In this document: piece by piece, positions 1 through 24,811 of the stretch
Numbering within the stretch: position 1 is the stretch's first letter
How the letters are laid out: the number at the start of each line of letters is the position of its first letter
Virus record (IMG/VR): IMGVR_UViG_2537561977_000030
Coordinates: 1 to 24,811 of that record
Length of the DNA stretch: 24,811 nucleotides
Direction: 5' to 3' (one strand)
From: a virus
Lineage: Duplodnaviria; Heunggongvirae; Uroviricota; Caudoviricetes
Program-made: the position numbers and the translations under genes
The notes under the pieces: model-generated
The model's database searches: none
Seen by the model: the letters and a program-made list of their open reading frames with translations, nothing else
Told to the model about the DNA's origin: nothing

Positions 1-581
1 TTACAACTCAGCTTGAGTTTGAAGTTCCTCTACAGGGTGATAACGATAAATCGTCGATATACCGATATCGTAAATAATTGCCAACTGTTTCCTGCTATAG
101 CCATTTTTGATCAGCCTTGCTATTTGTTCATGTTGCTCTTTTGTCAGTTTCGGACGACGTCCACCAATACGCCCCTGTGCACGTGCTGCTGCCAGTCCGG
201 CCAGTGTACGCTCTACAATTAATTCACGTTCCATTTCGGCTAAAGCCCCCATGACGTGAAAAAGAAACGCCCCATGGGTGTTGATGTGTCAATGCTGTCC
301 GTCAGACTACGGAAATTAACACCTTTTTCCCGCAATTCCTCAATAAGCGTGATCAGGTGTTTCATACTTCTGCCCAGTCTGTCCAGCTTCCAGACAACCA
401 GCGTATCTCCTTCTGATAGCGTTCTGAGCAGTTTTTTCAATCCCGGTCTGGCTGATTTCGTTCCGCTGATTTTATCTTCAAAAATCAGTTCACATCCTGC
501 GCAGTTCAGTGCATTGCGTTGTAAATCCGTGTTCTGGTCATTTGTTGACACACGAATATAGCCAATTTGCATAAAAAACAT
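1..581 (-). pseudogene. Serine DNA invertase (Hin/Gin/Pin/Cin family) split by a 1-nt frameshift
   Basis: ORF 240-581 gives an N-terminal resolvase catalytic domain (IGYIRVSTNDQNTDLQRNAL...VVWKLDRLGRSMKHL...SLTDSIDTSTPMGRFFF). ORF 1-252 in another frame gives the C-terminal part (MGALAEMERELIVERTLAGLAAARAQGRIGGRRPKLT...). Adding one A to the A5 run at 259-263 restores a continuous ...MGRFFFHVMGALAEMERE... reading, as in Gin/Pin. Confidence 0.85.
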
Positions 582-586
582 CCTCT

Positions 587-1663
587 TTGTTTCGTGAAAA
601 ATACATAGTTGGTATAGGTAGGGATAAAGACGAAAACGTTGGTTTACAGGAAACGGTAAACAAGGCTGATAACGCTGTCCAAAAGACAGGCGATACCTTG
701 TCCGGTGGACTTACTTTTGAAAACGACTCAATCCTTGCCTGGATTCGGAATACTGACTGCGCGAAGATTGGATTTAAAAATGATGCCGACAGCGACACTG
801 ATTCATACATGTGGTTTGAAACAGGCGACAACGGCAATGAATATTTCAAATGGAGACACCGCATCATTGGCACCCGGCCTAAAGACCTGATGAATCTTAA
901 ATGGAATGCTTTGTCTGTTCTTGTTGAAGCCCTTTTCAGCAGTGAAGTGAAAATATCGACAGTCAATGCACTGAGGATATTTAATTCATCTTTTGGTGCC
1001 ATTTTTCGTCGTTCTGAAGAATGCCTGCATATCATCCCTACACGAGAGAATGAGGGAGAAAATGGTAATATAGGGCCATTACGCCCCTTTACGCTTAATC
1101 TCAGAACTGGCCGGATAAGCATGGGGCATGGTCTTGATGTTACAGGGGATATATTTGCAAACCGTTTTGCAATTAACAGTAGTACCGGCATGTGGATTCA
1201 TATGCGTGACCAGAATGTTATTTTGGGACGTAATGCGGTATCCACTGATGGTGCTCAGGCTTTGCTCCGTCAGGACCATGCCGACCGCAAATTTATGATT
1301 GGCGGTCTGGGAAATAAGCAATTTGGCATCTACATGATTAATAACTCAAGGACAGCCAATGGCACCGATGGTCAGGCGTACATGGATAATAACGGGAACT
1401 GGCTTTGCGGCTCGCAAGTTATTCCCGGCAACTATGGCAATTTTGATTCCAGATATGTGAAAGATGTTCGACTTGGTTCACAGCAATATTATGGAGTGAA
1501 CAACTGGCAAACATGGAATTTTCAGTGCCCGTCAGGCTATGTACTGACGGGGATTAACGTACAGGATACCGGAAAAAACTCTGCCGATAATATTGCAGGC
1601 GTTCATTACAGGCCAGTGCAAAAGTATATAAATGGCACTTGGTATAATGTGGCGAGTATTTAA
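587..1663 (+). CDS. Alternative tail-fibre C-terminal cassette (S'v-like), silent in this orientation; the exchangeable part is about 640-1663
   Basis: Translation contains [36 protein letters not shown]... and ends [11 protein letters not shown], paralleling the C-terminus of the minus-strand fibre (INGTWYNAGSI). It starts at the crossover site and has no constant N-terminal part of its own. Confidence 0.7.
627..652. other. hix/gix-like 26-bp recombination site A (invertase crossover site)
   Basis: Plus strand AAGACGAAAACG TT GGTTTACAGGAA. Its reverse complement TTCCTGTAAACC AA CGTTTTCGTCTT shares a 14-bp arm plus core with site B at 3702-3727, in inverted orientation. Confidence 0.7.
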
Positions 1664-1664
1664 T

Positions 1665-2192
1665 ATGATGCACTTAAAGAACATAAAAGCAGGTAATGCT
1701 AAAACAGTGGAGCAGTATGAGTTAACAAAGAAGCACGGAGTCATCTGGCTTTACTCTGAGGACGGAAAAAACTGGTATGAGGAAGTGAAGAACTTTCAGC
1801 CAGACACAATAAAGATTGTTTACGATGCAAATAATATTATTGTCGCCATCACCAAAGATGCCTCCACGCTTAACCCTGAAGGTTATAGCGTCGTTGAGGT
1901 TTCTGATATTACAGCTAATCGTCGTGCTGATGATTCCGGTAAGTGGATGTTTAAGGACGGAGCTGTGGTTAAACGGATTTATACGGCTGACGAACAGCAA
2001 CAACAGGCCGAATCACAAAAGGCCGCATTGCTTTCCGAAGCTGAATCAGTCATCCAGCCGCTGGAACGCGCTGTCAGGCTGAATATGGCGACGGACGAGG
2101 AACGCACACGACTGGAAGCATGGGAACGCTACAGTGTTCTGGTCAGCCGTGTGGATACGGCAAAGCCAGAATGGCCACAAAAGCCTGAGTAA
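1665..2192 (+). CDS. Tail-fibre assembly protein, alternative copy (U'-like)
   Basis: The N-terminus [23 protein letters not shown]...[13 protein letters not shown]...NFQPDT parallels the minus-strand U-like protein. ATG lies 2 nt after the S'v stop. Confidence 0.8.
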
Positions 2193-2197
2193 AAATT

Positions 2198-2217
2198 AAG
2201 GCCCGATATCGGGCCTT
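2198..2217. terminator. Bidirectional hairpin between convergent U' and U genes
   Basis: Perfect 20-bp palindrome AAGGCCCGATATCGGGCCTT, flanked by an A-run on one side and a T-rich stretch on the other, at the centre of the invertible segment. Confidence 0.5.
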
Positions 2218-2220
2218 GTT

Positions 2221-2754
2221 TCATTCTGGTTGTTCGGGAAACGTTACTGGCAGGCTGGAGGTGTCTGTGGATTCGACCTTCTGCGCATAGAGCATCCACT
2301 CGGTTAATTTTTGTTTATTCTCGTCGGAAATAATGCCCAGCCGTAGCTGTGAGTCCCACAGCTGGGTTTTATCCCTGACGAGCTGTAGCAGGCTTTGCTT
2401 TTCATTTTCCGCTTGTTGCCTCTGCTCTTCCCCGGTATAAGTTCGCTTTATCACTACGCCATCTTTGAACATCCATTTACCTGAAATATCAGCCCGGCGA
2501 TTTGCTGTAATATCAGGAACCTCAACGACGCTTGCGCCTTCCGGATTAATTGCTGAAACATCCTTTTCAATACAAATAATAACGCCGTTGTGGTCATAGA
2601 CCATTTTCAACGTATCAGGCTGAAAGTTCTTTTGTTCCTCATACCAGTTTTTCCCATCCTCTGTATAAAGCCATTTGATGTTAAATTGCTTTGTTAGCTG
2701 GTATTGCTCTTTTGTTTCAGGATTACCAGCAGAAATGTTTTTTAAGTGCATCAT
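2221..2754 (-). CDS. Tail-fibre assembly protein (Mu U / P2 G-like)
   Basis: 177-aa ORF MMHLKNISAGNPETKEQYQLTKQ...[13 protein letters not shown]...; start is 2 nt after the fibre stop. Confidence 0.85.
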   Translation of the reverse strand: MMHLKNISAGNPETKEQYQLTKQFNIKWLYTEDGKNWYEEQKNFQPDTLKMVYDHNGVIICIEKDVSAINPEGASVVEVPDITANRRADISGKWMFKDGVVIKRTYTGEEQRQQAENEKQSLLQLVRDKTQLWDSQLRLGIISDENKQKLTEWMLYAQKVESTDTSSLPVTFPEQPE

Positions 2755-2756
2755 CG

Positions 2757-4045
2757 TTAAATACTCCCCGCGTTATACCACGTCCCATTAATGCAATACT
2801 GAATTGGCCTTGCCTGTGTTGTATCAATTAATTCATCACGGTTTCCGTTAACTGAACCCGTAACGACATAACCTGACCTGTCAGACCATCCGGGACCATT
2901 CCATGTCTGAACAGATGACAGACCGCCCAGGCGAATACCTGTAATAAACCTTGAGTTACATTCTGCCTGCGTGTATGCACCAACATCTCCCGCTGATGGC
3001 TTACGTGTTGTGGTGTAGAATTCTGACCAGTCAGCCTCAAATCCATAACCATCACGCGCTGAACGATAAAAAATACCGCCGTTCTTATAATTCACACGGA
3101 ACTGTACGGCAGGGCAACTCCCCGTATTCATATTGAAGTGGAGTATTAATGCTGTTGCGCCTTTGATATCTGCATCATAAACACCGCTATTCCAGTTCCA
3201 GCCAACAGCTTTATCATTTGCAACCCTGCTTCCTGTTTGCCCTAAAGCAAATGCAGGCTGCTGGTTTTTCGTGTTGTAGTCTCGTCGCCAGCCAGGAGCG
3301 TAAGCATCACCATGATTAATATAGGTGAATTGAGCGTTAGTGATTCCGCCGCCGCTGGACGTGCCCGGCGTGGTAACGCGTATGGTCATTGCGCCACGAG
3401 TGCCAGTAACTTCCACAACAGCACCTGCAAGACAAATATTTCCGCAACCTGTATCTGTAATGACCTTATTATTTGCATAAGCCCATGAGCCTTTGCACAT
3501 CCAGTAAGGATGGTTAAATGCCCCCTGACTCTCCAGCCACGAAATAAATTGCGCAGTTGTCCAGACCTGACTATCGCCACCAATATCCACCCATGCGCTA
3601 TATGCGCGACAGGCACCAATATTTTTGGTGAAGGTATCTTTTCCTGGAATATCTGCGCCGTTCTGGTTTTTCTGTAATGCGCCAGAAGCCTGATTTATCG
3701 CTTCCTGTAAACCAAGGTTTTTGACAAACAGCGCAGGATCAGGAATATCTGCGCCGTTCTGGTCTTTAGCCAGCTTTTCCGCCAGCTTGTTCAGTACCGT
3801 AGTCGCAAAGTTTGGATCATTACCGAGAGCGTCAGCCAGCTCTTTAAGCGTATCCAGTGTCTCAGGGGCGCTGCCTGCAAGTGCCGCAAGTGCTTTGGCC
3901 ACAAACTCCGTTGTCGCCAGCTTTTTGCTGTTATCGCCATTTGCAGGTGTAGGTGCTGTTGGTGTGCCGGTGAATGCCGGACTGGCTTTCTGTGCGTACC
4001 GGGTATGCGGGTCTGCTGCCGCGATGTGTTTCGCAAGGTCAGCCC
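2757..4045 (-). pseudogene. Tail-fibre gene, C-terminal portion (constant part to 3716, variable Sv part 3715-2757), severed from its start by the IS
   Basis: Translation has tail-fibre hallmarks (GADLAKHIAAADPHTRYAQKASPAFTGTPTAPTPANGDNSKKLATTEFV...NLGLQE...INGTWYNAGSI). The ORF in the track (2757-4169) takes its first 41 codons from inside the IS. Confidence 0.8.
3702..3727. other. hix/gix-like 26-bp recombination site B inside the tail-fibre ORF
   Basis: TTCCTGTAAACC AA GGTTTTTGACAA closely resembles hixL (TTCTTGAAAACCAAGGTTTTTGATAA) and encodes N-L-G-L-Q-E on the minus strand. Confidence 0.75.
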
Positions 4046-5339
4046 CTGAGGAATCCCCAGAAAACAAGACAGGCATAGTGAGATGTGATCTAATTGATTG
4101 TGCTAACAATTTCAAGGAGATCACCACTATGCCTGCACGTTCATTATGCCAAAATTTCCTTAACAACATACTGGCCCCTTTGCATCTTTACCGTCAAAAA
4201 TCACTGATTGACGCAACTAATGCTGTAATAAATGGCGCTTCCCTCACACTTACCAGTATCGGGCGTCATTTAACCGGTACGGCATCAGTTAAAAACAAAA
4301 TAAAGCGGGTGGATCGACTGTTGGGGAATCGACATTTGCAAAATGAGGTTTCCACCATTTTTCAGCGAATTACCCAAAAGATTACGCGGGGAATGTCTCG
4401 TGTTGTGATACTCATTGACTGGAGTGCTTATCATGCCTCTCGTTTTCAGCTTTTGCGGGCAAGCCTGGCATGTGACGGGCGTTCTTTACCGTTGATGAGT
4501 TGTGTCGTTCCATCATCACAGACAGCGAATGCAGATGTACATGAGCGTTTTCTGGAATCGCTTGCTGAGTGCTTTTCCCCCGGGACTGATGTCATTGTTA
4601 TTACAGATGCCGGTTTTCAGGGGCGATGGTTCCAACAGCTCCGCTCCCGTGGCTGGACCTATATTTGCCGGGTACTGGGCAATCATTATTACAATGTTGG
4701 TAATGGCTGGGAAAAGGTGTCGGACTCAGGCACAAAAGCATCAACGACAGCAATTTATTTAGGTGAAGGCCTGCTGGGTCGAGATAAAAATGCACAACAT
4801 GAAGGGCATTTTTATCTTTATAAAAGTAAGCCTAAAGGTCGTAGATTTAAACGCTCGAAGGAAAGAGCAACCAGACCATCGGTGACGGCTAAAGCTCGTA
4901 CTGCCGGGAAATCACCATGGTTTATTTTCACAAACAGTACTGAGTTCTCGCCAAAACAGGTAATGAAATTATACAGCCGTAGAATGCAAATTGAGCAAAA
5001 TTTCAGGGATGAAAAAAATCCTCGCTGGGGATTTGGACTACGGTTTGGTGCCAGTCATTCATCCGGGCGGGTCACGGTATTGAGTCTGATCGCAACATTA
5101 GCCAGTATCATTATGTGGTTAAGCGGTTTCAGCCTGGAAAACAAAGGGATACATCATAAATATCAGGCAAATACAGTGAAGCACAGGCGAGTCATCTCGT
5201 TATTAAAACTGGCGGAGAATGTGATTCGACATTCTCCACTCATACTAAACACACTGTCACTTGACGCAGGGCTGAAAGTTCTACAGCAACGGTATACCAA
5301 TATGATAATGGTTTACTAAATTTTCTGGGGATCCCTCAG
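4046..5339 (+). mobile_element. IS4-family (IS10-group) insertion sequence, about 1.29 kb
   Basis: 19-bp terminal inverted repeats CTGAGGAATCCCCAGAAAA (4046-4064) and, reverse-complemented, CTGAGGGATCCCCAGAAAA (5321-5339). Flanked by direct repeat AGGTCAGCCC (4036-4045 and 5340-5349). One transposase ORF. Confidence 0.85.
4129..5319 (+). CDS. IS10-like DDE transposase (396 aa)
   Basis: ATG at 4129 preceded by AAGGAGA. Translation aligns with remembered IS10 transposase blocks (KRVDRLLGNRHL..., IVITDAGF..., YSRRMQIEQNFRDEK...). The upstream part of track ORF 3721-5319 is a read-in artefact. Confidence 0.85.
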   Translation: MPARSLCQNFLNNILAPLHLYRQKSLIDATNAVINGASLTLTSIGRHLTGTASVKNKIKRVDRLLGNRHLQNEVSTIFQRITQKITRGMSRVVILIDWSAYHASRFQLLRASLACDGRSLPLMSCVVPSSQTANADVHERFLESLAECFSPGTDVIVITDAGFQGRWFQQLRSRGWTYICRVLGNHYYNVGNGWEKVSDSGTKASTTAIYLGEGLLGRDKNAQHEGHFYLYKSKPKGRRFKRSKERATRPSVTAKARTAGKSPWFIFTNSTEFSPKQVMKLYSRRMQIEQNFRDEKNPRWGFGLRFGASHSSGRVTVLSLIATLASIIMWLSGFSLENKGIHHKYQANTVKHRRVISLLKLAENVIRHSPLILNTLSLDAGLKVLQQRYTNMIMVY

Positions 5340-5506
5340 AGGTCAGCCCCGCCTTTTTCAACCTGTTGCTTCAGGTACAGCGTGCGGCTGGCCAGTTGTT
5401 TACCCTGACGGTTAGAAATTCCGTCAGGTCCGCCCAGAACGGGGTCAGAGACCTCAATCTGGTAGATGCCGTTTTCCCACTGCGGGGTTTCGGGTAGATT
5501 TGCCAT
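5340..5506 (-). pseudogene. Tail-fibre gene, N-terminal fragment (about 55 codons) separated by the IS
   Basis: ATG at 5506 follows the gpI-like stop by 2 nt and reads MANLPETPQWENGIYQIEVSDPVLGGPDGISNRQGKQLASRTLYLKQQVEKGGAD. Removing 4046-5349 rejoins it in frame with 2757-4045. Confidence 0.75.
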
Positions 5507-5508
5507 AA

Positions 5509-6087
5509 TTAACTGCTCCCGTGGTTGTAACTACCGTTATAACGGGTAGTACTGTTGTAGCGAATGGCGACAGACTGATATTCCAGACTTGCCAGATGAC
5601 AGCGAGCCGGAGCAAAGGCAGCAAGCGTCTGACGTAACAGCGCCGCCTGATCATTAGTGATGGGCTGTTGAAGGATGACCCGATAGACAGCCCAGGCTTG
5701 TGCATCGCCGTGGACGAAAAGTCCGTTGTAACTGTGTTTACCGTCGTAGCCGATCTGCCCTGTCCCTTCAATCAGCTCCACTTCGCCGAAGCCAAAACGG
5801 CGGATAATTTCCCGGATTGACCACGGTGTTCCTTTATAGCGGTGTAGCTCGATAGCGGATTTGATAAGCATGCGGCGTACATCGTCAGATTCCGCCAGTT
5901 CCCAGCCATCGCCGAACAGCGAGAACTGCTCGCCCAGCCATGGCAGCGCGGAACTGTCGACGATATCGACGAGACAGACCATCAGTACGCTCAGGTCGAT
6001 GTTATCCAGCCGTCCGGCCAGTCTTCCCAGCGTTCTGAGACTGATATCACCCTCAAGCGGTGGCGGGAGTTGTAGCGCCTCAGCCAT
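5509..6087 (-). CDS. Baseplate/tail protein (P2 gpI / Mu gp48-like)
   Basis: 192-aa ORF immediately upstream of the fibre gene and overlapping the J-like gene end; position and size match. Confidence 0.7.
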   Translation of the reverse strand: MAEALQLPPPLEGDISLRTLGRLAGRLDNIDLSVLMVCLVDIVDSSALPWLGEQFSLFGDGWELAESDDVRRMLIKSAIELHRYKGTPWSIREIIRRFGFGEVELIEGTGQIGYDGKHSYNGLFVHGDAQAWAVYRVILQQPITNDQAALLRQTLAAFAPARCHLASLEYQSVAIRYNSTTRYNGSYNHGSS

Positions 6088-7183
6088 CGGACACCCCTGT
6101 CATGTTAAGAGTGATCGCCGTACAGTTTGCCCATTCGTTTTCTGCAACCACCCGCAGTGCCGGTGTCACCAGTTCAACCTGGTACACCCCGGAAACGGAC
6201 AATGCACTGATAATCTGGCTGGGGACAATATCGCGCCCCAGCGTGGCGGCACGTGATGCCACCCAGTTCTGTATGGCGCTGTTAGCGTTGTCCTTTACCG
6301 ACCTTGCATCCTGATCACGATAGATCGTAATCCTGGCTTCAATGGTGTAATCCACCTGAACAGGTGTTTTAGCCCGCACGGTATCAGTGAGTGGTCTGAC
6401 TTTTTCGTCAGAACAGAAACTCTCTACCAGAGTGAGGATACCGCTGTCCGGCAGACCAGTGCTGAGCAGCGGATACAGCTCGACAGTGCCGGGAGCGGGA
6501 GAAAGAACAGCGACGTCAACAATGCTGGGATGCGCCCCCATAGCATGAAAACGGTATGCACCACGGCTTCCGGCATTGGTGAATGACTCCGGGGCCAGCC
6601 TGATACGCTCCCGGAGCCGGTCATTGTCTTCCTGCTCTGAACCGCCAGAGCTGGCCGTCAGATTGGTCACCAGCAGGTCAACGTTATCAATCTCATCAAG
6701 CAACTGACTGACCTGCGCAGGTTGCCAGCCGTTGCCAGAGGTACCCGGTTCGGTACAGGTGGCCGGGGCATTGACCAGCAGCAATCCGGCCTTCAGCACC
6801 ACATCTGTATCGGTGGCAAAAATAATACTGTCGGAAGCGCTGACGCGGGTGCCTGCCGGGATCAGCACATCAATGGCCAGTGCCTCATCCACAGAGAACT
6901 GAAGTGTGGTGGTGGCAGGCTGCGCGGCAAGGCGGTATACACCAACCAGTTCTCCGAGGTAATCAATCATTGGCTCCCGGGAAAAGGCGACCAGATTCAG
7001 CTTCGCCGCCTCCTGTACCGCCACCCTGACCAGCATTTCGCGATAGGCCCACAGGTCTATCAGCAGACGTTCTGCCTGTGCCGGATACAACGTTTTGCCG
7101 GTATCCGCTTCATACTTCGCAATCATTTCTGCCGTGATTTTATCGGCATCGCGTTCAATAAAATCGGGTTCTGTCAGCGCCAT
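6080..7183 (-). CDS. Baseplate assembly protein J (P2 gpJ / Mu gp47-like)
   Basis: 367-aa ORF; position between W-like and I-like genes; J-family-like sequence. Confidence 0.75.
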   Translation of the reverse strand: MALTEPDFIERDADKITAEMIAKYEADTGKTLYPAQAERLLIDLWAYREMLVRVAVQEAAKLNLVAFSREPMIDYLGELVGVYRLAAQPATTTLQFSVDEALAIDVLIPAGTRVSASDSIIFATDTDVVLKAGLLLVNAPATCTEPGTSGNGWQPAQVSQLLDEIDNVDLLVTNLTASSGGSEQEDNDRLRERIRLAPESFTNAGSRGAYRFHAMGAHPSIVDVAVLSPAPGTVELYPLLSTGLPDSGILTLVESFCSDEKVRPLTDTVRAKTPVQVDYTIEARITIYRDQDARSVKDNANSAIQNWVASRAATLGRDIVPSQIISALSVSGVYQVELVTPALRVVAENEWANCTAITLNMTGVSDG

Positions 7184-7521
7184 AGCAGTTCCTGAGTACG
7201 GGGTTGTCCGTCTGAGCCTTTCCAGCTCACCCGGAGCGTAAGATGTTCGCCGTCGACGGCGGGTTTAACCGACATAAGCTGGCAGCGGGGTTCCCAGCGC
7301 CTGATGGCATCGACGGATTCGCGAACCACATGCGTAATGGCCCGGTCGACAGGCCAGTCGATATAAAGGTGCAGATTACTGCCGAACTCCGGGCGATGCG
7401 GGTCGCTGCCGCGGGGAGTCCGCAGGATGATCTGAATGGACTGCCGGATATCATCCAGCCCCCGGACGATTTCGCCGGGAGCCTGCAGAGCCGGTTGCCA
7501 GAATACTGAGGTCGTTTTCAT
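7174..7521 (-). CDS. Baseplate wedge protein W (GPW/gp25 family)
   Basis: 115 aa, with the ILRTPRGS...WEPR pattern typical of P2 gpW-like proteins. Confidence 0.75.
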   Translation of the reverse strand: MKTTSVFWQPALQAPGEIVRGLDDIRQSIQIILRTPRGSDPHRPEFGSNLHLYIDWPVDRAITHVVRESVDAIRRWEPRCQLMSVKPAVDGEHLTLRVSWKGSDGQPRTQELLWR

Positions 7522-7553
7522 GGGGGGCAGTATTGCCCCCGGAAGGGAACGCC

Positions 7554-7574
7554 GATATTAAAGGCGTTTAAGAA
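7554..7574 (-). promoter_or_regulatory. Conserved 21-bp motif, copy A (candidate activator-dependent late promoter)
   Basis: GATATTAAAGGCGTTTAAGAA on the plus strand is 19/21 identical to 13346-13366. On the minus strand it reads TTCTTAAACGCCTTTAATATC, containing a TAATAT -10-like hexamer with no good -35. Confidence 0.4.
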
Positions 7575-7577
7575 ATC

Positions 7578-8090
7578 TCAGTGCGAGTGATGATTAGAGT
7601 TCTGACCATCAGACAGCATACTACCTGTCGAGTGGGCATTACCGTTAATTTCAAGGTCGCCATTCACCGTGGTGGTGTCAGCAGTCAAATCAATGGTTTT
7701 CCCCTTCAGGCTGATACCCACTGCAACCTCGATCACCACATGCTCAATACCTCCTTTGACCGTCAGCGTATGGGTCGCGCGGTTATAACTGAACTCCGCG
7801 CCATCCGCGTATTTCGTGCCCCGGACGTTTTTATCACTGAACGGCGGTTTATCGACGTCTGAGTACACCGCGCCCAGAATGACACCATCCTCGCCGTTGG
7901 CATCGAGCAGCACCTCAACCTGCTCCCCCACGTCAGGGAGCCAGTAATCCTTGTTATCCTGGGTATTGCGCTGCAGCACGTTAAGCCAGTTTGTGCGCAG
8001 GTTATCGCATTCAGGCAGACGAACGCGGGCCTGAACCCTGTCGGCATCAACGGCACTGACCGTACCGACCTGACGGGTGACACCTGTCAT
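7578..8090 (-). CDS. Baseplate spike/assembly protein V (P2 gpV / Mu gp45-like)
   Basis: 170-aa ORF with V-family-like sequence; position between D-like and W-like genes. Confidence 0.7.
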   Translation of the reverse strand: MTGVTRQVGTVSAVDADRVQARVRLPECDNLRTNWLNVLQRNTQDNKDYWLPDVGEQVEVLLDANGEDGVILGAVYSDVDKPPFSDKNVRGTKYADGAEFSYNRATHTLTVKGGIEHVVIEVAVGISLKGKTIDLTADTTTVNGDLEINGNAHSTGSMLSDGQNSNHHSH

Positions 8091-8106
8091 TTTTTCTTCT
8101 CCTTAA

Positions 8107-9240
8107 TCACCGTCGATGTACTGCCATCCGGGTGATAAACCGTGAGTTTCTGAGTTTTTGTTTTTTCCCTCTTGTGACTGGCCCCCGTGCCACTTCCAGC
8201 TCGGTGGTGTAGCCGCTGTTACGCTCAAACGCATGGCGGGCAGTGGTTATGAGCCATGGCCCGGATAACTGTCCAAAGCCCACCAGTTCAATTTTGTTGC
8301 CTGCTGTCAGTTGAGGCGTTCCCGTCAGCGTCAGGGAGCCGTTCTGCTGATATTCGTTATGTCTGGCCAGTGCTGAATCCGCTTTAATCCGGGCACTGTC
8401 CGGGTCGCTGACGCGGCTGTTAACTTTAAGTGAGTCAGCGCTGGTAACCTTACCGCCTTTGAGCTTTTTGTCGCTTTCACGGGTACCACCATCAGCTTCG
8501 TAGACGATCAGTTTTTTACTGCTGCTTTTCTGGTGTTTTACCTTTGCAGATTTATAGACCCGGTTGATGGTGTCACGCAGGGAAAAGCGGGCCACATCCT
8601 GCGGTTTTAACTGCCTGACCGGCTCCTGACTGCGCAATGTGGCCAGATGAGAAAAAATCAACTGGTCACTGACCACTTTCACTGCATAACCATACCCGCT
8701 GGCCAGCCGGCGCAGAAAACCCACGTCGGTTTCAGCATACTGGGTCACCCGGTCGATTCTGATGGACTCAATGCTGCCCACCAGTTTCAGTCGGTGCTTT
8801 CTGGCAATCCGCCCCGCAACAGCTGCCAGCGTGGTGTTCTCAAAACCACGGCTGGATTTAGTCCGCAGAGCACTGTTAACCGAGGTGGCCACCCCACGGA
8901 TAGCGACAACGGACGCGGGCGAACTCACTTCGATCTCGTCTATTGAGAATGTACCGCAGGACAGCAGTTTCTCGCCCTGATAACCCATTTTCAGCGTCAG
9001 CGTGTCACCCTTGCCCGGATACCACTTATCCAGCCAGCGGCCATCGGTGTCGTCCAGCTCCACCTCAATGGTATCGGACTCATTTTTGATGTTATCGCTC
9101 CAGACCACACGGGTGACATAAGGCGCGATATCAGAGGTGATATTTTTCTGCAGATACCACAGCGTGAACACCGGCGTCAGCACCTCGCTGACGCCGGTTA
9201 ACGCTGATGTGGCTTGCGCAGTGCTGTTTATCTCAGCCAT
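8107..9240 (-). CDS. Tail/baseplate hub protein (P2 gpD / Mu gp44-like)
   Basis: 377 aa; C-terminal ...GNKIELVGFGQLSGPWLITTARHAFERNSGYTTELEV resembles the gpD family; position after X and U. Confidence 0.7.
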   Translation of the reverse strand: MAEINSTAQATSALTGVSEVLTPVFTLWYLQKNITSDIAPYVTRVVWSDNIKNESDTIEVELDDTDGRWLDKWYPGKGDTLTLKMGYQGEKLLSCGTFSIDEIEVSSPASVVAIRGVATSVNSALRTKSSRGFENTTLAAVAGRIARKHRLKLVGSIESIRIDRVTQYAETDVGFLRRLASGYGYAVKVVSDQLIFSHLATLRSQEPVRQLKPQDVARFSLRDTINRVYKSAKVKHQKSSSKKLIVYEADGGTRESDKKLKGGKVTSADSLKVNSRVSDPDSARIKADSALARHNEYQQNGSLTLTGTPQLTAGNKIELVGFGQLSGPWLITTARHAFERNSGYTTELEVARGPVTRGKKQKLRNSRFITRMAVHRR

Positions 9241-9443
9241 GGGGCAATATCCTCTTCTGTGCGGGCATCTTCAGCCTCAATAACCGGGATCAGTAACAAC
9301 ACCCCGGAGGGCAGCACCGGCGTAATGGCCACGTGCGGATTGGCGGCAATAATCCGGGGATAGCCCAGCGGGTCACCGTAGTACTGCCATGCCAGCGAAT
9401 CCCAGCGCTCTCCGTCACGGGTAATATGTTCAAGAAACATCAC
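9228..9443 (-). CDS. Tail protein X (small, LysM-like)
   Basis: 71-aa ORF between the U-like and D-like genes, overlapping both. Confidence 0.6.
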   Translation of the reverse strand: MMFLEHITRDGERWDSLAWQYYGDPLGYPRIIAANPHVAITPVLPSGVLLLIPVIEAEDARTEEDIAPWLR

Positions 9444-10324
9444 ACACTCCTCGTCAGTATTCTGGCGGCCATTGCACTTAATCCCGGAGACATGCGGTTG
9501 AATGCTGTGCCAGCGGCGTTAAGCTGCCCGGAAACGGTATCCAGAGCACCTGCAATATTTCTTTTGTCCACACCACTCAGCGCAGACTGCGCTTGCTGTA
9601 CATACGTGGCTGCCTCACTGGCTGTTCTGGCCAGACTGATGGCTTCGGGCATGGATTCAGAGAGTGCATTAAATGCCGGAACACTTTTCCCCAGAGCTCC
9701 GGATATATTACCCAGTCCGCTCATCAGTCCCGGCACACGGGTCAGTGCGACAACGGGGTTACCCTTCATTTTCTGCGCCACCCGAACAGCACTGATAGTG
9801 GTCTGGAGTACAGACTGCGCCTGTTTCGCACAGTTGACGCCGTTACGGACGAACTGCGCCACCCCGGAAGGCGATGGAACAGCACCAGATACGGCCCCGG
9901 CACCGGGAACCTGCCTGCGTATTGCCGGCGGTTGCAGAGGATTTTTCGGGTCACCGGTGTATTCCCGGAGAGACACGGTGGCACTGACAGCCAGCACGTT
10001 ACCGGTGCTGTCTGTCTGCTCACTGGTTGCGGTCACATCGGTAATCACGAACCAGCCGCGATAGTCACCGTTGCCGAAGACCAGTGCCAGTGCCTGATGG
10101 GCCTTCATGGCTGTTCGCACTCTCGCCAGCTCCACGTCGGGCACACAATAATGCTGATGGAAGACCAGGCTTATCTGGATTTCGTCCAGCCTGTCGCCGA
10201 CGAACTGCAGGCCGGGTTTACCCCCGATGCGGGCATGCTCCGCATAATCGACGCCGGACGTGGCCTCGAAGCCGTCCCAGTAGGTAATCAGCTCAAACTC
10301 AATATCACCCAGTACGGCAAACAT
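9440..10324 (-). CDS. Tail protein (P2 gpU-like / Mu N DNA-circulation N-terminal type)
   Basis: 294 aa; N-terminal FAVLGDIEFEL...RIGGKPGLQFVGDRLDEIQISL... resembles the gpU family. Start shares a base with the tape-measure stop. Confidence 0.55.
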   Translation of the reverse strand: MFAVLGDIEFELITYWDGFEATSGVDYAEHARIGGKPGLQFVGDRLDEIQISLVFHQHYCVPDVELARVRTAMKAHQALALVFGNGDYRGWFVITDVTATSEQTDSTGNVLAVSATVSLREYTGDPKNPLQPPAIRRQVPGAGAVSGAVPSPSGVAQFVRNGVNCAKQAQSVLQTTISAVRVAQKMKGNPVVALTRVPGLMSGLGNISGALGKSVPAFNALSESMPEAISLARTASEAATYVQQAQSALSGVDKRNIAGALDTVSGQLNAAGTAFNRMSPGLSAMAARILTRSV

Positions 10325-12801
10325 CAGCGGTACTCCTTACGTTGTTTCTGAGCCAGCAGACGCTCCAGCATTTTTTCCAGCTCATGCAGGCTCATATTCA
10401 GGGCTCCAGTCAGCCCGGCAGGCGCTGCGGTTTCCTTACCATTGAGGAAAAACTGAGGATTAAAGCTGACCTGGATACCGCCAGACGCTCCACCGCCAGT
10501 TGCAGTTGCGCCACGGCCTGAATATCCGGCAGCCATGATTTCCGGCGACGGGATACGGGGAACATCCGGTGTCATTTCAGCGGCCAGGCGCTGCCCGGCC
10601 AGTGCAGCAAGCGGAGTGGTTCGCTGCAGGCCAATGGCGGCACCCTGCGCGATATTGTCACCAAAGCCCATAAACACGCGACTCGGCGAATGGATGCCCA
10701 GCTTTTCGCTGAACCAGTCACTGATGCTGTCACCCATTCCGGTTACGCTGGTTTTGAGCGACTCCCATTTGTTTCTGATGCCATTTATCAGCCCGTCGAT
10801 AAGATGACCACCGAAGTCGGTGAACTTCGCCGGCAGATCAACGCCGAGATATTTCAGCGCAGCCGCAAAGGCTTTATAAAGCAGCCCCGCCGGAGACCAG
10901 TTAACCAGCAGTTTACCAGTTCCCGCGATGCCGCCGTTAAAGGCTTCCTGAATGTCAGCCCAGCGCTGTTTAAACCAGCTACTGACTGCGCCCCAGTTGT
11001 GGTAGATAAGGTAAGCTGCTGCCGCAACGGCGGTGATAACGAGACCGATGGGATTCATCATCAGCGCCCGGCCAATCCAGAGAACGGCGCGTGCAGCAAT
11101 CATAAAACCGCGAACGAGGCTGCCCGTCAGAACTTTGCTGAGTTTCAGTCCTCCGCGGGTCAGTCGGCTGAATCCAGTGACAAGCCAGCGTAATTTGCCA
11201 CCTTCTCCGAGTGCGGTAGTCAGTCGACGCCAGTTGGTCCGGAGTAAAACAGCAGTTTTCCAGACGTTCACAAAGGGGGAAATAAGAAGATTCAGCCCCA
11301 GTTTGAGGCCAATAGTCGCTATCTTAATCGCAAGGAGCGCACTGATGAGCTTAAAAGCCCCACTGACAAATTGCGGGTGAGTCGCCACCCAGTGTTTTGC
11401 CCCCTGAATGAGTGGGATCAACTCCTGTGCCAGAGAAATAAAAGAGGGGGCGAGCTGATCGCCCAGCGTAATAGCCAGATCGCGACTGCTGACCATAAGC
11501 GCTTTAGTGGCTTCAGAGGGAGATTTCAGCCGCTGATCGTAAGCACTGGCAAGCAAATCGTTATCCGCAGCCCTGAGGGCACCGGCACGAATCTCGCGGT
11601 ACCTGTCCATGTTGGCCAGCATCGGGCGGATAAACGCCATGACCTGCATATCCGCGAACATATCGCCCAGACCAAAGTTTTTTGCCAGAGCCTGAAGTGC
11701 CTCATCTCTTGCCGTATCATTTTTTATTTTCATGGCGGATTTGAACCCGGCCAGAGCTTCGGGGCTTTTTGTATTGAGGTAACGCTCTATAACACTCAAC
11801 ATCCCTTCAATCGGAGAGATCCCCGCAGCCTTATAACTCGCAATAGATCCCTGCAAATCAATACCCAGGTCAGCAAACTGTTTCTGAGTATCGCGGGCAA
11901 AAATTTTGGTAAGAAAGTTTTTAAAGTTATTGGCCGCTTCGTCGGTGGAGCCCGCACCGATTTTTGCTATCTGGAGACTGGCCCCGATTTCAGCAACAGC
12001 CTCTTTTCCACTGGCAACGCCCGCCATCATTGGGGCCAGGGACTGCATCCATTTGACCTGATCCGGAATTTCAAATGACCCCTGATCACCGGCATAAGCC
12101 ATAATATTCTGGACGGCACCAAAATCTCTGGCGGCACCTTTCAGGGAGTTTTGCCAGACAGCGGCCACTTTTGCCCAGTCCTGAGATGACGTGCGTGTTG
12201 CCGTTGCCGCGCGGGCAATATCCGGCATCAGAAAACCGATATCTGACAAGTTATCAATATTGTCGCTGATGAGCGAACCCACCGCCTCCTGCAGCTCATC
12301 CTGATACTGATTGTATTTAAGTGCCCAGCCTTTTATCTGTCCGGCAAGTGCATCCCGCGTTTTATTGTCATATTTTGCGGTGATCGACATATCAATCATT
12401 TTGTCCTGAAAAGACATGGACTGCTGAACGGCCGGGGAAACCGTATGATAAACAGTCTGTGTCATGCCATACGCTTCAAGTCCCTGACCATACAGCGCCA
12501 TGCGGTTAGCTTTCAGCGCATCACTGGTCGCTGATGCCGCTGACAGGCGGCGCTGCTGGCGCTCAATTTGCTCCATGGTGCGGCTTACCCGCAGCAGCTC
12601 GCTGTTGAGACGCTGCATCCGGGAAGAACCCAGTTGACCATAACGTTCTGTTGCACGGGTTAAAGCGTTCTGACGTTCCTGCAGGCGGCGTGAGGTATCG
12701 CTCAGGGAATCAAGCGCACGGCGGGTACCGCTCATTGCAGAACGGAATGTGCTGCCAATCATCCCGCCGATAACAACGCCGACTGAAAACTGTCCCGACA
12801 T
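10324..12801 (-). CDS. Tail tape measure protein
   Basis: 825-aa ORF with an alpha-helical, Ala/Gly-rich central region and hydrophobic segments, placed between chaperone and baseplate genes. Confidence 0.85.
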   Translation of the reverse strand: MSGQFSVGVVIGGMIGSTFRSAMSGTRRALDSLSDTSRRLQERQNALTRATERYGQLGSSRMQRLNSELLRVSRTMEQIERQQRRLSAASATSDALKANRMALYGQGLEAYGMTQTVYHTVSPAVQQSMSFQDKMIDMSITAKYDNKTRDALAGQIKGWALKYNQYQDELQEAVGSLISDNIDNLSDIGFLMPDIARAATATRTSSQDWAKVAAVWQNSLKGAARDFGAVQNIMAYAGDQGSFEIPDQVKWMQSLAPMMAGVASGKEAVAEIGASLQIAKIGAGSTDEAANNFKNFLTKIFARDTQKQFADLGIDLQGSIASYKAAGISPIEGMLSVIERYLNTKSPEALAGFKSAMKIKNDTARDEALQALAKNFGLGDMFADMQVMAFIRPMLANMDRYREIRAGALRAADNDLLASAYDQRLKSPSEATKALMVSSRDLAITLGDQLAPSFISLAQELIPLIQGAKHWVATHPQFVSGAFKLISALLAIKIATIGLKLGLNLLISPFVNVWKTAVLLRTNWRRLTTALGEGGKLRWLVTGFSRLTRGGLKLSKVLTGSLVRGFMIAARAVLWIGRALMMNPIGLVITAVAAAAYLIYHNWGAVSSWFKQRWADIQEAFNGGIAGTGKLLVNWSPAGLLYKAFAAALKYLGVDLPAKFTDFGGHLIDGLINGIRNKWESLKTSVTGMGDSISDWFSEKLGIHSPSRVFMGFGDNIAQGAAIGLQRTTPLAALAGQRLAAEMTPDVPRIPSPEIMAAGYSGRGATATGGGASGGIQVSFNPQFFLNGKETAAPAGLTGALNMSLHELEKMLERLLAQKQRKEYR

Positions 12802-12876
12802 AGTGGTTAACCTCCGGGGAAGGTGAAAAGACGTGGGGGGATAACGCAGAACAGCCGCTGCTGGCGGCTGTCTGTA

Positions 12877-13134
12877 CTATGATTTGTCGCCGTACTCGCT
12901 TCTGATTTGCTCTTCAGCCTGCTCCAGCCACATCTCCAGATCGTCAGTATCGAGGGCATCAATCTCCCCCGGCTGAAACCTGAACCACCTTGCCAGCAGC
13001 CCCTGCGCCTGCGTCAGCGCCTTCGTTGCTCTCACCCATCCCCGTGACGAGCTGAAATCGTTTCTGCAACTGCAGGTAATCAGCCAGGTCCATATTGTCG
13101 AGATCTTCCGGGAGAAGACCAGTACTGCGGGCAA
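12877..13134 (-). CDS. Frameshift-extension ORF of the tail assembly chaperone (E'-like)
   Basis: Overlaps the chaperone ORF in the +1 (equivalently -2) frame and ends just before the tape measure, the position conserved for chaperone frameshift products. Confidence 0.5.
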   Translation of the reverse strand: MPAVLVFSRKISTIWTWLITCSCRNDFSSSRGWVRATKALTQAQGLLARWFRFQPGEIDALDTDDLEMWLEQAEEQIRSEYGDKS

Positions 13135-13294
13135 TCAGCGGTTCGTCCCAGTCAGCCGGGTTTTTGCTGATTTTACGTACTTGCTTCAGGTCTTTGACCG
13201 TCAGACGTTTCAGTTCAACCAGCTCAATTCTGGTGCCTGCAGCAGTGGTGAAGGGATAAGACAGCGTAAAAATATCGGATGAGGTCTGTGACAT
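12959..13294 (-). CDS. Tail assembly chaperone (P2 gpE / Mu gp41-like)
   Basis: 111-aa acidic ORF directly upstream of the tape measure; AGGAG 7 nt before the ATG. Confidence 0.65.
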   Translation of the reverse strand: MSQTSSDIFTLSYPFTTAAGTRIELVELKRLTVKDLKQVRKISKNPADWDEPLIARSTGLLPEDLDNMDLADYLQLQKRFQLVTGMGESNEGADAGAGAAGKVVQVSAGGD

Positions 13295-13345
13295 GATGTG
13301 CTCCTGTGTAAGTTCAGGGCAGTATGTCGGGAGAAGCGCGTGACG

Positions 13346-13366
13346 GATATTAAAGGAGATTAAGAA
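13346..13366 (-). promoter_or_regulatory. Conserved 21-bp motif, copy B (candidate late promoter upstream of the chaperone gene)
   Basis: GATATTAAAGGAGATTAAGAA; on the minus strand it follows the hairpin at 13371-13384 and precedes the chaperone ATG by about 50 nt. Confidence 0.4.
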
Positions 13367-13370
13367 GAAG

Positions 13371-13384
13371 GGGCCGGAGCCCCT
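13371..13384 (-). terminator. Hairpin followed by a T-rich tract on the minus strand, downstream of the 73-aa ORF
   Basis: GGGGCCGGAGCCCC has a 5-bp GC stem and is followed on the minus strand by TTCTTCTT. Confidence 0.4.
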
Positions 13385-13390
13385 GTGATG

Positions 13391-13612
13391 TCAGCAAGTG
13401 CGAAAACCCTTGCAGTTACGCAGGAAAGCGATGAGAAGCGTCTTTCCCTCCGCTTTGCCTGTGCCGGAGAACCAGTGGTCGGGCGGCTCCCATGCTTCAA
13501 TCAAATCGGCCAGTTTGCGGGCCTTTGAACGTGTGCAGTCAATCGGGTCATTGGTTTTACGGGTGTTACCCCCCGGAATATCAAGGAGGGTAAACCACGT
13601 ACCATTTGACAT
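13391..13612 (-). CDS. Hypothetical 73-aa protein between tail tube and chaperone (possible moron)
   Basis: ORF only; weak ribosome-binding site; has its own downstream hairpin; sits where this tail-module layout normally has no gene. Confidence 0.35.
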   Translation of the reverse strand: MSNGTWFTLLDIPGGNTRKTNDPIDCTRSKARKLADLIEAWEPPDHWFSGTGKAEGKTLLIAFLRNCKGFRTC

Positions 13613-13663
13613 GCCCGGTGACGCACAGCGCCCCCCCTTTGTCAGTCAGTTCAACGCTCACCG

Positions 13664-14185
13664 TCAGCCCCCGATATTGATACGGTAGTCAGTCAGCTGG
13701 TCAACGCCACCGACCCGGAAGATGTTGGCCAGATAGTCCAGTTGCAGCAGCTCTTCACCATCCAGTACCTGTCTGATATACGTGCAGGTGAAGCTACTGG
13801 AGAACTCGGCGTTCTCGTGCTGTTTGAACGTCCCCAGCGGGTTCTTCTTGAACATAATCGTCAGGAAGGTGACCAGCGGGATTTCGTCGATCAGCCCCTG
13901 CGAACTGTAGCGCTGGACGCTTGAGCGACACTGCAGCGCCAGCGACCTGTACGGGTTCGCGGCAGACAGCATCGCATCGCGGTAAAAGCTGTTCCATTTG
14001 ATTTCGCCTTCCAGTTTGTCAAAACCAGCCGGGAGTTCCACCTTACCCACCATCCCCAGTGCCTTGTGTTCCTGCATAATCATGGAGACATCGGGGAGTT
14101 TAACTTCCTCAGCCCGTCCCAGCAGGTTAGTACCATCCAGATAGATGTTGGCATTCGTGATTCGGTTTATCTCAATCTTTGACAT
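13664..14185 (-). CDS. Tail tube protein (Mu gpM / P2 FII-like)
   Basis: 173-aa ORF immediately after the sheath gene; start shares a base with the sheath stop. Confidence 0.8.
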   Translation of the reverse strand: MSKIEINRITNANIYLDGTNLLGRAEEVKLPDVSMIMQEHKALGMVGKVELPAGFDKLEGEIKWNSFYRDAMLSAANPYRSLALQCRSSVQRYSSQGLIDEIPLVTFLTIMFKKNPLGTFKQHENAEFSSSFTCTYIRQVLDGEELLQLDYLANIFRVGGVDQLTDYRINIGG

Positions 14186-15618
14186 CAGTTGCCCCCTTTC
14201 AGGGTTAACAGGTATTCCGAGGTGATCTCCGTCTCATACGTCAGCCGCTCCAGCGGTGGCGGCGGCGTGTATTTGTAGCTCAGCAACAGGTGACCGGCGG
14301 CCAGCTCCGTCTCCGGATTGCGGGCCGGATCAAACCAGCAACGGAAGCCCAGTACCGCACCATCACCAGTCATTTTGCGACCGTAGGCGTTGACCGACTC
14401 CGTCAGTGCATCAATCAGCGCCTGAGTAATCGGCATGTCGATGTACTGCTGGCTGAAGTAACGAATGGACTCGTTGATCACATCACCGGTGCGGCGAACG
14501 TTCTCAAAGTTACGCATATGGGTGACCGTTGGCCATGCTGCCGTCCGGTTACCCCACAGACGAAGGCCGCTGCCGTAACTGCTGAATACCGTGGTGATCC
14601 CCTGTTCGTTAAGCAGGTTCACCTCGCTCTGCGGATCGTCAATCATTGCCGACAGCTGGCGCTCCACGCCGGTGATCCCCAGAATTTCCTGATTGGAGGA
14701 TGACCACCAGTACCCTTTGTCCAGGTCGACTCTGGCACGCAGGCCCGCCGCACGCTGGCTCAGTGGCTCCAGACGCTCCGTGTTTGTCACCGGGTCATAT
14801 ACCTTCACATGCGGGTAGCACAGGCGGACACGGTCAGAGCTGGTATTGAAATTAATGGTGCCTTCCGGGCCACGTCCCGCCAGAGCCTGCGCAAAAGTGG
14901 TACCAACCGGCGCATCAATATAGGTTACTGCTCCCAGTTTCTCAGCCATGGCGATAAGCTCAACCGAGACGCTGTTCTGGGTGCAGAATACCGGCGCAAT
15001 CAGGATTTTGGCGAAGTAGCCAAACAGGTTAAAACTGTCGTTAAGCAGCTTCATGCCGGTACGGTTGCCCGCCGCGTTAACGGCACCGATGATATCAGCC
15101 GGGGTGACTCTGGTCGGATCAGCATAGTTATAGCTGGCCTTCACCGTTGCATCTGCAGCAATGCTTTTACCCAGGTTAGTAATCACCCCGGTCTGTGCAT
15201 CAAGCGAGTAGTCCTGACCTTCAACATAAGGCTGACCGTCGCTGTCCGGTTTCAGTACCAGCTGCGCGACCACCGGATTAGCCAGCCGGGCTCTGCCTGT
15301 CGCCTTGTCGAACGACACATTCTCACTGACCACAGCGGTTTTATGCACAGACGGATCGAGTACGTTAATGACCAGAACGGTGCCTGCACCATGGTCATAA
15401 ATCGCATCCAGCGCCTGCGGAATGGTAAAGCCGTTGAACTGGCTGCCAAATGCTGCAGCGTCTTTCTCAGACAGGCACTGTACCAGCGTATTGACATCCC
15501 CCATTGGTGCGGTACCAATCAGGCCAATAACGGCAGATTTCACCGTTTTAACCGGGCGGGCACCGTTTTCCACTTCAATGGTTTCGGGACCATGCAGATA
15601 GTTAGCTGACATGGGCAT
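14185..15618 (-). CDS. Contractile tail sheath protein (Mu gpL / P2 FI-like)
   Basis: 477-aa ORF with sheath-like sequence, upstream of the tube gene. Confidence 0.85.
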   Translation of the reverse strand: MPMSANYLHGPETIEVENGARPVKTVKSAVIGLIGTAPMGDVNTLVQCLSEKDAAAFGSQFNGFTIPQALDAIYDHGAGTVLVINVLDPSVHKTAVVSENVSFDKATGRARLANPVVAQLVLKPDSDGQPYVEGQDYSLDAQTGVITNLGKSIAADATVKASYNYADPTRVTPADIIGAVNAAGNRTGMKLLNDSFNLFGYFAKILIAPVFCTQNSVSVELIAMAEKLGAVTYIDAPVGTTFAQALAGRGPEGTINFNTSSDRVRLCYPHVKVYDPVTNTERLEPLSQRAAGLRARVDLDKGYWWSSSNQEILGITGVERQLSAMIDDPQSEVNLLNEQGITTVFSSYGSGLRLWGNRTAAWPTVTHMRNFENVRRTGDVINESIRYFSQQYIDMPITQALIDALTESVNAYGRKMTGDGAVLGFRCWFDPARNPETELAAGHLLLSYKYTPPPPLERLTYETEITSEYLLTLKGGN

Positions 15619-15856
15619 CCTCCGTTTTCACCTCGCTGTCACCGCCGTTCCTGCGCTTTGGTGACTGCACAGCCGGTGTGCCGGCGGGTTTAGTTTCTTC
15701 AGATACCGGCGTCAGATGCTTCAGCGCCACCAGTACCTTCACGTAGTCATGCTCCTCCGGCAGGGAAACAGTCTTCCCCGGCCAGAGCAGGATTTCGGTT
15801 CCGTCCGACAGCGTGACGCCGCTGGCCGGGCCGGAATAGCGGTATTCTTTCATCAC
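15602..15856 (-). CDS. Hypothetical small protein (head-tail joining region)
   Basis: 84-aa ORF overlapping its neighbours in operon fashion. Confidence 0.5.
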   Translation of the reverse strand: MMKEYRYSGPASGVTLSDGTEILLWPGKTVSLPEEHDYVKVLVALKHLTPVSEETKPAGTPAVQSPKRRNGGDSEVKTEDAHVS

Positions 15857-16317
15857 TCGCTTTCCTCATAGTTCACTTCGGTTAACAGCGGGCCGGACGG
15901 TAAATCGCTGTCTTCGATAAAGACGCTTTCAGTCGCGAAGTCGAGGGCGTATTGCCAAAGCCCCCTGACTTCACCGATAAACACCTCGCGGGTCAGCCAG
16001 ATACGGCGGCGGCAGCCGGGCGGAGTGTGGCCACCGAGAATGCGGCGGACAGCATCCAGGACATTAATCGCCCCTTTTTTACCGTTGAGCTGGCGGAAGA
16101 CCACCGTGACGCAGAGCTGGATAGTCTGAGGCTGGATCACCGCACCGGTATCATCCGGCCTGTCGAAACGCGATCCTGCATAGCTCAGCAGCAACGCCCC
16201 GACAGAATGATTGAGGCGATATTCGGACGGCTTTTCCGGGAAGTACTCAACCTGCAGCTGAGGCAGCTTCTCGCGTAACCGGGCCAGTACCGCATCAAGG
16301 ACGGGCAGAACATTCAT
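15853..16317 (-). CDS. Mu gp37-like protein (DUF1834-type)
   Basis: 154-aa ORF in the position of Mu gp37, overlapping neighbours. Confidence 0.55.
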   Translation of the reverse strand: MNVLPVLDAVLARLREKLPQLQVEYFPEKPSEYRLNHSVGALLLSYAGSRFDRPDDTGAVIQPQTIQLCVTVVFRQLNGKKGAINVLDAVRRILGGHTPPGCRRRIWLTREVFIGEVRGLWQYALDFATESVFIEDSDLPSGPLLTEVNYEESE

Positions 16318-16763
16318 CAGTATTTCTCCAGTAAGCCGTCACGACCGCCGAAAGTGGCCGGGCGGCTGCGTACACGAAACTCTCCTGGCTCAGGCACATC
16401 TTTCTGAGTGGACGGCAGCCCCAGCGTAAGCCTGTTATCACGTAACTCCTTCAGTTGCCGCAGCGCTTCTTTGTGGTCATCCTTCACCGTATCCGGGAGG
16501 TCACCTTCCGGGCGGCGGGCGTAGAGCCGGTAACGGACCAGCGTGATGGCAATGTCCCGCAGAACGGTCGGTATCTCCGCCAGCGGCAGGATATAGCGTC
16601 CGCGCAGATGGGCATCAATCAGCTCGTCGGCATAGCGGATACAGCTCTCCACCACACGGGTATTCACTGTCGCAGGCGAGTCGAAGTCCATCTCTTCACT
16701 GGTGAGCTCGATCAGCGTTCGTTCCGGCACCTGCTCAAGCAAATCCTCCAGGGTGCAGTACAT
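16317..16763 (-). CDS. Mu gp36-like protein (DUF1320-type)
   Basis: Starts at the ATG at 16763 (MYCTLEDLLEQ...), 1 nt after the upstream gene's stop. The longer track ORF to 17033 overlaps the upstream gene and is rejected. Confidence 0.6.
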   Translation of the reverse strand: MYCTLEDLLEQVPERTLIELTSEEMDFDSPATVNTRVVESCIRYADELIDAHLRGRYILPLAEIPTVLRDIAITLVRYRLYARRPEGDLPDTVKDDHKEALRQLKELRDNRLTLGLPSTQKDVPEPGEFRVRSRPATFGGRDGLLEKY

Positions 16764-16764
16764 G

Positions 16765-17103
16765 TCACACCCCGCGCAGGATACGAATGACGTCGCCTTC
16801 ACCCCCGGCTTCATCAAGTGCAATACCACAGGATTTACCGTCGCCGGACTGCGGCACGGCTCTGGCCTGAGCATCTGACTGAACAGCCACACCACTGCTG
16901 ACCGCAGCACCGGCCTCAACAGCAATAATGCCCAGAACGCTAACCGGCGTACTGTCGCCGGTAACAGCATCCACTTCGGCAACCCCGAGCGCTGCGGCAC
17001 CGGCTTTACAGGGGGTATTATCTGCCCCGACAAAACGCTGCTGTGCCAGTTCTGCCCCTGCCGTTACGGTTGTGATCAGAATGACCTGCTGAGTGGTTCC
17101 CAT
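16765..17103 (-). CDS. Small Ala/Gly/Val-rich head protein (DUF2190-like, possible decoration protein)
   Basis: 112 aa; strong Shine-Dalgarno TAAGGAGG 4 nt before the ATG; composition typical of DUF2190-type proteins. Confidence 0.5.
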   Translation of the reverse strand: MGTTQQVILITTVTAGAELAQQRFVGADNTPCKAGAAALGVAEVDAVTGDSTPVSVLGIIAVEAGAAVSSGVAVQSDAQARAVPQSGDGKSCGIALDEAGGEGDVIRILRGV

Positions 17104-17112
17104 AACGCCTCC

Positions 17113-17484
17113 TTATTTACTGATACCGGTGATGAGATACCCGGCATCGCCACCCACCACGGCGACTTTGTAGATATCGGTATAACGGCAGTACTTCACC
17201 TTGCCGCCGGCCCCGTCGTATTTGTCTGCAACAGGCATCCCCTTACGACGCAGGGTGTAGCCGAAGGACGGCTCGTTCTCGTCCGCGCTGTCCGCCCCGA
17301 CGGCACGCTCGGTGTCATATTCCACAAAGGCGGTTTTTCCGAAGGTCGGTACACGCACGCCTTCCTTGTCCGTCAGCACGACGGGGAAAATACGTTCGCC
17401 GATGAATGCAGCATTTTTATAGCCACGGGCGATACTGGTCAGTACCGGATCAACGACACGTTTACCTTTTAAGTAATCAGACAT
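17113..17484 (-). CDS. Hypothetical 123-aa head-region protein
   Basis: ORF between the protease/scaffold and the DUF2190-like gene; no family recognised. Confidence 0.45.
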   Translation of the reverse strand: MSDYLKGKRVVDPVLTSIARGYKNAAFIGERIFPVVLTDKEGVRVPTFGKTAFVEYDTERAVGADSADENEPSFGYTLRRKGMPVADKYDGAGGKVKYCRYTDIYKVAVVGGDAGYLITGISK

Positions 17485-17498
17485 GCTCTCTTCTTAAA

Positions 17499-18614
17499 TT
17501 ACAGGCAGCGTGCGACAGCAGCCTCATAGCTGATGCCTTCTTTTTTCGACAGGGCCACTGCTTTCTGATGCAGGGCCAGACGCTCAGGATCGGCTTCCGC
17601 AAACTCCGCCACATCCACCTTCACCGCGTCGCCGACACGATCCTTTGTGGCCTGTTCGGCGAAGTTCATCACCGGCTCCCCGTCGGAGAGCAATGAACGG
17701 AAGGCGGTGGCCAGCGGTGTGCGGCTTTCCCCCTCAGCAAACTCCACCGGCTTGTCGCCACCGGCGACGGCATCCAGCAGGGCAACCACCACGGAGGAGG
17801 CGCGGGGAGCCAGACGACCCTCTGCGACCAGTTTTTCTGCAAAGGCCACATTGTCCTTATGCAGTTGCTCCTGTCTGGCCTGTGCATCACGCGCATCGCG
17901 ATCAGCAGCCTGCTGCTTCAGGTGGCGGTTCTCCTCCTGAAGGGCTTCAATCTCTTCTTTTGTCATCGATGATTCCTCGTTACTTGCGGAAGACGGCACA
18001 TGGCCTGTCTCACTGAATTGCGCACCTGCTGCATCCTGCGACGGTGTGTCGCGGTACGCCTCTTCGCGCAGACTGTTGAGCTGCCATTCCGGCAGGACTT
18101 TTTCTGCCTCGTCCAGACTGAAGCGGGCGATCAGAAAATCGCGCAGCTTTCCCCACAGTGAGGCATTCGTGATGGCCTGCCAGTCGGCGAACTCCACCAC
18201 ACCTTCTTCCTGCTCACTGAAGGACACCTGTTTCAGCCCTTTGACGGAAGGTGGCTGTGCCCCGAGAAAGCCCACATGGCGCAGGTAGAGTACGCCGGGC
18301 TTCGGATTGGACGGTGAATCCGGGAGGTAAAAAGAGGCGGACACTTTTTTGAATCGTCCGTCGGTGACCATCTCAGCAAACTGCGGGTCCAGTTGGGCAG
18401 GCTCTGCCATCAGATCGACGCCGCTGAGCGACAGGGTTTTCACCCAGCCCCACGCCGGGTCTTCCGTTCTGGGATGACCAATCACGAGTGGTGCTTCATG
18501 GACGGACGGGTCATAGGCTTTCACGCAGGCGGCAAGATCGTCTGGCGTGAACGGCAGTTTTTTGCCGTGCATATCGGTATGAGTACCGGCTTTAAAAATG
18601 TGAATGGCTGACAT
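17499..18614 (-). CDS. Head maturation protease/scaffold (Mu gpI-like)
   Basis: 371 aa; an N-terminal protease-like domain and a charged coiled-coil C-terminal half (EEIEALQEENRHLKQQAADRDARDAQARQEQ) typical of scaffolds. Confidence 0.65.
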   Translation of the reverse strand: MSAIHIFKAGTHTDMHGKKLPFTPDDLAACVKAYDPSVHEAPLVIGHPRTEDPAWGWVKTLSLSGVDLMAEPAQLDPQFAEMVTDGRFKKVSASFYLPDSPSNPKPGVLYLRHVGFLGAQPPSVKGLKQVSFSEQEEGVVEFADWQAITNASLWGKLRDFLIARFSLDEAEKVLPEWQLNSLREEAYRDTPSQDAAGAQFSETGHVPSSASNEESSMTKEEIEALQEENRHLKQQAADRDARDAQARQEQLHKDNVAFAEKLVAEGRLAPRASSVVVALLDAVAGGDKPVEFAEGESRTPLATAFRSLLSDGEPVMNFAEQATKDRVGDAVKVDVAEFAEADPERLALHQKAVALSKKEGISYEAAVARCL

Positions 18615-18828
18615 TTTGCTGTCCCGCGTTATGTTGTCGGAGACAGTTTGTGAGAAATGCAGGCCCGGCGATTTTAATCTGCTTTAGAAAACATCAGGGG
18701 AGAAGGACAGGGAAAGCAATGCGGTGAACCGGAGGCGGTTATAAAACAGAGGCTGTAAAGCCTTTATAAAGGTAATACAGCCCCTCAGTTGCTGGCAATG
18801 ATAAATCACCCGCCTGAAGGGAGAAACC

Positions 18829-19287
18829 TCAGCGACGGGCCGCTGATTCAAGATGGCGGACAATGGTATCGAGGATGGGGATTACCACTTCAGGCTGTAG
18901 TTCTCCATCCCCCGTCACCGGCAGGAACGGGCGGGCCGGAAGTTCAACGGACTCATTACGCCCCGTTTTACCCCCGAACTGGTGAATGGCACCGTAAACA
19001 ACGTTGGTCCCCACAACAGCCTGCCGGTCGTCATGGTCGGTTGATACTGACCCCATCAGACGCCCGGTATCCTGCAGTGTCTGTCCGTCACGTTCTTCCG
19101 CTGCCAGCGAGGGCATCCACCCCGGACGCCCCTCATCAAGAAAGTTAAACTGTGTTTCCGCCAGCAGGGTTCCGGCGATTTTGCGCATCGCGGGCTCCAT
19201 GTCTGTGGCAGCAAGATCCAGCGCACGGAGGCTCCGGCGCAGGGAGTCATCGTTAATGGAGATACTGACCAGATTGTCGGAAGCCAT
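18829..19287 (-). CDS. Virion morphogenesis protein (Mu G-like)
   Basis: 152-aa ORF directly downstream of the F-like gene; size and position match Mu G. Confidence 0.6.
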   Translation of the reverse strand: MASDNLVSISINDDSLRRSLRALDLAATDMEPAMRKIAGTLLAETQFNFLDEGRPGWMPSLAAEERDGQTLQDTGRLMGSVSTDHDDRQAVVGTNVVYGAIHQFGGKTGRNESVELPARPFLPVTGDGELQPEVVIPILDTIVRHLESAARR

Positions 19288-19289
19288 TG

Positions 19290-20111
19290 TTATCCTCTCA
19301 GTTCCTGTTGTGCCAGTGGCTGAAGCGTACCCTGATAGCGGGCAAGGTCGGGACGGTATGCTGCCCCCGGTGCATAAGACCAGCCGACGTCGGTGGTCAC
19401 CTTCGTGGTGCCGGTATTAAAGGTGGCCACGTTCCGCATTTCGCCGGTTTTCTCTGAGACCAGTTTCAGTTCATGGCCCATGGCAGAGCCGGAGCTGATA
19501 ACCTTCAGGCCACGGGCACGTACATCCGCCGCACTCAGGGCAATCACACTACAGCGGCAGCGCCAGCCGTTCGGCGGGTAAAATGCCTGCCAGAACGGGT
19601 CATCCCAGCGCAGCACCAGACCATGCAGCGCCAGATGGCTCCTGCGGGTATGGCTGTCGTTGATGCCGGTATACATCCAGTACGGCCTGTCGTCGACGTT
19701 TTCCATCTGTTCCGCCCAACGACCGGCGCTGTAGAGTACGGACATATTGGTGCGAAAGATGGTATCGAGCCGCCACGAACTGCCCTGCTGAATGGTGACC
19801 GGCTCACCCGTTACCGGGTCAGTCGTGTCACTCGGTCCCCACCATCCCCTGCGCTTCAGCGCCGGCTCCAGCTCCTGCCGGAACCAGCGATCGGTTTTTC
19901 CTTCATCGACAGCCTGCTGCAGTGTCCCACGAATATCTTCCAGGATATCCAGGCGGGTCACTTTAGCGACGGTAAAGGCGCGGGCATGGGCTTCCTGCCA
20001 CATTTCTTCCCAGTCCCAGGTAATCTGATACCCTTTGGACTTCAGGTAGCTGATTGCCCGCTTCGGGGGAAGCGTCATGCAGTACGCCAGTTCAGCCGTT
20101 GTCACGCTCAT
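19290..20111 (-). CDS. Head morphogenesis protein (Mu F / SPP1 gp7 family)
   Basis: F-family-like sequence. Likely ATG at 20111 with a GGGGG ribosome-binding site; the track start at 20138 is TTG. Confidence 0.75.
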   Translation of the reverse strand: MSVTTAELAYCMTLPPKRAISYLKSKGYQITWDWEEMWQEAHARAFTVAKVTRLDILEDIRGTLQQAVDEGKTDRWFRQELEPALKRRGWWGPSDTTDPVTGEPVTIQQGSSWRLDTIFRTNMSVLYSAGRWAEQMENVDDRPYWMYTGINDSHTRRSHLALHGLVLRWDDPFWQAFYPPNGWRCRCSVIALSAADVRARGLKVISSGSAMGHELKLVSEKTGEMRNVATFNTGTTKVTTDVGWSYAPGAAYRPDLARYQGTLQPLAQQELRG

Positions 20112-21108
20112 GCAGACGCCCCCAGATATTTGCCACAAAGAGAATGCGGGCCAGCCGTTCCTGCAGATCGTCCGTGTTCATCTGAGGGTAGAGCTCCGCC
20201 AGTTCGCCCAGCAGCTCAGACGGGTTAACCCCATTTTCGACCCGCTTAAACAGAGGTGCCAGGACGGGTTCCAGCGTGCCATTTAACGCGCCTCCGTTCA
20301 TCAGAATGTCCAGCGCGTCGTCAAGCTGCTGCTGAGCCTGAATATCGGCATCAATCGCCTCGGCAAATGACAGCGGCAACATGTTCTTCTCGCGTTCTGA
20401 CGGTGGTGTCTCGTCAATATCGCCGTCCTGCAGCTGGTACTCACGCTTAAAGTATTGCGGGGTCAGACGCAGACCCGCCCGGGTGAGTTTTTCGTCGCGG
20501 GTGGCACGGGTGTCATCAATGGCCTCCTGTTCCCACATGGCCCAGACCGGACACGGCACATCGCCGAAGTTCAGGGTGACCACCGTTCTGATGACCTGAT
20601 TCACTGCCGCCTGAATGATGTCCGCATCCGCATCGCGGATATCAGCCGTTACCTCCAGCCCGGCCTGTGCAGAGGCCTTGTTACTGTTCGCTTCCGTGGT
20701 CTGATTCTGACCGAGTAATGCAATGGAGATCTCACTGCGTGACAGCGTGATCAGCTCGCGGAATACCTCGCTGCTGTCCGCCTTGCCATCCGCGGCTTTG
20801 AGTTCGATGCTGCTGTCATCGGGGATGGCGGCCACCGCGTCCTCCACCATCTGCTCCATGGAGTCCAGCAGTTTTTCAATCTCTGCATCATTTGCACCCC
20901 TCGGGTGCTTACCGATCACCCACGGGGAGCCAAACTTTTCGGCAAAGCGGAGCCAGAATTTCATCCCGCCTTTCTTGAAGGCGACCGGCCAGAAGCACAT
21001 GGACAGATCCGGAAAACCGTAAGGATTGTCATAGGATGCATCCTGTGCCGGCACCACGAATTTTGACGGTGACAACAGCTCACCCTCCACACCCGCATCA
21101 CGTGCCCG
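20092..21108 (-). pseudogene. Portal protein (Mu gp29 / DUF935-type), N-terminally truncated remnant
   Basis: About 335 codons where DUF935 portals run about 500. An in-frame stop lies immediately upstream at 21109-21111, and there is no credible start or ribosome-binding site. Confidence 0.65.
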
Positions 21109-21145
21109 TCATGGAATTCTCCCGCCCTGACAGGGAGGACTCGCA

Positions 21146-21418
21146 ATGATTACCCCACAGGAAGCACGACAGCGCACCCGAACCCTTGTTGAACACTATG
21201 TCAACGAGTGTGAATACCGCGACCTCACCGATGTGAAGCACGTCCTGACGGCGCTAATCAGCATGGCCGCTCAGGCCATTGTGGCGACCAACGGAAAGGC
21301 GGCTGCCCTGCAGGTACTGGTGAACACACTCACCCACACGGCAGAGCATGAGGTGCCGTACCGGATGGAAACCACTGCAGAAGGCGGCCTGCACATCACC
21401 GTCAGCCGGAAGCACTGA
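21146..21418 (+). CDS. Hypothetical 90-aa protein
   Basis: ATG preceded by GGGAGG; first gene of a plus-strand operon. Confidence 0.55.
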   Translation: MITPQEARQRTRTLVEHYVNECEYRDLTDVKHVLTALISMAAQAIVATNGKAAALQVLVNTLTHTAEHEVPYRMETTAEGGLHITVSRKH

Positions 21419-21427
21419 GGGCGCGGC

Positions 21428-21724
21428 ATGACACGAAACACCGAACTCACCCGCACCGCCCTCTACCGTCTGGCCCTGCAGCGTTTCGGGCCGGACGCAC
21501 AGGCCCTGAAACTGACAGAAGAGGCCGCTGAACTGGCGGCCAGTGCTGCCCGCAATCTGAACGGACAGGGCAGCGAAAGTGACCTCGCGGCAGAGCTGGC
21601 AGACGTGGAAATCATGACAGAGCAACTGCGCCTTCAGGGGATGGACCGGCTGATTGACTTCCACAAACAGAAAAAACTGGAACGTCTGGCTGCACGACTG
21701 GGCGTGATTTACACGAACGAGTAA
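21428..21724 (+). CDS. MazG-like nucleotide pyrophosphohydrolase (small, phage type)
   Basis: 98 aa with an EEAAELAASAA...ELADVEIM arrangement matching the EExxE...ExxD metal-binding pattern of the MazG/HisE-like fold. Confidence 0.55.
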   Translation: MTRNTELTRTALYRLALQRFGPDAQALKLTEEAAELAASAARNLNGQGSESDLAAELADVEIMTEQLRLQGMDRLIDFHKQKKLERLAARLGVIYTNE

Positions 21725-21738
21725 CCGGGAGGCATTCA

Positions 21739-21955
21739 ATGGCTGACATACTCAGGGAAATCACCGCATGGACACTGATTCTTACTGGCCTGGCGACATG
21801 CCTCAGTACGGGGGGCAGCCCTGGCTGCCCTGCTGATGCACATAACAACACAGTGGTTATGGGAAAAGCTTAAAGCAGCATACAGCCTGAAAGAGCTGTC
21901 CGACGCTGTCCGGGCATGGAAACGGCAGAAAAATACCGGAGATACTGAACAATGA
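21739..21955 (+). pseudogene. Small membrane-protein gene apparently frameshifted at a G6 run
   Basis: ATG at 21739 with a GGGAGG ribosome-binding site reads MADILREITAWTLILTGLA... The downstream frame, which ends in a TGA overlapping the next gene's ATG (ATGA), is reached by removing one G from 21810-21815. Confidence 0.35.
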
Positions 21956-22635
21956 CAGATCAGAATAAACACATTGAGAAACTGAAAAAGTTGCTGGCGC
22001 TGGCTGCATCCGGCAACCCGCACGAGGCCGCTCTTGCACTGCGCCGTGCCCGTAAACTGATGGATGTTCACGGCATCACACATTCCGACATAGCCATGAG
22101 TGATATTGATGAAACCATCAGTCACTACTGGCCGACAGGCAGCCTCCGTCCACCGCGCTACATGCCAGGCCTGATGAACATCATCCGCGAGGCATTTGGT
22201 GTTAACTCCATCATTCACCCCGGCACATATCCGGGTGTGGGGTTCTACGGCAACCGGGAACGGGCCGCACTGGCTGCGTACACCTGGGAGGTGCTGGCCC
22301 GCCAGTTGAAAAAGGCGCGTCAGCAATATATCAGCGCACAGAACAAAAGAATAAAAACTGCCACCCGTACCAGCCGTGGTGACCAGTTTGCTGAAGGCTG
22401 GGTGCTGGCCGTTATCAGTGAAATACAGTCCTTCGCCCTGACCGATGACGAACGTGAACTGATGCAGCAGTGGCTGGAACATAAATACCCGCAAACGCAA
22501 ACCACCAGGGCGCGTAAACCGGGAAGAAGTCGCAATGGCGACGCCTCGCGCTATGCGGGGTTTCGTGAAGGGCAGAACGTCAGACTGCACCGCCCGGTCA
22601 GTGGGCAGGAACAACAGAAACTGGAGGCCAGATGA
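21952..22635 (+). CDS. DUF2786-like domain protein
   Basis: 227 aa; N-terminal KHIEKLKKLLALAASGNPHEAALALRRARKLM motif as recalled for DUF2786; ATGA start overlap with the upstream gene. Confidence 0.5.
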   Translation: MTDQNKHIEKLKKLLALAASGNPHEAALALRRARKLMDVHGITHSDIAMSDIDETISHYWPTGSLRPPRYMPGLMNIIREAFGVNSIIHPGTYPGVGFYGNRERAALAAYTWEVLARQLKKARQQYISAQNKRIKTATRTSRGDQFAEGWVLAVISEIQSFALTDDERELMQQWLEHKYPQTQTTRARKPGRSRNGDASRYAGFREGQNVRLHRPVSGQEQQKLEAR

Positions 22636-22862
22636 TTACGCTATCAGGTAACAGCCGGAAATTAAAAGCCTGCCGAATATCTGCCAGATACCTTTTTGCC
22701 CGCGCCTTTTTTAAGAACGTCAGGCCGGGGATCACAATTGGTGTTATTGCCGGACGCGAACAGGTTGAAAAATACATGTCAGGTGCATGGTGGAATAACG
22801 ACCCTGTCATTGCTGCCCGTAATATTCATATCAGTTGGGGGGATATTCAGAATGACTGCTGA
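22632..22862 (+). CDS. Hypothetical 76-aa protein
   Basis: ATG overlaps the upstream stop (ATGA). An alternative frame (22696-23067) overlaps, so the assignment is uncertain. Confidence 0.35.
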   Translation: MITLSGNSRKLKACRISARYLFARAFFKNVRPGITIGVIAGREQVEKYMSGAWWNNDPVIAARNIHISWGDIQNDC

Positions 22863-23067
22863 ATCTGTTGTATGTGCCCTGTTCTGGTATTGTTTTGTCG
22901 GTTGGTGTACTGCTGAACTGCACCGCCGTTCAGGGTTTTATTCACGTTACAGTGGTGCCAGCTACTGGATTAGCTGGTCGGTGATGTTCCTGTGCTGGCC
23001 TGTGGCGCTTCCTTTATATGTCGATTATATCGGTGGCGCAGGTAAAAGGAGCAACGATGATGACTAA
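22852..23067 (+). CDS. Small membrane protein (71 aa, two predicted transmembrane segments)
   Basis: ATG at 22852; hydrophobic stretches VVCALFWYCFVGW and WISWSVMFLCWPVALPL. Confidence 0.4.
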   Translation: MTAESVVCALFWYCFVGWCTAELHRRSGFYSRYSGASYWISWSVMFLCWPVALPLYVDYIGGAGKRSNDDD

Positions 23068-23509
23068 ACAACGTCTTATCCAGCTCATTCATATTGCCCG
23101 TAATGAACTGGGTATGGATGAAGACACCTACCGCCAGATGTTACAGGGGCTGACCGGTAAAGCCTCAACCAAAGGAATGGATACCACACAACTAAACTGC
23201 GTGCTGGAATCCATGAAAAGGAAAGGCTTTCGCGTTAAGCCTGCCGGAAAAGCCAGCTCCGGTTTACCGCTGGATAACCATCCGCAGTCCAGGAAAATCC
23301 GTGCGCTATGGCTTGAAATGGCTGCTGCCGGCATTGTTCGTGACCGTTCAGAAAATGCATTAGCGCGGTGGATCAAGCGGGAAACGGGCATCAGCGCCCT
23401 GCGCTGGCTCAATACTGAACAGGCAAGCAGTGTTATTGAGAAACTGAAGAAGTGGCAGCACAGAGCTGCGGGAGTAAAACATGAGCGACCTGAATCAGTT
23501 TCGAAGTAA
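23057..23509 (+). CDS. gemA: GemA-like protein (Mu gp16 family, DUF1018)
   Basis: MMTKQRLIQLIHIARNELGMDEDTYRQMLQGLTGKAS...MKRKGF...SRKIRALWLEMAAAGIVRDRSENALARWIKRETGISALRWL matches the gp16 family pattern; AAAGGAG before the ATG. Confidence 0.75.
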   Translation: MMTKQRLIQLIHIARNELGMDEDTYRQMLQGLTGKASTKGMDTTQLNCVLESMKRKGFRVKPAGKASSGLPLDNHPQSRKIRALWLEMAAAGIVRDRSENALARWIKRETGISALRWLNTEQASSVIEKLKKWQHRAAGVKHERPESVSK

Positions 23510-23867
23510 AGGGCCGGAACTCCTGGTGGAGCTGGCACAGCATACCTCTGAGACCGTTCGCGAGATTATTGATATTGAGCCCGAAGTTGCCGACCAGATT
23601 GGTCAGGCCGTCGCGAACCGCATGATGCAGGTCTGGGGCGGGCAAAACGTTTATTTTCCTATGGGGATGAGATGGAAGATAAGCCAGCGTGACCGTGAAA
23701 TCTATGAGGCGTTTAACGGACGTAACCACCACGAACTGTCCCGCAGATTCAGGGTTTCAGTTCCCTGGATTTACAACCTGGTGAAGCGCGTAAGAAAGGA
23801 AGAAATCAGCCGGTTGCAGGGGCAGTTATTCGAAGACGATGATGAACCGGATGACAGCCGGGATTAA
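23481..23867 (+). CDS. mor: Mor/C-family transcriptional activator (Mu middle operon regulator-like)
   Basis: 128 aa; C-terminal GGQNVYFPMGMRWKISQRDREIYEAFNGRNHHELSRRFRVSVPWIYNLVKRVRK matches the Mor/C helix-turn-helix region; directly follows the gemA-like gene, as in Mu. Confidence 0.8.
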   Translation: MSDLNQFRSKGPELLVELAQHTSETVREIIDIEPEVADQIGQAVANRMMQVWGGQNVYFPMGMRWKISQRDREIYEAFNGRNHHELSRRFRVSVPWIYNLVKRVRKEEISRLQGQLFEDDDEPDDSRD

Positions 23868-23931
23868 TCAAAAGCGAGGTGATAATGCGCTATAAAACCC
23901 CCAACAGCGCCCCCCCTGAAGAAGGCAGACC

Positions 23932-24123
23932 ATGCAGATATGGCGATGGAAATTATCCGGCATTTTTTTTGACGGTCTGACTTCTGCTGAGGCGAGATAT
24001 GTTCTCCGGGAATGCGACAGGCTGATTGACAACTCGCGCCTGCATATCGGGCCTGATGAAAATTGTGTTTTGTATTACGGGAAAGTTTTACGTAACCCAC
24101 CACCACCGCCACCAAAGTGTTAA
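23932..24123 (+). CDS. Hypothetical 63-aa ORF ending in a proline run
   Basis: ORF only; region contains C7 and T8 homopolymers and a second short ORF from 23886 in another frame. Confidence 0.25.
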   Translation: MQIWRWKLSGIFFDGLTSAEARYVLRECDRLIDNSRLHIGPDENCVLYYGKVLRNPPPPPPKC

Positions 24124-24153
24124 CGAACGTCAATAAATTCCCGGTTTATGAAA

Positions 24154-24184
24154 AGCGCAATGGATAACCTGTTGCGCTTTTTTT
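24154..24184 (+). terminator. Rho-independent terminator
   Basis: Stem AGCGCAA...TTGCGC with an 11-nt loop, followed by a T7 run. Confidence 0.65.
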
Positions 24185-24217
24185 ATTCTGGCAGAAAAAC
24201 ATATCACCGGAGGAAAT

Positions 24218-24811
24218 ATGTTTGATGCATCCTTGCTGAATCTGCCATGGGCAACGCTGGTGACGCTCACCAGTGGTTATATCGGCTATTTTATTGCGAA
24301 CGTGGGGCTGAAGAACCATCACAAACCCATTGAGGTGACGTTTTCGACGCTGATTTTTGGTTTGCTGTCAATGATGGTTTACCAGGCTGTTATGTGGGCA
24401 GGTCTGAATTCGTGGCTGGCGACACCTCCAACACTTCTTTGCGCTTTTGCATACGCTGCATTATGGAGAAAATATGGGCGTAAATGGATGTACAGATTCC
24501 TCAGAAATAAGGATATATCATGGTCTGATGATACCCCCTCTGCCTGGATGCGTATGTTTGATCAACATGGATACTATATCAGCGAGGCGTATGTCTATCT
24601 GAAGAATGGTACTGTGCTGCTTTCTGAAAATCCGGGGAAATTTGAAGGCCAGGCCAGCGGTTCTTTTGTGTTAGGAGTGGAAAAAGACATAGTGATGTAT
24701 GTCACTCATGAAAAAAACCGGGGCGCGATGAATGGATTGAAAAAGATGTTGAAAGTAAAAGCTGGGGAGCGATGGCAACCTATATCCCTGCAGATCAGAT
24801 TGCCATGGTGA
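24218..24811 (+). CDS. Hypothetical membrane protein (197 aa; N-terminal transmembrane helices plus soluble C-terminal domain)
   Basis: GGAGGA ribosome-binding site before the ATG; hydrophobic N-terminus; stop is the last codon of the window. Confidence 0.6.
   Translation: MFDASLLNLPWATLVTLTSGYIGYFIANVGLKNHHKPIEVTFSTLIFGLLSMMVYQAVMWAGLNSWLATPPTLLCAFAYAALWRKYGRKWMYRFLRNKDISWSDDTPSAWMRMFDQHGYYISEAYVYLKNGTVLLSENPGKFEGQASGSFVLGVEKDIVMYVTHEKNRGAMNGLKKMLKVKAGERWQPISLQIRLPW

Follow-up and report, generated by a model that had tools for sequence, protein, structure and literature searches.

Is the DNA invertase gene that opens this stretch of phage DNA really split by a frameshift and, if so, is the tail fibre switch beside it locked in one orientation? 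The window, as we call the whole stretch of 24,811 nucleotides that was analysed, is 100% identical to contig ADUP01000053.1 of GCA_000188815.2, a draft assembly of 2011, and protein EFZ56235.1 identifies the strain as Escherichia coli LT-68. The initial annotation had left two explanations of the frameshift standing, a genuine slip that fixes the switch or a homopolymer sequencing error. Sister copies of the prophage carry A6 where the window has A5, A/T runs in the LT-68 draft are shortened in one direction, and the same truncation of UshA recurs in other drafts. On these grounds we read the frameshift as an artefact: very probably, a run of six A residues was called as five in the LT-68 draft, and the frameshift is absent from the DNA of the organism. 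Of the two explanations, the error is favoured by the sister genomes and the run-length bias, and the locking slip loses ground.

What does the split gene encode? Translation of the minus strand from 581 to 1 reads MFFMQIGYIRVSTNDQ...STPMGRFFFTSWGL*, and beyond this stop the frame is lost, the N-terminal open reading frame ending in MGRFFFTSWGL*. The open reading frame listing accordingly gives two minus-strand frames of different phase, 240..581 (113 aa) and 1..252 (83 aa). The conserved start of the invertase is the ATG at 572 (MQIGYIRV), from which a product of 110 aa is read (240..572); the gene as a whole, in its two frames, occupies 1..572 on the minus strand. Gene callers start at this ATG, which accounts for the finding that the 113-aa frame from 581 has no exact match in the protein collection. 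The 110-aa frame holds the catalytic domain with Ser9 (Pfam Resolvase, E 6e-39), and the C-terminal frame, which starts MGALAEMERE, holds the remainder of helix E and the HTH_7 domain (E 3.6e-14). The claim that the catalytic N-terminus and the DNA-binding C-terminus lie in different frames is therefore borne out by the translation and by the listing.

The frameshift site is a homopolymer at 259..263, A5 on the plus strand and T5 on the coding strand of the invertase, where the sisters and relatives have A6; we regard it as a probable undercall. It had been proposed that one A added to this run would recreate a Gin/Pin-type protein, and it does so: the two frames join into a single protein of 190 aa that has both the Resolvase domain (PF00239, E 1.5e-51) and HTH_7 (E 1.3e-13). 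A blastp comparison with the Mu proteins puts it at 75.6% identity to Mu Gin, and the sequences of the Gin structures 4M6F and 3UJ3 match it at E about 1e-91. The segment RVSTNDQ aligns with Ser9 of Gin, as is expected of the resolvase-type catalytic domain of the Din family. By sequence and predicted function, then, it belongs with the invertases of the Gin/Cin/Pin group. The frame breaks after residue 106, where helix E begins, and the T-run makes up codons 104-106. The 110-aa product lacks most of helix E and the entire DNA-binding domain and, from what is generally known of serine recombinases, should be inactive. The exact restored protein is found on at least 1000 contigs, versus 42 contigs of the protein collection for the exact 110-aa product, and the run is T6 in 59 of 59 IMG/VR matches.

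The gene is also a mosaic: over its 5' 386 nt it has the same sequence as the allele of P2-like prophages, and over its 3' 186 nt the same as the BcepMu-like allele found in strain 2014C-3075, which suggests recombination between resident invertase genes. A Fis-bound recombinational enhancer is to be expected in the 5' part of the gene, as in Gin and Hin. Might T5 have been inherited along with the P2-type 386-nt 5' haplotype, which is shared with the P2-like prophage L006? We rejected this possibility, since the same haplotype has T6 in many IMG/VR contigs.

The prophage itself is of the BcepMu-like (PhiKM-like, Bcepmuvirus) transposable type, here in E. coli and with a P2-type tail. In strain 2014C-3075 a relative is present complete, at about 37 kb: one strand carries the genes for the invertase, the fibre, the baseplate, the tail, the head and lysis, and the opposite strand those for the regulators and the transposase together with gam, gemA and mor. 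The LT-68 prophage interrupts the host gene aes, with the phage end 78 bp past the stop codon of the invertase; set against an uninterrupted aes, the host sequences on either side have 7 bp in common.

How do other copies of this prophage read at the frameshift site? The same prophage is present at the same host junction (aes fragment, hemH, adk) in CP065611.1 (L096) and UFYN01000002.1 (L098), which are 99.8-99.9% identical to the window over 17.3 kb. Both have A6 in the invertase and encode the intact protein as one 190-aa polypeptide, so that the HTH_7 domain, which is in a different frame from the catalytic domain in the window, is continuous with it in the sisters; both also encode a gpD of 384 aa. 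Over the invertase gene the window differs from L096 by 0 substitutions. The only indels in these two comparisons are three single-base homopolymer gaps, with the window shorter in each: A6 to A5 in the invertase, C6 to C5 in the insertion sequence ISEc60, and T6 to T5 in gene D. Closer still are AATFNZ010000035.1 and the Logan assembly of SRR2994196, which have both internal deletions as in the window and show 0 substitutions over 6.9 kb and 1 over 13.9 kb. The contigs of these closest sisters end at the IS, with the invertase lying outside them. They too differ from the window by single-base gaps, at 8155 (T6 to T5) and at 24711 (A8 to A7).

These last two gaps mark what are probably a second and a third undercall. 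The T5 run at 8155..8159, in the gene D homologue, is T6 in four sister assemblies and three further relatives; it changes the last 26 residues of gpD, and the resulting 377-aa form occurs only in the LT-68 record, the restored 384-aa form being found on 24 contigs. The A7 run at 24711..24717, in the last phage gene, is A8 in four sister assemblies, and its product is 197 aa rather than 214 aa. The false stop that this run creates sets the end of the window. The 77-aa, 320-aa and 358-aa products, like the 377-aa one, have exact matches in the LT-68 record only.

The remaining gap reads the other way. C5 at 4577-4581 in ISEc60 gives an intact transposase of 431 aa in the window, and the copies of the element at this site in CP065611.1 and UFYN01 have C6 and a split reading frame (263 + 153 aa in UFYN01). 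Either the sister copy has mutated, or the IS sequence in LT-68 is a consensus of many copies; related closed genomes have 36-38 copies of ISEc60 each. Since C5 is here the reading that gives an intact gene, it is clear from the comparison that not every difference is an LT-68 error.

Is the shortening peculiar to the phage DNA? When the window and its host flanks are compared with their closest relatives, there are eight one-base differences, and in each the run is one base shorter in LT-68. Seven of the eight are A/T runs with a true length of 6-8, and the genes hit are ushA, ybaK, gene D, the last phage gene and the invertase. In the host DNA, 9.6 kb of flank that is 99.9% identical to the closed genome CFSAN004176 differs from it by 7 substitutions and 4 one-base gaps. 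The four gaps are A/T runs of 6, 7, 7 and 8, all shortened in LT-68 (positions 16997, 18344, 18396 and 18431 of L026, the source contig with its host flank); two of them break genes, splitting ushA into frames of 306 and 244 aa and truncating ybaK. The same excess of four bases is found in seven of the eight top closed genomes, and, against those seven, ushA and ybaK are broken in LT-68 only.

The effect grows with the length of the run. In the host flanks no A/T run of length 4-5 is shortened (0/166), versus 1 of 20 runs of six, 2 of 5 runs of seven and the single run of eight (1/1); no G/C run in the flanks is shortened. The prophage has 13 A/T runs of six, and two of them are a base short. 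For A/T runs of six or more the proportion is about 15%, or about one in seven, in host flanks and prophage alike. The changes are thus confined to homopolymers, depend on length and go in one direction, they are absent in independent assemblies, and they break conserved genes elsewhere in the same draft, all of which is the behaviour of an undercall artefact.

The truncation of UshA is especially telling. An identical truncated UshA of 306 aa is found in unrelated drafts of 2010-11, those of Shigella flexneri K-227 and E. coli 1827-70, and a near-identical truncated form in TA143. Such recurrence argues for a platform error rather than independent mutations. In our reading the gene encodes an ordinary serine invertase of the Gin/Pin type, which flips a Mu G-like fibre cassette between two gix-like sites, and its A6 was most probably read as A5 in the 2011 draft to give an apparent frameshift. 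The undercall would be the work of a flow-based (pyrosequencing-type) chemistry, a platform that we infer from the error pattern and the date. The likeness to undercalls of the 454 type extends to the restriction to homopolymers, the dependence on length, the shortening, the false frameshifts in conserved genes and the recurrence across drafts of the period. The case differs in that the platform used for LT-68 is a deduction, and in that a k-mer re-assembly of one run repeats A5.

That re-assembly, the Logan assembly of SRR040460, has A5 at the invertase and matches the draft exactly over 10 kb. The majority of the SRR040460 reads would thus support A5, and they are probably the same reads from which the draft was made. 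Truncated UshA is listed under Logan sources too, so that the agreement on A5 may only reproduce a systematic bias. For these two reasons we did not accept the re-assembly as an independent confirmation of A5.

One might think, nevertheless, that the LT-68 lineage has suffered a private slip, in which one A:T pair was lost and the invertase truncated after residue 106. This would be one more lesion of a decaying prophage, whose segment could then be flipped only by an invertase acting in trans. The prophage is demonstrably decaying, with an ISEc60 insertion and deletions of 570 bp and 15 kb that are shared with independent assemblies, and in so defective an element a private pseudogene is plausible on biological grounds; the same T6 to T5 change is genuine in a lineage of P2-like prophages; and the Logan re-assembly, as noted, also has A5. 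We nevertheless judge a private slip unlikely. With 0 substitutions between the window and L096 in the invertase, the mutation would have to be very recent, and it would have to be accompanied by deletions in the same direction in ushA, ybaK, gene D, the last gene and two intergenic runs, versus some 8-15 substitutions. A private slip also leaves the identical ushA truncation in unrelated drafts of the period to be accounted for. Nor does the decay of the prophage lend support to a genuine pseudogene, since the lesions are shared with the sisters and the one-base changes are not. Could LT-68 be a mutator strain deficient in mismatch repair? The ratio of indels to substitutions is far too high for this, and the same ushA change appears in unrelated drafts, so we set that explanation aside as well.

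A quite different reading would make the short run functional, either through recoding, in which a -1 ribosomal slip on UUU_UUC would let the T5 allele yield full-length invertase (...FFFHVMGAL...), or through a T5/T6 contingency switch that would control the fibre switch. As read from the sequence, a -1 slip after UUC UUU UUC does restore the wild-type residues. The T5 allele, moreover, is found on at least four DNA backgrounds, and the P2-like lineage that carries it has its fibre segment in both orientations. We find this reading extremely improbable all the same. Homologues are in frame with T6, in every one of the 59 IMG/VR matches and in all sister copies, and the contigs with the full-length protein far outnumber the 42 with the truncated one; C_UUU_UUC does not have the canonical X_XXY_YYZ form of a slippery heptamer; a run of 5-6 is below the typical length of a contingency tract; several of the T5 records belong to assemblies in which many genes are broken; and inversion in the T5 lineage is more simply ascribed to invertases of the Din family acting across systems.

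What, then, of the T5 alleles elsewhere? In the P2-like lineage T5 is found in many assemblies with intact neighbouring genes, and there are 15 further similar places. Two near-identical prophages of this E. coli lineage, L006 and L007, align without gaps over 20 kb, and both have the T5 frameshifted invertase. Reproduction of T5 across many assemblies whose neighbouring genes are intact indicates that in the L006/L007 lineage it is a true mutation. The two prophages carry a 1.76-kb fibre segment (locus 8177-9936) in opposite orientations. The Din invertases Gin, Cin, Pin and Hin are able to act on one another's sites, and the simplest explanation of the L006/L007 inversion is a cross-reactive Din-family invertase acting in trans. 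In the P1-like phages vB_EcoM-673R5 (L001 3001-3572) and vB_EcoM-813R1 the invertase is annotated as Hin1 plus Hin2 and has the same T5; this background is also found in the plasmid contigs L005 and L013. The P2-like pair and the P1-like phages resemble the window in having T5 at the same run, an identical 110-aa product and a separate C-terminal reading frame. The P2-like pair differs from it in that T5 is genuine there, whereas the sister copies of the window's own lineage have T6.

Does the T-run at codons 104-106 of the Din invertases form a natural slippage hotspot that has repeatedly given rise to invertase-dead prophages? Slippage there is genuine in at least one P2-like lineage, whose segment is nonetheless seen in both orientations, but we regard the general idea as very unlikely. 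If the A5 of LT-68 were real too, it would be a further independent hit, and one would then have to ask whether other invertases resident in the cell rescue such alleles in trans, or whether a low level of -1 slippage on UUU_UUC does so.

If the frameshift is very probably an undercall, as we prefer to think, is the LT-68 prophage otherwise sound? It is not. ISEc60, an element of the IS4 family, lies at 4046..5339 on the plus strand, with terminal inverted repeats and a match of 99.9-100% to annotated ISEc60. It interrupts the tail fibre gene after about codon 54-56 and is flanked by a 10-bp target duplication, AGGTCAGCCC, at 4036-4045 and 5340-5349. Upstream of the IS an orphan N-terminal fragment of the fibre gene, 56 codons long, remains at 5336..5506 on the minus strand, according to the gene calls of the source contig and translation. 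The insertion in the fibre gene is common to CP065611.1 and UFYN01000002.1.

Two deletions have removed further genes. The major capsid gene has lost about 570 bp, with a junction at 17287-17298 at a 12-bp repeat, which leaves a reading frame of 123 aa at 17113..17484. Other assemblies have this capsid remnant on 12 contigs, and in some of these prophages the portal is full-length; in CP065611.1 and UFYN01 the capsid gene is still intact (317 aa). The other deletion, of about 15 kb, has its junction at 21100-21108, with 9 bp of microhomology, and fuses the truncated portal gene to early genes. Lost with it are half of the portal gene, the terminase, lysis genes, regulators, the transposase, the adjoining B-like ATPase gene and gam. 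AATFNZ010000035.1 and the Logan assembly of SRR2994196 show both deletions, at the same chromosomal site and with no mismatch. Because these lesions recur in independent assemblies, we take the IS insertion and both deletions to be genuine and clonally inherited in one E. coli lineage. Judged by its gene content, the prophage is dead for genuine reasons other than the frameshift.

A G6 run at 21810-21815, which is G5 in PhiKM and in strain 2014C-3075, disrupts an early gene of 71 aa. This second frameshift had been cited as making a sequencing error in the invertase plausible. It is indeed present in the window, but it does not serve as evidence of error: G6 is common to independent sister assemblies, which marks it as a genuine difference of the lineage.

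We turn to the switch itself. Positions 633-3721 of the window are homologous to the G segment of Mu. A gix-like crossover site of 26 bp adjoins the invertase at 627..652, marked by an inverted repeat and reading AAGACGAAAACG TT GGTTTACAGGAA, and another lies within the fibre gene at 3702..3727, where the reverse complement reads TTGTCAAAAACC TT GGTTTACAGGAA. Both have the core TT and the same relative orientation, as a pair of Din-family sites should. The Mu G-like invertible segment between them (653..3701) was recognised by blastp against the Mu proteins and by its inversion in the sister L098. On the plus strand is a silent set, made up of an S-variable part at 587..1663 (66.9% identical to S of Mu) and a U-like gene at 1632..2192 (U, 89.7%). 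In the expression position, on the minus strand, are a U'-like gene at 2221..2754 (U', 97.7%) and an Sv'-like part at 2757..~3701 (Sv', 93.5%). The plan is that of Mu G, with the constant N-terminus of the fibre outside the segment and two opposed C-terminal parts, each with its chaperone, inside it.

Has the switch been thrown in this lineage? The alignment of the window with L098 changes strand within 633-667 and again within 3687-3721, so that the segment is inverted in L098 relative to L096 and the window, and both orientations occur among the sister genomes. From this inversion it follows that the switch has been active in this prophage lineage. By its homology to Mu and in Mu nomenclature, the window is in a G(-)-like orientation. 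In the initial annotation a genuine slip would have fixed the orientation at Sv-U; by the same homology the cassette expressed is instead Sv'/U'.

The further suggestion, that the frameshift may lock the fibre switch, is not supported. The segment is inverted between L096 and L098, and in the other lineage, L006 and L007, where T5 is confirmed, both orientations are still seen. Loss of frame in the invertase is, taken alone, no sign that the segment is locked. In LT-68, moreover, ISEc60 cuts the constant part of the fibre, leaving the switch without an intact gene to act on, and the capsid, portal, terminase, lysis and transposase functions have been lost; the switch would merely toggle an IS-cut fibre gene in a prophage unable to make particles. 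Even if the frameshift were genuine, the inference of a locked switch would be weak, the more so as LT-68 may hold a second copy of the invertase, to which we return below.

How does the system compare with its relatives, Gin and the G segment of Mu, Cin and the C segment of P1, and Pin and the P segment of e14? The restored invertase shares with Gin the catalytic serine, the two domains and, as given above, three quarters of its residues. As in Mu, the invertase lies directly beside a segment of about 3 kb with two fibre C-terminal parts and two assembly-chaperone genes, the 26-bp sites have the conserved half-site GGTTTACAGGAA, and both orientations are seen. Unlike Mu, the phage in the window is BcepMu-like, with divergent early and late arms and a P2-type tail; it has no com/mom after the invertase, the prophage ending there instead; and its invertase, unlike Gin, is a mosaic and, as assembled, split. 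The genuine biology of the locus is ordinary rather than new, a Mu G-type switch on a BcepMu-like prophage put out of action by an IS insertion and two deletions. The main value of the case lies in quality control, as a warning about homopolymer errors in an early draft; the apparent pseudogenes of LT-68, namely the invertase, gene D, the last phage gene, ushA and ybaK, are not to be read as biology.

Two minor observations concern the neighbourhood of the switch. Logan contig L015 ends at window position 402, in the conserved N-terminal part of the invertase, and its other end is a REP element; these ends suggest that the LT-68 genome may hold a second invertase paralogue. Finally, of the 30 substitutions that separate the window from CP065611.1, 25 are crowded into some 500 bp of the silent S-variable cassette (1135-1639), as if recombination had replaced a patch of the receptor-binding part of the fibre.

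Follow-up and report, generated by a model that had tools for sequence, protein, structure and literature searches.

Understanding of invertible tail-fibre segments, among them Mu G, P1 C, e14 P and p15B Min, goes back to the 1980s, and the prophage analysed here raises the question of whether a 3.1-kb segment bounded by two short inverted sites is another such switch, and what state it is in. The window (the whole stretch of DNA analysed, 24,811 nucleotides) comes from E. coli LT-68, and the element that carries the segment, at its right end, is a transposable prophage of BcepMu-like type, not Mu. I conclude that the locus is, with high probability, a genuine Mu G-type invertible tail-fibre segment, that is, a Din-family, Fis/enhancer-type serine-invertase switch carried by this BcepMu-like prophage. 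Its features, in window coordinates, are as follows.

1-581, minus: serine DNA invertase, Din family, Min/Gin type; last prophage gene, frame broken
259-263: A5 run (T5 on the coding strand; A6 in relatives), breaking the frame at the start of oligomerisation helix E
488-551, minus: candidate recombinational enhancer at the invertase gene 5' end; two Fis-type G-N13-C 15-mers, 49 bp apart
627-652: crossover site A, on the invertase side; outer half-site 627-638, core TT 639-640, inner half-site 641-652
653-1663, plus: silent alternative fibre tip, Mu Sv-type, 336 codons (homology)
1665-2192, plus: chaperone paired with the silent tip, Mu U-type, 175 aa (Pfam Caudo_TAP, E = 2e-37)
2197-2218: central palindrome, predicted bidirectional intrinsic terminator (palindrome, fold, terminator score)
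2221-2754, minus: chaperone of the cassette now fused, Mu U'-type, 177 aa (Pfam Caudo_TAP, E = 7e-37)
2757-3701, minus: tip now joined to the constant part, Mu S'v-type, 314 codons (homology)
3702-3727: crossover site B, within the fibre gene; inner half-site 3702-3713, core AA 3714-3715, outer half-site 3716-3727
3728-4045, minus: 3' portion of Sc, the fibre constant region, belonging to the BcepMu-like backbone, within the restored 481-aa ORF
4046-5339, plus: ISEc60 (IS4 family, IS10-like) in the fibre gene at ~codon 53; transposase 4129-5319
5350-5506, minus: fibre gene 5' end, first ~52 codons, severed by the IS (restored ORF)
21100-21108: junction of a 12.85-kb internal prophage deletion, 9-bp overlap (alignment to relative L026)

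Crossover sites and cassettes

An earlier note on this DNA had placed two inverted 26-bp sites with unlike outer half-sites at 627-652 and 3702-3727, and both sequences were found at these positions. The plus strand at site A reads AAGACGAAAACG TT GGTTTACAGGAA, the reverse complement of which is TTCCTGTAAACC AA CGTTTTCGTCTT, and site B reads TTCCTGTAAACC AA GGTTTTTGACAA; the two sites agree in 12/12 positions of the inner halves, 2/2 of the cores and, as recounted, 7/12 of the outer halves. Their central dinucleotides are equal (AA at 3714-3715; TT at 639-640, which is AA on the other strand), and religation after 180-degree rotation needs the same central dinucleotide in both Din sites. The 20-mer TTCCTGTAAACCAASGTTTT, common to both sites, occurred exactly two times in the 24.8-kb window, on opposite strands, and allowing two mismatches added no further copy; 100 dinucleotide-preserving shuffles yielded no match at all. 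Around the sites, the inverted repeat extends further, pairing 633-684 with 3670-3721 (52 nt, 75%). A search of the window with AAACCNNGGTTT at no more than one mismatch found no third site, and a shufflon-like system with extra cryptic crossover sites was rejected, none being found in the window.

A Din site was defined as a 2-bp core between 12-bp half-sites of imperfect symmetry, following the pattern TTC---AAAC- -A -GTTT---GAA. An alignment to hix, gix and cix had been proposed earlier, and both sites do fit the published table of Din-family sites (hix/gix/cix/pix/mix/bix; PMC3241671). The inner half of site A matched gix/bix at 12/12 positions, while its outer half matched the published mixMI''L' site at 11/12 and, like that site, does not keep to the terminal GAA; for site B, the corresponding values were 12/12 to gix (inner) and 11/12 to hix (outer). 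The outer half and core of both sites are identical to those of BcepMu-like relatives, and homology to the backbone ends inside the sites (1-645 and 3709-4046). The sites are thus chimeric, with gix-type inner halves and with cores and outer halves of the backbone's own mix/hix type.

Between the sites, two fibre 3' ends lie in opposite orientation, each with its own chaperone gene and each in frame with the constant 5' part outside the segment; the two tip and chaperone cassettes converge on a predicted central bidirectional terminator. A perfect, overlapping 14+14 palindrome at 2198-2217 occupies the point of convergence, folds at -17.3 kcal/mol (z = -4.1) and has a terminator-like score on either strand. 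The silent tip is 96.9% identical to SfMu gp52 and 66.8% identical to Mu S residues 175-503, and matched PDB 5YVQ/9KI1 ('Tail fiber protein S', E = 1.8e-136), and its chaperone is 89.7% identical to Mu U and 92.6% to SfMu gp51. The tip now in use is 95.2% identical to Mu S' and 94.9% to SfMu gp49 and matched PDB 8JU3 (E = 1.4e-210); its chaperone is 100% identical to SfMu gp50 and 97.7% to Mu U'. The cassettes had been described as convergent around a central palindrome and divergent in sequence, which holds, with only 40% identity between the last ~75 residues of the tips and 57% between the chaperones. The labels of that description (Sv-U on the minus strand, S'v-U' on the plus strand) were swapped: by Mu nomenclature, the minus-strand cassette is S'v/U' and the plus-strand cassette Sv/U. 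The two tips would be expected to confer different host ranges, given their identity to Mu S' (95%) and to the S-type tips of Mu and SfMu (67-97%).

Inversion of the segment and damage to the prophage

The constant region at 3709-4046 is 98-99% identical to that of BcepMu-like relatives and is interrupted by ISEc60, a copy with 100% identity to annotated ones, terminal inverted repeats and a DDE_Tnp_1 domain, flanked by the direct target duplication (A)GGTCAGCC(C) at 4036-4045 and 5340-5349. The element cuts the remainder of the fibre gene off from the late promoter and the first ~52 codons. Site B does lie within the fibre gene, as the earlier note had it, but the ORF at 2757-4169 is not the whole gene, its 5' end lying in ISEc60. 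In-silico removal of the IS gave a 481-aa fibre matching the intact protein of E. coli 53638 (P0042), and in-silico inversion with the IS removed gave a 503-aa fusion that occurs as an intact natural protein in Shigella sp. PNUSAE096546 (P0052). Both fusions are in frame, in agreement with the proposal that inversion would swap the fibre tip together with its cognate chaperone. The IS-free empty site was seen in one relative (L023), where the 503-aa fibre is intact. As side observations, the severed 5' end is called as a 56-aa ORF in L016, and the truncated fibre ORF (2757-4067/4074) has its start inside the IS end.

Copies of the same prophage at the same chromosomal site (aes-hemH-adk-htpG) supplied natural examples of both orientations, whose detection the earlier note had suggested. 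L020 is collinear with the window (99.6%), while in L022 and L023 the stretch 633-3721 is inverted (99.1%) between collinear flanks, with the crossover mapping to 639-652 and 3702-3715. L020 and L022 both carry ISEc60 and have the segment in opposite orientations; this prophage has flipped in recent history, even after the IS landed. I also queried complete E. coli genomes with the junctions as they stand and as inverted in silico, which returned only ~80%-identical full-length matches (10 and 4 genomes) and led to the pair ETEC6 and ETEC-2264, in which the homologous segment is inverted (99.8%) between sites equal or nearly equal to the published bixL/bixR. A P2-like prophage segment was likewise found in both orientations (L011 vs L012). 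In three independent systems, the inversion breakpoints lie in Din-type sites, and the invertase gene adjoins the segment every time.

The steps of inversion can be taken from the established Gin/Hin/Cin/Pin/Min mechanism. Invertase dimers would bind the two 26-bp sites, and synapsis would be helped by Fis bound to the enhancer inside the invertase gene; both strands would then be cut at the central AA/TT dinucleotide, rotated by 180 degrees and religated, flipping 641-3713. In the present state, Sc (5506 down to 3716, minus strand) would be joined in frame to the Mu S'-type tip and U'-type chaperone (481 aa), and in the alternative state to the Mu S-type tip and U-type chaperone (503 aa), with read-through of either cassette stopped by the central hairpin. 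Dependence on Fis and the enhancer and cutting at the core dinucleotide are probable by analogy. In Din systems, the enhancer consists of two Fis sites ~48 bp apart, in cis, in the 5' part of the invertase gene. Here, the candidate Fis 15-mers GTGTCAACAAATGAC and GCGCAGGATGTGAAC are found at positions 22 and 71 of the gene, where Mu gin too carries matching 15-mers. When promoters were scanned for, no convincing sigma-70 candidate for the invertase turned up near site A; hits were fewer than in shuffles, and none was positioned to drive the invertase or the fibre.

The remainder of the prophage is also damaged. Window 17287-21108 aligned with L026 2713-6534 and window 21100-23804 with L026 19386-22089, and an alignment to PhiKM shows the same deletion break; the deleted stretch includes the portal 5' end, terminase, lysis genes, methylase, repressor region, DDE transposase, a MuB-like gene and gam. 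The intact fibre gene, late transcription and complete genome of a viable phage are therefore not found here, with ISEc60 in Sc and 12.85 kb deleted. Given the IS-split fibre gene, the broken invertase frame and this loss, the locus, a switch of the right type, is no longer the host-range switch of a viable phage; the LT-68 switch no longer does its job.

The invertase frame and rival readings

The invertase frame is split into ORFs of 110/113 aa and 83 aa, with a stop after ...GRFFFTSWGL. Alignment to Mu and SfMu gin, to BcepMu-like relatives and to the sibling copies L020, L022, L023 and L024, all of which have six A, located the break in the A6 run at 258-263, which is one base short in LT-68, and adding one T restored an invertase of 190-193 aa. 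The restored protein matched the Gin structures 4M6F/3UJ3 (E = 1e-91, 137/183 identical), has the Pfam domains Resolvase and HTH_7 and the YIRVSTNDQ motif with the catalytic serine, and is 94.5% identical to the invertase of p15B/P1-like phage-plasmids. The one-base loss is either a true mutation or an assembly error, and it bears on the autonomy of the switch, not on its class.

Of the ways to read this break, an artefact of the LT-68 draft holds up best and has somewhat less than an even chance: a homopolymer under-call would leave the invertase intact and flipping autonomous, though for a phage the flip would change nothing, fibre gene and prophage both being broken. A6 and an intact 190-aa invertase are found in all four sibling copies, and within 8.2 kb, LT-68 has two private indels relative to them (258-263 and 8155-8159), both a loss of one base in a 6-mer run, while the flanks differ from the siblings by two substitutions only and the downstream 83-codon ORF has no further damage. 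The T5 state, however, is not confined to LT-68: other assemblies and contexts show it too, the exact 110-aa product being found in 94 indexed blocks, with 42 contigs listed, and in 2/5,426 complete RefSeq genomes, which indicates that real one-base losses happen at this run. A third run difference (C5 vs C6 at 4577-4581) favours LT-68 as the correct and intact version, so the draft does not under-call uniformly.

It is less probable, yet deserving of attention, that the frameshift is real, that LT-68 makes no compatible invertase and that the segment is locked in the S'-type orientation as a frozen relic. The break falls just before helix E and the DNA-binding domain, leaving a 110-aa product without either, and the rarity of the T5 allele, with the two complete genomes just mentioned and none in IMG/VR, is expected of a loss-of-function mutation. 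If the base loss is real, only an invertase supplied in trans from another prophage could still flip the segment. E. coli genomes commonly hold several Din invertases, and Gin, Cin, Pin and Hin act in trans on each other's sites. Such supply argues against a permanent lock, with PinQ acting on e14 as a case in point (PMC12529663), as does the P2-like prophage found in both orientations (L011 vs L012) with the same T5 allele.

Programmed frameshifting within the invertase gene was also considered. Other carriers of the T5 break include P1-like phages as well as P2-like and BcepMu-like prophages; without exception the downstream ORF is intact, differences between alleles are nearly all synonymous, and slippage by -1 in the P site at U_UUC would yield exactly GRFFFHVMG. 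It was rejected as the main reading because the allele is rare, because the nearest alleles in each background have T6 (L004 and L017 differ at two codons, and the LT-68 siblings are all T6), and because several T5 carriers are visibly error-laden assemblies (L014, L015, L017, L018, L006 and L007). Taken together, these point to recurrent one-base loss at a 6-mer run, by mutation or by miscalling.

A long shot is that the host has kept the switch, for example as a PinQ/StfE2-like device offering alternative receptor-masking fibre fragments against incoming phages, with the A6 run as a heritable lock. This could be so because the segment flipped after ISEc60 had split the fibre gene and because the truncated ORF starts in the IS end; IS10-type elements carry an outward promoter at their end. 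Fainter still are the chances that the flips arose by RecA-dependent homologous recombination between inverted fibre-gene repeats and not by site-specific exchange: the repeats do exceed the 26-bp sites (52 nt) and the chaperone genes are inverted repeats as well, but the 52-nt repeats are 75% matched with a longest identical stretch of 14-20 bp, and the breakpoints fall exactly in Din-type sites beside an invertase gene in all three systems. The reading implicit in the earlier note, a working host-range switch of a viable temperate phage, is scarcely credible, since intact sites, cassettes, chaperones and terminator and an IS-free relative with an intact 503-aa fibre (L023) are set against a fibre gene split by ISEc60 and a prophage lacking transposase, terminase, portal 5' end and lysis genes.

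Relation to known switches and origin

The preferred reading, a Mu G-type switch in a BcepMu-like prophage, was then compared with known systems. The earlier note had likened the architecture to known Mu G-type switches, and the segment proved to be a true homologue, with 87-92% DNA identity to the segments of Mu, D108, SfMu and P7; homology over 633-3721 extends to those of P1 and P88. The order of Mu G/Gin is preserved (Sc, site, tip and chaperone, terminator, chaperone and tip, site, invertase), identity over 633-3721 is 86.6% to Mu and 91% to SfMu, and the window has the orientation of the SfMu record, inverted relative to the Mu G(+) record. The inner half-sites equal gix (12/12), and the tips match the solved structures of Mu S and S'. 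Unlike Mu, the window has an AA core (GA in Mu), outer half-sites that are not gix, an invertase identical to Gin at 137 of 183 positions, a fibre constant part and whole backbone of BcepMu/P2-like type, and no com/mom genes after the invertase, the last prophage gene.

The window also resembles p15B Min. The invertase-proximal outer half matches mixMI''L' at 11/12 positions, the AA core is shared, P1/p15B-like phage-plasmids with the 94.5%-identical invertase have mixMI''L' itself as the proximal site, and close BcepMu-like relatives (L004 and L005) carry 4-5 Min-type sites at the same position. In contrast to Min, a multiple-inversion system with more than two crossover sites, the window has just two sites and one invertible segment, with Mu-type cassettes. 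The C segments of P1 (Cin) and P7 share the AA core and the cassette layout, and 687-3680 is 91.4% identical to P7 and 88.5% to P1; their cix half-sites differ (9/12 inner), as does the replicon type. P1 has long inverted repeats of 0.6 kb. The Shigella boydii B segment with PinB, found here in ETEC P2-like prophages, has an identical inner half-site and is 91.5% identical to 1609-3733, but differs in its GA core, its invertase (~80% DNA identity) and its P2-like backbone. Like the window, e14 retains an invertible fibre segment (P/Pin) in a cryptic, defective prophage, although its cassettes are unrelated and its segment is smaller (1.8 kb). PinQ acts in trans on the e14 P segment, producing inversion between cryptic prophages; this sets a precedent both for inversion by an enzyme from another locus and for a phenotype at host level (PMC12529663).

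The chimeric sites, with outer halves and AA core of the backbone and inner halves of Mu type, indicate that a Mu-type cassette pair was swapped into a resident Min-like inversion locus through recombination at the very crossover sites.

The locus is thus a known type of switch in a new mosaic element, ordinary, well understood and in decay, and at ~90% identity to known segments its discovery value is small. For annotation, it should be read as a disrupted fibre gene with an IS and a possible pseudogene invertase, not as a working host-range switch. Its chimeric sites make it a clear natural case of cassettes exchanged at the very crossover sites, and the IS-split copies L020 and L022 show that the switch continues to invert in a lineage whose prophage is already defective. 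More widely, fibre-tip modules of this kind move between unrelated myovirus backbones, including those of Mu, P1/P7, P2-like and BcepMu-like phages.

Crossover sites and cassettes of the segment

The element is a Din-family invertible tail-fibre switch and a Mu G homologue; homology, crossover sites and natural inversion all supported its interpretation in the earlier note as a Mu-G-like switch. Its parts, and two lesions elsewhere in the window, are as follows.

Features of the switch and of the damaged regions (window positions)
1-581, minus strand: invertase gene, Din family, frame broken at A5, 259-263
627-652: site A, invertase side; plus strand reads AAGACGAAAACG TT GGTTTACAGGAA, reverse complement TTCCTGTAAACC AA CGTTTTCGTCTT
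653-1663, plus strand: silent fibre tip, 336 codons
1665-2192, plus strand: chaperone of the silent tip, 175 aa, Pfam Caudo_TAP
2198-2217: perfect palindrome at the point where the two cassettes converge
2221-2754, minus strand: chaperone of the joined tip, 177 aa, Pfam Caudo_TAP
2757-3701, minus strand: fibre tip now joined to the constant part, 314 codons, preceding the 177-aa chaperone
3702-3727: site B, fibre side; reads TTCCTGTAAACC AA GGTTTTTGACAA
4046-5339: ISEc60, IS4 family, IS10-like; complete, 100% identical to annotated copies
21100-21108: deletion junction with a 9-bp overlap; lacks 12.85 kb present in the intact E. coli 2014C-3075 prophage and in PhiKM

Both 26-bp sequences that the earlier note had read at 627-652 and 3702-3727 were confirmed, as was its estimate that the outer half-sites are about 7/12 alike (count, 7/12). 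The segment-facing half-sites are identical (12/12) and the central dinucleotides agree. A 20-mer common to both sites has just two occurrences in the window, one per strand, and allowing 2 mismatches adds none; it was matched in 0 of 100 shuffled windows; no third site of the AAACCNNGGTTT type is present in the window. The inverted repeat continues inward from the sites (633-684 and 3670-3721, 75% matched) because both arms encode the fibre-protein junction.

The alignment to hix, gix and cix proposed in the earlier note was carried out by counting matches against the published Din-family site table (PMC3241671), and the sites fit this family. In both sites the inner half is the same as in gix and bix (12/12); of the outer halves, the one on the invertase side agrees with the p15B site mixMI''L' at 11/12 positions and the one on the fibre side with hix at 11/12. 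The core is AA, like that of hix, cix, pix and mix; gix and bix have GA. Although the mixMI''L'-like half-site and a Min-type invertase recall the multiple-inversion system of p15B, the element is not of this type because only two sites are present.

The two cassettes converge on the central palindrome as had been described, and the palindrome scores as an intrinsic terminator on both strands, with folding much stronger than that of shuffles. They are also divergent in sequence, as claimed: the tips are alike over their last ~75 residues only (40% identity), and the chaperones share 57% identity. Judged by DNA comparison, the segment is a homologue of Mu G and not an analogue. Over 633-3721 it shares 86.6% identity with the Mu G segment and 91% with SfMu; where they align, it matches D108, P88, PhiR68_1 and the P7 C segment at about 91-92%, and identity to P1 C is 88.5%. 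The joined tip shares 95% identity with Mu S', and the chaperone that goes with it shares 97.7% with U'. The silent tip is closer to SfMu gp52 (97%) than to Mu S (67%), and has a chaperone 90% identical to U. The minus cassette thus corresponds to S'/U' and the plus cassette to S/U, so the labels first given (Sv-U for minus, S'v-U' for plus) are reversed in Mu nomenclature. Both tips match solved Mu homologues, the joined one PDB 8JU3 (E = 1.4e-210) and the silent one PDB 5YVQ/9KI1 (E = 1.8e-136).

Natural inversion among sibling prophages

The same prophage occupies the same chromosomal place in sibling strains, adjoining aes, hemH, adk and htpG, and both orientations, which the earlier note had suggested looking for, were found among them. 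CP065611.1 is collinear with the window over 1-8190 at 99.6%, IS included. In UFYN01000002.1 the flanks are collinear at 99.3-99.8%, the same IS is present, and 633-3721 is inverted at 99.1%. The IS is absent from the copy in Shigella sp. PNUSAE096546, where the segment is likewise inverted. Mismatch positions mapped the exchange to within 639-652 and 3702-3715, which covers the core and the inner half that both sites share.

Excising the IS in silico gave a 481-aa fibre, and excision plus inversion a 503-aa fibre. Both occur as intact natural proteins (P0042 from E. coli 53638 and P0052 from the Shigella isolate PNUSAE096546), whose constant part is identical to that of the window and whose few substitutions are confined to the tip. 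The earlier claim that inversion swaps the fibre tip is true of the DNA alone, since this copy cannot yield a complete fibre. ISEc60 interrupts the fibre gene near codon 53; it has 22-bp terminal inverted repeats, a 396-aa DDE transposase and a target duplication of 9-10 bp, (A)GGTCAGCC(C). A C5 run in its transposase gene (4577-4581) is C6 in CP065611.1 and UFYN01000002.1, and in the latter the transposase is broken into 263 + 153 aa.

Among the differences between LT-68 and its siblings, 25 of 28 substitutions crowd into 1135-1639, a 500-bp patch of the silent S-type tip, a pattern suggestive of gene conversion or recombination affecting the receptor-binding part.

Inversion was also found in related segments. 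The homologous segment of ETEC6 (L008 5737-8689) is inverted relative to that of ETEC-2264 (L009) at 99.8% identity and is of the PinB/bix type, one site being exactly the published bixL and the other 1 base off bixR; ETEC-2264 also has IS100 nearby. A P2-like prophage pair (L011, 5177-6936, versus L012) differs by inversion at 99.94% identity and carries the frameshifted invertase allele.

The sites, cassettes, in-frame fusions, terminator, adjacent invertase gene and natural inversion with breakpoints in the sites were all demonstrated. By the scheme of the Din family, invertase dimers would bind each site, synapsis would take place on supercoiled DNA in a Fis/enhancer-dependent manner, and a 2-bp staggered cut at the AA/TT core would be followed by 180-degree subunit rotation and religation. 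Candidate Fis sites are predicted at positions 22 and 71 of the invertase gene, the same positions as in Mu gin.

The invertase gene and its frameshift

The invertase run at 259-263 is A5 in the window versus A6 in relatives and 4/4 siblings, and the frame breaks between GRFFF and HVMG, directly ahead of helix E and the DNA-binding domain. Restoring one base gives a normal 190-aa Din invertase, which agrees with Gin at 137/183 positions and shares 94.5% identity with the invertase encoded by p15B/P1-like phage-plasmids.

The frameshift may be a real mutation: an identical 110-aa truncated product is indexed in 94 collection blocks and listed on 42 contigs, its carriers include draft P2-like prophage assemblies with other genes apparently intact, and 2 of 5,426 complete genomes contain the T5 40-mer (T5 being the run on the invertase coding strand). 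Moreover, at a third run-length difference, C5 versus C6 in the IS transposase, it is LT-68 that has the intact state. It may instead be an assembly error, given that the 8.2 kb compared hold two indels private to LT-68, each a one-base loss in a 6-mer run (invertase; gpD 3' end, 8155-8159), and that the sibling flanks differ from LT-68 by just two substitutions. A programmed frameshift at the break was judged unlikely. Whether the frameshift is real or not, the DNA substrate of the switch is intact. Din invertases act in trans on each other's sites, as established for Gin, Cin, Pin and Hin. PinQ, moreover, acts on e14 (PMC12529663).

The T5 frame break of window region 240-572 was also seen elsewhere, on at least 3 diverged invertase backgrounds, in P1-like, P2-like and BcepMu-like elements (L006, L007, L010-L019). 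Codons 1-103 of the window's invertase are nucleotide-identical to the P2-like allele of L011 and the last 85 are closest to the allele of the BcepMu-like prophage L004; the gene is therefore mosaic around the run.

Further run-length differences lie elsewhere. The run at 8155-8159 is T5 versus T6 in all relatives and siblings, and the loss frameshifts the last ~16 codons of a gpD-like late-control/tail gene (377 versus 384 aa). At 21815 the window has one G more than relatives, lengthening a run of G in a small early gene whose product has 71 aa in PhiKM; the ORFs of 60 aa or more listed for the window include none at this place. One-base differences from relatives at 7522 and 13631-13637 are apparently intergenic.

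Mosaic origin and decay of the element

The window comes from E. coli LT-68, matching ADUP01000053.1 at 100% identity. Its backbone is that of a BcepMu-like transposable myovirus with P2-type tail genes, not Mu; it shares 94.9% identity with phage PhiKM, and prophages 90-97% identical to it occur in 638 complete E. coli genomes. The right end of the BcepMu-like relatives is organised likewise: the constant fibre part is followed by variable cassettes with a site on either side, and the invertase is the last gene. Their cassettes are unlike those of the window, and they have four or five crossover sites. In the closest relatives, L004 (3562-6673) and L005 (4150-6673), four or five Min-type sites accompany several short 'Collar'-type tip cassettes; this region is a multiple-inversion (shufflon-like) system where the window has a two-site Mu-type segment.

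Backbone homology covers 1-645 (93%) and 3709-4046 (98-99%), ending inside both sites, and Mu-type homology covers 633-3721. The relatives' sites have outer halves and cores exactly as in the window and different inner halves; the window's sites are therefore chimeras. The Mu-type cassette pair displaced the resident cassettes via recombination inside the crossover sites.

Just beyond window position 1 (L016, 7572-7592), the end of the prophage lies no more than about 20 bp from the invertase stop codon, with which the window begins. The prophage abuts a 245-aa Abhydrolase_3 gene, probably aes truncated by prophage insertion, followed by hemH, adk and htpG. Towards the other end, a 197-aa ORF without a Pfam match (24218-24811) has ~82% DNA identity to the hypothetical gene that comes last at the opposite end of the intact relative prophage.

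The missing 12.85 kb holds the portal 5' third, both terminase genes, the lysis cassette, a methylase and the repressor region, together with the DDE transposase, its MuB-like partner gene and gam; the LT-68 element is incapable of transposition, packaging or lysis. It combines a Min-type invertase and its proximal half-site, Mu/SfMu-type cassettes and a BcepMu-like backbone. This kind of switch is long known; novelty lies only in this instance, with its particular mosaic make-up and its decay.

Follow-up and report, generated by a model that had tools for sequence, protein, structure and literature searches.

The prophage examined here lies in a window of 24,811 nucleotides (the whole stretch of viral DNA that was analyzed, IMG/VR record IMGVR_UViG_2537561977_000030), and its tail fiber gene is broken by an insertion sequence (IS). 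The question that this locus raises is whether the break is a plain insertion or whether the element brings something further to the fiber gene. We conclude that it almost certainly reflects a single transposition of ISEc60 into the fiber gene, i.e., plain insertional inactivation that took place once, in an ancestor, and has been inherited since, with no programmed function. A first-pass annotation made from the sequence alone had also described an insertion, and that interpretation is supported overall, with small corrections. We found no evidence that contradicts an insertion.

Anatomy of the insertion

The IS occupies positions 4046 to 5339 (plus strand), antisense to the fiber gene. As the first-pass annotation had noted, it is 1,294 bp long and has imperfect 19-bp terminal inverted repeats, which match at 18 of 19 positions: CTGAGGAATCCCCAGAAAA on the left (4046 to 4064, plus strand), which is the transposase-start side and lacks a GATC, and CTGAGGGATCCCCAGAAAA on the right (5321 to 5339, minus strand, given as the reverse complement), in which a GATC is present. 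The transposase gene (4129 to 5319, plus strand) is intact and encodes 396 amino acids that include the DDE and YREK motifs.

The flanking direct repeat, previously put at 9 to 10 bp, is an exact 10-bp target-site duplication, AGGTCAGCCC, whose left (4036 to 4045) and right (5340 to 5349) copies abut the two IS ends. By chance alone, an exact 10-mer repeat placed in this way would be expected with a probability of about 1e-6. Because the first base of the IS (C) is also the base that follows the right copy, the repeat can be read as 11 nucleotides. The same 1,294-bp ends occur in six other, independent ISEc60 copies with different 10-bp duplications, and AGGTCAGCCC is present in single copy at the empty sites of related prophages, as in L001. 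Thus, the repeat lies outside the IS, and the reservation that it might belong to the IS termini is excluded.

The 5' fragment of the fiber gene (5336 to 5506, minus strand) encodes native residues 1 to 56, followed by a TGA that is created at the IS junction. The 3' fragment (2757 to 4045, minus strand) consists of the remaining constant part (4045 to 3722) and the variable part that is currently joined to it, and it matches PHROG tail fiber families. The duplicated bases are nucleotides 158 to 167 of the gene, or codons 53 to 56 (G-A-D-L), in agreement with an earlier placement of the split after about codon 53. Deletion of 4046 to 5349 (the IS and one repeat copy) yields an uninterrupted open reading frame (ORF) of 1,446 nucleotides; the in-frame rejoining proposed earlier therefore stands, but the product has 481 amino acids (482 codons with the stop) and not 483 codons. 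A simple IS with a target-site duplication, whose excision restores the frame, is the clean insertion that had been proposed.

The restored 481-amino-acid fiber may have been functional, as suggested by its open frame and by homologues of each half that are intact. In complete Escherichia coli genomes, the halves were found only apart from each other, and none of those genomes has this exact pairing of constant and variable parts in a single intact gene. The 56-amino-acid and 436- or 470-amino-acid ORFs called by gene finders at this locus are the two halves of a single pseudogene.

Identity of the element

The IS is 100% identical over its 1,294 bp to copies annotated as “IS4-like element ISEc60 family transposase”; the name rests on NCBI PGAP labels of identical copies in E. 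coli genomes and plasmids rather than on an ISfinder entry. The transposase scores well above the cutoffs of Pfam PF01609 (DDE_Tnp_1; 74 bits, cutoff 23) and the NCBIfam IS4 model NF033591 (360.5 bits, cutoff 152). When it was aligned with IS10A and ISSfl1, the IS4 signature, taken as the catalytic D, D, and E plus Y-(2)-R-(3)-E-(6)-K, was found conserved in DWS, TDAGF, and YsrRMQIEqnFRDeK. The short terminal inverted repeats and the fixed length of the target duplication are also those of the IS4 family. By sequence, then, the element is ISEc60, an already catalogued member of that family.

The copies labeled ISEc60 have the same ends, the same 396-amino-acid transposase, and a 10-bp duplication, and the copy in the window differs from them solely in its insertion site. 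Other intact ISEc60 insertions had 10-bp duplications in six of six cases, each different from the one at this site and with identical element boundaries, which brings the count to 7/7 sites with the window copy included. That ISEc60 makes 10-bp duplications at GC-flanked targets, with G|G(G/C)N6YC|C as a candidate target preference, adds a minor fact to IS annotation. Some E. coli chromosomes carry 36 to 38 copies of ISEc60. Among GTDB representatives, an exact 40-mer of the left IS end had no match, and the 19-mer IS end was found in at least 120 stretches across many Enterobacterales, which supplied material for the comparisons of duplication and structure. The closest named relative besides ISEc60 is ISSfl1 of the Shigella flexneri virulence plasmid (1,301 bp; ends CTGAGGAATCCCCAGAAAA and CTGAGGGATCCCCACAAAA), with a transposase 51.6% identical to that of ISEc60. 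It is a distinct element by sequence, and a duplication of 9 bp flanks the copy that was examined.

The assignment of the element to the IS10 family in the first-pass annotation holds for the termini. The first 13 nucleotides of the left end match the IS10A end at 12 positions, as do those of the other terminus; the ends are of the CTGA..ATCCCC type and share the asymmetry of AATCCCC on the transposase-proximal side and GATCCCC, a Dam site, at the distal end only. IS10 and ISEc60 also have in common a DDE transposase of the IS4 family that contains a YREK motif (that of ISEc60 being matched by the NCBIfam IS4 model), a strong stem-loop that spans the start of the transposase gene where RNA-OUT lies in IS10, and a roughly symmetric, GC-flanked target. 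However, the transposase is only 36% identical to that of IS10A, the element is 34 bp shorter (1,294 versus 1,328 bp), and its duplication is 10 bp, whereas that of IS10 is 9 bp. Furthermore, the Rfam RNA-OUT model (RF00240), which scored 85.9 bits on the IS10A control, had no match on ISEc60, and the window contains neither a tet determinant nor a second IS copy. Duplication length, transposase divergence, alignment of the ends, and the RNA-OUT result refute an identity with IS10 itself or a Tn10 remnant, to which we assign next to no probability.

A conserved stem-loop at the transposase start

A conserved stem-loop (4069 to 4135) covers both the ribosome-binding site of the transposase (GGAG, 4116 to 4119) and its ATG (4129), a position equal to that of the RNA-OUT/fold-back region of IS10. 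It has z-scores of −5.65 and −5.43, and covariation was seen across 12 relatives. An Rfam scan of positions 3900 to 5500 gave only matches at chance level and none to RF00240 at E ≤ 1, possibly because the stem-loop is too diverged for that model. G-U pairs are slightly more numerous on the plus strand, which favors a role in mRNA fold-back over one as an antisense RNA.

Within the IS4 family, elements of the ISEc60/ISSfl1 group are common across Enterobacterales and have this stem-loop at their transposase-proximal end. Whether the covarying structure of about 67 nucleotides is the functional counterpart of the IS10 RNA-OUT/fold-back region, and thus an effectively undescribed RNA family, is evenly balanced in our estimation.

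The invertible fiber segment

About 325 bp downstream of the IS in the direction of the fiber gene, a gix-like inversion site (3670 to 3721) lies inside the gene, with a core, TTCCTGTAAACCAAGGTTTTTGACAA, that extends to 3725. Its partner (633 to 684) is inverted relative to it. The segment between them holds the tail fiber assembly chaperone of the currently joined variant (2221 to 2754, minus strand; phrog_136, 1.2e-74), an alternative, promoterless C-terminal fiber segment (587 to 1663, plus strand; phrog_454 and phrog_6859), and an alternative chaperone (1632 to 2192, plus strand; phrog_136, 2.7e-80). Adjacent to it is a Gin/Hin-type DNA invertase gene (1 to 581, minus strand; phrog_125) that is frameshifted in this assembly. 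The frameshift falls at a homopolymer that reads A5 at about position 258 here and A6 in sister assemblies, whose intact alleles encode PF00239 (Resolvase) and PF02796 (HTH_7) domains. The frameshift was considered as a sign of further decay, a reading that we downgraded because it is a one-base homopolymer difference confined to this draft assembly.

The segment from 633 to 3721 has one orientation in the window, L139, and L140 and the opposite one in sister assembly L141, with breakpoints that fall in the two sites; in L141, the alternative C-terminal segment is joined to the constant part. The locus therefore has what defines a Gin/Hin-type switch, namely, an adjacent serine invertase, inverted sites of which one is intragenic, and both orientations observed. 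It resembles the Gin/Cin/Pin segments of Mu, P1, e14, and p15B in having a serine invertase beside the invertible segment, two alternative fiber tips with one chaperone apiece, crossover sites of the gix/hix pattern, and a constant N-terminal part that the segment does not include. Unlike in those systems, an IS here breaks that constant part, and the invertase frame is shifted in this assembly.

These positions bear out the earlier claims that the insertion lies in the constant region and that both fiber variants are disconnected from their start, since the IS is upstream of the crossover site and the shared 5' end is lost to either variant. With the constant part broken, switching would no longer alter an expressed product, and the fiber switch of this prophage is probably decoupled from expression.

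Expression of the gene fragments

Residues 1 to 52, which are lost from the 3' fragment, align with the beginning of several PHROG tail fiber profiles and thus represent the conserved N terminus. In P2- and Mu-type fibers, the N-terminal end anchors the fiber to the baseplate. We infer a loss of fiber expression together with polarity, although some expression of a truncated fiber may persist.

IS10 can switch on neighboring genes from pOUT, and a similar outward promoter at the left end of ISEc60 could transcribe the fiber fragment and its chaperone independently of the late operon, with an in-frame start giving a truncated or N-terminally replaced fiber. Several features are consistent with this: an ORF of 470 amino acids (4169 to 2757) in the fiber frame has its ATG within the IS, a 436-amino-acid product with a start near the IS end is called in other assemblies, and an extended −10-like TGgCATAAT, found by eye, faces outward on the minus strand (4151 to 4143), directly upstream of the stem-loop. 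However, a promoter scan found no sigma-70-like site at the left IS end, and neither the 470- nor the 436-amino-acid ORF has a Shine-Dalgarno sequence before its start. The open stretch of 41 codons has a probability of about 14% of occurring by chance. Read on the minus strand, the stem-loop precedes a U-rich tract, an arrangement more suggestive of a terminator. Furthermore, the product would lack the conserved N terminus, with its general role as the baseplate anchor, in a prophage that is incapable of making particles. Such activation of the fiber fragment is therefore very improbable, and plain inactivation is the reading that we retain.

Empty site, inheritance, and age of the insertion

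The first-pass annotation had suggested a comparison with relatives that lack the IS at this site. The rejoined 60-bp joint has an exact match in the prophage of E. coli A33, where the query gap of 1,304 bp corresponds to the IS plus one repeat copy, and the uninterrupted 120-bp site is present in 42 of 5,426 complete E. coli genomes. None of those 5,426 genomes has ISEc60 at this insertion site. The exact 56-amino-acid junction product was found in 11 contigs, among them 4 NCBI assemblies.

The window, which ADUP01000053.1 matches at 100% identity, comes from an older draft assembly (GCA_000188815.2) and shows three indel differences from sister assemblies, all of them one-base homopolymer shortenings that suggest sequencing errors. 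The short runs are A5 at about 258, C5 at 4576, and T5 at 8154; with A6 and T6, the invertase and gpD would be intact, and with C6, this IS copy would be dead. An assembler could conceivably have placed a repeated IS in the fiber gene. However, the complete chromosome CP065611.1 has the identical junction and duplication, and so do the NCTC assembly UFYN01, JARKNK01, and assemblies made independently from several sequencing runs. Misassembly, moreover, does not yield a perfect duplication of 10 bp, the usual length for ISEc60. An artifact is thus exceedingly unlikely. Collapse of IS copies in the draft assembly could have made the IS sequence itself a consensus; at 4576, inside the IS, one more C is present in two of the sister assemblies.

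Since the same insertion is found in at least four assemblies, one of which has the segment flipped, it has been inherited clonally. The earlier description of the insertion as recent fits the perfect duplication and an IS that is 100% identical to other copies, but it needs qualification, as at least four assemblies and several read sets carry the insertion in fixed form and the invertible segment has since been flipped in one of them. In the sequence of events that we propose, one copy of ISEc60 would have transposed by a cut-and-paste DDE mechanism into fiber codons 53 to 56, duplicating 10 bp of target. This would have cut off the shared N-terminal part after residue 56 and separated the rest of the constant part, both tips, and both chaperones from the start codon and the late-operon transcript. 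The event probably happened once, in the ancestor of a small ISEc60-rich clone of the E. coli/Shigella type, and has been passed on since.

State of the prophage

Positions 5409 to 21108 are 89 to 98% identical to phage PhiKM at the nucleotide level, with collinear late genes, which places the prophage with Bcepmuvirus. It is not a complete genome of that group, as transposase, terminase, and lysis genes belong to about 13.8 kb that is absent at the junction at 21100 to 21108. The portal lacks its N terminus, and a head gene has a 570-bp deletion, with most of the gene lost. The prophage is a BcepMu-like remnant (Mu type, with a P2-type tail) that is unable to make particles, and these large deletions mean that it is dead independently of the IS. 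The lesion in the fiber gene is real, as the first-pass annotation had it, but it is just one of several that affect terminase, lysis, transposition, and head functions; we infer the order of these lesions. The insertion is ordinary prophage decay, an already known kind of event, and matters little beyond annotation. It can be used as a clonal marker for the small ISEc60-rich lineage of the E. coli/Shigella type. It is only the gene neighborhood aes-hemH-adk that points to E. coli/Shigella as the host.

Identity of the element and its target duplication

Positions 4046 to 5339 of the window, inside the tail fiber gene of a Mu-like prophage, are occupied by a 1294-bp insertion sequence that starts with CTGAGGAATCCCCAGAAAA and ends with the reverse complement of CTGAGGGATCCCCAGAAAA, its termini matching at 18 of 19 positions. 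A single open reading frame (4129 to 5319, plus strand, 396 amino acids) fills the element. Directly outside both ends lie copies of AGGTCAGCCC (4036 to 4045 and 5340 to 5349); the odds of an exact 10-mer repeat falling at this precise position by chance are about one in a million. The repeat finder gave 11 nt at a spacing of 1304 bp, base 11 being the first base of the element at the left and a flanking C at the right. The first-pass annotation, which described a 1294-bp element with imperfect inverted repeats and a flanking direct repeat, is thus borne out, and these features demonstrate that the element arrived by a simple transposition in which codons 53 to 56 were cut with a 10-bp stagger.

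The transposase matches Pfam DDE_Tnp_1 (74 bits; cutoff, 23) and the NCBIfam IS4 model NF033591 (360.5 bits; cutoff, 152). Over its full length of 1294 bp, the element is 100% identical to copies carried by Escherichia coli chromosomes and plasmids and annotated by NCBI as “IS4-like element ISEc60 family transposase,” and ISEc60 occupies 36 to 38 places in each of two chromosomes. For direct comparison, one IS10A copy and one ISSfl1 copy were retrieved. In an alignment of the three, the DDE residues and YREK signature coincide. Transposase identities to ISEc60 (tblastn) are 51.6% for ISSfl1 and 36% for IS10A/ISVsa5. IS10A is 1328 bp long, with ends (CTGAAGAATCCCC and CTGAAGGATCCCC) that are each 12/13 identical to those of ISEc60, and the two elements have the same asymmetry, with GATC at the distal end and none at the transposase-proximal end. 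Judged by its sequence, the element is ISEc60 and not IS10, because the similarity of the ends is not matched by that of the transposases; the earlier label of IS10 family is fair for the ends alone.

The duplication length also sets the two elements apart. Ten places with an identical transposase were retrieved, six of which are intact, independent insertions (L129, L132, L133, L135, L137, and L138; ISEc60 at 1418 to 2711 in each). All six keep the same 1294-bp boundaries, and each has a different exact 10-bp flanking repeat (GGGAATTCTC, GGAAATTCTC, GGGATAATTC, GCGAGTTCCC, GCTTTGACCC, and GGGATCACTC), so the repeat does not belong to the termini, a possibility that the first-pass annotation had raised against its own reading. 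The duplication is therefore 10 bp at seven of seven sites, whereas that of IS10 is 9 bp. All seven target sites fit a loose symmetric consensus, G(G/C)N6(Y)C, with G before it and C after it. More distant relatives yielded three duplications of 10 bp and one of 9 bp (L036), and the ISSfl1 copy (L146) has a 9-bp duplication. At another locus (L130, 1418 to 4015; the same place as L131, 114 to 2711), two ISEc60 copies lie head to tail with 10 bp between them (GGGATTTACC), bordered on both sides by GGGATTTTCC; this pair could be a tandem dimer or an insertion beside an existing copy.

The interrupted fiber gene and its surroundings

When the element and one copy of the repeat are removed, the minus strand reads open from 5506 to 2757; this 1446-nt frame encodes 481 amino acids and, counting the stop, has 482 codons. 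The in-frame rejoining proposed previously therefore holds, although the length of 483 codons was one too many. The restored protein matches PHROG tail fiber families over its entire length. The duplicated bases are nucleotides 158 to 167 of the gene, in codons 53 to 56 (Gly-Ala-Asp-Leu), and the upstream fragment encodes exactly native residues 1 to 56 followed by a TGA that spans the junction, its T being the final base of the duplication and its other two bases the start of the element. The variable 1017 nt is ~94% identical in other fiber genes, such as one in E. coli W, and the constant-plus-variable combination of the window was found as one gene in no complete E. coli genome searched; this separation is the usual mosaicism of fiber genes.

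Downstream of the fiber gene are a tail fiber assembly chaperone (2221 to 2754, minus strand), a second chaperone (1632 to 2192, plus strand), a promoterless alternative fiber C terminus (587 to 1663, plus strand), and a serine DNA invertase (1 to 581, minus strand). Inverted sites with a gix/hix-like core (TTCCTGTAAACCAAGGTTTTTGACAA) lie at 633 to 684 and 3670 to 3721. Since the element is 324 bp upstream of the crossover site in gene orientation, it lies in the constant part of the gene, as first annotated. Upstream are P2-type baseplate genes I, J, W, V, D, and X, followed by tape measure, tube, and sheath genes. The nearest phage is Escherichia phage PhiKM of the genus Bcepmuvirus, at 89 to 98% identity.

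Uninterrupted sites and inheritance of the insertion

Comparison with relatives lacking the element, a check that the first-pass annotation had suggested, recovers the uninterrupted site. The element is present at this fiber site in none of the complete E. coli genome records searched, and in many records the flanks align separately, together spanning exactly 1088 bp, equal to the query span of 2392 bp less 1304 bp. The 60-bp rejoined joint occurs with zero mismatches in E. coli A33, within an annotated “phage tail protein” gene, and a 120-bp probe for the rejoined site has full-length matches in 42 of 5426 complete E. coli genomes. The switch region of the A33 prophage (L001, 1348 to 6494) is far more complex than the two-state switch of the window: short segments labeled “phage tail protein,” six to seven of them and pointing both ways, stand beside a recombinase, in what looks like a multiple-inversion (Min/shufflon-like) fiber system.

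The insertion is inherited and not private. The exact 56-amino-acid junction product is found on 11 contigs, some from four NCBI assemblies and the others from several assembled public read sets. Over 13.5 kb, the window matches ADUP01000053.1 of GCA_000188815.2 at 100% identity, which is therefore its source. The same element, site, and duplication are found in two sister assemblies, CP065611.1 and UFYN01000002.1, which differ from the window outside the invertible segment by four SNPs and three one-base homopolymer indels. In UFYN01000002.1, segment 633 to 3721 is inverted, so that the broken constant part now adjoins the alternative tip. The sole mismatches near its ends, at 638 and 3716, are partner positions of the imperfect sites, which places the crossover within the site core. 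At least one inversion must therefore have followed the insertion, with the invertase active or supplied in trans. This later inversion, together with the shared insertion, rules out misassembly.

The indels are A5 versus A6 at 258 (invertase), C5 versus C6 at 4576 (transposase), and T5 versus T6 at 8154 (end of gpD), the shorter run always being in the window. Those at 250 to 262 and 8150 to 8158 leave the window with a frameshifted invertase and a changed, shortened gpD C terminus, which may be sequencing errors of the older draft. At 4576, C5 is canonical, being found in all other ISEc60 copies, and C6 frameshifts the transposase in both sister assemblies (L139 and L141); this leaves two readings, decay of the copy in the sisters or a draft sequence that is a consensus of collapsed copies. 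Within ~500 bp of the alternative fiber tip (1135 to 1639), the window and the sisters differ by 25 SNPs, compared with a divergence of ~0.05% elsewhere, in what looks like a recombination or gene conversion patch.

Expected effects on expression

The late transcript would enter the element antisense to the transposase gene, and translation would stop after fiber residue 56, so no expression is expected from the remaining fiber, either tip, or either chaperone. A terminator-like hairpin and T-run on the minus strand (5239 to 5212) is a consensus match only. Expression of a truncated fiber from an outward promoter in the element is highly improbable: an ATG in the fiber frame at 4169 could start it and a motif resembling an extended −10 element, spotted by eye, could drive it, but a promoter scan gave no support, and the absent N terminus is the conserved start of the fiber in the PHROG matches. 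A known insertion sequence has entered a gene of a known kind, and the prophage around it is decaying. The first interpretation of the insertion is supported, with minor corrections.

The prophage is a remnant, and the fiber lesion is one among several. Relative to PhiKM, ~570 bp (190 codons) is missing from a 317-amino-acid head gene (junction, 17287 to 17298), leaving a 123-amino-acid open reading frame. At a second junction (21100 to 21108; 9-bp overlap), the portal gene breaks off midway and early-region sequence from beyond gam follows, with ~13.8 kb absent, including the portal N terminus, both terminase subunits, lysis genes, the methylase, transposase A and B, and gam; the Pfam Mu portal profile is matched only at positions 116 to 336. 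A 197-amino-acid open reading frame beyond the Mor gene, reaching the window edge (24218 to 24811, plus strand), has no Pfam match. Mor and GemA are retained.

A conserved stem-loop at the transposase start

Positions 4069 to 4135 form a strong hairpin on either strand (plus, −40 kcal/mol, z −5.65; minus, −46.4 kcal/mol, z −5.43) that encloses the GGAG ribosome-binding site and the ATG of the transposase; it has no bearing on the verdict about the insertion. The hairpin is kept in 12 distinct relatives spread over many Enterobacterales: pairing holds in 96% of cells, and compensatory changes occur in five pairs. This result is reached by 0 of 500 shuffles, and slid registers drop to 32 to 43% paired. 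Pairing is a little better on the plus strand (240 of 250 cells) than on the minus strand (231 of 250). The Rfam RNA-OUT model (RF00240) matches the IS10A control at the equivalent position (85.9 bits) and has no match in ISEc60 or ISSfl1. The ISEc60 hairpin looks like a counterpart of the fold-back/RNA-OUT control region of IS10.

Follow-up and report, generated by a model that had tools for sequence, protein, structure and literature searches.

ISEc60 in a tail-fibre gene of an Escherichia coli prophage: a very probable IS10-like antisense module at the left end and a long reading frame that is most likely untranslated

In IS10, RNA-OUT is 69 nt long and ends at nt 47, which places its start at nt 115, 7 nt inside the transposase ORF (ATG at nt 108), and a Dam site (GATC) covers the -10 of the inward promoter (PMC5006887). 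Despite the defined 3' end of RNA-OUT, transcripts from pOUT of IS10 read into neighbouring genes (PMC2744996, PMC9330008). Insertions of IS10 upstream of otsBA, for instance, were recovered by evolving cells experimentally under stress and by screening for up-regulation of otsB (PMC2744996). Production of a truncated or hybrid protein from an IS outward promoter is reported for AdeS truncated by ISAba1 (PMC3498117).

The window studied here, 24,811 nt of IMG/VR record IMGVR_UViG_2537561977_000030, was 100% identical to GCA_000188815.2 across the 11.5 kb compared. The insertion lies in an E. coli prophage with a contractile tail of the P2/Mu type. Its late tail operon, V-W-J-I-fibre, is co-oriented and lies directly upstream of the insertion. 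The features of the interrupted region are as follows.

4046..5339, (+) strand: ISEc60, IS4 family, with IS10-like ends CTGAGGAATCCCCAG / CTGAGGGATCCCCAG; identified by 100% identical annotated copies
4129..5319, (+) strand: ISEc60 transposase gene, 396 aa, intact, with SD AAGGAG at 4114-4119; identified by Pfam, NCBIfam and comparison with IS10
4036..4045, no strand: left copy of the target-site direct repeat AGGTCAGCC(C), read from the sequence
5340..5349, no strand: right copy of the same repeat, read from the sequence; the join lacking the IS is contiguous elsewhere
5336..5506, (-) strand: severed 5' part of the fibre gene, 56 aa (residues 1-56), with a TGA stop in the right end of the IS; from ORF and translation
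2757..4045, (-) strand: 3' remnant of the fibre gene, residues 53-481, of which the C-terminal 345 aa are Mu S/S'-like; PDB 8ju3 and PHROG tail-fibre families
2221..2754, (-) strand: tail-fibre assembly chaperone, 177 aa, with its own SD (GGGGAG); Pfam Caudo_TAP 7e-37, phrog_136 1e-74
5212..5239, (-) strand: terminator-like hairpin and T-run inside the IS, which would hinder late-operon transcripts of the phage from crossing it; consensus scan

The element was 1294 bp long and agreed at 1294 of 1294 nt with annotated ISEc60 copies from Shigella and from chromosomes and plasmids of E. coli. The annotation on these identical copies is 'IS4-like element ISEc60 family transposase'. The transposase matched Pfam DDE_Tnp_1 (1.8e-20) and NCBIfam transpos_IS4_2 (360.5 bits; cut-off 152), and aligned with its homologue in IS10 at 36% identity over 375 aa (E 1e-74). 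Terminal inverted repeats of the IS10 type were present, with CTGA.GAATCCCC common to both elements, and the left end, together with the region around the transposase ATG, aligned to the outside end of IS10. As judged from these comparisons, ISEc60 is a genuine relative of IS10, in the IS4 family with a DDE transposase. Genomes of Shigella and enteroinvasive-type E. coli carried the element in large numbers, at up to 39 places in one genome; a literature search returned two incidental mentions only.

The direct repeat was 10 nt as read (AGGTCAGCCC), that is, 9 bp plus one ambiguous base; the exact end of the IS is ambiguous by 1 nt because of this flanking repeat. Read as AGGTCAGCC, its core fits GCTNAGC at six of seven positions; GCTNAGC is the core of the IS10 target consensus, a 9-bp duplication resembling NGCTNAGCN (PMC2744996). 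The transposition of ISEc60 apparently hit a Mu-S-like tail-fibre gene within its codons 53-56 and duplicated AGGTCAGCC(C).

When the sequence ending at 4045 was joined to that beginning at 5350, a contiguous, uninterrupted fibre gene of 481 aa was restored. The corresponding 601-nt junction without the IS was found contiguous and free of indels in 52 E. coli genomes (best match 99.2%), and none of the complete RefSeq E. coli genomes carried the fibre-gene insertion. The exact 56-aa N-terminal product was present in 11 contigs of the gene index, three NCBI assemblies among them. The fibre gene is now a two-piece pseudogene, an ordinary IS-inactivated prophage gene. Residues 1-51/52, on the severed part, matched the N-termini of several PHROG tail-fibre families, and this module is presumably the end that attaches to the baseplate. 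Lesions in the invertase, gpD and gpU were considered as support for prophage decay and set aside: the three indels, scored against CP065611.1, all fall in homopolymer runs of 5 nt, where sequencing error is a possible cause. At 294 aa, gpU is intact.

The fibre gene belongs to a Mu-type invertible tail-fibre (G-segment) module, all the tested features of which were found. Two fibre-tip and chaperone pairs oppose each other, with Caudo_TAP chaperones in both orientations. Gix-like inverted repeats of 35 bp lie at 633-667 and 3687-3721 (30 of 35 positions match), a resolvase-type (serine) invertase (Resolvase+HTH_7) adjoins the module, and the G segment was inverted in another strain (L004). 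The arrangement resembles that of phage Mu, with its fibres S/S', chaperones U/U' and Gin-invertible G segment, and fibre residues 137-481, the C-terminal 345, matched 'Tail fiber protein S, S'' of PDB 8ju3 (E 2.3e-222). It differs from Mu in the constant N-terminal part of the fibre, which was not Mu-like in the PDB comparison, in the location of the fibre gene within a baseplate module of the P2 type (gpV-W-J-I), and in the interruption of this gene by ISEc60.

The first-pass annotation had described a reading frame that leaves the IS outward and fuses 41 IS codons to the fibre from about residue 54. The frame and its starts are listed here.

2757..4169, (-) strand: mechanical ORF of 470 codons, 41 from the IS followed by fibre residues 53/54-481; ORF list and translation
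4167..4169, (-) strand: ATG of this ORF, at -33..-31 of the predicted outward start, with SD-like AAGGGG at 4180-4175
4065..4076, (-) strand: in-frame starts nearest the IS end, ATG 4076-4074 (3' arm of the hairpin described below) and TTG 4067-4065 (U-tract); anti-SD duplex and folding

The mechanical ORF list and the translation bore this description out. The ORF begins with ATG, stops at 2757 and encodes 470 aa in the fibre frame. Positions 4169..4047 supply 41 whole codons within the IS, and codon 42 (GGG), which spans the junction, is fibre Gly53. The product reads MLLRKFWHNERAGIVVISLKLLAQSIRSHLTMPVLFSGDSS, continues as GADLAKHIAAADPH... and ends at the fibre C-terminus, with MLLRKFWHNERAGIVVISLK... 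as the fusion segment. As had also been stated, the ATG lies inside the IS and antisense to the 5' end of the transposase gene, opposite codons 13-14.

The ORF would owe its existence solely to a coincidence: at the left end of the IS an antisense frame stays open over 47 codons, includes an ATG and matches the phase of the fibre. The other two frames were open for 19 and 14 codons. By our estimate, about 14% of random 41-codon stretches lack a stop ((61/64)^41), and the open frame is, on this reckoning, no more than expected by chance. The three relatives nearest to the IS (L009, L010 and L086) lacked ATG 4169, and in L011-type relatives the frame was closed by TGA TGA. The exact 470-aa product had no record in an index of 153 billion genes. 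Gene callers began the fibre remnant at TTG 4067, which gives 436 aa.

ATG 4169 is preceded by its SD-like sequence at a spacing of 5 (anti-SD duplex -7.0 kcal/mol). It was the sole start with an SD-like sequence in comparison with ATG 4076 and TTG 4067, for which no SD was found (+0.4 and +2.2 kcal/mol, respectively). GTG 3902, inside the fibre remnant, had a GGAG-type SD (-5.4 kcal/mol).

The left end of ISEc60 was compared with the control region of IS10. Four elements were recognized.

4069..4136, (-) strand: RNA-OUT-like hairpin, 68 nt, antisense to the transposase SD and start codon; predicted body of a small RNA, also a fold-back on the (+) strand; folding and covariation
4061..4067, (-) strand: U-tract UUGUUUU immediately after the hairpin, a probable intrinsic terminator of the outward transcript; from the sequence, with function predicted
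4143..4151, (-) strand: candidate pOUT with extended -10 TGgCATAAT (TGGCATAAT) and predicted +1 at about G4136; conservation and position in IS10
4066..4094, (+) strand: candidate pIN, AAGACA-17-TCTAAT, with GATC 4087-4090 over the -10; assigned by alignment with IS10 pIN

The hairpin (4136-4069) had a minimum free energy of -38 kcal/mol (z -5.9). RNAalifold on 53 distinct relatives detected compensatory changes in 9 of 11 pairs. In a 19-pair structure 87% of the cells were paired, with double changes in 12 of the 19 pairs; none of 500 shuffles reached this level of pairing, and slid controls gave 25-48%. In ISEc60, as in IS10, a conserved hairpin some 70 nt long lies antisense to the ribosome-binding site and start codon of the transposase gene.

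The Rfam model of RNA-OUT (RF00240) aligned over its full length with 4066-4136 on the (-) strand at 16.8 bits, below the gathering score of 41, compared with 98.8 bits for the IS10 control. None of 19 relatives scored with this model within E<=10. The sub-threshold match was not taken as evidence by itself, since equally weak chance matches to miRNAs and snoRNAs appeared at permissive thresholds. A covariance model built without IS10 (R1) gave the RNA-OUT locus of IS10 as its only significant match in L008 (20.3 bits, E ~0.003).

The asymmetry between G-U and A-C was used as a test of strand. The (-) strand gave 87.2% of cells paired versus 84.8% for the (+) strand, a difference too weak to decide. 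With pairing nearly equal, covariation alone cannot separate an antisense RNA from a fold-back of read-in mRNA.

At least five T in the 8 nt past the stem were found in 37 of the 53 relatives; IS10 has two. Because the U-tract follows the hairpin, termination inside the IS is expected for most outward transcripts. The RNA-OUT-like antisense RNA (hairpin 4136-4069 plus U-tract) would be about 75-80 nt long and would pair with the translation-initiation region of the transposase.

A TGnCAWAMT-type motif was present in all 49 relatives that have the Cys-Gln/His motif. Parts of it (TG and CA) are fixed by the conserved Cys and Gln/His codons. The T at -7 of the candidate sigma-70 promoter pairs with the third base of codon 5, which was A in 45 of 49 relatives across 10 different amino acids; the -10 is conserved even at synonymous sites. 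It occupies the same position relative to the ATG as the IS10 -10 (TAAAAT), which predicts a +1 at ATG+7. Anchored on IS10 and on the extended -10, the outward start of ISEc60 would be at about G4136. The candidate went unreported in the consensus promoter scan, which requires a -35 match; being of the extended -10 type, the candidate has no recognizable -35. Nor did the scan find a promoter-like site on the (-) strand between 4170 and 4684.

On the inward side, GATC 4087-4090 overlaps TCTAAT 4089-4094 and aligns with the GATC of IS10. It was kept in 50 of the 53 relatives, and both elements have a further GATC in the other terminal repeat. The predicted start of RNA-IN, at about 4101-4102, falls in the hairpin loop, which would give an overlap of about 35 nt, as in IS10. 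The control module of the left end would comprise a weak inward promoter under the Dam site, an outward extended -10 and the antisense RNA.

The left end of ISEc60 also differed from the outside end of IS10. It is 25 nt shorter (a 25-nt gap in the alignment), so that the transposase ATG is at IS nt 84 instead of 108. Its hairpin folds far more stably (-38 versus -24 kcal/mol) and is followed by the U-tract, which IS10 lacks, the candidate outward promoter is of the extended -10 type, and the Rfam gathering score was not reached. Relatives of ISEc60 were found in Enterobacterales, Oceanimonas, Pseudoalteromonas, Legionella and other genera.

Given the covariation of the hairpin, the conservation of the -10 at synonymous sites and the Dam site over the putative pIN -10, the left end of ISEc60 very probably carries a pOUT/RNA-OUT equivalent antisense to the 5' end of the transposase gene. 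The proposal of an IS10-like outward promoter was therefore sustained as to its probable presence; it failed as to what the promoter could express. With the predicted start at about 4136, 33 nt downstream of ATG 4169, this ATG falls in the -35 region and off the transcript. The fibre altered by 41 N-terminal codons is, on this analysis, not a product of the pOUT equivalent.

We consider it likely that ISEc60 split the fibre gene and created a chance ORF, that the IS10-like module in its left end starts transcription at about 4136, and that the fusion is not expressed. As it stands, the 470-codon ORF most likely does not represent a gene and is most likely an untranslated by-product of the insertion, because its ATG is upstream of the start of the probable outward promoter. 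Transcription at a low level may extend over the remnant and the chaperone gene, the latter equipped with an SD of its own. ATG 4169 could be translated if a (-) transcript from deeper in the IS, or from across it, arrives, and any such product would lack the conserved N-terminal fibre module.

The alternative put forward in the first-pass annotation was that an IS10-like outward promoter transcribes ATG 4169 and the remnant, yielding a 470-aa altered fibre together with the chaperone. The real, in-frame ORF, the SD-like AAGGGG 5 nt before its ATG, the relationship of ISEc60 to IS10 with a likely pOUT, and the activation of adjacent genes by IS10 pOUT (PMC2744996, PMC9330008) agree with it. 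The conserved -10 at 4151-4143 and the homology-anchored +1, on the other hand, put the ATG at -33, and no other promoter-like site was seen in 4170-4684. The ATG was not kept in close relatives, and the 470-aa product was absent from gene calls. The precedents (ISAba1-AdeS and IS10-otsBA) share with this locus an IS end whose outward promoter faces the 3' part of a gene that is interrupted or lies downstream. They differ in where the start codon lies: at otsBA the one used is downstream of the outward transcription start (PMC2744996), whereas ATG 4169 is upstream of the predicted one. The otsBA case was also recovered under selection and a screen, whereas there is no evidence of selection at the ISEc60-fibre site. 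In ISAba1-AdeS, too, the start codon used reportedly lies downstream of the outward transcription start. We consider this alternative very improbable. Leaky read-through from pOUT past the hairpin and the U-tract, with translation from ATG 4076, TTG 4067 or GTG 3902 and from the ribosome-binding site of the chaperone, would instead produce an N-terminally truncated fibre and the chaperone. Read-out from IS10 pOUT was about 10% of PlacUV (PMC9330008), the chaperone gene and GTG 3902 have SD sequences, and TTG 4067 is accepted by gene callers. Set against this are the terminator-like combination of the -38 kcal/mol hairpin and UUGUUUU, which IS10 lacks, the lack of an SD at ATG 4076 and TTG 4067, and the location of ATG 4076 in the stem. 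A fibre without residues 1-52 would also miss the N-terminal module common to many fibre families, and we regard this course as unlikely.

Translation of the 470-aa ORF from induced late-operon transcripts, which would cross the whole IS from its right end and re-initiate at the SD and ATG 4169, appears quite improbable. The tail operon is suitably placed directly upstream in the same orientation, and no in-frame start ahead of ATG 4169 has an SD-like sequence. In such transcripts the antisense IS RNA between the stop at 5336 and ATG 4169, about 1170 nt, would go untranslated, which would favour Rho-dependent polarity, an established behaviour of IS insertions. They would also meet the terminator-like hairpin and T-run at 5239-5212 on the same strand; the terminator consensus scan gave 4 sites versus 1.8 expected, which makes it weak evidence for this one. 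The product would still be without the N-terminal module. A further reading would give ISEc60 and its relatives a common homologue of IS10 RNA-OUT that is distinct and carries a terminator; in this prophage, leaky output from its promoter might keep the chaperone and a truncated fibre tip expressed, the remnant having been co-opted. It might then be a free receptor-binding protein rather than dead. The G segment was still inverted after the arrival of the IS, so expression or co-option of a truncated fibre is conceivable; as a whole we hold this reading to be very improbable.

The preferred reading, of a split gene with a chance ORF, implies that the long ORF is not to be annotated as a fusion protein. 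The finding on the fibre matters little by itself, being a routine case of an IS-inactivated prophage gene. For IS10-type elements it brings a caution: the outward start lies close to the transposase ATG, about 7 nt into the ORF, so that antisense start codons deeper in the IS are not expressible from it. An IS10-like antisense module, supported by covariation and missed by the Rfam RNA-OUT model, appears to be common to ISEc60 and some 50 relatives. This module, so far uncurated, is a candidate for RNA family curation, and it bears on the prediction of polar versus activating effects of ISEc60 insertions.

ISEc60, as the insertion sequence (IS) in the tail-fibre gene is identified by its sequence, was 1294 nt long and 100% identical to copies annotated "IS4-like element ISEc60 family transposase". 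Its transposase matched Pfam DDE_Tnp_1 and NCBIfam transpos_IS4_2. Identical copies occurred on E. coli chromosomes and plasmids and in Shigella dysenteriae, in up to 39 places per genome.

Features at the insertion
4046..5339, ISEc60, with inverted ends CTGAGGAATCCCCAG and CTGAGGGATCCCCAG, read from the sequence
4036-4045 and 5340-5349, direct repeat AGGTCAGCC(C) flanking ISEc60, read from the sequence
4129..5319, plus strand, ISEc60 transposase gene (tnp), 396 aa, AAGGAG ahead of the start
5336..5506, minus strand, severed 5' part of the fibre gene, 56 aa, TGA stop within the IS end
2757..4169, minus strand, mechanical ORF of 470 aa with ATG start, from ORF listing and translation
5212-5239, minus strand, terminator-like hairpin in the 3' end of tnp, 11-bp stem and T-run

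Removal of the IS in silico, joining ..4045 to 5350.., restored an intact 481-aa fibre frame, and 52 complete E. coli genomes had the IS-less junction (601 nt) without a break (top match 99.2%). The insertion and its borders were thus confirmed, as was the frame relation. The first-pass annotation had described a minus-strand ORF from ATG 4169 in frame with the fibre, and ORF listing and translation showed this to be exact. Codons 1-41 are IS sequence (4169..4047), codon 42 (GGG) bridges the end of the IS and is the counterpart of fibre Gly53, and the remainder is fibre to the stop. Inside the IS, the fusion frame is open for 47 codons and the other two for 19 and 14; the extension is statistically unremarkable. 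The transposase frame is likewise open leftward past the IS end into fibre antisense (3721-5319, plus strand; mechanically 532 aa from TTG), a mirror of the 470-aa ORF that is equally likely to have arisen by chance.

GCA_000188815.2 (ADUP01000053.1) was 100% identical to the window across 11.5 kb. The same insertion was found in GCA_016026215.1, GCA_900448215.1 and several sequencing-run assemblies, and was absent from the RefSeq complete E. coli set. At this locus, compared with loci L002 and L004 (GCA_900448215.1), tnp is intact in the window and apparently frameshifted in CP065611.1 (extra C; window 4582, a C5 run of ISEc60). In L004 tnp is broken into ORFs of 263 and 153 aa. A 1-nt difference was also seen at the end of gpD (window 8160, T5 run). 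All tnp and gpD indels among the compared loci lay within homopolymers. A Dam site is present in the right terminal repeat, which reads GGGATCCC (5330-5333), as against GGAATCCC in the left one (4052-4056); in some relatives the left repeat has a GATC too. This asymmetry, which we take to mirror the inside and outside ends of IS10, hints by analogy at Dam-regulated end usage.

The left end was compared with an actual IS10 copy from plasmid R100. The transposases share 36% identity over 375 aa (E 1e-74), and an alignment of the left ends, in which ISEc60 has a gap of 25 nt, brings the terminal repeat, GATC and ATG region together. The antisense RNA from the IS10 outward promoter pOUT, RNA-OUT, is 69 nt long, with its 3' end at IS10 nt 47; complementarity to the transposase mRNA, RNA-IN, extends over the first 35 nt of RNA-OUT, and the -10 of the inward promoter pIN is overlapped by a Dam site (PMC5006887). 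Since the IS10 ATG is nt 108, RNA-OUT starts at nt 115, or ATG+7. The Rfam RNA-OUT match in IS10 covered nt 46-115 (98.8 bits).

A minus-strand hairpin from G4136 to U4069 (-38 kcal/mol, z = -5.9) covers the tnp SD and ATG, and is followed 3' by C-UUGUUUU-C and then the terminal repeat. From 80 transposase relatives (one-genome-per-species contigs, 34-86% amino-acid identity), 53 distinct left ends were aligned. RNAalifold recovered the basal stem, where 9 of 11 pairs showed compensatory changes. In a 19-pair structure 87% of cells were paired, with double changes at 12 pairs; none of 500 shuffles equalled the observed pairing or covariation, and slid controls gave 25-48%. For example, a change of the start codon from ATG to GTG was matched by CAC for CAT in the facing arm, and CATAG/CTATG became CATGG/CCATG. 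Pairing was nearly equal on both strands (87.2% of cells on the minus strand, 84.8% on the plus strand).

Within the IS10 locus, a covariance model built from the relatives, IS10 left out, had a single significant match, RNA-OUT (20.3 bits; E about 0.003, by rough calibration). ISEc60 itself scored 16.8 bits with Rfam RNA-OUT, below the gathering score of 41 for formal membership. At least five T within 8 nt past the stem were present in 37 of 53 relatives (two T in IS10), so the antisense RNA of the ISEc60 lineage looks as if it ends at a proper intrinsic terminator. One relative, in Buttiauxella, has a sok antitoxin RNA of the hok/sok type (105 bits) as a neighbour (locus L009, 169-339), and another, in Photorhabdus, lies beside a group II intron domain scoring 46 bits (locus L029, 1843-1919); both are probably mere mobile-element neighbourhoods.

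Candidate promoters
4151-4143, minus strand, extended -10 TGGCATAAT, candidate pOUT, directly upstream of the hairpin
4066-4094, plus strand, candidate pIN AAGACA-17-TCTAAT, with GATC at 4087-4090, aligning with IS10 pIN

A TGnCA(T/A)A(A/C)T-type motif occupied the -10 site in 49/49 relatives with Cys-Gln/His codons, which set part of it. The -7 T complements the third base of codon 5, which is A in 45/49 with ten amino acids encoded, and in 22/22 four-fold-degenerate cases. This bias is a nucleotide-level constraint, as a promoter would show. The IS10 TAAAAT is one nucleotide off the ISEc60 -10 register. G4136, the first hairpin base, is 7 nt downstream of the ISEc60 hexamer, at ATG+7 as in IS10. 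The predicted RNA-IN start, about 4101-4102, falls within the hairpin loop, which would give an overlap of about 35 nt; GATC was kept in 50/53 relatives. The module is homologous to IS10 pIN/pOUT and RNA-IN/RNA-OUT and would work in the same way; the ISEc60 version has a shorter end and a more stable hairpin, adds a U-tract, and carries an extended -10.

Hairpin covariation and the conserved -10 suggested that ISEc60 probably has a pOUT equivalent, which the first-pass annotation had raised as a possibility, but one that cannot express the 41-codon fusion. ATG 4169-4167 precedes the predicted outward start by 33-31 nt, in the -35 region of the predicted pOUT and outside its transcript, so the N-terminally altered 470-aa fibre envisaged from this promoter is not supported. 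Among the in-frame starts only ATG 4169 has an SD-like motif (AAGGGG at a spacing of 5, -7.0 kcal/mol), and it would therefore be usable only by transcripts from deeper in or across the IS. A consensus scan of minus-strand 4170-4684 gave no other promoter-like site. To reach ATG 4169, transcripts from deeper in or across the IS would need to persist through about 1170 nt of untranslated RNA and pass the hairpin at 5239-5212, which would stop transcription entering via the right end.

The in-frame starts that a pOUT-type transcript would contain are GTG 4127 and 4124, TTG 4115 and 4109, ATG 4076 and TTG 4067, with anti-SD duplex energies of -2.8 to +2.2 kcal/mol. All except TTG 4067 lie in the hairpin, ATG 4076 in its 3' arm; TTG 4067, within the U-tract, is the start picked by gene callers (436 aa). 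The 470-aa product was absent from the gene index searched (153 billion genes). The three closest relatives have ATA or ACA in place of ATG 4169, and more distant ones have TGA TGA in the fusion frame, so no antisense gene is conserved here.

The fibre gene lies at the end of a P2-type tail/baseplate module (tape measure, gpU, X, D, V, W, J, I). Fibre residues 1-51/52 find matches at the very N-terminus of several PHROG tail-fibre families that otherwise differ, and the IS therefore severed a conserved N-terminal module, presumably, from general knowledge of P2/Mu-type fibres, the baseplate-attachment end. The C-terminal 345 residues are near-identical to phage Mu S/S' (PDB 8ju3, E 2e-222). 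A Caudo_TAP chaperone gene with its own SD, GGGGAG, follows directly. The fibre and chaperone module is of the invertible Mu G-segment type, with imperfect, gix-like 35-bp inverted repeats at 633-667 and 3687-3721 (30/35 matching).

Features in and next to the invertible segment
587..1663, plus strand, alternative fibre tip, opposed to the expressed pair
1632..2192, plus strand, alternative chaperone, opposed to the expressed pair
240..581 and 1..252, minus strand, Gin/Cin-type invertase in two ORFs (Resolvase and HTH_7 in relatives)

The 633-3721 segment is flipped in L004 with the same ISEc60 insertion, and inversion therefore postdates the fibre disruption. The invertase is split by a 1-nt difference from CP065611.1 in an A5 run at position 264; a sequencing error in the homopolymer could explain it, as could a genuine frameshift.

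IS10 pOUT reads into and activates adjacent genes (PMC2744996; PMC9330008), at about 10% of PlacUV strength (review PMC9330008). By analogy, some transcription of the fibre remnant and chaperone gene is possible; with a stronger hairpin followed by a U-tract, read-out would be expected to be weaker than that of IS10. Residues 1-52 would be missing from any fibre product. An ORF running from an IS into a disrupted gene is an ordinary finding; the only new element would be an uncurated antisense module of IS10 type, shared by ISEc60 and its relatives and supported by covariation.

Follow-up and report, generated by a model that had tools for sequence, protein, structure and literature searches.

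The 56-nt spacer between the V-like and W-like baseplate genes of this prophage probably contains a late promoter of the phage Mu C/Mor type (P_W), from which W would be transcribed as a leaderless mRNA. The GC-rich hairpin found directly in front of the W start codon would then be built from the core of the promoter itself and be absent from P_W transcripts. We put the probability of this reading at roughly 60%. Below, we present the evidence for the promoter, for the position of the W start and for the conservation of the stem, and then weigh alternative functions for the inverted repeat.

W is encoded in a defective BcepMu-like prophage

The window, meaning the whole 24,811-nt stretch that was analysed, is an enterobacterial prophage of the BcepMu-like (Mu-like, contractile-tail) kind, and the minus strand encodes its late genes. 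The records nearest to it are those of Klebsiella phage KP12 and Escherichia phage PhiKM (genus Bcepmuvirus). The prophage is defective; compared with PhiKM it lacks about 13.8 kb, with a junction near 21100, and the missing material includes the transposase, the repressor, the lysis genes, the terminase and the N-terminus of the portal protein. The locus is carried by 636 of 5,426 complete E. coli genomes (~12%) and occurs also in Salmonella, Pectobacterium, Photorhabdus, Burkholderia and Pseudomonas.

The late genes surrounding the hairpin, all on the minus strand, are a hub/gpD-like gene (8107-9240), the V-like baseplate spike gene (7578-8090), the W-like baseplate wedge gene (7174-7521; GPW_gp25 family, W/gp25-like, 115 aa), a J-like gene (6080-7183) and an I-like gene (5509-6087). 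The V stop codon lies 56 nt before the W ATG. A gene for a Mor/C-family late transcription activator (Pfam Mor, E = 5e-41) is found on the plus strand at 23481-23867, adjoining GemA. Its product shares 85% identity with the PhiKM protein that carries the annotation 'positive regulator of late transcription C', and BcepMu and Pseudomonas phage Komp_PAO1_1 likewise have annotated activator genes.

The ATG at 7521 is the sole in-frame ATG, GTG or TTG upstream of the conserved WQPAL motif in the window, and its counterparts in relatives keep a fixed distance from the promoter (see below); the true W start is thus not further downstream, a possibility that the earlier note had left standing. As that note had also observed, W lacks a Shine-Dalgarno (SD) sequence: none was found at a functional spacing before the gene, and the only anti-SD match upstream, GGGGG in the 5' arm of the hairpin, is 13 nt away from the AUG. 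In most of the other well-defined late genes, such a match ends 4-9 nt from the start.

A stable hairpin abuts the W start codon

On the coding (minus) strand, the stem-loop reads GGGGGCA-AUAC-UGCCCCC, with its 5' arm at 7540-7534, its loop at 7533-7530 and its 3' arm at 7529-7523, in the context ...CCCUUCC GGGGGCA AUAC UGCCCCC C AUG. One unpaired C (7522) separates the 3' arm from the W ATG (7521-7519). The hairpin had originally been placed at 7522-7540, ending one nucleotide before the ATG, and this description is right to within one base (stem 7523-7540). The stem also survives folding in context, being present in both the minimum free energy (MFE) and centroid structures of a 121-nt segment, in which the AUG of W lies outside it. 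The isolated stem has a predicted energy of -13.6 kcal/mol, and the 26 nt preceding the W ATG reach -14.7 kcal/mol versus -4.0 in shuffles (p ~0.001).

Perfect 7-bp inverted repeats are common in the window, with ~13 distinct examples (17 stem/loop hits listed) versus ~10 hits expected; GC-rich examples number ~6 versus 1.6 expected. The significance of the W stem therefore derives from its position and conservation and not from the rarity of a bare 7-bp inverted repeat. The hairpin is single-copy in the window and has no Rfam match at E <= 1, which rules out a REP-like repeat or a known RNA family. A second hairpin in the spacer, AACGCC/GGCGTT (7568-7548), was dropped from consideration as it is not conserved among relatives.

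The V-W spacer matches Mu-type late promoters

Late promoters of phage Mu, of which there are four C-dependent copies per genome, have a -10 element, no -35 element and a 16-bp imperfect dyad centred at -43.5 (PMC2582627). The V-W spacer follows the same plan on the minus strand. An imperfect dyad, TTAA-ACGCCT-TTAA (7558-7571), the predicted site of the Mor/C-family activator, is centred 43.5 nt upstream of the A of the W ATG. Its right half-site is followed after 23 nt by a recognizable predicted -10 hexamer, AATACT (7529-7534), with no usable -35, and then by a GC-rich discriminator, GCCCCCC (7522-7528). The hexamer corresponds to the loop plus closing pair of the hairpin, and the discriminator to the 3' arm plus one C. 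By this geometry, the A of the W ATG (7519-7521) is the predicted +1, or +2 should RNA polymerase begin one base earlier, at the C. A promoter candidate in the spacer had been suggested before, with the hairpin just downstream of it; the candidate holds up, but the stem is not downstream of the promoter and instead spans approximately -20 to -2 of its core.

To count further instances, we scanned for the pattern [CTG]TAA-N6-TTAA followed after exactly 23 nt by NAnnnT, with expectations taken from dinucleotide shuffles. The late strand of the window contains three matches (7571, 13363 and 18687), all of them intergenic and situated before the W, tail-chaperone and head protease genes, respectively. 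The second of these, P_tail (13321-13363, minus), consists of TTAA-TCTCCT-TTAA, 23 nt, CATACT and then GCCC, and has a normal leader in which an AGGAG SD precedes the ATG at 13294. Its spacer and that between V and W share TTCTTAA-N3-CCTTTAATATC, then 19 nt, then (A/C)ATACTGCCC. The third, P_head (18645-18687, minus), consists of CTAA-AGCAGA-TTAA, 23 nt and CAAACT, with a predicted leader of ~24 nt to the ATG at 18614. We had first placed this third copy at CCTTTATAAAG near 18780, which was wrong; the actual P_head motif is CTAAAGCAGATTAA at 18687. Another resemblance, CCTTTAATACC at 19423, lies inside a gene, has no -10 at the right distance and is a chance match.

Counted on both strands, the pattern occurs 4, 6 and 4 times in the window, PhiKM and Komp_PAO1_1 versus 0.075, 0.06 and 0.005 expected; the extra opposite-strand matches are mostly the palindromic dyad read in reverse. 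PhiKM and Komp_PAO1_1 each have four late-strand sites, before their lysis, head, tail and W genes, and BcepMu has four equivalent promoter sites. The window has three, and its lysis region is deleted. The -10 hexamers of these late promoters are weak (2-4 of 6 matches). A generic sigma-70 scan of 6500-9000, which needs both hexamers, found no promoter, as expected for one that depends on an activator. By every sequence-level criterion tested, the V-W spacer fits a Mu-type C/Mor-dependent late promoter, with activator dependence being a prediction.

The late units of this phage are separated by hairpins, as the one next to P_tail shows: a terminator-like hairpin, AGGGGC-TCCG-GCCCCT followed by TCTTCTT (13369-13384, minus), abuts the P_tail activator site. 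Another terminator-like hairpin (18763-18750) lies before P_head.

The W start codon is locked to the promoter

We compared 148 W loci, collected from IMG/VR and from one genome per species, which reduce to 76 distinct upstream sequences. They sample Escherichia, Erwinia, Pantoea, Serratia, Xenorhabdus, Photorhabdus, Pectobacterium, Dickeya, Brenneria and others, together with a Salmonella-like group, Burkholderia, Pseudomonas, Paraburkholderia, Aquirhabdus and Lysobacter. For each locus, the start was chosen as the in-frame ATG nearest WQPAL; an in-frame ATG is present in every relative analysed, which is partly by construction, as loci with no such candidate had been dropped. In 64 of the 76, the chosen ATG is the sole ATG, GTG or TTG candidate.

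All 76 distinct sequences have a -10-like hexamer of the form NAnnnT 6-8 nt before this ATG, at a spacing of 6 nt (62 sequences), 7 nt (10) or 8 nt (4). The hexamers vary (AATACT, GATACT, GACAAT, GAAAAT, CAACAT, CATTAT, CATGAT, CAAGAT, CAGCAT, GATCAT, GACACT, TACACT and CACGCT), with A2 and T6 constant. The distance from the right half-site (TTAA) to the ATG is 34-37 nt in 69 of the 76. In most relatives, the dyad centre lies 42.5 nt from the A of the ATG and the hexamer 6 nt from the ATG; the corresponding values in the window are 43.5 and 7 nt, which would allow a 1-nt leader. The number of residues preceding the conserved Trp is 7, 9, 10, 11, 13 or 14 across the same set. Thus the coding N-terminus of W drifts and its ATG stays locked to the promoter.

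In many lineages, an inserted or unrelated gene or a strong terminator, and not V, lies directly upstream of the motif, and W must therefore have its own promoter there. The site just upstream of the W promoter is an insertion hot spot for extra genes, including one with a nuclease domain.

A comparable arrangement is found at the head gene of BcepMu, where an in-frame ATG at 18862 lies 7 nt after the P_head hexamer GATGAT, at the predicted +1. The product read from this ATG, MNAKPLHIFRAGT, aligns with MSAIHIFKAGT of the window, and the annotated start falls within the -10. Among published 5'-end data, we found one related set, dRNA-seq of uninduced B. cenocepacia J2315, which carries BcepMu; it lists no start at the W homologue and is neither for nor against the leaderless model.

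The stem is conserved and its arms covary

All 43 distinct close variants in IMG/VR keep the core GGGGCA...UGCC. Changes to the core in these enteric variants are either C-to-U in the 3' arm or A-to-G in the closing pair, and both kinds keep G-U pairs. Among the 76 distinct sequences, 61 have a stem of at least 5 bp at the exact position. The stem is not universal, as it is lacking or reduced to 3-4 bp in Lonsdalea and in some Pseudomonas and Salmonella-like loci. In more distant lineages, other stems occupy the same place, ending 0-2 nt before the ATG: GGGGGC/GCCCCC with a 7-nt loop in Pectobacterium, GGGGA/UCCCC and GGAC/GUCC in Photorhabdus, GAGGGC/GCCCUC in Lelliottia, GGGAC/GUCCC in Dryocola, GCGGC/GCCGC in the BcepMu group, GCCGC/GCGGC in a Pseudomonas and UGCUCC/GGGGCA in Aquirhabdus.

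In a MAFFT alignment of 33 diverse representatives, 86.9% of cells are paired, versus 81.3% in shuffles (none of 500 reached the observed value) and 45-63% in slid controls. Five of the seven stem pairs change on both sides, giving a covariation score of 0.282 versus 0.190. Pairing figures were similar in an alignment fitted to a covariance model. It did not correct the register of the Pectobacterium stems and of some Salmonella-like ones, which is shifted by one base, and the pair counts of both alignments therefore understate pairing. Judged by these comparisons, the complementarity of the arms is under selection. Stem strength differs little with the upstream gene (-10.9 versus -9.1 kcal/mol, by a crude classifier of whether V is directly upstream).

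An inverted repeat of this kind also surrounds the -10 of other promoters in the family. In BcepMu, P_lys reads ATGCCGTC-CAAGAT-GACGGCAT and P_head reads CGCCC-GATGAT-GGGCG; in Komp_PAO1_1, the -10 of P_lys is held in a 9-bp stem, CACGCCGCC-GATCAT-GGCGGCGTG, then TTCGTTTC. The start codons at the BcepMu and Komp_PAO1_1 lysis promoters are more than 20 nt away, which indicates that the repeat accompanies the promoter core, wherever the start codon may be; its contact with the start codon of W would follow simply from W starting at +1. Moreover, the arm sequences differ among promoters of a single phage, making a shared protein operator unlikely. In the window itself, no stem surrounds the -10 of P_tail or of P_head. 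At the window P_head, 18646-18640 is predicted to pair with the SD region in the MFE fold; the z-score of the region is only -1.15.

A model for W expression

We propose that a dimer of the phage Mor-family activator binds the TTAA-N6-TTAA dyad at 7571-7558 and enables sigma-70 RNA polymerase to use the weak -10 AATACT (7534-7529) with no -35. Transcription would begin at the A of the W ATG or one base earlier, yielding a leaderless mRNA or one with a 1-nt leader, and W would be translated by ribosomes that bind the 5'-terminal AUG directly. The proposed leaderless mRNA would account for the lack of an SD before W, and does so better than masking of a ribosome-binding site. In E. coli, leaderless translation usually has a low efficiency. 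As the prophage is defective, the element may not be in use in this copy.

Relative to the predicted +1 at the A of the ATG, the 5' arm of the stem would occupy approximately -20 to -14, the loop and closing pair would constitute the -10, and the 3' arm would serve as discriminator. The stem would thus exist as RNA only in transcripts reading through from the upstream tail genes on the V side, and otherwise as DNA. It had been suggested that the stem occludes W initiation. This idea does not carry over to P_W RNA, which is predicted to start within 1-2 nt of the AUG and hence to lack the stem; occlusion could apply only to read-through RNA from V. The difference in arms within one phage, together with the bias toward sense-strand wobble pairs, makes such read-through RNA the most natural site for the stem to act. 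There, it would be a boundary element that keeps the internal W start and the stray GGGGG closed, and it might also provide the upstream RNA with a protected 3' end, leaving W output dependent on P_W.

This boundary role is our best guess and the weakest part of the analysis. Its context is provided by the terminator-like hairpins before P_tail and P_head and by Pseudomonas relatives, which have a hairpin inside the P_W spacer. Against it, the stem has no U-tract, its strength shows no clear dependence on what lies upstream, and a translational block seems redundant in read-through RNA that has no SD anyway. The excess of wobble pairs could, moreover, reflect a looser constraint on the discriminator instead of selection for RNA pairing. 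A DNA-level role is possible as well, with the stem tuning melting, fixing the start site or limiting basal activity.

Alternative roles for the inverted repeat

The DNA-level role may be taken further: promoter and leaderless start would be as proposed above, and the inverted repeat would act solely as DNA, through GC clamps, through a cruciform or hairpin in which the -10 is exposed or concealed, by fixing the start on the A, or by keeping activator-independent basal firing low. Indeed, the -10 forms the centre of the repeat, whose end falls at about -1, at P_W in many genera, at P_lys of BcepMu and Komp_PAO1_1 and at P_head of BcepMu. The repeat is thereby tied to the promoter core, and the variation in its arms within one phage speaks for structure over a shared protein operator. 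We also count in favour of a DNA-level role that Mu C is reported to distort or unwind promoter DNA (PMC4461284). However, the repeat is absent from the Mu late promoters and from P_tail and P_head of the window, GC clamps have no need of complementarity, and arms of 5-7 bp extrude poorly as cruciforms. Moreover, the changes that are tolerated are mostly of the sense-strand G-U type, which are A-C mismatches on the other strand. On balance, we regard a purely DNA-level function as unlikely. A specific form of it, in which the hairpin-loop -10 is a working part of the promoter, strikes us as very unlikely: here a structured element (a hairpin, a cruciform or a single-stranded replication intermediate) would take part in Mor-activated late transcription of BcepMu-like phages, coupling it to supercoiling or replication and setting the start precisely on the AUG of leaderless genes.

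If transcription instead started upstream of 7540, for example with TAATAT (7560-7555) as the -10, the stem would lie in the 5' untranslated region (UTR) of the W mRNA and could occlude the start, a block that a factor, coupling or processing would have to lift. In favour of this, a stable stem lies right next to the AUG, its conservation includes wobble and compensatory changes on the sense strand, and the TAATAT inside the motif is itself -10-like. There is also a precedent in the com-mom system of phage Mu, where a start-masking hairpin is reportedly opened by a protein; Mu com is annotated 'translational regulator of Mom'. However, the motif containing TAATAT is an NTAA-N6-TTAA dyad with the geometry of a Mu C site, it is always followed 23 nt downstream by a second -10-like hexamer, and in Pseudomonas and Burkholderia relatives it has the sequence GATTAAAAG, without the T6 that is critical in a -10. 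The loops always fit NAnnnT even though they are lineage-specific, and a plain loop would have no reason to do so. The same repeat, furthermore, flanks the -10 of lysis promoters whose start codons are more than 20 nt off. As for masking, the stem does not include the AUG, and W has no SD that it could mask. A translational operator hairpin that sequesters SD or AUG is likewise at odds with the unpaired AUG, the missing SD and a stem upstream of the predicted start site. We consider a start-masking hairpin in the W leader to be quite unlikely.

We hold similarly low expectations for a stem that is chiefly a transcript-end element of the upstream tail operon, acting as a weak terminator with no U-tract, a pause site or a barrier to 3' exonucleases, and fitted into the next promoter for lack of room in a 56-nt spacer. 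Each of the other late promoters does have a terminator-like hairpin before it (at 13384-13369 and at 18763-18750), Pseudomonas relatives have such a hairpin plus UUUC within the P_W spacer, and in Komp_PAO1_1 the stem holding the P_lys -10 is followed by UUCGUUUC. By contrast, C-AUGAAAAC and not a U-tract comes after the enteric stem, a terminator scan of 6500-9000 did not call the stem, and the stem is kept in lineages with a different upstream gene. An intrinsic terminator in the strict sense is set aside on the same grounds, the tail after the stem being C-AUGAAAACGACC.

Finally, it is highly improbable that the complementarity has no function and that a G-rich spacer and a C-rich discriminator pair by chance: although perfect 7-bp repeats are frequent in the window, the BcepMu and several Pseudomonas versions are no stronger than composition-matched shuffles, and ATACTGCCC is common to P_tail, which has no 5' arm, covariation of the arms is seen across genera, in at least seven stem sequences that each stop 0-2 nt short of the ATG, the pairing of the arms exceeds that of shuffled and slid controls, and the majority of relatives have a stem of at least 5 bp at the exact position (61 of 76).

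Comparison with known systems

With a predicted leaderless start and a stem made from promoter sequence, P_W as we interpret it shares features with several well-studied regulatory regions. Like the C-dependent promoters of Mu (Plys, PI, PP and Pmom), it has a -10 with no -35 and a dyad for a dimer of the Mor/C family near -43, in a genome that contains the activator gene. The right half-site and hexamer are 23 nt apart here versus 24 nt in Mu, and the half-sites are TTAA/TTAA versus TTAT/ATAA. Pmom, for instance, reads TTAT-GCCCCA-ATAA, 24 nt, TAAGAT, and Plys and PI read ATAA, 24 nt, and TAGACT or CAAACT. Mu promoters have no inverted repeat around the -10 and none has a start codon at +1, whereas P_W has both (the +1 being predicted). 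In addition, Mu has no promoter between its V-like and W-like genes (gp45 and gp46), which overlap; here, the predicted promoter lies between the two genes.

A second parallel is P_V of phage P2. In the P2 record, the start site of the V operon is on the first base of the V coding sequence, and the classical examples of leaderless genes in E. coli come from lambda and P2 (PMC4633059). As at P_V, and also at lambda cI when transcribed from PRM, the first gene of the baseplate/tail-fibre operon is predicted here to begin at the transcription start. P_V and P_W are both late promoters with no SD downstream and both depend on an activator (by prediction in our case). In P2, the activators are zinc-finger proteins of the Ogr/Delta type with a site further upstream (annotated 10239-10266), as opposed to the Mor/C family here; the leaderless gene is V in P2, whereas here W comes first and V belongs to the upstream unit. 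We saw no stem around the -10 of P2 P_V.

The stem recalls two further kinds of element. Start-masking hairpins, namely those of IS10/Tn10 'fold-back inhibition' and Mu com-mom, silence read-through RNA. As in fold-back inhibition, the 5' arm at W is upstream of the gene's own predicted start site and the full stem would form only in read-through RNA; unlike fold-back hairpins, both arms are upstream of the start, and neither AUG nor SD is inside the stem. A layout resembling fold-back is predicted at P_head of the window, through the pairing of 18646-18640 with the SD region, and at P_lys of PhiKM (TGTCTCC...GGAGACA). Like the intrinsic terminators at operon boundaries, the W element is a GC-rich stem of 6-7 bp with a tetraloop at the end of the upstream cistron, but it lacks a U-tract. 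In the literature that was searchable, which is incomplete, we found no description of the late promoters of BcepMu or of leaderless genes or a leaderless W in Mu-like phages.

Significance

The element in front of W goes beyond a generic intergenic hairpin, in that it joins a gene that is promoter-locked and, we infer, leaderless across the family to a covarying stem around the -10. If confirmed, this would define a promoter-locked leaderless baseplate operon common to BcepMu-like phages, prophages and tail-like elements, and enterobacteria, in which few leaderless genes are known, would gain a widespread natural example. It would likewise provide a sequence rule for Mor/C-type late promoters (NTAA-N6-TTAA, 23 nt, -10) and allow start-codon annotations to be corrected, for example that of BcepMu gp32. 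It would also offer a tractable case in which to ask why a -10 element is kept within a covarying stem.

Insertions and hairpins around the late promoters

The interval between the stop codon of the spike gene V and the activator site of P_W, the predicted Mor/C-type promoter before the baseplate wedge gene W, is an insertion hot spot, which carries several unrelated inserts among relatives (L001, L012, L063, L074, L077 and L117-L119). Across these inserts, the promoter motif and the stem around its -10 hexamer always remain adjoining W. The product of the insert in E. coli GABEEC10 (L001, 1206-2081) is 291 aa long and contains a nuclease domain of the REase_DpnII-MboI family (Pfam, E = 4e-47). 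PADLOC labels it 'Aga_Helical-REase', and the insert may be a defence gene.

Hairpins also occur within the spacer of P_W. In Pseudomonas phages and prophages (L089, L139, L142 and L147-L149), the sequence about 20-45 nt ahead of the W ATG can form a GC hairpin flanked by A- and U-rich stretches, such as AAAAGCCGCCGCCCGGCGGCUUUC. Placed after the activator site and ahead of the -10 hexamer, it has the look of a nested intrinsic terminator. For the window's own V-W spacer, the MFE fold predicts a second hairpin (AACGCC-UUUAAUAUC-GGCGUU, 7548-7568, minus strand), within which the dyad's right half-site lies. Relatives do not conserve its 3' arm, so this hairpin is probably incidental.

A compact terminator-promoter module is found at P_tail (13321-13384, minus strand), after the tail tube gene and a small ORF (13391-13612). 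Here, the hairpin AGGGGC-TCCG-GCCCCT and the following TCTTCTT pass directly into the TTAA dyad of the promoter.

Predicted start sites at head and lysis genes

Stems are also predicted across the start sites of P_head in the window (18619-18646, minus strand, CUGUCUC...GGGACAG) and of P_lys in PhiKM (L086, about 32290-32320, TGTCTCC...GGAGACA). In both, the bases just 5' of the predicted start site are predicted to pair with the Shine-Dalgarno region; the fold z-score, for the P_head region, is weak (-1.15). On this model, Shine-Dalgarno masking would be confined to read-through RNA.

In BcepMu, the promoter and start region of the head protease gene gp32 (L153, 18812-18865) places the annotated start codon (18850) within the predicted -10 hexamer GATGAT. 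An in-frame ATG at 18862 coincides with the predicted +1, and the N-terminus read from it matches the window homologue. The annotated start thus looks like a mis-annotation, and gp32 looks like a second, predicted leaderless gene in this family.

PhiKM carries an additional Mor-type site at 30859 (minus strand; CTAA-ACCACA-TTAA, 23 nt, CATCAT), whose position upstream of a DNA adenine methylase gene recalls the C-dependent mom promoter of Mu. Moreover, its P_lys dyad is palindromic, and when read on the opposite strand (32261, minus strand) it is likewise followed at the proper spacing by a -10-like hexamer, facing a divergent gene.

Deletion and inverted repeats in the window prophage

The window prophage is defective, with ~13.8 kb absent relative to PhiKM: gam, transposase A/B, the repressor, the Dam methylase, lysis genes, terminase and the portal N-terminus. 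Within 20092-23867, a junction near 21100-21108 joins a truncated portal ORF, matching only positions 116-336 of the Portal_Mu profile, to mid-early genes of the opposite strand. The prophage still has Mor, GemA and its head and tail genes.

Long inverted repeats (1610-2021/2398-2810 and 633-684/3670-3721) flank the tail-fibre/assembly region, in pairs 54-168 nt long and 73-78% complementary. They recall the G segment of Mu and, by this resemblance, mark the region as a candidate invertible host-range segment.

Follow-up and report, generated by a model that had tools for sequence, protein, structure and literature searches.

A TTAA-N6-TTAA dyad as candidate operator of Mor/C-dependent late promoters in a BcepMu-like prophage

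A 21-bp motif that occurs twice in a 24,811-nt stretch of viral DNA (the whole of which we call the window) is probably the operator of activator-dependent late promoters, to which the single Mor/C-family protein of the prophage would bind as C does in phage Mu; we put the probability of this reading at roughly 70%. On the coding strand, the proposed promoter plan consists of a dyad with conserved flanks (TTCTTAA...CCTTTAATATC), 23 nt of free sequence, a -10 hexamer of the form nAnnCT and a purine 7 nt further on. The Mor/C-family protein would bind the dyad, centred at about -42.5, and once bound would recruit sigma-70 RNA polymerase, like Mu C at Plys, PI, PP and Pmom. Three such promoters are proposed in the window, serving the chaperone/tape-measure, W-J-I-fibre and head protease/scaffold operons, and a fourth, that of the lysis genes, would have been lost by deletion. 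Binding of the dyad by the Mor-like protein, the start points and the leaderless translation of W described below are predictions made from sequence.

The prophage, the motif pair and the extended element

The window carries a BcepMu-like prophage (Mu-like, transposable) of Enterobacteriaceae. Over the tail region it shares 88-94% identity with Escherichia phage PhiKM and Klebsiella phage KP12, and the V-W region was found in 636 of 5,426 complete E. coli genomes. Relative to PhiKM, about 13.8 kb are missing, comprising the N-terminus of the portal gene, terminase, lysis, repressor, transposase and gam, and a second deletion has removed part of the major capsid gene (Table 1). Because of these deletions we regard the prophage as defective, and the late promoters in the window may therefore be relics. 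The tail module and the Mor-like gene seem intact despite the deletions.

At the left end of the window, a DNA invertase gene (positions 1-581, minus strand) is broken into two overlapping ORFs, 240-581 with the resolvase N-terminal domain and 1-252, which suggests a frameshift or a pseudogene; position 1 of the window coincides exactly with the stop codon of this gene. The adjoining segment, 587-4169, is an invertible tail-fibre cassette like the G segment of Mu. It contains two opposed sets of fibre C-terminus and assembly-chaperone genes (587-2192 on the plus strand and 2221-4169 on the minus strand), long inverted repeats (1610-2021 versus 2398-2810, and 633-684 versus 3670-3721) and a 26-nt direct repeat at 3646 and 3742.

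The initial annotation had drawn attention to two 21-mers, identical at 19 of 21 positions, in minus-strand intergenic regions ahead of the W-like gene and the chaperone gene; both the coordinates and the identity proved correct, and the gene map bears out the placement. The late region has few intergenic gaps, two of which are occupied by the motif copies, and the genes around them lie on the minus strand. When the window was searched with up to three mismatches, copies 1 and 2 were the sole matches, with 0.01 expected from shuffled sequences. With no preset pattern, a direct pair of 21-mers identical at 19 or more positions is expected 0.12 times per Markov-simulated 24.8-kb window. Taken alone, the pair is only moderately unlikely, and hence suggestive; it is the genomic context that gives it significance. 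Another 21-mer pair with at least 19 identities, ATTGAGAAACTGAARAAGT, was noticed at 21973-21993 and 23435-23455, within two early-region ORFs including GemA; chance or a peptide motif common to both ORFs may account for it.

On the coding strand, the similarity runs past the 21-mer and delimits a 50-bp bipartite element in copies 1 and 2. The second shared block, ATACTGCC, lies 20 nt downstream of the 21-mer at identical spacing in both copies. The parts of the element are, in order, a TTAA-N6-TTAA dyad inside the 21-mer, each half-site being itself palindromic, a spacer whose length is constant and whose sequence is free, and an (A/C)ATACTG block that is conserved. The A and the T of this block would occupy -11 and -7 if it held the -10 hexamer of a sigma-70 promoter. 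With (A/C)ATACT taken as the -10, the dyad would span -49 to -36 and the 21-mer about -52 to -32, positions reckoned from that hexamer, and a purine is found exactly 7 nt past the hexamer. A -35 hexamer is absent at 17 ± 1 bp, where the sequences TATCGG and TATCCG match TTGACA at one position of six. A sigma-70 consensus scan of the window reported none of the hexamers AATACT, CATACT and CAAACT.

The transcript from the chaperone promoter is predicted to have a 20-nt leader, in which AGGAG (13301-13305) precedes the ATG at 13294 by 6 nt. The hairpin just upstream of copy 2 (read 13384-13369) has the properties of an intrinsic terminator, namely a 6-bp stem with five GC pairs, a 4-nt loop and the tail TCTTCTTAAT, and it is kept in relatives. 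The third, weaker site is located in the 214-bp gap that leads from the G-like gene to the head protease/scaffold gene, and relatives as well as BcepMu keep a site there. Of the three window sites, those of the chaperone and head operons have a terminator-like hairpin ahead of them.

Table 1 Positions of the motif copies, the proposed promoter parts and the neighbouring genes in the window
Feature	Position	Strand	Remark
Motif copy 1	7554-7574	-	plus-strand letters GATATTAAAGGCGTTTAAGAA; coding strand TTCTTAAACGCCTTTAATATC
Motif copy 2	13346-13366	-	plus-strand letters GATATTAAAGGAGATTAAGAA; coding strand TTCTTAATCTCCTTTAATATC
Gap with copy 1	7522-7577	-	between V-like (spike) and W-like (gpW/gp25-like) genes
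Gap with copy 2	13295-13390	-	between 73-aa ORF and tail-assembly chaperone gene
Dyad of copy 1	7558-7571	-	TTAA-ACGCCT-TTAA
Dyad of copy 2	13350-13363	-	TTAA-TCTCCT-TTAA
Proposed -10 of W promoter	7529-7534	-	AATACT; 23 nt after dyad
Proposed -10 of chaperone promoter	13321-13326	-	CATACT
W start codon	7521-7519	-	ATG; predicted transcription start A7521 or C7522
Predicted transcription start, chaperone promoter	A13314	-	predicted from sequence
GC-rich inverted repeat at W	7523-7540	-	GGGGGCA-ATAC-TGCCCCC; encloses W -10, ends just before ATG
gpW/gp25-like baseplate wedge gene	7174-7521	-	Pfam GPW_gp25, E=3.9e-13
Tail assembly chaperone gene (E-like)	12959-13294	-	Pfam Phage_TAC_7, E=8e-21
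Terminator-like hairpin upstream of copy 2	13369-13384	-	AGGGGCTCCGGCCCCT; T-rich tail enters 5' end of motif
Third, weaker site	18645-18687	-	CTAA-AGCAGA-TTAA, 23 nt, CAAACT (hexamer 18645-18650)
Predicted start of third site	G18638	-	ATG at 18614
Long terminator-like hairpin with T-tract	18743-18785	-	after G-like gene, upstream of third site
571-bp deletion versus PhiKM	17287-17298		in major capsid gene; leaves 123-aa ORF at 17113-17484
Junction of ~13.8-kb deletion	21100-21108		between truncated portal gene (20092-21090) and early genes from 21146
GemA gene	23018-23509		early region
Mor/C-family activator gene	23481-23867	+	Pfam Mor, E=5e-41

The element was compared in two sets of loci (cited by L numbers), namely 160 IMG/VR loci fetched with gpW-like and G-like protein probes, and 73 genome loci from a genome-wide probe, which come from Erwinia, Photorhabdus, Xenorhabdus, Pectobacterium, Brenneria, Dickeya, Salmonella diarizonae, Pseudomonas, Burkholderia, Paraburkholderia and others. 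Both blocks are retained across these ~230 loci; what lies between them is highly variable in sequence and constant in length. The sites fall into four positional classes (lysis, head protease, chaperone and W), each intergenic, on the coding strand and at the head of an operon, and the classes are conserved in 80 loci. KP12, PhiKM and BcepMu have exactly one site per class, giving four per intact genome, and the window has three. Strand bias was very strong among these related loci, whose match counts are non-independent events: 207 matches fell on the coding strand versus 1 on the opposite strand in 1.46 Mb, and 85 versus 12 in the distant set.

The copy 1 motif is conserved in 43 distinct variants of the V-W gap, and the W motif is retained where the end of the upstream gene has been replaced outright (L011, L062, L073 and L076). 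In distant relatives, from Enterobacterales, Pseudomonas and Burkholderia, the architecture holds at the chaperone and W positions. Columns outside those used to select the sites are conserved as well, namely T at -52 and -50, A at -34, C at -32 and G at -6. The lysis-class copy of PhiKM, CTCTTAACGCGCTTTAAAATC ... TGtGATGCT, lies just before the holin-like first late gene, in a region deleted from the window.

Some further matches in relatives deserve mention. PhiKM (L004) has sites at 32248-32261 and 30846-30859, both in regions deleted from the window. At its symmetric lysis dyad, the opposite strand too has a suitably spaced hexamer, CAGGAT, which faces the divergent gene 31457..32185. An extra PhiKM site, CTAA-ACCACA-TTAA ... 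CATCAT, is found in a 100-nt gap upstream of a DNA adenine methylase gene and recalls Mu Pmom. A TTAA-N6-TTAA in the DNA invertase gene of relatives was judged coincidental, as it lies in coding sequence with no -10 at the right distance.

The activator gene and comparison with phage Mu

The presence of a Mor/C-family activator gene in the window, also claimed by the initial annotation, was confirmed by the Pfam match. In its DNA-binding half, the encoded 128-aa protein stands nearer to Mu C (42% identity over 76 aa) than to Mu Mor (29% identity). BLASTP returned Mu C at 3e-16 and Mu Mor at 3e-13, and the PDB matches were 9l0x, 9vw8 and 1rr7. Among the DNA-contact residues of Mu C reported from a cryo-EM complex (bioRxiv 10.1101/2025.05.02.651988), Q113 and Q116 correspond to W and N in the Mor-like protein, and these two differing contact residues would fit a half-site differing from that of Mu. 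The KP12 and PhiKM genomes each contain one Mor/C-family gene and no second. Mu has both Mor and C, and the one Mor/C gene of the BcepMu-like lineage therefore suggests a two-tier cascade, early to late, with no separate middle stage of transcription. Mor genes were also sought in the fetched flanks of the distant loci, which gave BcepMu and two weak matches; most lie outside these flanks.

The late promoters of Mu have no -35, C binds there to a 16-bp imperfect dyad centred at -43.5, and positions -52 to -34 are required (PMC2582627). According to the Mu record, their -10 hexamers are TAGACT, CAAACT, TATCCT and TAAGAT, and in all four a distance of 24 nt separates the hexamer from the right half-site ATAA upstream of it, as against 23 nt in the window sites. 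The promoters proposed here share with these C-dependent ones a -10 of nAnnCT type, the absence of a -35, and a 4-bp/N6/4-bp dyad that overlaps the -35 region and keeps a constant distance from the -10. In both cases the promoter occurs more than once, in front of the operons for lysis, head and tail, terminators lie upstream, and the activator gene adjoins gemA. The third site in particular parallels Mu PI, which occupies the same G-to-I gap, follows a terminator and also has CAAACT.

Several features differ. The dyad centre, at about -42.5 here and -43.5 in Mu, places the window dyad 1 bp closer to the -10. The Mu C box is TTAT-N6-ATAA with a C-rich flank, whereas the half-sites here are TTAA and TTAA with a (T/A)A(T/G)C flank; the window site is thus not a Mu C box, the geometry being alike and the half-sites different. 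Mu PP lies within N, whereas the tail promoters of the window precede the chaperone and W genes, and, as a further difference from Mu, the W promoter abuts a start codon. Mu Pm, which is activated by Mor, agrees with the window sites in the protein family of its activator, in how far the dyad stands from the -10 and in the location of the activator gene, which here takes Mor's place after gemA; the Pm dyad, however, is a GC-rich terminator-like repeat, GCCGG-TTAAT-CCGGC.

The dyad might instead be the target of another protein, whether a phage repressor, a nucleoid protein or a CRP/FNR-type class II activator from the host, or be a conserved sequence at module boundaries that serves recombination. 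A dyad near -42 is also the class II position of CRP and FNR, and the link to Mor is one of analogy and co-occurrence only. We nevertheless consider such an assignment improbable, since the half-sites lack the G/C positions that define the FNR (TTGAT) and CRP (TGTGA) boxes, and phages of Enterobacterales, Pseudomonas and Burkholderia alike retain the element. Moreover, the marked operon heads are exactly those that are C-dependent in Mu, and no late activator family other than that of the Mor/C homologue is known from the KP12 and PhiKM genomes.

Probable position of the -10 box

The initial annotation had proposed an activator-dependent late promoter of the Mor/C type that lacks a -35, with TAATAT, inside the motif, as its -10. 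The comparative evidence strongly supports the promoter and its type; the internal anatomy is not borne out, the -10 having very probably been misplaced. In 99 non-redundant sites, the last base of this hexamer is G in 50, T in 40, C in 5 and A in 4, and T(-7) is near-invariant in sigma-70 promoters. TAATAT is the right TTAA half-site of the dyad together with its flank. We tested the -10 on non-redundant sites selected by the dyad only: the combination of A(-11) with T(-7) occurred at 54 of 71 coding-strand dyads versus 6 of 87 on the opposite strand, the latter being about the chance rate. In every dyad-anchored W site, the second base of the hexamer is A and the sixth is T. The true -10 box most likely lies 20 bp downstream of the earlier placement. 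The predicted starts are about 32 nt downstream of the motif, so that discarding the promoter for want of a start within some 10 nt downstream, as had been envisaged, would wrongly reject a real one.

If TAATAT were the -10 after all, transcription would start about 7-10 nt past the motif and the activator would be bound further upstream. TAATAT and TAAAAT do look like TATAAT, and a -35 is absent 17 bp upstream of TAATAT. This arrangement strikes us as very unlikely, since about half of the sites end the hexamer in G, e.g. TAAAAG in the head-gene class and also in Pseudomonas, and the second conserved block at its fixed spacing would be left unexplained. In addition, the sequence above the motif is unconserved, being wholly swapped in the four loci with a replaced upstream gene end, so there is no place in it for an activator site.

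A single public start map was found for a BcepMu host, dRNA-seq of B. cenocepacia J2315, in which uninduced biofilm lysogens had no start at the homologous late positions; the cells being uninduced, this absence is uninformative. The J2315 tables list few starts within the prophage, and the start closest to the lysis genes (gp20, -21) is preceded by a regular -35/-10 pair and lacks the dyad. A search of the literature on BcepMu promoters, on RdgB and on a leaderless mRNA of P2 gene V found nothing usable.

The Ogr/Delta site of phage P2, TGT-N12-ACA, is centred at about -55. A promoter of this type was considered for the window and rejected, as the sequence upstream of -52 is unconserved and is swapped in L011, L062, L073 and L076 while the motif stays.

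Layout of the proposed W promoter and its inverted repeat

The W transcript is predicted to begin on the A of the ATG or on the nucleotide just before it; this A is the purine 7 nt past the hexamer. Most loci that keep the dyad have 6 nt between the hexamer and the W ATG, and the window, like a few further loci, has 7; Enterobacterales, Pseudomonas and Burkholderia loci share this 6-7 nt spacing. Owing to an additional C in the window, A7521 and C7522 are both candidate starts, and the W mRNA is predicted to be leaderless or to carry a 1-nt leader. No Shine-Dalgarno sequence was found at a functional spacing before W; the sole purine run, GGGGG, is at least 14 nt off and lies in a hairpin stem, and other lineages have no such run before W.

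The lambda cI mRNA is leaderless. In the P2 record (AF063097), the start of the V-W-J-I-H-G transcript is annotated at 10308, which is the start of the V CDS and the first base of the start codon, and a leaderless baseplate operon therefore has precedent. P2 PV resembles the layout predicted for the W promoter in that it is an activator-dependent late promoter of a baseplate/fibre operon with its annotated start on the start codon of the first gene. It differs in its activator, the zinc-finger protein Ogr, in a binding site annotated farther upstream (10239-10266) and in an operon that begins at V, whereas the operon here begins at W; no sequence similarity to PV was found.

In BcepMu (L166, 18812-18865), the annotated start of gp32, the equivalent of Mu I, falls within the predicted promoter. 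Protein alignment with the window homologue suggests that the true start is the third ATG (MNAKPLHIF...). This ATG is 7 nt after the predicted -10 (GATGAT), and BcepMu gp32 may therefore be leaderless as well.

The W -10 is enclosed by a GC-rich inverted repeat (Table 1). Folding of the hairpin gave about -11 kcal/mol in a relative (z -3.3) and -23.1 kcal/mol for the whole gap (z -3.6). The stems differ between lineages: GGGGCA/TGCCCC in enterics, GCGGC/GCCGC in BcepMu (L166 30804-30819), GCCGC/GCGGC in L214, CCGAC/GTCGG in L220, GCGCG/CGCGC in L231-L234 and GGCAGGC/GCCTGCC in L230, with folding z-scores of about -2 to -3.6. This variation in stem sequence resembles covariation. Across the window, L166 and loci L167-L237, the repeat is strong in Enterobacterales, in BcepMu-type phages and in some others and weak in many Pseudomonas loci; with a mean z of -1.25 over 30 non-redundant sequences, the hairpin was rejected as a universal feature.

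In the most distant loci, L230-L237 (Roseospira, Pigmentiphaga, a Burkholderiaceae MAG, Devosia and Ectothiorhodospiraceae), the layout of hexamer, 6 nt and ATG is kept, and the TTAA dyad is replaced by CCCGGAC-N-GTCCGGG or CCCGGAA-N-TTCCGGG, about 55 to 35 nt before the gpW homologue. The CCCGGA...TCCGGG palindrome looks like a switch of operator specificity. A bolder proposal, which we regard as possible although we would not count on it, is that BcepMu-like phages express W only from the leaderless mRNA, whose start is fixed by the -10 within the GC-rich repeat, that this repeat folds in read-through transcripts of the upstream tail operon into a hairpin next to an ATG without Shine-Dalgarno sequence and so silences W, and that L230-L237, from alpha-proteobacterial and other relatives, form a natural series of operator-specificity switches of Mor/C proteins. 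If so, synthesis of the baseplate wedge would be uncoupled from the upstream tail genes and strictly dependent on the activator, and the leaderless layout would be kept from Burkholderia to Escherichia, in parallel to the P2 V operon.

The motif and the hairpins could alternatively act in read-through mRNA, as an RNA-level site for RNase E-type processing or for a translational regulator. An AU-rich motif in a GC-rich context with hairpins alongside would suit such a site, and W, having no Shine-Dalgarno sequence, needs a special route of expression. Two-fold symmetry in the DNA and a fixed distance to a hexamer with -11 and -7 bases are, however, properties of a promoter, and the element also heads the first late operon. 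The AACGCC/GGCGTT hairpin over copy 1 was rejected as a selected structure, since its 3' arm varies in relatives without compensation, and an Rfam scan of the whole window at the gathering threshold gave no match. We give an RNA-level site little credence. Chance likeness of two AT-rich intergenic stretches, which the expectation of 0.12 such pairs per window might have allowed, is effectively refuted already by the comparative data, with both copies on the same strand, both intergenic, the second block at equal spacing, and the element present in ~230 loci from several bacterial orders.

The Mu-style late switch by Mor/C proteins is known; a distinct TTAA-N6-TTAA operator in the BcepMu lineage would be new. 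The analysis yields a testable regulon for the widespread BcepMu-like prophages, in which the single Mor/C-type activator is assigned an operator, a -10 and a set of predicted starts. It corrects the places in which to look for transcription starts and flags a conserved candidate for a leaderless baseplate transcript. For a structurally unusual activator family, whose Mor and C complexes with RNA polymerase are now solved, TTAA-N6-TTAA would constitute a second natural DNA specificity. For annotation, the late operons of such prophages and of related tail clusters would become delimitable from sequence alone.

Follow-up and report, generated by a model that had tools for sequence, protein, structure and literature searches.

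The tail chaperone locus

The window analysed here is the whole of a 24,811-nucleotide stretch of a Caudoviricetes virus (IMG/VR record IMGVR_UViG_2537561977_000030), and the genes that concern us all lie on its minus strand, where a tail sheath gene (14185-15618; PF04984 and PF17482), a tail tube gene (13664-14185; PF04985, E=2.9e-53), a short tail assembly chaperone gene (12959..13294) and the gene for an 825-aa tape measure protein (10324..12801; PF10145, E=2.2e-20; phrog_28 'tail length tape measure protein', E=4.3e-133) follow in that order. Genes further upstream match Mu Gp36 and Gp37. The chaperone ORF, which defines frame 0, encodes 111 aa (11.9 kDa), and its assignment draws on its position, on a match to phrog_166 'tail protein' (E=5.5e-31) and on a match over residues 9-83 to Pfam PF10109 Phage_TAC_7 (E=8e-21, 74.3 bits with a cut-off of 25), a recognised chaperone family titled 'Phage tail assembly chaperone proteins, E, or 41 or 14'. 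It corresponds to gpE of P2, gpG of lambda and gp41 of Mu. An earlier reading of this DNA from its sequence alone had proposed a pair of tail chaperones ahead of the tape measure, a proposal borne out by the gene order and the PF10109 match; the pair sits between the tube and tape measure genes.

The second member of the pair is an open stretch in another frame (12877..13134, minus strand) that ends at a TAG at 12879-12877, and the tape measure start at 12801 lies 75 nt beyond it. First positions of chaperone codons fall on coordinates congruent to 1 mod 3, with the frame-0 stop, a UGA, at 12961-12959; those of the second ORF fall on coordinates congruent to 0 mod 3, which places it in the +1 (equivalently -2) frame relative to the chaperone instead of the usual -1, just as the sequence-only reading had stated. 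The mechanical overlap of the two ORFs is 176 nt (13134..12959), in keeping with the roughly 175 nt claimed there, with the refinement that this figure describes only the open +1 stretch: we place the putative shift at codon 80, and the part of the +1 frame upstream of 13053 is probably untranslated. The same reading had noticed no canonical slippery heptamer in the overlap, and a scan of the chaperone ORF confirmed that no X_XXY_YYZ heptamer occurs there; the only one in the ORF, A_AAC_CCG at 13163, lies upstream of the region in which +1 is open, at a point where the -1 frame is closed.

Textbooks list programmed frameshifting of the tail chaperone genes among the features of tailed phages, and -1 heptamers are the focus of annotation practice and tools. 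In the RefSeq record that we inspected the chaperone is named 'phage tail assembly protein' and the second ORF, which we call E'-like for reasons of homology given below, is unannotated; the records of phages PhiKM and KP12 annotate the short gene alone. The BcepMu GenBank record labels gp42 'G' and gp43 'T by slippage', and by our analysis gp41 is the PF10109 protein and gp42 the +1 E'-like ORF. The genome paper on KS10, a phage considered here through that paper only, reports no recognisable frameshift site and a FluMu gp41-like chaperone domain (PMC2628397).

Conservation of the +1 layout and of the second frame

The overlap was compared across homologous prophages, the check that the sequence-only reading had recommended. 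Among the 81 closest loci found by tblastn (78 from IMG/VR together with phages PhiKM, KP12 and Phi06_2974 B), the +1 relation is present in all but two isolated indel cases, L075 and L081; a second scan of IMG/VR, with the alignment as query, again returned close relatives only. A scan with one genome per species contributed 27 further loci, 23 of them with the +1 relation and the remaining four consisting of three Pasteurellaceae loci in -1 and one (L091) fused through a 1-nt deletion. Hosts of these species-representative loci include Trabulsiella, Dickeya, Serratia, Lelliottia, Lonsdalea, Symbiopectobacterium and Arsenophonus, and also Lysobacter, Rivihabitans, Pandoraea, Verminephrobacter and a Hydrogenedentes MAG. 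The relation recurs in Burkholderia phages BcepMu and phiE255, in Pseudomonas phages Bise and Komp_PAO1_1 and in a Ralstonia phage. Overall, upwards of 100 loci share the +1 layout, spanning several bacterial classes and ranging from Enterobacterales through Burkholderiales and Pseudomonas phages to the Hydrogenedentes MAG, and this conservation excludes a sequencing indel that, once corrected, would restore an ordinary -1 layout, the outcome that the sequence-only reading had named as fatal to its claim. L075, L081, L091 and P0093 are isolated indel cases, similar to the database 'fusions' described below. The prophage segment itself is common, being present in 641 of 5,426 complete E. coli genomes, or about one in eight.

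Codon-position entropy, computed over 57 unique enterobacterial sequences, shows selection passing from one frame to the other. Up to gene nt 237 the frame-0 wobble position is the most variable (entropy 0.70-0.94, compared with 0.26-0.41 at position 1); from gene nt 241 the greatest variability moves to frame-0 position 1, which is the wobble position of the +1 frame; and after gene nt 283 the frame-0 wobble position is nearly invariant (0.00-0.04 against 0.42-0.57). Judged by this pattern, the +1 ORF does code for protein and is under strong purifying selection. Conservation of its peptide, ...LLARWFRFQPxEIDxL..D.F..W...A..QI..., reaches from E. coli to Burkholderiales, and LLARWFRFQP is the most conserved motif. 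The ORF is thus conserved as a protein, as its +1 wobble pattern attests, and it has no conserved start of its own: no start codon in the +1 frame is shared across the relatives, and two of them (L112 and L113) have none at all.

Homology across the family links this second part to a known domain. PF06528 'Phage P2 GpE', which corresponds to the E'-specific part of gpE+E', is matched by 17 of 21 members of the +1-ORF family at E<=0.1 (best E=6.4e-6). The window's own extension scores 14.5-17.1 bits (E=0.004-0.025), under the 23-bit cut-off, and matches P2 E' in pairwise BLASTP at E=0.027. The predicted fusion has the domain order of P2 E+E', PF10109 followed by PF06528; neither the fusion nor the E' profile matched solved structures or NCBIfam models. 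When 1.84 billion representative proteins were scanned in full with HMMER, the E'-like part turned up in short ORFs (33-112 aa) alone, and no natural in-frame fusion of it was present among those proteins. Database 'fusions' of 138-144 aa were considered as guides to the junction and rejected, since their junctions sit at differing homopolymer runs, which marks them as assembly errors. We hold that some kind of +1-frame fusion is made with greater confidence than we attach to any particular site.

The shift interval and the candidate CGA_UUU_C site

Stop codons in different relatives close one frame or the other, and for this reason the shift can be confined to about 14 nt. On the upstream side, five relatives (L084, L085, L108, L109 and L112) have a +1-frame UGA, which closes that frame, three +1-codons 5' of the aligned UUC. 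On the downstream side, the tightest bound comes from L113, in which frame 0 ends one codon past the aligned UUU (GGG UUU UUU CGC UGA); elsewhere frame 0 ends 8-9 codons past it (L107 and L106), 10 codons past it (a 90-aa E. coli variant recorded on 914 contigs, whose stop lies 63 nt upstream of the window's), 14 codons past it (the Symbiopectobacterium/Arsenophonus group) and 24 codons past it (the common 104-aa variant). The intersection of these bounds corresponds to window positions 13065-13052, AG AAA CGA UUU CAG, an interval of about 14 nt whose downstream limit hangs on the single MAG locus L113, the next bounds lying 8-10 codons further on. The entropy switch from frame 0 to +1 coincides with the UUU_C in this interval. 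The candidate site falls at codon 80, 31 codons 5' of the frame-0 stop, a distance that ranges from 1 to 31 codons in relatives.

Within the bounded interval UUU_C is the only universally conserved element. The Phe80 codon (13057-13055) is TTT in all 73 unique +1-type sequences, GC-rich hosts included, and in every +1-type relative examined the aligned TTT is directly followed by C (13054 in the window). This is not the general habit of these loci: TTT makes up mostly 0-44% of their Phe codons (range 0-76%) and less than a quarter in five of the six sampled GC-rich loci, and at two Phe positions of the E' part TTT and TTC interchange freely (37/25 and 51/11). The preceding Arg79 codon (13060-13058) is nearly as constant, being CGA in 70 of 71 unique +1-type sequences, when the other invariant Arg is CGA in only 4 of 72 (CGC 50, CGT 13, CGG 4, CGA 4, AGG 1). 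All other conserved residue columns use at least two synonymous codons each. CGA nonetheless gives way to other codons in distant +1 members, namely BcepMu (UCC_UUU_CGC), phiE255 (GCC_UUU_CGC), Bise (GCA_UUU_CAA) and Komp_PAO1_1 (GUG_UUU_CGG), and it is also replaced in L092 (CGG) and L113 (UUU); its absence from these six indicates that CGA is not essential. The motif follows the frame, in that -1 relatives carry A_AAG_GGA (Pasteurella/Haemophilus) or T_TTT_TTG (Wolbachia WO and P2, in the latter of which the site is annotated).

Taken together, we believe that the pair is probably expressed by a programmed +1 frameshift at CGA_UUU_C (13054..13060, minus strand), which would make a fusion of the gpE+E' type. 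The majority of ribosomes would stay in frame 0 as far as the UGA at 12961-12959 and yield the 111-aa chaperone, and a minority would shift +1 at the seven nucleotides from 13060 to 13054. In the simplest version, the peptidyl-tRNA-Phe on UUU would re-pair with the overlapping UUC, skipping the C at 13054, and AGC (13053-13051) would be the next codon read. The post-shift segment (12877..13053, minus strand), 58 codons and the TAG, would then supply an E'/T-like C-terminal extension, and the product would be a 138-aa protein of 15.8 kDa, ...LQLQKRF-SSSRGWVRATKALTQAQGLLARWFRFQPGEIDALDTDDLEMWLEQAEEQIRSEYGDKS, joined at ...LQLQKRF|SSSRGW.... The peptide diagnostic of a slip on UUU_C would be ...LQLQKRFSSSRGWVR..., and the +1-encoded peptide expected from 13053 to 12880 is LLARWFRFQPGEIDALDTDDLEMWLEQAEEQIR.

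Efficient +1 slippage normally calls for a rare, slow codon 3' of the slip. At this site the frame-0 codon after UUU is CAG in the window and CAA, CAU, CUG, CGG or CGC in relatives; it is not consistently rare, and neither the window nor its relatives place a slowly decoded codon 3' of UUU. Nor does the site resemble that of prfB, with its A-site stop and a Shine-Dalgarno-like element 3 nt upstream: no stop adjoins UUU, and the window itself and the CGA-type relatives compared all lack a Shine-Dalgarno-like sequence before it. Such purine runs stand 5' of UUU in just two members, neither of which has CGA: L113 (AGGGG-UUU-UUU_C, followed by UGA after one more codon) and Komp_PAO1_1 (GAGGUG). 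No stimulatory RNA structure was evident, either from RNAalifold on 20 diverse sequences (-1.43 kcal/mol, no covariation) or from the fold of the window RNA (z=-0.8). Transcriptional slippage was also set aside, as the site has no long tract of A or T.

Attention turns to the 5' codon. CGA is a rare codon, decoded through I:A wobble, and it is the likely stimulator. [quoted passage not shown] Alternatively, CGA could serve as a 'special' P-site codon of the Ty3 kind, with Phe-tRNA binding UUC out of frame; CGA is among the few codons able to replace GCG in the non-slippage Ty3 site (PMC5009743). The E-site and Ty3-like versions would give identical fusion proteins. The analogy with lambda G/GT and P2 E/E+E' (PMC5009743, PMC3091744) suggests that the shared N-domain would bind the tape measure, that the E'-like domain would recruit the tube protein, and that frameshift efficiency would set the ratio of the 111-aa to the 138-aa product.

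The closest competitor, which we consider unlikely, keeps the +1 shift and moves it one or two codons upstream of UUU: the CGA in the A site would be poorly decoded, Asp-tRNA would read the out-of-frame GAU, the fusion would carry ...K-D-F... (...LQLQKDFSSSR...) instead of ...K-R-F..., and the invariance of CGAUUUC would reflect dual coding. The +1 frame is indeed open for three codons before UUC in all relatives, an Arg-Phe in frame 0 together with an Asp-Phe in +1 would by itself force C-G-A-U-U-U-Y, and CGA is rare and read by I:A wobble (PMC5009743). Set against this, the members without CGA retain UUU_C, and the codon before CGA is variable (AAA, AAG, ACC, GCC, GGC, GAC, GAG) and unable to re-pair in +1. 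The CGG of L092 is silent in frame 0 yet changes Asp to Gly in +1, and the +1 residue preceding Phe is highly variable in general (D, G, C, P, H, F).

It is less probable still that there is no frameshift at all, and that ribosomes instead initiate within the E'-like ORF, for instance on the GTG at 13035, as gene callers assume. That GTG, seven codons past UUC, is preceded by a Shine-Dalgarno-like GGGGA in the window, and phrog_8286, like several database entries, represents the +1 ORF as a short gene called by itself. Across relatives, however, +1 starts differ in both position and type and are absent from L112 and L113; the constraint on the +1 frame begins upstream of most candidate starts; and the homologous P2 E' domain is made solely as part of the E+E' fusion (PMC3091744).

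A shift further downstream also has a candidate, to which we give marginally less credence than to an internal start. A G5 run (12966..12970, minus strand; GCC GGG GGA GAU UGA) stands two codons 5' of the frame-0 stop, and a Mu-like -2 (or +1) shift on GCC_GGG_GGA_GAU (12970-12962), with the nearby UGA as a pause, would give the junction peptide ...VSAGG(D)IDALD.... The run resembles the verified Mu site CGG_GGG_CGA, seven codons before the gp41 stop (PMC3458567), and tRNA-Gly on GGA could re-pair on GGG at -2, as tRNA-Asp on GAU could on GAG. Two facts lead us to reject it: frame 0 already stops 5' of the run in many relatives, and the run itself varies. In about half of the close relatives the frame-0 stop lies 21 nt upstream of the run, and the 104-aa and 90-aa variants, like L100, L106, L107 and L113, end frame 0 before it; the sequence of the run is unconserved (CCU GGG, CCA GGG, CCG AGU), through changes that are synonymous in the +1 frame. 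Selection on the +1 frame, moreover, begins about 80 nt upstream of the run, and a product joined there would omit the conserved LLARWFRFQP. No -2-compatible tandem site, whether GG_GGG_CGA or another, is present in the bounded interval 13065-13052. A GGG_N at codon 85 (13042) was likewise examined as a +1 site and rejected, L079 having GGC_C there and frame 0 of L113, L107 and L106 ending at or before the aligned position. Finally, an assembly error or a decaying pseudogene with the short chaperone as sole product is scarcely credible: public data do hold many indel-type 'fused' versions of the gene, with junctions at various homopolymer runs, yet the same +1 layout recurs in more than 100 independent loci and in the isolated phages PhiKM, KP12, BcepMu, phiE255, Bise and Komp_PAO1_1, with the +1 frame under strong purifying selection.

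Beyond the +1 shift at CGA_UUU_C itself, a larger claim can be framed, one that we put forward tentatively and on balance doubt. It holds that CGA_UUU_C is a self-contained, selected bacterial +1 cassette, in which an inosine-read 5' CGA takes the place of the slow 3' codon, stop, Shine-Dalgarno element or RNA structure used elsewhere, and that the P2 E/E' family has switched among -1 (T_TTT_TTG, A_AAG_GGA), -2 (Mu) and +1 (UUU_C) at essentially one domain junction. Were the cassette self-contained in this sense, it would offer a natural E. coli model of stimulator-poor +1 frameshifting, and hundreds of prophages, as well as the BcepMu type phage, would need re-annotation.

If the +1 shift at CGA_UUU_C is correct, a simple rule, namely that UUU_C stands in frame 0 where the PF10109 domain ends and that the E'-like ORF is in +1, would repair the annotation of the clade; the site would represent a selected bacterial use of UUU_Y for +1 shifting, with an unusual conserved 5' CGA; and a single protein family would be seen to meet the same ratio-setting problem with three shift directions. 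Tail chaperone frameshifting as a kind is not new. What we could not find described, and take to be the new element, is the conserved CGA_UUU_C / UUU_C site: no account of such a +1 site in the P2-E/Mu-gp41 family was found in the literature covered, incomplete as that coverage is, and Xu et al. 2004 or Summer et al. 2004 may hold one.

Relation to P2, Mu, lambda and UUU_Y sites

Overall, the locus is best explained as the equivalent of P2 gpE / gpE+E' (lambda G/GT) in a contractile-tail prophage with Mu gp36/gp37-like neck genes. Tail chaperone pairs of different phages use -1, -2 or +1 shifts (PMC5009743), and the likeness to P2 is one of architecture. In both, the pair lies between the tube gene (FII in P2) and the tape measure gene (T in P2), PF10109 is followed by PF06528 (below its cut-off in the window's own copy), the products are alike in size (91/142 aa in P2, 111/138 aa here), and the shift occurs, or here would occur, on Phe codons at the end of the N-domain, no more than three aligned residues apart. 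The signals differ. P2 makes a -1 shift on the tandem heptamer T_TTT_TTG (Christie et al. 2002, as cited in PMC3091744), six codons before the stop, whereas here there is no such -1 site: the E' part lies in +1, the candidate signal is a UUU_C tetranucleotide after CGA, and 31 codons separate it from the stop.

With Mu gp41 / gp41-42 the locus shares a second ORF in the +1/-2 frame, a CGA codon as part of the signal (here a candidate one), and neighbouring genes that here are Mu gp36/gp37-like. The Mu chaperone scores 24.7 bits against PF10109, just under the 25-bit cut-off, and its main chaperone family is PF23746. The -2 site of Mu, CGG_GGG_CGA, has been verified (Xu, Hendrix & Duda 2004; PMC3458567), with the shift on GG_GGG_CGA, whereas the look-alike G5 run here is unconserved and often lies past the frame-0 stop. 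Lambda gpG / gpGT remains the paradigm for such pairs, with two products that share an N-terminus, are made in a fixed ratio and are absent from virions (PMC5009743). The lambda genes likewise lie between the major tail and tape measure genes; lambda differs in having a non-contractile tail and a -1 shift on the heptamer G_GGA_AAG.

As a recoding signal, in contrast, the candidate site is closest to the UUU_Y +1 sites: E. coli argI (Fu & Parker 1994), the sites of Schwartz & Curran 1997 and influenza A PA-X (Firth et al. 2012), all via PMC5009743, the second also via PMC3789692. At UUU_C (13057-13054), as at those sites, a frame-0 UUU is followed by a pyrimidine and the predicted product continues in +1; tRNA-Phe re-pairs there, and would re-pair here, on UUC, and a stop codon is unneeded. 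In PA-X the +1 shift takes place within UCC_UUU_CGU (PMC5009743), from which the UCC_UUU_CGC of BcepMu gp41 differs in its last base alone. At the same time, the known UUU_Y sites are translational errors or depend on a slow 3' codon, whereas here the 3' codon is variable and common, and the conserved flank is the 5' CGA. The site described here appears to be under selection for making a structural-assembly protein.

Length of the chaperone's frame-0 tail

Beyond Phe80, the last residue at the predicted +1 shift site, the relatives continue in the chaperone frame (frame 0) for as few as 1 or as many as 31 codons, and because this tail varies so widely in length it appears, on this comparison of sequences, to be dispensable. 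A widespread E. coli variant, present in 914 contigs (related loci L039 and L040; protein P0016), carries a stop at codon 91, corresponding to window 13024-13022, and its short product is 90 aa.

Hairpins and a small ORF around the pair

Upstream of the chaperone, in the interval that separates it from the tube gene, the minus strand holds an intact 73-aa ORF with an ATG start (window 13391-13612), which had no match in NCBIfam, the sole database scanned. Its counterpart in phage PhiKM is annotated as a 93-aa version with a GTG start, a reading that is disrupted in the window because the sequence near a G7 run, at about 13631-13637 and just past the tube stop, differs in length. Between the small ORF and the chaperone start, and thus internal to the tail operon, the minus-strand sequence contains a terminator-like hairpin, AGGGGCTCCGGCCCCT then TCTTCTTAAT (window 13369-13384), which is identical in PhiKM.

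On the other side of the pair, folding of a 91-nt region revealed a stable minus-strand hairpin, CAGCCGC-CAGCA-GCGGCUG (window 12847-12874), within the 75-nt spacer from the +1 ORF stop to the tape-measure start. The fold of the whole region has an energy of -26.7 kcal/mol (z=-3.56); none of 200 shuffles was equally stable. Since a U-tract is absent, this hairpin is not a classic terminator; it could have a role in mRNA stability, processing or translational coupling.

Potentially misleading entries and annotations

Single-ORF 'fused' versions of the chaperone/+1 ORF pair are numerous in public assemblies (database proteins P0001-P0009, P0020 and P0093; loci L075, L081 and L091). Their junctions fall at differing homopolymer runs (G4, G5, A5 and others), a scatter typical of indel sequencing errors, and these entries may be a trap for anyone seeking the natural junction. 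Locus L087, labelled 'Arthrobacter sp. GMC3' (NZ_PJIO01000028.1), is probably contamination: it is a contig of 8.2 kb with low coverage that belongs to an actinobacterial assembly and also occurs in IMG/VR, and its chaperone is 92-94% identical to that of the window's E. coli prophage.

For Burkholderia phage BcepMu (L195; AY539836, region 2603-3364), GenBank describes gp42 as 'probable lambda G' and gp43 as 'T-equivalent by ribosomal slippage'. Judged by homology, the pair is gp41 (PF10109) and gp42 (+1 frame, E'-like), with UCC_UUU_CGC as the predicted joining site. The gp43 ORF, which is rich in Arg and Gly and overlaps the start of the tape-measure gene, looks spurious.

A distant member and the prfB site

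The distant locus L113, from a Hydrogenedentes MAG, reads CAG GGG UUU UUU CGC UGA around 1105-1125, placing an SD-like AGGGG 3 nt upstream of UUU_C and a stop one codon downstream. This layout of SD-like element, UUU_C and near stop is unlike that of the CGA-type members, and is reminiscent of the +1 site of prfB.

Follow-up and report, generated by a model that had tools for sequence, protein, structure and literature searches.

What is a small open reading frame (ORF) doing between the tail tube gene and the tail assembly chaperone gene of a BcepMu-like prophage? In the 24,811-nucleotide stretch of DNA analyzed here (the window), an ORF of 73 codons is present between these two genes, at positions 13391-13612 on the minus strand. 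An earlier note on this DNA had put it forward as a moron candidate, pointing to a hairpin and T-rich tract behind it, to a promoter candidate farther downstream, and to a tail-module layout that normally has no gene at this place. We consider it probable that the ORF is what remains of a catalogued accessory gene, a member of the DUF7739 / PHROG 1239 family whose copy here is frameshifted (or mis-assembled) and sits in the tail operon behind the tube stop codon and ahead of a hairpin that was there before it.

The host element is a BcepMu-like prophage with a P2-type tail module. Two annotated phages come closest to it, Escherichia phage PhiKM, which is placed in Bcepmuvirus and shares 95% DNA identity, and Klebsiella phage KP12. 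The tube-to-chaperone stretch was found in 629 of 5,426 complete E. coli genomes (about 12%) at 80-94% identity. The surrounding genes are all encoded on the minus strand: sheath (14185-15618), tail tube (13664-14185; 173 aa), the 73-aa ORF, chaperone (12959-13294; 111 aa), and tape measure (10324-12801). The tube protein matched Pfam Phage_tube with E = 2.9e-53 and is 100% identical to that of PhiKM. The chaperone matched Phage_TAC_7 (E = 8e-21), and its Shine-Dalgarno sequence, AGGAG, can be read directly at 13302-13306(-). Compared to BcepMu, the window has the same series of homologous tail proteins (sheath, tube, chaperone with a frameshift extension, and tape measure), a homologous tube-to-chaperone intergenic region, a hairpin after the tube gene, and the same chaperone ribosome site, GGAGCAC-N3-ATG/GTG. 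However, BcepMu has no gene between tube and hairpin, whereas the enterobacterial clade has one or two cargo genes there.

The homology search proposed in the earlier note gave a match of the 73-aa ORF to PHROG 1239 (E = 2.4e-35, 121.6 bits) and placed it in the family of DUF7739 and Sf6 gene 22. The Pfam scan of the ORF gave no match to DUF7739 (PF24881; gathering threshold 27 bits); the 93-aa relatives score 24.9-25.3 bits, and the tail-module subfamily lies just below the Pfam cut-off (24.9 versus 27 bits). DUF7739 was matched by 11 of the 26 aligned family members, with a best E of 4.1e-19, and UniRef names Sf6 gp22 a "DUF7739 domain-containing protein." Judged from sequence, membership in DUF7739 holds by transitive homology. 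Scans of the protein and its homologues against Pfam, NCBIfam, and PADLOC returned only the sub-threshold DUF7739 match, and a literature search on DUF7739/PF24881, phrog_1239, the Sf6 gene 22 protein, and fHe-Yen8-01 returned nothing relevant.

The type example of the family, the Sf6 gene 22 protein (NP_958198), is about 43% identical (tblastn). Members have in common a length of 90-100 aa, an M-T-V N-terminus, and the motifs NGTWF, TNDP, WxPP, and CxGF. Two differences set the window gene apart. First, its place is in a late tail operon, immediately behind the tube gene, whereas the Sf6 gene lies in an early-left accessory region. Second, compared to the DUF7739 family, 4 residues are deleted from the window copy and its frame is shifted by +1. 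The gene family is already catalogued, and the window copy is an ordinary accessory gene.

The extent of the gene is not that of the 73-aa ORF. The ORF matched the PHROG 1239 profile at positions 20-96 of 96 only, which was the first sign of a missing N-terminus; the homologue of a Yersinia phage matches positions 1-95. In relatives, the accessory gene has 89-93 codons and begins two bases past the tube stop with GTG, ATG, or TTG, the three codons replacing one another at one and the same start position, and the N-terminal M-[TS]-V motif is kept throughout the family, including its distant homologues. The annotated gene of PhiKM, KP12, and E. coli chromosomes has 282 nt (93 aa) and likewise begins 2 nt after the tube stop. 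The nearest relatives of the window copy (P0001 and contigs L005-L009) have 89 aa with 99% protein identity and share with it an in-frame 12-nt deletion; the N-terminus of P0001 (89 aa) is intact. The deletion, which turns GVETLFNT of the 93-aa form into GGNT, is lineage-specific and has its junction at 13568-13569(-) in the window; the junction sequence had no exact match among species-representative genomes.

On this evidence, the true start of the gene in the window is the GTG at 13659-13661(-), 2 nt past the tube stop codon TGA (13664-13666), and the full gene would run over 89 codons to the stop at 13391-13393 (13391-13661, minus strand). A Shine-Dalgarno-like GGGGG run at 13668-13672(-), in the 3'-terminal part of the tube gene and 6 nt ahead of the GTG, is conserved in relatives and suggests translational coupling. 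The upstream start is also supported by the structure model described below, because residues 2-7 and 15-18 form two strands of its sheet. The frame is broken after codon 10 at a G7 homopolymer (C7 on the plus strand), which the earlier note had rightly located just upstream of its ORF and which occupies 13631-13637(-). With one G taken out of this run, translation from GTG 13661 yields 89 aa and agrees with P0001 at all but 1 residue.

The 73-codon ORF thus makes up the last four-fifths of a small, conserved gene of phages, reaching from an internal methionine, Met17, to the stop of the accessory gene, and the boundaries given in the earlier note do not stand. Its remark on a weak ribosome-binding site was correct, but the site is weak because the ATG at 13612 is Met17 and not the true start of the gene. 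Database entries of 77 aa have the same internal start, which was called in many records even where the frame is intact. The 73-aa form of the window and the 77-aa forms of the databases are truncated calls; in annotation, the gene should be called from GTG 13661 and the frameshift flagged.

The gene is absent from some related tail modules. The tube gene is followed directly by the chaperone gene in BcepMu, in a Salmonella STM4212-type remnant, in Pseudomonas phage Bise, and in Pasteurella AFS-2018a; tube identity to the window is 67% for BcepMu and 74% for the STM4212-type remnant. The earlier note's description of a layout without a gene here is thus often true. The comparison of presence and absence that it had proposed was made on the 80 IMG/VR loci whose tube proteins come closest (at least 91% identity); the gene was found in 71 of them and is missing from 9. 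The order tube-gene-chaperone was seen in 15 of 15 species-representative genomes that carry the family. Other genes occupy the same site. A second cargo gene, of PF13876 (the N4 Gp49 / Sf6 gene 66 family), lies between the tube and DUF7739 genes in a subset of relatives, namely about 10 IMG/VR loci (e.g., L046-L051) and a plasmid element of E. coli JCH8249 (L004, 3370-3663). An unrelated 66-aa phrog_9518 gene lies at about 2023-2223 of L191 (tube 91% identical), upstream of that locus's own backbone hairpin. In the loci with a PF13876 gene, the end of that gene runs into the DUF7739 start, and the DUF7739 start codon there is ATG.

Homologues at 40-54% identity were found in other genomic settings. 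The Sf6 homologue lies between DUF2737 and an Ea22-like gene, near abc2 and Lar, and those of Edwardsiella EPP-1 and an Enterobacter phage lie in accessory regions of the same early-left type; the early-left neighbors of the homologues are abc2, Lar, Ea22, EaA, and EaE. In phages of about 92-99 kb, the homologues are within arrays of small genes, and the Sf6 record notes a likeness to a gene of plasmid pHCM2. Since the gene is present in some relatives and absent from others, and since its homologues lie in quite different places, it is a mobile accessory gene, optional cargo in a slot after the tube gene that is re-used. The G+C content is 0.545-0.56 across the gene versus 0.50-0.575 in flanking windows.

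What the intact protein does may be approached through its predicted structure. The structure prediction that the earlier note had called for gave a confident AlphaFold model of the 93-aa form (pLDDT 85.8), with the order beta-beta-alpha-beta-alpha-alpha-beta and a four-stranded sheet made of strands at residues 2-7, 15-18, 45-47, and 89-92. This small alpha/beta fold weakly resembles Neisseria DMP12 (3w1o), Burkholderia CdiI (5j4a), and E. coli YfbM (1ryl); sequence identity to the three is 6-12%, and membership of their families is not supported. A sequence search of the PDB with the family profile gave no match, and Foldseek gave nothing significant in the PDB and essentially no named match in BFVD. 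The family protein P0002 has 11 Asp/Glu versus 14 Lys/Arg, counted on the sequence, for a net charge of about +3. Because it is mildly basic, the protein is not a DNA mimic like DMP12, a type of protein marked by a strongly acidic surface. No toxin gene or domain was adjacent to family members in any context examined, which argues against a classical immunity pair; unlike the gene for CdiI, the accessory gene has tube and chaperone genes as its neighbors and no cognate toxin. Our best but tentative proposal, which falls short of even odds, is that the intact protein is a small cytoplasmic alpha/beta binder that neutralizes another protein, such as a host factor or a factor of a rival element. 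The proposal is based on the host-directed accessory genes that neighbor the homologues in other phages and on the weak fold resemblance to DMP12, CdiI, and YfbM. Late expression would be unusual for an anti-defense protein, and we counted it against the proposal.

A more far-reaching interpretation is that the gap between tube stop and terminator is a dedicated cargo slot, in which host-directed genes ride on the most abundant late transcript, and that DUF7739 is a new family of immunity-like inhibitors. We regard this interpretation as unlikely. If it were true, the cargo of the slot in enterobacterial BcepMu-like prophages would include DUF7739, the N4-Gp49/Sf6-gp66 family, and phrog_9518, and DUF7739 could be, for example, an anti-defense factor that is produced late in infection and perhaps brought along into the next cell.

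Alternatively, the protein could be a component of the tail or virion, or an assembly factor, either associated with the tube or packaged, rather than host-directed cargo. The placement of the gene in the tail operon, its coupling to the tube gene, and its fixation in most enterobacterial members (71 of the 80 loci and all 15 species representatives) would be expected of such a role, and the homologue of Yersinia phage fHe-Yen8-01 is annotated as a "particle associated protein." However, the gene is absent from relatives whose tube is 91-96% identical and from BcepMu, which has otherwise the same tail module; Sf6 and other P22-like phages (Lederbergvirus) carry its homologues in early operons, and unrelated small genes are found in the same slot of other relatives. 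The P22-like phages have short tails without a tube. The "particle associated" label was set aside as structural evidence, as the same record applies it to methyltransferases, a terminase, and an anti-restriction protein. A structural role is improbable and less likely than that of a small protein-binding inhibitor.

The signals behind the gene bear on whether it came as a cassette of its own. A GC-rich stem-loop with a 6-bp stem and a UCCG loop (AGGGGC-UCCG-GCCCCU) lies at 13369-13384(-), folds at -12.8 kcal/mol (z-score -3.4), and is followed by UUCUUCUUAAU, a U-rich tail interrupted by C; the T-rich tail TCTTCTTAAT, a U-tract broken by C, takes up 13359-13368(-). The stem-loop is terminator- or attenuator-like, and 3 terminator-like sites were found in the region versus 1.4 +/- 1.4 expected, a number no higher than chance would give. 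Farther on, at 13318-13366(-), lies a composite motif, TTCTTAA-N3-CCTTTAATATC-N19-CATACTGCC, which is probably the "motif B" of the earlier note, so that both the hairpin with its T-rich tract and the promoter candidate that it described are there. An Rfam scan of 13100-13800 gave only a chance-level match.

These elements were also found where the gene is missing. Hairpins occur in relatives with and without the gene: nine post-tube hairpins with different stems, each folding at -12 to -24 kcal/mol, were found at the same position, and the T-rich tail is conserved over 41 distinct intergenic variants. At the empty sites of L165, L177, L180, and L181, a hairpin within about 15 nt of the tube stop is followed by a T-tract and, downstream of it, by CCCTTTAATATC, a 19-nt spacer, (G)ACATACTGC, and the chaperone ribosome site, which means that the motif and its -10-like box are retained there. 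The sequence after the BcepMu tube gene reads GGCCCGC-TTCG-GCGGGCC-TTTTTT, and the hairpin after that of STM4212 reads GGGGC-TGCG-GCCCC. Because hairpin, T-tract, and motif are also present at empty sites, and a hairpin also follows the tube gene in BcepMu and STM4212, they are part of the backbone of the tail operon and not the gene's own. At two other empty sites, L186 and L193 (tube 91% identical), the post-tube hairpin is missing and yet a CCCTTTAATATC-N19-CAATACTGC motif is kept; the motif is, on account of these two loci, the more strictly conserved of the two elements.

Morons of temperate phages were reportedly defined by Hendrix and colleagues for lambdoid phages. A classical autonomous moron at this locus would be a self-contained cassette with its own terminator and a flanking promoter, expressed from the repressed prophage for the benefit of the lysogen. 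The accessory gene resembles morons in several ways: it is an extra gene, present or absent among closely related genomes at the same site (9 of the 80 loci are without it), it separates two genes that are otherwise direct neighbors, at a site re-used by unrelated cargo, its homologues lie in unrelated genomic contexts, and a hairpin and T-rich tract follow it. However, the gene was found to have no sigma-70 promoter and no terminator of its own, nor a deviant composition. The terminator-then-promoter arrangement, which the earlier note took as a mark of moron insertion, is real but belongs to the backbone and is kept in relatives with empty sites. No sigma-70 promoter was found on either strand of 12700-14300, and the promoter-like motif is located behind the gene, facing away from it. 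The gene starts 2 nt past the tube stop, its ribosome-binding site is within the tube gene, and at 0.55 its G+C content is no different from that of the neighbors. Expression of the accessory gene, unlike that of a moron, would be expected only with the late operon. Of the moron proposal, the extra and mobile accessory gene stands and the self-contained cassette does not; we give the autonomous moron a very low probability.

The composite motif has features of interest in its own right. Two matches were found in the window versus 0 expected, at 13318-13366(-) and 7526-7570(-), and the pattern of the two copies is TTCTTAA-N3-CCTTTAATATC-N18/19-CA(A/T)TACTGCC. Both copies are on the coding strand of intergenic gaps in the tail cluster, the second in the gap before a 115-aa ORF (7174-7521). 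A third, partial copy at 19413-19423 was discarded, as it lies inside a coding region and its second box is missing. Over the 41 intergenic variants, both boxes are kept, while the stretch between them is fixed in length and freely variable in sequence, a pattern expected of a promoter. The search of 12700-14300, negative on both strands, was for sigma-70 consensus matches, and the motif is put forward as a candidate late promoter, dependent on an activator, that would serve the chaperone and tape-measure genes.

These observations suggest how a frameshifted DUF7739 accessory gene would fit into the operon. The gene would be co-transcribed and translationally coupled with sheath and tube on the late transcript and would not form an autonomous cassette. 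The hairpin, a putative terminator, probably attenuates read-through past the abundant sheath and tube messages, and the candidate promoter downstream probably initiates or raises the transcription of chaperone and tape measure. An accessory gene can thus join a structural operon without bringing regulatory signals, by landing upstream of an existing terminator. Beyond the gene itself, a re-used cargo slot and a candidate late-promoter motif have been identified in a group of prophages that is found in about 12% of complete E. coli genomes.

The frameshift needs separate consideration. As read from the alignment, the near-identical contigs L005, L006, and L007 have G6 where the window has G7, and the window copy carries a +1 frameshift through one extra G in a G6 run, with only the Met17 remnant staying open. 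This remnant, at 73 aa, would be without the two N-terminal beta-strands of the predicted four-stranded sheet and, if the extra G did not arise in sequencing, is probably non-functional. The window is 99.8% identical to L005 over 11.7 kb, and the only two indels between them both lie in homopolymers and both break a frame. The second is near 8159, where the gpD-like ORF of the window (8107-9240, minus strand) has A5 on the coding strand versus A6 in L005; it replaces some 23 residues at the C-terminus of that protein and removes the ATGA stop/start overlap with the gene that follows (7578-8090). Because of this second frame-breaking homopolymer indel in the same window, a sequencing error in the homopolymer is about as likely as a real mutation, and errors of assembly in homopolymers account for the pattern no less well than prophage decay does.

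A further suggestion is that the G7 run acts as a functional switch, by which full-length protein is made at a regulated low level through programmed +1 frameshifting, transcriptional slippage, or phase variation. A G7 run would allow tRNA-Gly to re-pair in the +1 frame, and single-base indel alleles of the accessory gene recur in the databases. Against this, the homopolymer is not conserved: the run is G7 in the window and G6 in its lineage, and most other relatives have GGAGGA or GGCGGG, so that the slippery homopolymer shared among relatives that would mark a programmed frameshift or a phase-variable tract was not found. Furthermore, the remaining indel alleles sit at different positions, and the unrelated homopolymer indel that breaks the gpD-like gene points to assembly error or decay and not to design. 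The chance of such a switch is slim. Single-base indel alleles at various positions elsewhere in the gene were seen in about 5 of 80 database copies (about 6% of those sampled), the loci concerned being L045, L074, L091, L094, and L096 and the proteins P0012, P0020, and P0026; gene callers turn the indel-bearing copies into chimeric or truncated proteins.

The coding status of the gene is supported by selection as well as by homology. Pairwise dN/dS is 0.13-0.17 at dS of about 0.8, which indicates purifying selection, and an exhaustive profile search gave 78 clusters at 50% identity, nearly all of 90-100 aa. ORF length is uninformative, with 92 ORFs of at least 70 aa in the window, and the ORF is significant because of its homology to PHROG 1239 and its conservation, not its length. 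An antisense ORF of 96 aa (13398-13688, plus strand) was dropped, as it has no family match. The idea that the 73-aa ORF is spurious and the stretch merely a long intergenic spacer has a negligible chance of being right, and the conservation data already refute it, for unremarkable as the ORF is among the 92 of similar or greater length, the PHROG match, the low dN/dS, the 78 homologous clusters, the confident fold prediction, and the want of a family match for the antisense ORF all speak against it.

Several minor observations concern the neighboring genes and the relatives. A GpE-like extension of the chaperone, with a match to PHROG 8286 and a weak one to Pfam GpE, lies at 12877-13134(-) and overlaps the chaperone ORF at 12959-13294(-). 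It is in the +1 frame with respect to the chaperone ORF, not the -1 frame, and a G5 run lies at 12966-12970, immediately ahead of the chaperone stop. The sole X XXY YYZ heptamer found was AAACCCG at 13163, far upstream. In Pantoea stewartii ATCC 8199 (L106), the gap between the DUF7739 and chaperone genes is about 1.4 kb versus the usual 105 nt or so, which suggests an insertion, possibly of an IS element. Finally, an 8.2-kb contig titled Arthrobacter sp. GMC3 (NZ_PJIO01000028.1; L100) carries this segment of an enterobacterial prophage, and its tube and DUF7739 proteins are 100% identical; the sequence also exists as an IMG/VR entry of equal length, and its place in an actinobacterial assembly is probably due to contamination.

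Follow-up and report, generated by a model that had tools for sequence, protein, structure and literature searches.

The major capsid gene of a defective BcepMu-type prophage of Escherichia coli has almost certainly lost 582 bp between two copies of a 12-bp direct repeat. What is left is an in-frame, presumably nonfunctional stump, the product of ordinary prophage decay. The DNA concerned, termed here ‘the window’, is the whole stretch that was analysed: 24,811 nucleotides of one strand, corresponding to positions 1 to 24,811 of the IMG/VR virus record IMGVR_UViG_2537561977_000030. Positions are those of the window unless another sequence is named. The window is part of a Mu-like, transposable, contractile-tailed prophage that carries at least three inactivating lesions, the capsid deletion among them. 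Below, we describe the remnant and its intact counterparts, the repeat at which the deletion occurred, the haplotypes on which the same deletion is found, and the condition of the prophage as a whole.

The capsid gene and its remnant

The late genes in the ORF list of the window are all on the minus strand. Read along that strand, the protease/scaffold gene for head maturation (17499-18614, minus; 371 aa) is the upstream neighbour of the remnant. It matches PHROG 976 (E=2e-162), and is annotated ‘peptidase’ in the related prophage of E. coli A33. The remnant itself, a 123-aa ORF of 372 bp (17113-17484, minus), is evident from the ORF list and the sequence. A spacer of 9 nt (17104-17112, minus) separates its stop codon, TAA, from the start of a 112-aa ORF, the DUF2190 or ‘Phage_cement_2’ gene (16765-17103, minus; Pfam PF09956), which appears intact and carries the DUF2190 label in relatives. 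This is followed by the gene for the head–tail adaptor, Mu gp36 or DUF1320 (16317-16763, minus; 148 aa; Pfam PF07030, E=4.5e-38), which is also a gene call in the identical locus L007, and then by the Gp37 gene (15853-16317, minus). The order protease, remnant, DUF2190, gp36, gp37 is the order found in phage PhiKM and in the prophages of E. coli TW14425 and A33. The remnant thus occupies the place of a capsid gene of the Phage_cap_E family, after the protease/scaffold gene and before the genes for head completion.

Neither the ORF list nor profile scans reveal a full-length capsid gene between the protease and gp36 genes, or anywhere else in the window. A sequence-only reading of this DNA had reported that no recognisable capsid gene was present where one is expected. 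With respect to a full-length gene that was correct; with respect to recognisability it was not, in that the profile search it proposed as a check matches the 123-aa ORF to PHROG 1005, ‘major head protein’, with E=1.2e-45. The match falls in two separate stretches, the better of which aligns residues 1-67 of the ORF with positions 2-69 of the 315 in the profile. Scans of the ORF against Pfam and NCBIfam gave no match. The remnant is empty in Pfam because the residues by which intact members of the family match PF03864 (90-203) lie wholly inside the deletion, and it is through PHROG 1005 that the ORF is assigned to the family.

Intact relatives are common. Megablast of positions 15800-18700 found matches in 639 complete E. 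coli genomes and in phage PhiKM. The matches listed were always in two pieces, spanning 3,483 bp in the relative vs 2,901 bp in the window. In the intact relatives, a 954-bp gene encoding 317 aa lies between the protease and DUF2190 genes, and is called ‘major capsid protein’ in some records. Three annotated examples served for comparison: E. coli TW14425 (L001), phage PhiKM (L002; classified Bcepmuvirus) and E. coli A33 (L003). Their capsid proteins (WP_001286909.1, XRL29392.1 and WP_182611818.1, respectively) are encoded by the same gene in the same position as the window remnant, whereas the window copy lacks codons 67-260. Compared with each of the three, the 123-aa protein consists of residues 1-66 joined to residues 261-317 of the 317-aa protein, 194 codons or 582 bp having disappeared in frame. 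The 123 residues retained are 100% identical to those of the intact relatives; the 7-10 nucleotide differences between the genes are all synonymous. To the proposal of the sequence-only reading that the capsid gene might have been lost, comparison with the intact genes adds a qualification: correct in substance, the loss is partial, an internal, in-frame deletion of 582 bp. Synteny, another check that it suggested, places an intact capsid gene in relatives at this very position.

Intact members of the family pass the Pfam profile PF03864 (Phage_cap_E) narrowly, the cut-off being 22.9 bits and their scores 23.6-24.1; it is residues 90-203 that match. Residues 8-313 of the intact protein align with PDB entry 3BJQ (E=1.2e-35), a ‘phage-related protein’ of 316 aa that is thus matched nearly end to end. 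3BJQ serves as a representative experimentally determined HK97-type structure for the Phage_cap_E Pfam family (bioRxiv 10.1101/2021.03.18.436031), and has been termed a bacteriophage capsid (PMC11529989). From this end-to-end homology to a solved protein we infer that the intact protein has an HK97-like fold. In the window protein, by contrast, all that is retained corresponds to the two ends of 3BJQ, roughly its first 68 and last 55 residues. With residues 67-260, to judge from what is generally known of the fold, most of the central helix and of the A-domain has presumably gone.

Of a capsid polypeptide of about 300 aa, then, 123 aa are left, with residues 67-260 of 317 missing. The sequence-only reading had held that a clear HK97-fold match of either small protein would refute its observation; such a match exists in part, in that the 123-aa protein derives from a capsid protein of HK97 type, of which it is a fragment. 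Its ORF descends from a member of the Phage_cap_E family, and is not a functional member. Without the central part of an HK97-type protein, the fusion cannot be expected to build a capsid, and we take it to be nonfunctional as a shell protein. It could still be translated, given late transcription, as its start, its stop and the ribosome-binding site (RBS) downstream are native.

The repeat at the junction and the recurrence of the deletion

The intact capsid gene contains two copies of the 12-bp sequence GGGGCGGACAGC, at nt 187-198 and 769-780, 582 bp apart. Both encode the residues G-A-D-S, in the same codon register. The window gene contains one copy, the sole survivor, at 17287-17298 (minus), and this is the deletion junction. 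The window gene corresponds to the intact gene from its 5′ end to nt 198, plus 186 nt from its 3′ end. Together these come to 384 nt, 12 more than the 372 nt of the window gene, and the alignments overlap in GGGGCGGACAGC. The pieces of the BLAST alignment with the A33 prophage likewise overlap by these 12 nt, at 17287-17298. Two short direct repeats thus bound the missing segment in the intact gene, and one remains in the window. GGGGCGGACAGC apart, the intact capsid gene has no exact direct repeat that reaches 10 nt. Exact direct repeats of 12 nt or more also occur in 6.6% of codon-shuffled versions of the gene, and so the repeat itself is statistically unremarkable.

Among the spontaneous deletions of E. 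coli, those that join two short direct repeats, through slipped mispairing or short-homology recombination, are a textbook class. The capsid deletion has nothing distinctive in comparison with them: perfect 12-bp repeats flank the segment lost; one of the two stays behind; the longest repeat available is the one used; and the event recurs. The anatomy of the repeats suggests that slipped-strand mispairing, or short-homology recombination, took place between the two copies of GGGGCGGACAGC and left one of them in place. The 66 N-terminal and 57 C-terminal residues would thereby have been fused in frame into the protein of 123 aa. The fusion is in frame because the repeats share a codon register and are 582 (3 × 194) bp apart, and selection need not be invoked. 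As the best slippage substrate in the gene, the same repeat would also account for the recurrence of the deletion in this prophage family.

Three other possibilities were considered and set aside. The first is the reverse event, origin of the 317-aa form from the 123-aa form by insertion; the additional 194 residues align with both 3BJQ and Phage_cap_E. The second is that inverted repeats brought the direct repeats together; only one 9-nt pair lies inside the segment, and by our estimate chance alone would give about 1-2 such pairs in a gene of 954 bp. The third, deletion by the Gin-like invertase of the prophage, was rejected on reasoning: the junction is a plain 12-bp direct repeat within coding sequence, and the reading frame of the invertase gene is itself broken here.

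Two versions of the 372-bp deletion allele occur at the nucleotide level, distinguished by 7 synonymous differences. Version B, found in loci L005, L006, L009 and L010, is exactly the PhiKM gene with the segment spliced out. L005 and L009 are 100.000% identical to PhiKM (PQ738613.1; L011) over ~20 kb except for the 582 bp, and retain the terminase, portal and lysis genes. Loss of the 582 bp is the only difference from PhiKM seen in these lineages, and so the lesion must be very recent there. Of 4,286 flanking positions, 23 distinguish L006 from L005, and several complete genomes, EcPF7, MLI121 and N169 among them, contain intact prophages to which the flanks of L006 are 100.0% identical. The window haplotype is more distant, differing from the other deleted haplotypes at 106-108 of the 4,286 positions. 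No intact twin of it was found among the complete genomes, the best match being 98.4%, and hence the parent of the window allele is not in hand. Two of the three deleted haplotypes, on the other hand, have intact twins with 100% identical flanks, from which it follows that the deletion is recurrent. The simplest reading of these comparisons is that the identical deletion on three haplotypes reflects at least two, and probably three, independent events, each of which would have used the only 12-bp repeat.

The same distribution might have arisen from a single ancient deletion that afterwards moved among prophage haplotypes by homologous recombination. All deletion alleles have the same end points and encode the identical 123-aa protein, and L006 and L005, identical for ~900 bp around the gene, could both have been served by one event. 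However, identical end points are expected anyway if the 12-bp repeat is the only one used each time. The window and PhiKM-type alleles differ at gene positions 147 and 258, 40 and 60 nt to either side of the junction at 187-198, and a transferred deletion would require a conversion tract of less than ~110 bp between them, which is less parsimonious. L005 and L009, moreover, equal intact PhiKM over 20 kb, and L006 has an intact twin of its own. For these reasons we regard a single origin as unlikely.

The state of the prophage

Identity to phage PhiKM, the record of which is assigned to Bcepmuvirus, is 97.3%. The late module of the window is collinear with the BcepMu type—Mu F, G, protease, capsid, gp36, gp37, sheath, tube, tape measure and P2-like baseplate—and the Pfam content of the identical locus, L007, agrees with this. 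The A33 prophage, which lies between yicL and nlpA, appears complete at ~38.5 kb. BLAST against it shows that positions 18971-21108 and 21100-24811 of the window match segments of A33 that are 13.2 kb apart. The overlap, 21100-21108 (a junction, without strand), marks a second deletion, of 13,210 bp (25952-39161 of L003), and corresponds in A33 to a near-identical 9-bp repeat, ACGTGCCCG / ACGCGCCCG. With its 9-bp junction, this deletion, too, is like those that occur between short repeats.

The larger deletion has removed the N-terminus of the portal, the large and small terminase subunits, and a DUF3486 (gp27-like) protein; the lysis cassette (holin, transglycosylase and spanin-type genes); and helix-turn-helix or repressor-type regulators, transposase A (annotated ‘integrase’), an ExeA/MuB-like ATPase and Gam. 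The window is not, then, a complete mobile element: its transposase A, MuB-like ATPase, repressor, terminase and lysis genes are all in the 13,210 bp that are missing. The portal gene that remains (20092-21099, minus) lacks its N-terminal third, encoding 332 aa vs 498 aa in A33 and L005, and its match to the Pfam profile Portal_Mu starts at position 116 of 336.

A third lesion is an IS4-family insertion of 1,293 bp (4047-5339, plus) in a tail-fibre gene, identified by NCBIfam NF033591 (E=2.2e-107) and Pfam DDE_Tnp_1. It has terminal inverted repeats, TGAGGAATCCCCAGAAAA / CTGAGGGATCCCCAGAAAA, and on either side of it, at 4036-4046 and 5340-5350, stands the 11-bp target duplication AGGTCAGCCCC; the A33 sequence is uninterrupted at this point. 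The Gin/Hin-type invertase gene (1-581, minus) has one T missing from a run of six, and its frame breaks after ~110 residues, the A33 version being 190 aa long. This could be a real frameshift or a homopolymer error in an old draft assembly. Prophages that are otherwise very similar have tape-measure genes of unequal length—983 aa in L005 (14696-17647), 896 aa in L006 (14697-17387) and 825 aa in the window (10324-12801)—and here, too, repeat-mediated, in-frame changes may have occurred.

Cryptic and defective prophages of E. coli commonly bear several independent lesions in one element. The window prophage is like them in combining a gene-internal deletion, a large multi-gene deletion and an IS, and in its vertical inheritance at one chromosomal site in a clonal lineage. 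Unlike lambdoid or P2-type remnants, it is of the transposable, BcepMu type. The element is a remnant and, judging by its gene content, would be unable to transpose, package DNA, lyse the cell or build heads.

Might the stump nonetheless have been retained because it is useful, either as a dominant-negative protein against superinfecting relatives or as a means of maintaining expression of the downstream cement, connector and tail genes? The deletion keeps the native start, stop and downstream RBS, and it recurs on independent haplotypes, as a useful allele might. The in-frame outcome, however, follows automatically from the 582-bp (3 × 194) spacing of the repeats, and the allele is rare. The exact 123-aa protein is on record in 12 contigs vs more than 1,400 for exact intact proteins (at least 1,000, 449 and 20 contigs). 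When 5,426 complete E. coli genomes were searched with a 120-nt probe centred on the junction, none matched it in one piece; in 606 of these both halves of the capsid gene are present and apart, and the deletion allele therefore accounts for none of the 606. The allele has gained no substitutions since the deletion from which selection might be judged, and with the tail-fibre gene of the window broken by an IS and its lysis genes gone, no useful tail product is expected. Retention of the stump for its usefulness is very unlikely. Equally improbable is a repeatedly selected allele, the stump of which co-assembles with the capsid protein of incoming or co-resident intact phages and poisons their heads (a ‘capsid decoy’, causing superinfection interference).

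Still less probable is that the deletion arose in sequencing or assembly, a full-length gene being present from which 582 bp were collapsed. The window is 100% identical to contig ADUP01000053.1 of GCA_000188815.2, which is a draft assembly and may not be flawless: a homopolymer error could explain the nucleotide missing from the invertase T-run. Against this, the junction is common to three independent assemblies, GCA_000188815.2, GCA_012768515.1 and SRR2994196, and to four further contigs from other lineages. A 12-bp repeat is shorter, moreover, than the k-mers usually used by assemblers. The prophages of GCA_012768515.1 and SRR2994196 are 99.98% identical to the window, and have in common with its lineage the capsid deletion, the 13-kb deletion and the chromosomal neighbours, genes for a PfkB-family kinase and a Na+/H+ exchanger. 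The three assemblies agree on lesions and site, which shows the capsid lesion to be real, and vertically inherited in a lineage. Over positions 7114-24811, the window, identical to L007, differs from the sister assemblies (L004 and L008) by 1 mismatch and 2 single gaps. These differences alter the lengths called in L007 for the gpD-like (377 vs 384 aa) and gpU-like (231 vs 294 aa) proteins, and may be homopolymer errors of the older assembly.

The arrangement of the remnant and the gene that follows it had been described by the sequence-only reading as two small ORFs, of 123 and 112 aa, in the same frame, separated by a single TAA, the second with a strong RBS. The ORF list and sequence confirm this anatomy. 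The minus-strand junction reads ATC AGT AAA TAA GGA GGC GTT ATG; the ORFs are in one frame, a single TAA and 9 nt apart, with AAGGAGG, part of it within the 9-nt spacer, just 5′ of the ATG. The same 9-nt gap precedes the DUF2190 gene as annotated in intact relatives. In this family the layout is simply the native capsid-to-cement junction. The lesion did not produce it, and it is not evidence of read-through. Programmed read-through of the TAA was considered and rejected: an in-frame layout is expected by chance one time in three, all intact relatives have it, and nothing points specifically to read-through. The 112-aa protein matches PF09956 (Phage_cement_2, formerly DUF2190) with E=4.9e-13 and 49.8 bits (cut-off 24) over essentially its full length, residues 8-108 of 112 aligning with profile positions 6-101 of 103. 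A PDB sequence search found no solved relative of it, the hit to PsbQ (E=0.066) being at chance level. The gene encodes the family's ordinary cement or decoration-type protein, in its native position. Many DUF2190 proteins of 112 aa are listed, too, in the cluster to which the intact 317-aa capsid protein belongs at 90% identity. This suggests that a capsid–DUF2190 fusion ORF, the two being in frame and 9 nt apart, has been called somewhere upon loss of the TAA and bridges the families; the mixed cluster may reflect a clustering artefact or a rare stop-loss variant.

The other proposal of the sequence-only reading was an unconventional arrangement. A head built of the two small proteins, or of a fusion made from them by read-through, has the absence of a full-length gene and the same-frame, single-TAA layout in its favour, but is exceedingly improbable: intact prophages of the same family, 95-98% identical in nucleotide sequence in matched stretches, carry a normal, 954-bp gene for the 317-aa protein exactly here, with the same TAA and spacer; the remnant is without residues 67-260, including everything that matches Phage_cap_E; and the prophage is also without a terminase and a complete portal.

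Significance

Loss of 582 bp between two copies of GGGGCGGACAGC, a deletion of a textbook kind, has left a pseudogene that belongs to a known capsid family, and the defective prophage around it likewise belongs to a known family. It matters little beyond annotation. The 123-aa ‘hypothetical protein’ (e.g. EFZ56247.1) should be renamed an internally deleted major capsid pseudogene, and the window prophage should be scored as defective. The deletion allele is a possible marker for sublineages, with the caution that identical deletions held in common need not mean common ancestry. The case is mildly useful in another way. The prophage family occurs in ~11-12% of the complete E. coli genomes searched, and within it one 12-bp repeat, with the identical deletion on at least two and probably three haplotypes, constitutes a clean natural deletion hotspot.

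Follow-up and report, generated by a model that had tools for sequence, protein, structure and literature searches.

A Mu-type late operon junction in a BcepMu-type prophage carries a family-conserved palindrome and a predicted Mor/C-type promoter

The closest described counterpart of the region studied here is the junction between genes G and I of phage Mu, for which the sequence record annotates, within a gap of 196 bp, a gyrase cut site 20 bp past the G stop codon, a predicted terminator and the C-dependent late promoter PI. Promoters of the Mor/C type have a -10 element and no -35 element, with the Mor dyad of Mu Pm placed at -51 to -36 (PMC4287176) and the dyad of Mu C at -43.5 (PMC2582627, PMC4287176). 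The C protein has been reported to bind as a centrosymmetric tetramer over nearly three turns of DNA (2025 preprint, doi 10.1101/2025.05.02.651988). [quoted passage not shown] Mu encodes both Mor and C, whereas BcepMu and Escherichia phage PhiKM have one annotated Mor/C gene each. A literature search returned no description of late regulation in the prophage family analysed here.

The window, by which we mean the whole 24,811-nt stretch of DNA that was analysed (IMG/VR record IMGVR_UViG_2537561977_000030), is a BcepMu-type (Bcepmuvirus-like) Mu-like prophage. From its sequence it had been predicted that the gap upstream of the protease gene holds a terminator or attenuator and a promoter, at the position of the Mu late promoter upstream of gene I. 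The gap (18615-18828) does measure 214 bp, as follows from the coordinates of the two flanking minus-strand genes, a Mu G-like gene and a protease/scaffold gene whose homologues carry the names peptidase or GPO-family scaffolding protein (Table 1). The gene order, portal-F-G followed by the protease, is that of Mu and BcepMu, and by the annotation of the Mu record the gap corresponds in position to the G-I region of Mu, with the same flanking genes and a length of 214 bp compared with 196 bp in Mu. The original prediction was right about where the region belongs and in its guess at the kinds of element present. What lies between 18615 and 18828 is an ordinary Mu-type operon junction together with one conserved element that termination does not account for; nothing in the gap is categorically new, and the two points of note are this palindrome and a stem coupled to the promoter. 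The gap region is 99% identical to that of PhiKM and 87% identical to that of Klebsiella phage KP12. Prophages of this family are carried by 637 of 5426 complete E. coli genomes and are also found in Salmonella, Klebsiella, Photorhabdus, Pseudomonas and Burkholderia; in an assembly derived from Salmonella Typhi (L089) the gap is nearly identical to that of the window.

On balance, we consider it probable that the gap is the BcepMu-family version of the Mu G-I operon junction, with three separable elements: an operon end, a promoter and a translation filter. Late transcripts that run through G would meet the nested hairpin and the adjoining UCUGUUUUAU, and many of them probably stop there. The hairpin is built around a 10-bp palindrome, CTTTATAAAG, which most likely binds a protein on double-stranded DNA. 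Further downstream, the Mor-family activator encoded by the phage would bind a TAA-N6-TTA dyad at approximately -43 and, by analogy with Mu Pm and PI, recruit sigma-70 RNA polymerase to a weak -10 hexamer that is not accompanied by a -35 element. Transcription starting near the predicted position would give the protease/scaffold gene a leader of approximately 24 nt. In read-through transcripts, the -10/+1 segment would instead pair with the Shine-Dalgarno region, such that the protease would be translated efficiently only from the transcripts of its own promoter. The analysis thereby yields a testable promoter model for a common prophage family.

Table 1. Features of the junction and related elements in the window
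Feature	Coordinates	Strand	Evidence	Remark
Mu G-like virion morphogenesis gene	18829-19287	-	PF05069, E 1e-22; phrog_26	Last gene of upstream late block
Head protease/scaffold gene, equivalent of Mu I and BcepMu gp32	17499-18614	-	phrog_976, E 2e-162	First gene of downstream late block
Conserved block CAGGCGGGTGATTTATCATTGCCAGC just past G stop	18791-18816	-	Identical in 87%-identity relatives, largely kept in Photorhabdus	
Nested hairpin, probable intrinsic terminator of upstream late transcript in this lineage	18749-18786	-	Fold energy	
Family-conserved palindrome CTTTATAAAG, putative DNA-level site	18762-18771	.	Conservation among relatives	
T-rich tail TCTGTTTTAT after hairpin	18741-18750	-	Sequence read	Not conserved
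Activator box TTTTCTAAAGCAGATTAAAAT, predicted Mor-family activator site	18671-18691	-		Approximately -53 to -33; contains TAA-N6-TTA dyad 18675-18686
-10 hexamer CAAACT	18645-18650	-	Identical to Mu PI hexamer	Predicted start near 18638
Stem CTGTCTCC...GGGACAG, -10/+1 segment paired with Shine-Dalgarno region	18619-18646	-	Fold	GGGA at 18622-18625
Second promoter of same design (predicted)	13320-13367	-	Pattern match and alignment	Upstream of tail-chaperone gene 12959-13294
Third promoter of same design (predicted)	7528-7576	-	Pattern match and alignment	Upstream of gpW-like baseplate gene 7174-7521
Mor/C-family activator gene, presumed trans partner of activator box	23481-23867	+	PF08765, E 5e-41	49% identical to BcepMu gp01

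The gap was compared across 80 loci encoding relatives of the protease, taking one genome per species and spanning protease identities from 75% down to 44%. Its length is approximately 190-240 bp in most of these loci, and two blocks stand out as conserved far above their surroundings, namely the inner palindrome of the hairpin and a promoter block with the consensus ..TAAAnnnGATTAAAAG in 27 distinct relatives. The promoter block lies at a distance from the protease ATG that is fixed within each clade, and stays beside the protease gene even where the upstream gene is not G. In the hexamer located 20 nt past this block, A at position 2 (A-11) and T at position 6 (T-7) are each present in 57 of 59 distinct relatives while the other positions vary, which is the signature expected of a sigma-70 -10 element. 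The window itself has, in order, the TAA-N6-TTA dyad, a 24-nt spacer and the -10 hexamer, approximately 90 nt downstream of the hairpin. A promoter had been predicted in an AT-rich tract next to the hairpin; one is very probably present, but at this dyad and hexamer rather than beside the hairpin. No AT-rich tract was found after the T run, the sole AT-rich block of the gap being the conserved activator box.

When the four late promoters annotated in Mu are aligned, their -10 hexamers read TAGACT, CAAACT (PI), TATCCT and TAAGAT, and the CAAACT of PI, followed by G, is found unchanged in the window. The hexamer fits the consensus at just three of six positions, which counts against the promoter model. 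A consensus scan of 17400-19400 found no sigma-70 promoter, -35 element included, on the minus strand, and by reading, the hexamer 17 nt upstream of the -10 (AATCGC) matches TTGACA at none of six positions. Mu Pm and six BcepMu-type promoters can be aligned without gaps over the dyad, the 24-nt spacer and the -10; like Mor-activated Pm, the window combines the dyad with a weak -10, has no -35 and encodes a Mor-family protein. Identity to the Mor site of Mu Pm (GTAAAGCCGGTTAA) is 13/14 for BcepMu and 11/14 for the window. The upstream activator element of the window is therefore of the Mor (Pm) type, as opposed to the C type (CCATAACCCC) present at Mu PI. A further difference is that the BcepMu-type design is placed to drive late structural and lysis operons, whereas Pm drives the middle operon of Mu. 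Because of the alignment with Mu Pm, the conservation and the dyad positions reported in the literature, we classify 18645-18691 as very probably a Mor/C-type late promoter and the equivalent of PI; its dependence on an activator is extrapolated from Mu Pm and PI. The predicted promoter is now precisely specified, and belongs to a known kind.

The composite pattern TTAAWAT-N21-AWACTG occurs three times in the window (18644-18677, 13320-13353 and 7528-7561) where 0.00 occurrences are expected. All three sites are on the coding strand and immediately upstream of the first gene of a block, these genes encoding the protease, the tail chaperone and the gpW-like baseplate protein. PhiKM contains four composite sites, corresponding to the three of the window and one before the holin-like gene that opens the lysis cluster, while the activator box is present in exactly two copies in BcepMu, one ahead of the holin gene and one ahead of the protease gene. 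The promoter model, whose dyad and spacing are those of Mu Pm, would locate all late operon starts. The gene for the presumed activator adjoins gemA (23018-23509, plus strand) at the left end of the phage, and the local identity of its product is 29% to Mu Mor and 42% to Mu C. The product is about equally distant from both. At the baseplate promoter, the ATG begins 7 nt past the -10, so that the predicted transcript would have almost no leader; the protease promoters of beta-proteobacterial relatives show the same near-leaderless arrangement (GATCAT-GGCGGC-ATG). At the tail-chaperone promoter, a GC-rich hairpin with a T run (GGGGCTCCGGCCCC TTCTTCTT, 13368-13390, minus strand) continues directly into the activator box. 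In the Mu record, too, a predicted terminator overlaps the Mor-activated Pm promoter.

The -10/+1 segment of the predicted protease promoter can pair with the Shine-Dalgarno region in a stem of -10.7 kcal/mol (z -2.9), the 5' arm of which begins at the last two bases of the -10. The GGGA within its 3' arm, already recognised in the original reading, is situated 7 nt 5' of the protease ATG (18612-18614). Stems of different sequence are located at the same place in Photorhabdus, Pectobacterium, Dickeya, Serratia and Pseudomonas relatives. Mu Plys and PI and the remaining promoters of this phage type have them as well, with z values of -2.0 to -4.7; the BcepMu holin promoter reaches just -1.5. 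In Mu (L088), the Plys and PI stems span 10444-10490 and 18018-18061, respectively, and pair the stretch from the end of the -10 to approximately +1 with the Shine-Dalgarno/start-codon region. Because a start approximately 7 nt past the -10 leaves little of the 5' arm in the transcript, stem formation would be confined to read-through transcripts. We infer that the stem prevents the first gene of each late operon from being translated unless the transcript comes from that operon's own promoter. Pairing of the -10/+1 segment with the ribosome-binding site may be general to Mu-type late operons, leaving their read-through transcripts untranslated. A comparable principle operates in the translational control of Mu mom (Com), where an inhibitory stem-loop hides the ribosome-binding region of a late gene. 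Unlike in the mom/Com case, no activator protein is implied here, as relief would come from a transcription start inside the 5' arm of the stem.

For the other conserved block, the palindrome, 29 non-redundant relatives (<85% identity) belonging to Enterobacterales, Pseudomonas and Burkholderiales were compared; 28-29 of them retain the TTTA-T-AAA of the inner TTTATAAA unchanged, and information content in this set is at background beyond -5 to +8 of the palindrome. The core remains invariant at protease identities of 45-50%, where neighbouring intergenic bases are randomised. The conserved core CTTTATAAAG is a real family signature. In both the BcepMu and PhiKM genomes TTTATAAA is single-copy, and in the window CTTTATAAAG with at most one mismatch occurs four times compared with 0.48 expected. 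The Mu gap, in contrast, does not contain CTTTATAAAG, the one Mu copy being elsewhere, at 5689. An asymmetric flank, GCTTTAC(A/G)G, is found on either side of the core depending on the clade. In some Pseudomonas and beta-proteobacterial relatives (L040, L057, L058, L065 and L081), extra genes separate G from the protease gene; in these, the palindrome is found 60-300 nt past the G stop and the promoter block is still before the protease gene. The distance from palindrome to activator box varies continuously from 67 to 108 bp. Given this distribution, we read the palindrome as an element of DNA sequence that belongs with the G operon end and is separate from the promoter. Since it is conserved as DNA sequence and not as structure, it is most likely a site for a protein on double-stranded DNA; a protein-binding site, raised as a side remark in the original prediction, is the role that best fits the conservation pattern.

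Several assignments for the palindrome were tried and rejected. A role as part of a promoter fails because no base is conserved beyond -5 to +8 on either side, and the T-tract TATAAC is missing in the 87%-identity relatives. Cooperation with the activator box was dismissed given that the spacing shows no 10.5-bp phasing and that whole genes can intervene, and strict half-site co-variation between palindrome flanks and activator box proved to be partial only. In an informal comparison by eye with consensus sequences, none of the IHF, Fis, CRP, DnaA, Fur or sigma-54 sites fitted, and a literature search for the 10-mer gave nothing but unrelated matches in primers and TATA boxes. The tape-measure gene contains another exact CTTTATAAAG (10862-10891), whose right flank is similar (GCCTTTGCGGC); it is probably a coincidence, because PhiKM has CTCTATAAAG there. 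A conserved block specific to each clade lies 35-45 nt ahead of the palindrome, namely GGGTGATTTATCATTG in enterics, CCGGTTCATC in Pseudomonas and GCAACGATAGCC in beta-proteobacteria.

In the window, the palindrome is embedded in the nested hairpin. The hairpin sequence GGCTGTATTACCTTTATAAAGGCTTTACAGCC (18751-18782) with its inner 12-bp palindrome (18761-18772) and the T run are all present as originally read, and although a hairpin had been correctly recognised, its stem is longer than the 7 bp claimed. It consists of a 10-bp outer stem (one G-U pair), 3+3 unpaired bases and a 4-bp inner stem. The RNA fold has an energy of -19.6 kcal/mol, compared with -9.0 ± 2.3 kcal/mol for 200 shuffled sequences (z -4.6), none of which was as good. 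The tail GUUUUAUAAC contains five U in ten bases, with five T in the eight bases past the hairpin; a terminator scan accepts just a shorter 5-bp stem. Mu has a nested hairpin of comparable shape at the same place, followed by UUUUAU. A lineage-specific terminator role is plausible here because the hairpin is good, the T tail is moderate and the similar Mu hairpin is followed by its own U-rich run. The 60-nt stretch 18738-18797 is matched in all 637 element-carrying E. coli genomes at 95-99% identity (96.7% among the full-length matches listed). In KP12-type relatives (87% identity) the hairpin is identical to that of the window, the T run is replaced by CCCGCTTTGC and the next 55 nt diverge. 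Within the Mu G-I hairpin and the right arm of the gyrase site, the sequence TTTAAACCGGTATTTAACGG (L087, 1400-1430) resembles the Mor site of Pm (GTAAAGCCGGTTAATCCGG).

The question is whether the hairpin explains the palindrome, that is, whether it is an ordinary intrinsic terminator with the core kept by shared ancestry or as a U/A-rich terminator segment. Like Rho-independent terminators, it has a GC-closed stem-loop at an operon end, followed by a run that is moderately T-rich; the hairpin is strong, the element stays with G, and BcepMu, L033 and L034 also have a stem and T tail around the same core. We nevertheless regard this explanation as quite improbable. Terminators typically keep their structure while the sequence drifts, and across the family the reverse is found: the loop and inner stem form a sequence-invariant palindrome, whereas most relatives lack the stem and the tail. 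Family-wide, in-register pairing of the outer stem is seen in just 47% of cells, an enclosing stem with at least five T in the tail occurs in 6 of 43 distinct family variants, and flanks significantly more complementary than shuffled flanks were seen in just 5 of 23 clade representatives. In most Photorhabdus variants the structure enclosing the core amounts to approximately 0 to -1.3 kcal/mol and at most -4.4 kcal/mol, with the core intact. The invariance of the core at protease identities where nearby intergenic bases are randomised is equally at odds with a plain terminator. Given that most relatives have no terminator-like structure at the palindrome, termination cannot explain conservation of the core, and the predicted terminator stands as plausible for this lineage only. 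The attenuator proposed alongside it found no support, as a leader peptide, alternative pairings and an Rfam match are all absent. An action of the element as RNA, whether as a small RNA or as a hairpin for processing or stability of the G message at its 3' end, we consider very improbable. A stable hairpin would protect a 3' end, and the whole gap folds with a z of -2.4. However, Rfam gave no match in the gap at E ≤ 1 and none in the whole window at gathering scores, the structure is not conserved across the family, and the flanks occur in both orientations, which suits DNA over a directional RNA.

This leaves readings in which the palindrome acts as DNA. Together with its flanks, and perhaps the conserved block just past the G stop, it might correspond to the central strong gyrase site of Mu or to some similar architectural element, the phased T-runs and A-runs forming bendable DNA that gyrase or a nucleoid protein wraps to help the prophage ends meet for replicative transposition. 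We hold this to be a possible but rather unlikely account. The Mu gyrase cut site does lie in the corresponding gap, and the G-protease junction is found at 0.47-0.53 of genome length in most complete transposable phages, with the BcepMu palindrome at 0.51; a central position, however, already follows from the shared gene order. [quoted passage not shown] In the window, by direct reading of the sequence, TATTA, TTTATAAA and TTTA are approximately 9-10 bp apart. On the other hand, the sequence preferences of gyrase are degenerate, and conservation of an exact 10-mer across three bacterial orders is not what they would predict. Between the block just past the G stop and the reverse complement of GTGCGG(C/G)TGATTTTATGCC, the core of the Mu strong gyrase site, there is only a weak resemblance, at approximately chance level. 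Whereas the gyrase site is annotated in Mu, the one considered for the window is a candidate. Reportedly, Oram and Pato observed in 2004 that gyrase cleaved the central site of a Mu-like prophage of S. Typhi, which we count in favour given the nearly identical gap of L089, but the Salmonella central site is also said not to have supported Mu replication, which we count against. Scoring by the published 133-bp gyrase consensus (identity and G+C pattern, no matrix) was abandoned, as the known Mu site did not come near the top in Mu.

The extended palindrome GTAAAG-CTTTATAAAG-GCTTTAC is centrosymmetric over approximately three helical turns, and could alternatively be a promoter-less, high-affinity site for the phage's own Mor-family activator, with the bound tetramer serving as a roadblock or reservoir, or connecting the site to the late promoters. 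Its dimensions parallel the tetramer footprint reported for Mu C (doi 10.1101/2025.05.02.651988), and TAAAG/CTTTA units occur both in the palindrome region and in the activator box. The type of unit tends to match within a clade (TAAAG in BcepMu, TTTAAAGC in the Pasteurella phage and TTAACG in L061, L068 and L082), although half-sites do not match strictly between clades. In L039 a TAA-N6-TTA dyad itself occupies the palindrome position, and loci that have no activator box mostly have no palindrome either. Even so, the palindrome does not have the TAA-N6-TTA spacing found at 7 of 7 aligned promoters, no -10 occurs at a fixed distance on either side of it, and it shares no helical phasing with the activator box, from which it can be separated by whole genes. 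We therefore judge a Mor-family site to be unlikely. As a tentative and frankly doubtful proposal, the reading of the palindrome as a protein site could be taken further, with CTTTATAAAG as the core recognised at a hitherto undescribed central site, single-copy and family-wide, in BcepMu-type transposable phages. Bound by a conserved protein, be it gyrase, a nucleoid protein or a Mor-family tetramer, such a site might be needed for efficient replicative transposition or might insulate the two halves of the late programme. In any case, the comparison singles out one short sequence, invariant and single-copy, at the place that the central gyrase site takes in Mu. Should the palindrome prove to have a central architectural role, phages with an unrelated transposase would share the Mu need for a site of this kind, and there would be a sharply defined sequence to work with.

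The prophage in the window is defective relative to PhiKM. A 570-bp in-frame deletion with its junction at 17287-17298 has removed most of the major head gene, leaving a 123-residue remnant (17113-17484), and approximately 13.8 kb are missing at 21100-21108, where a truncated portal gene is fused to early genes. In intact relatives the missing segment is the terminase, lysis, repressor, early-promoter and transposase region, and because of this loss the Mor-family gene may not be expressed in this copy. As the prophage is defective, the junction in this window is probably a silent relic of a working design. Positions 1-5408 have no match in PhiKM. In this part of the window, a gene of the resolvase/invertase family adjoins two oppositely oriented tail-fibre assembly genes (240-581, minus strand; 1632-2192, plus strand; 2221-2754, minus strand), an arrangement that suggests an invertible host-range segment like the G segment of Mu with Gin.
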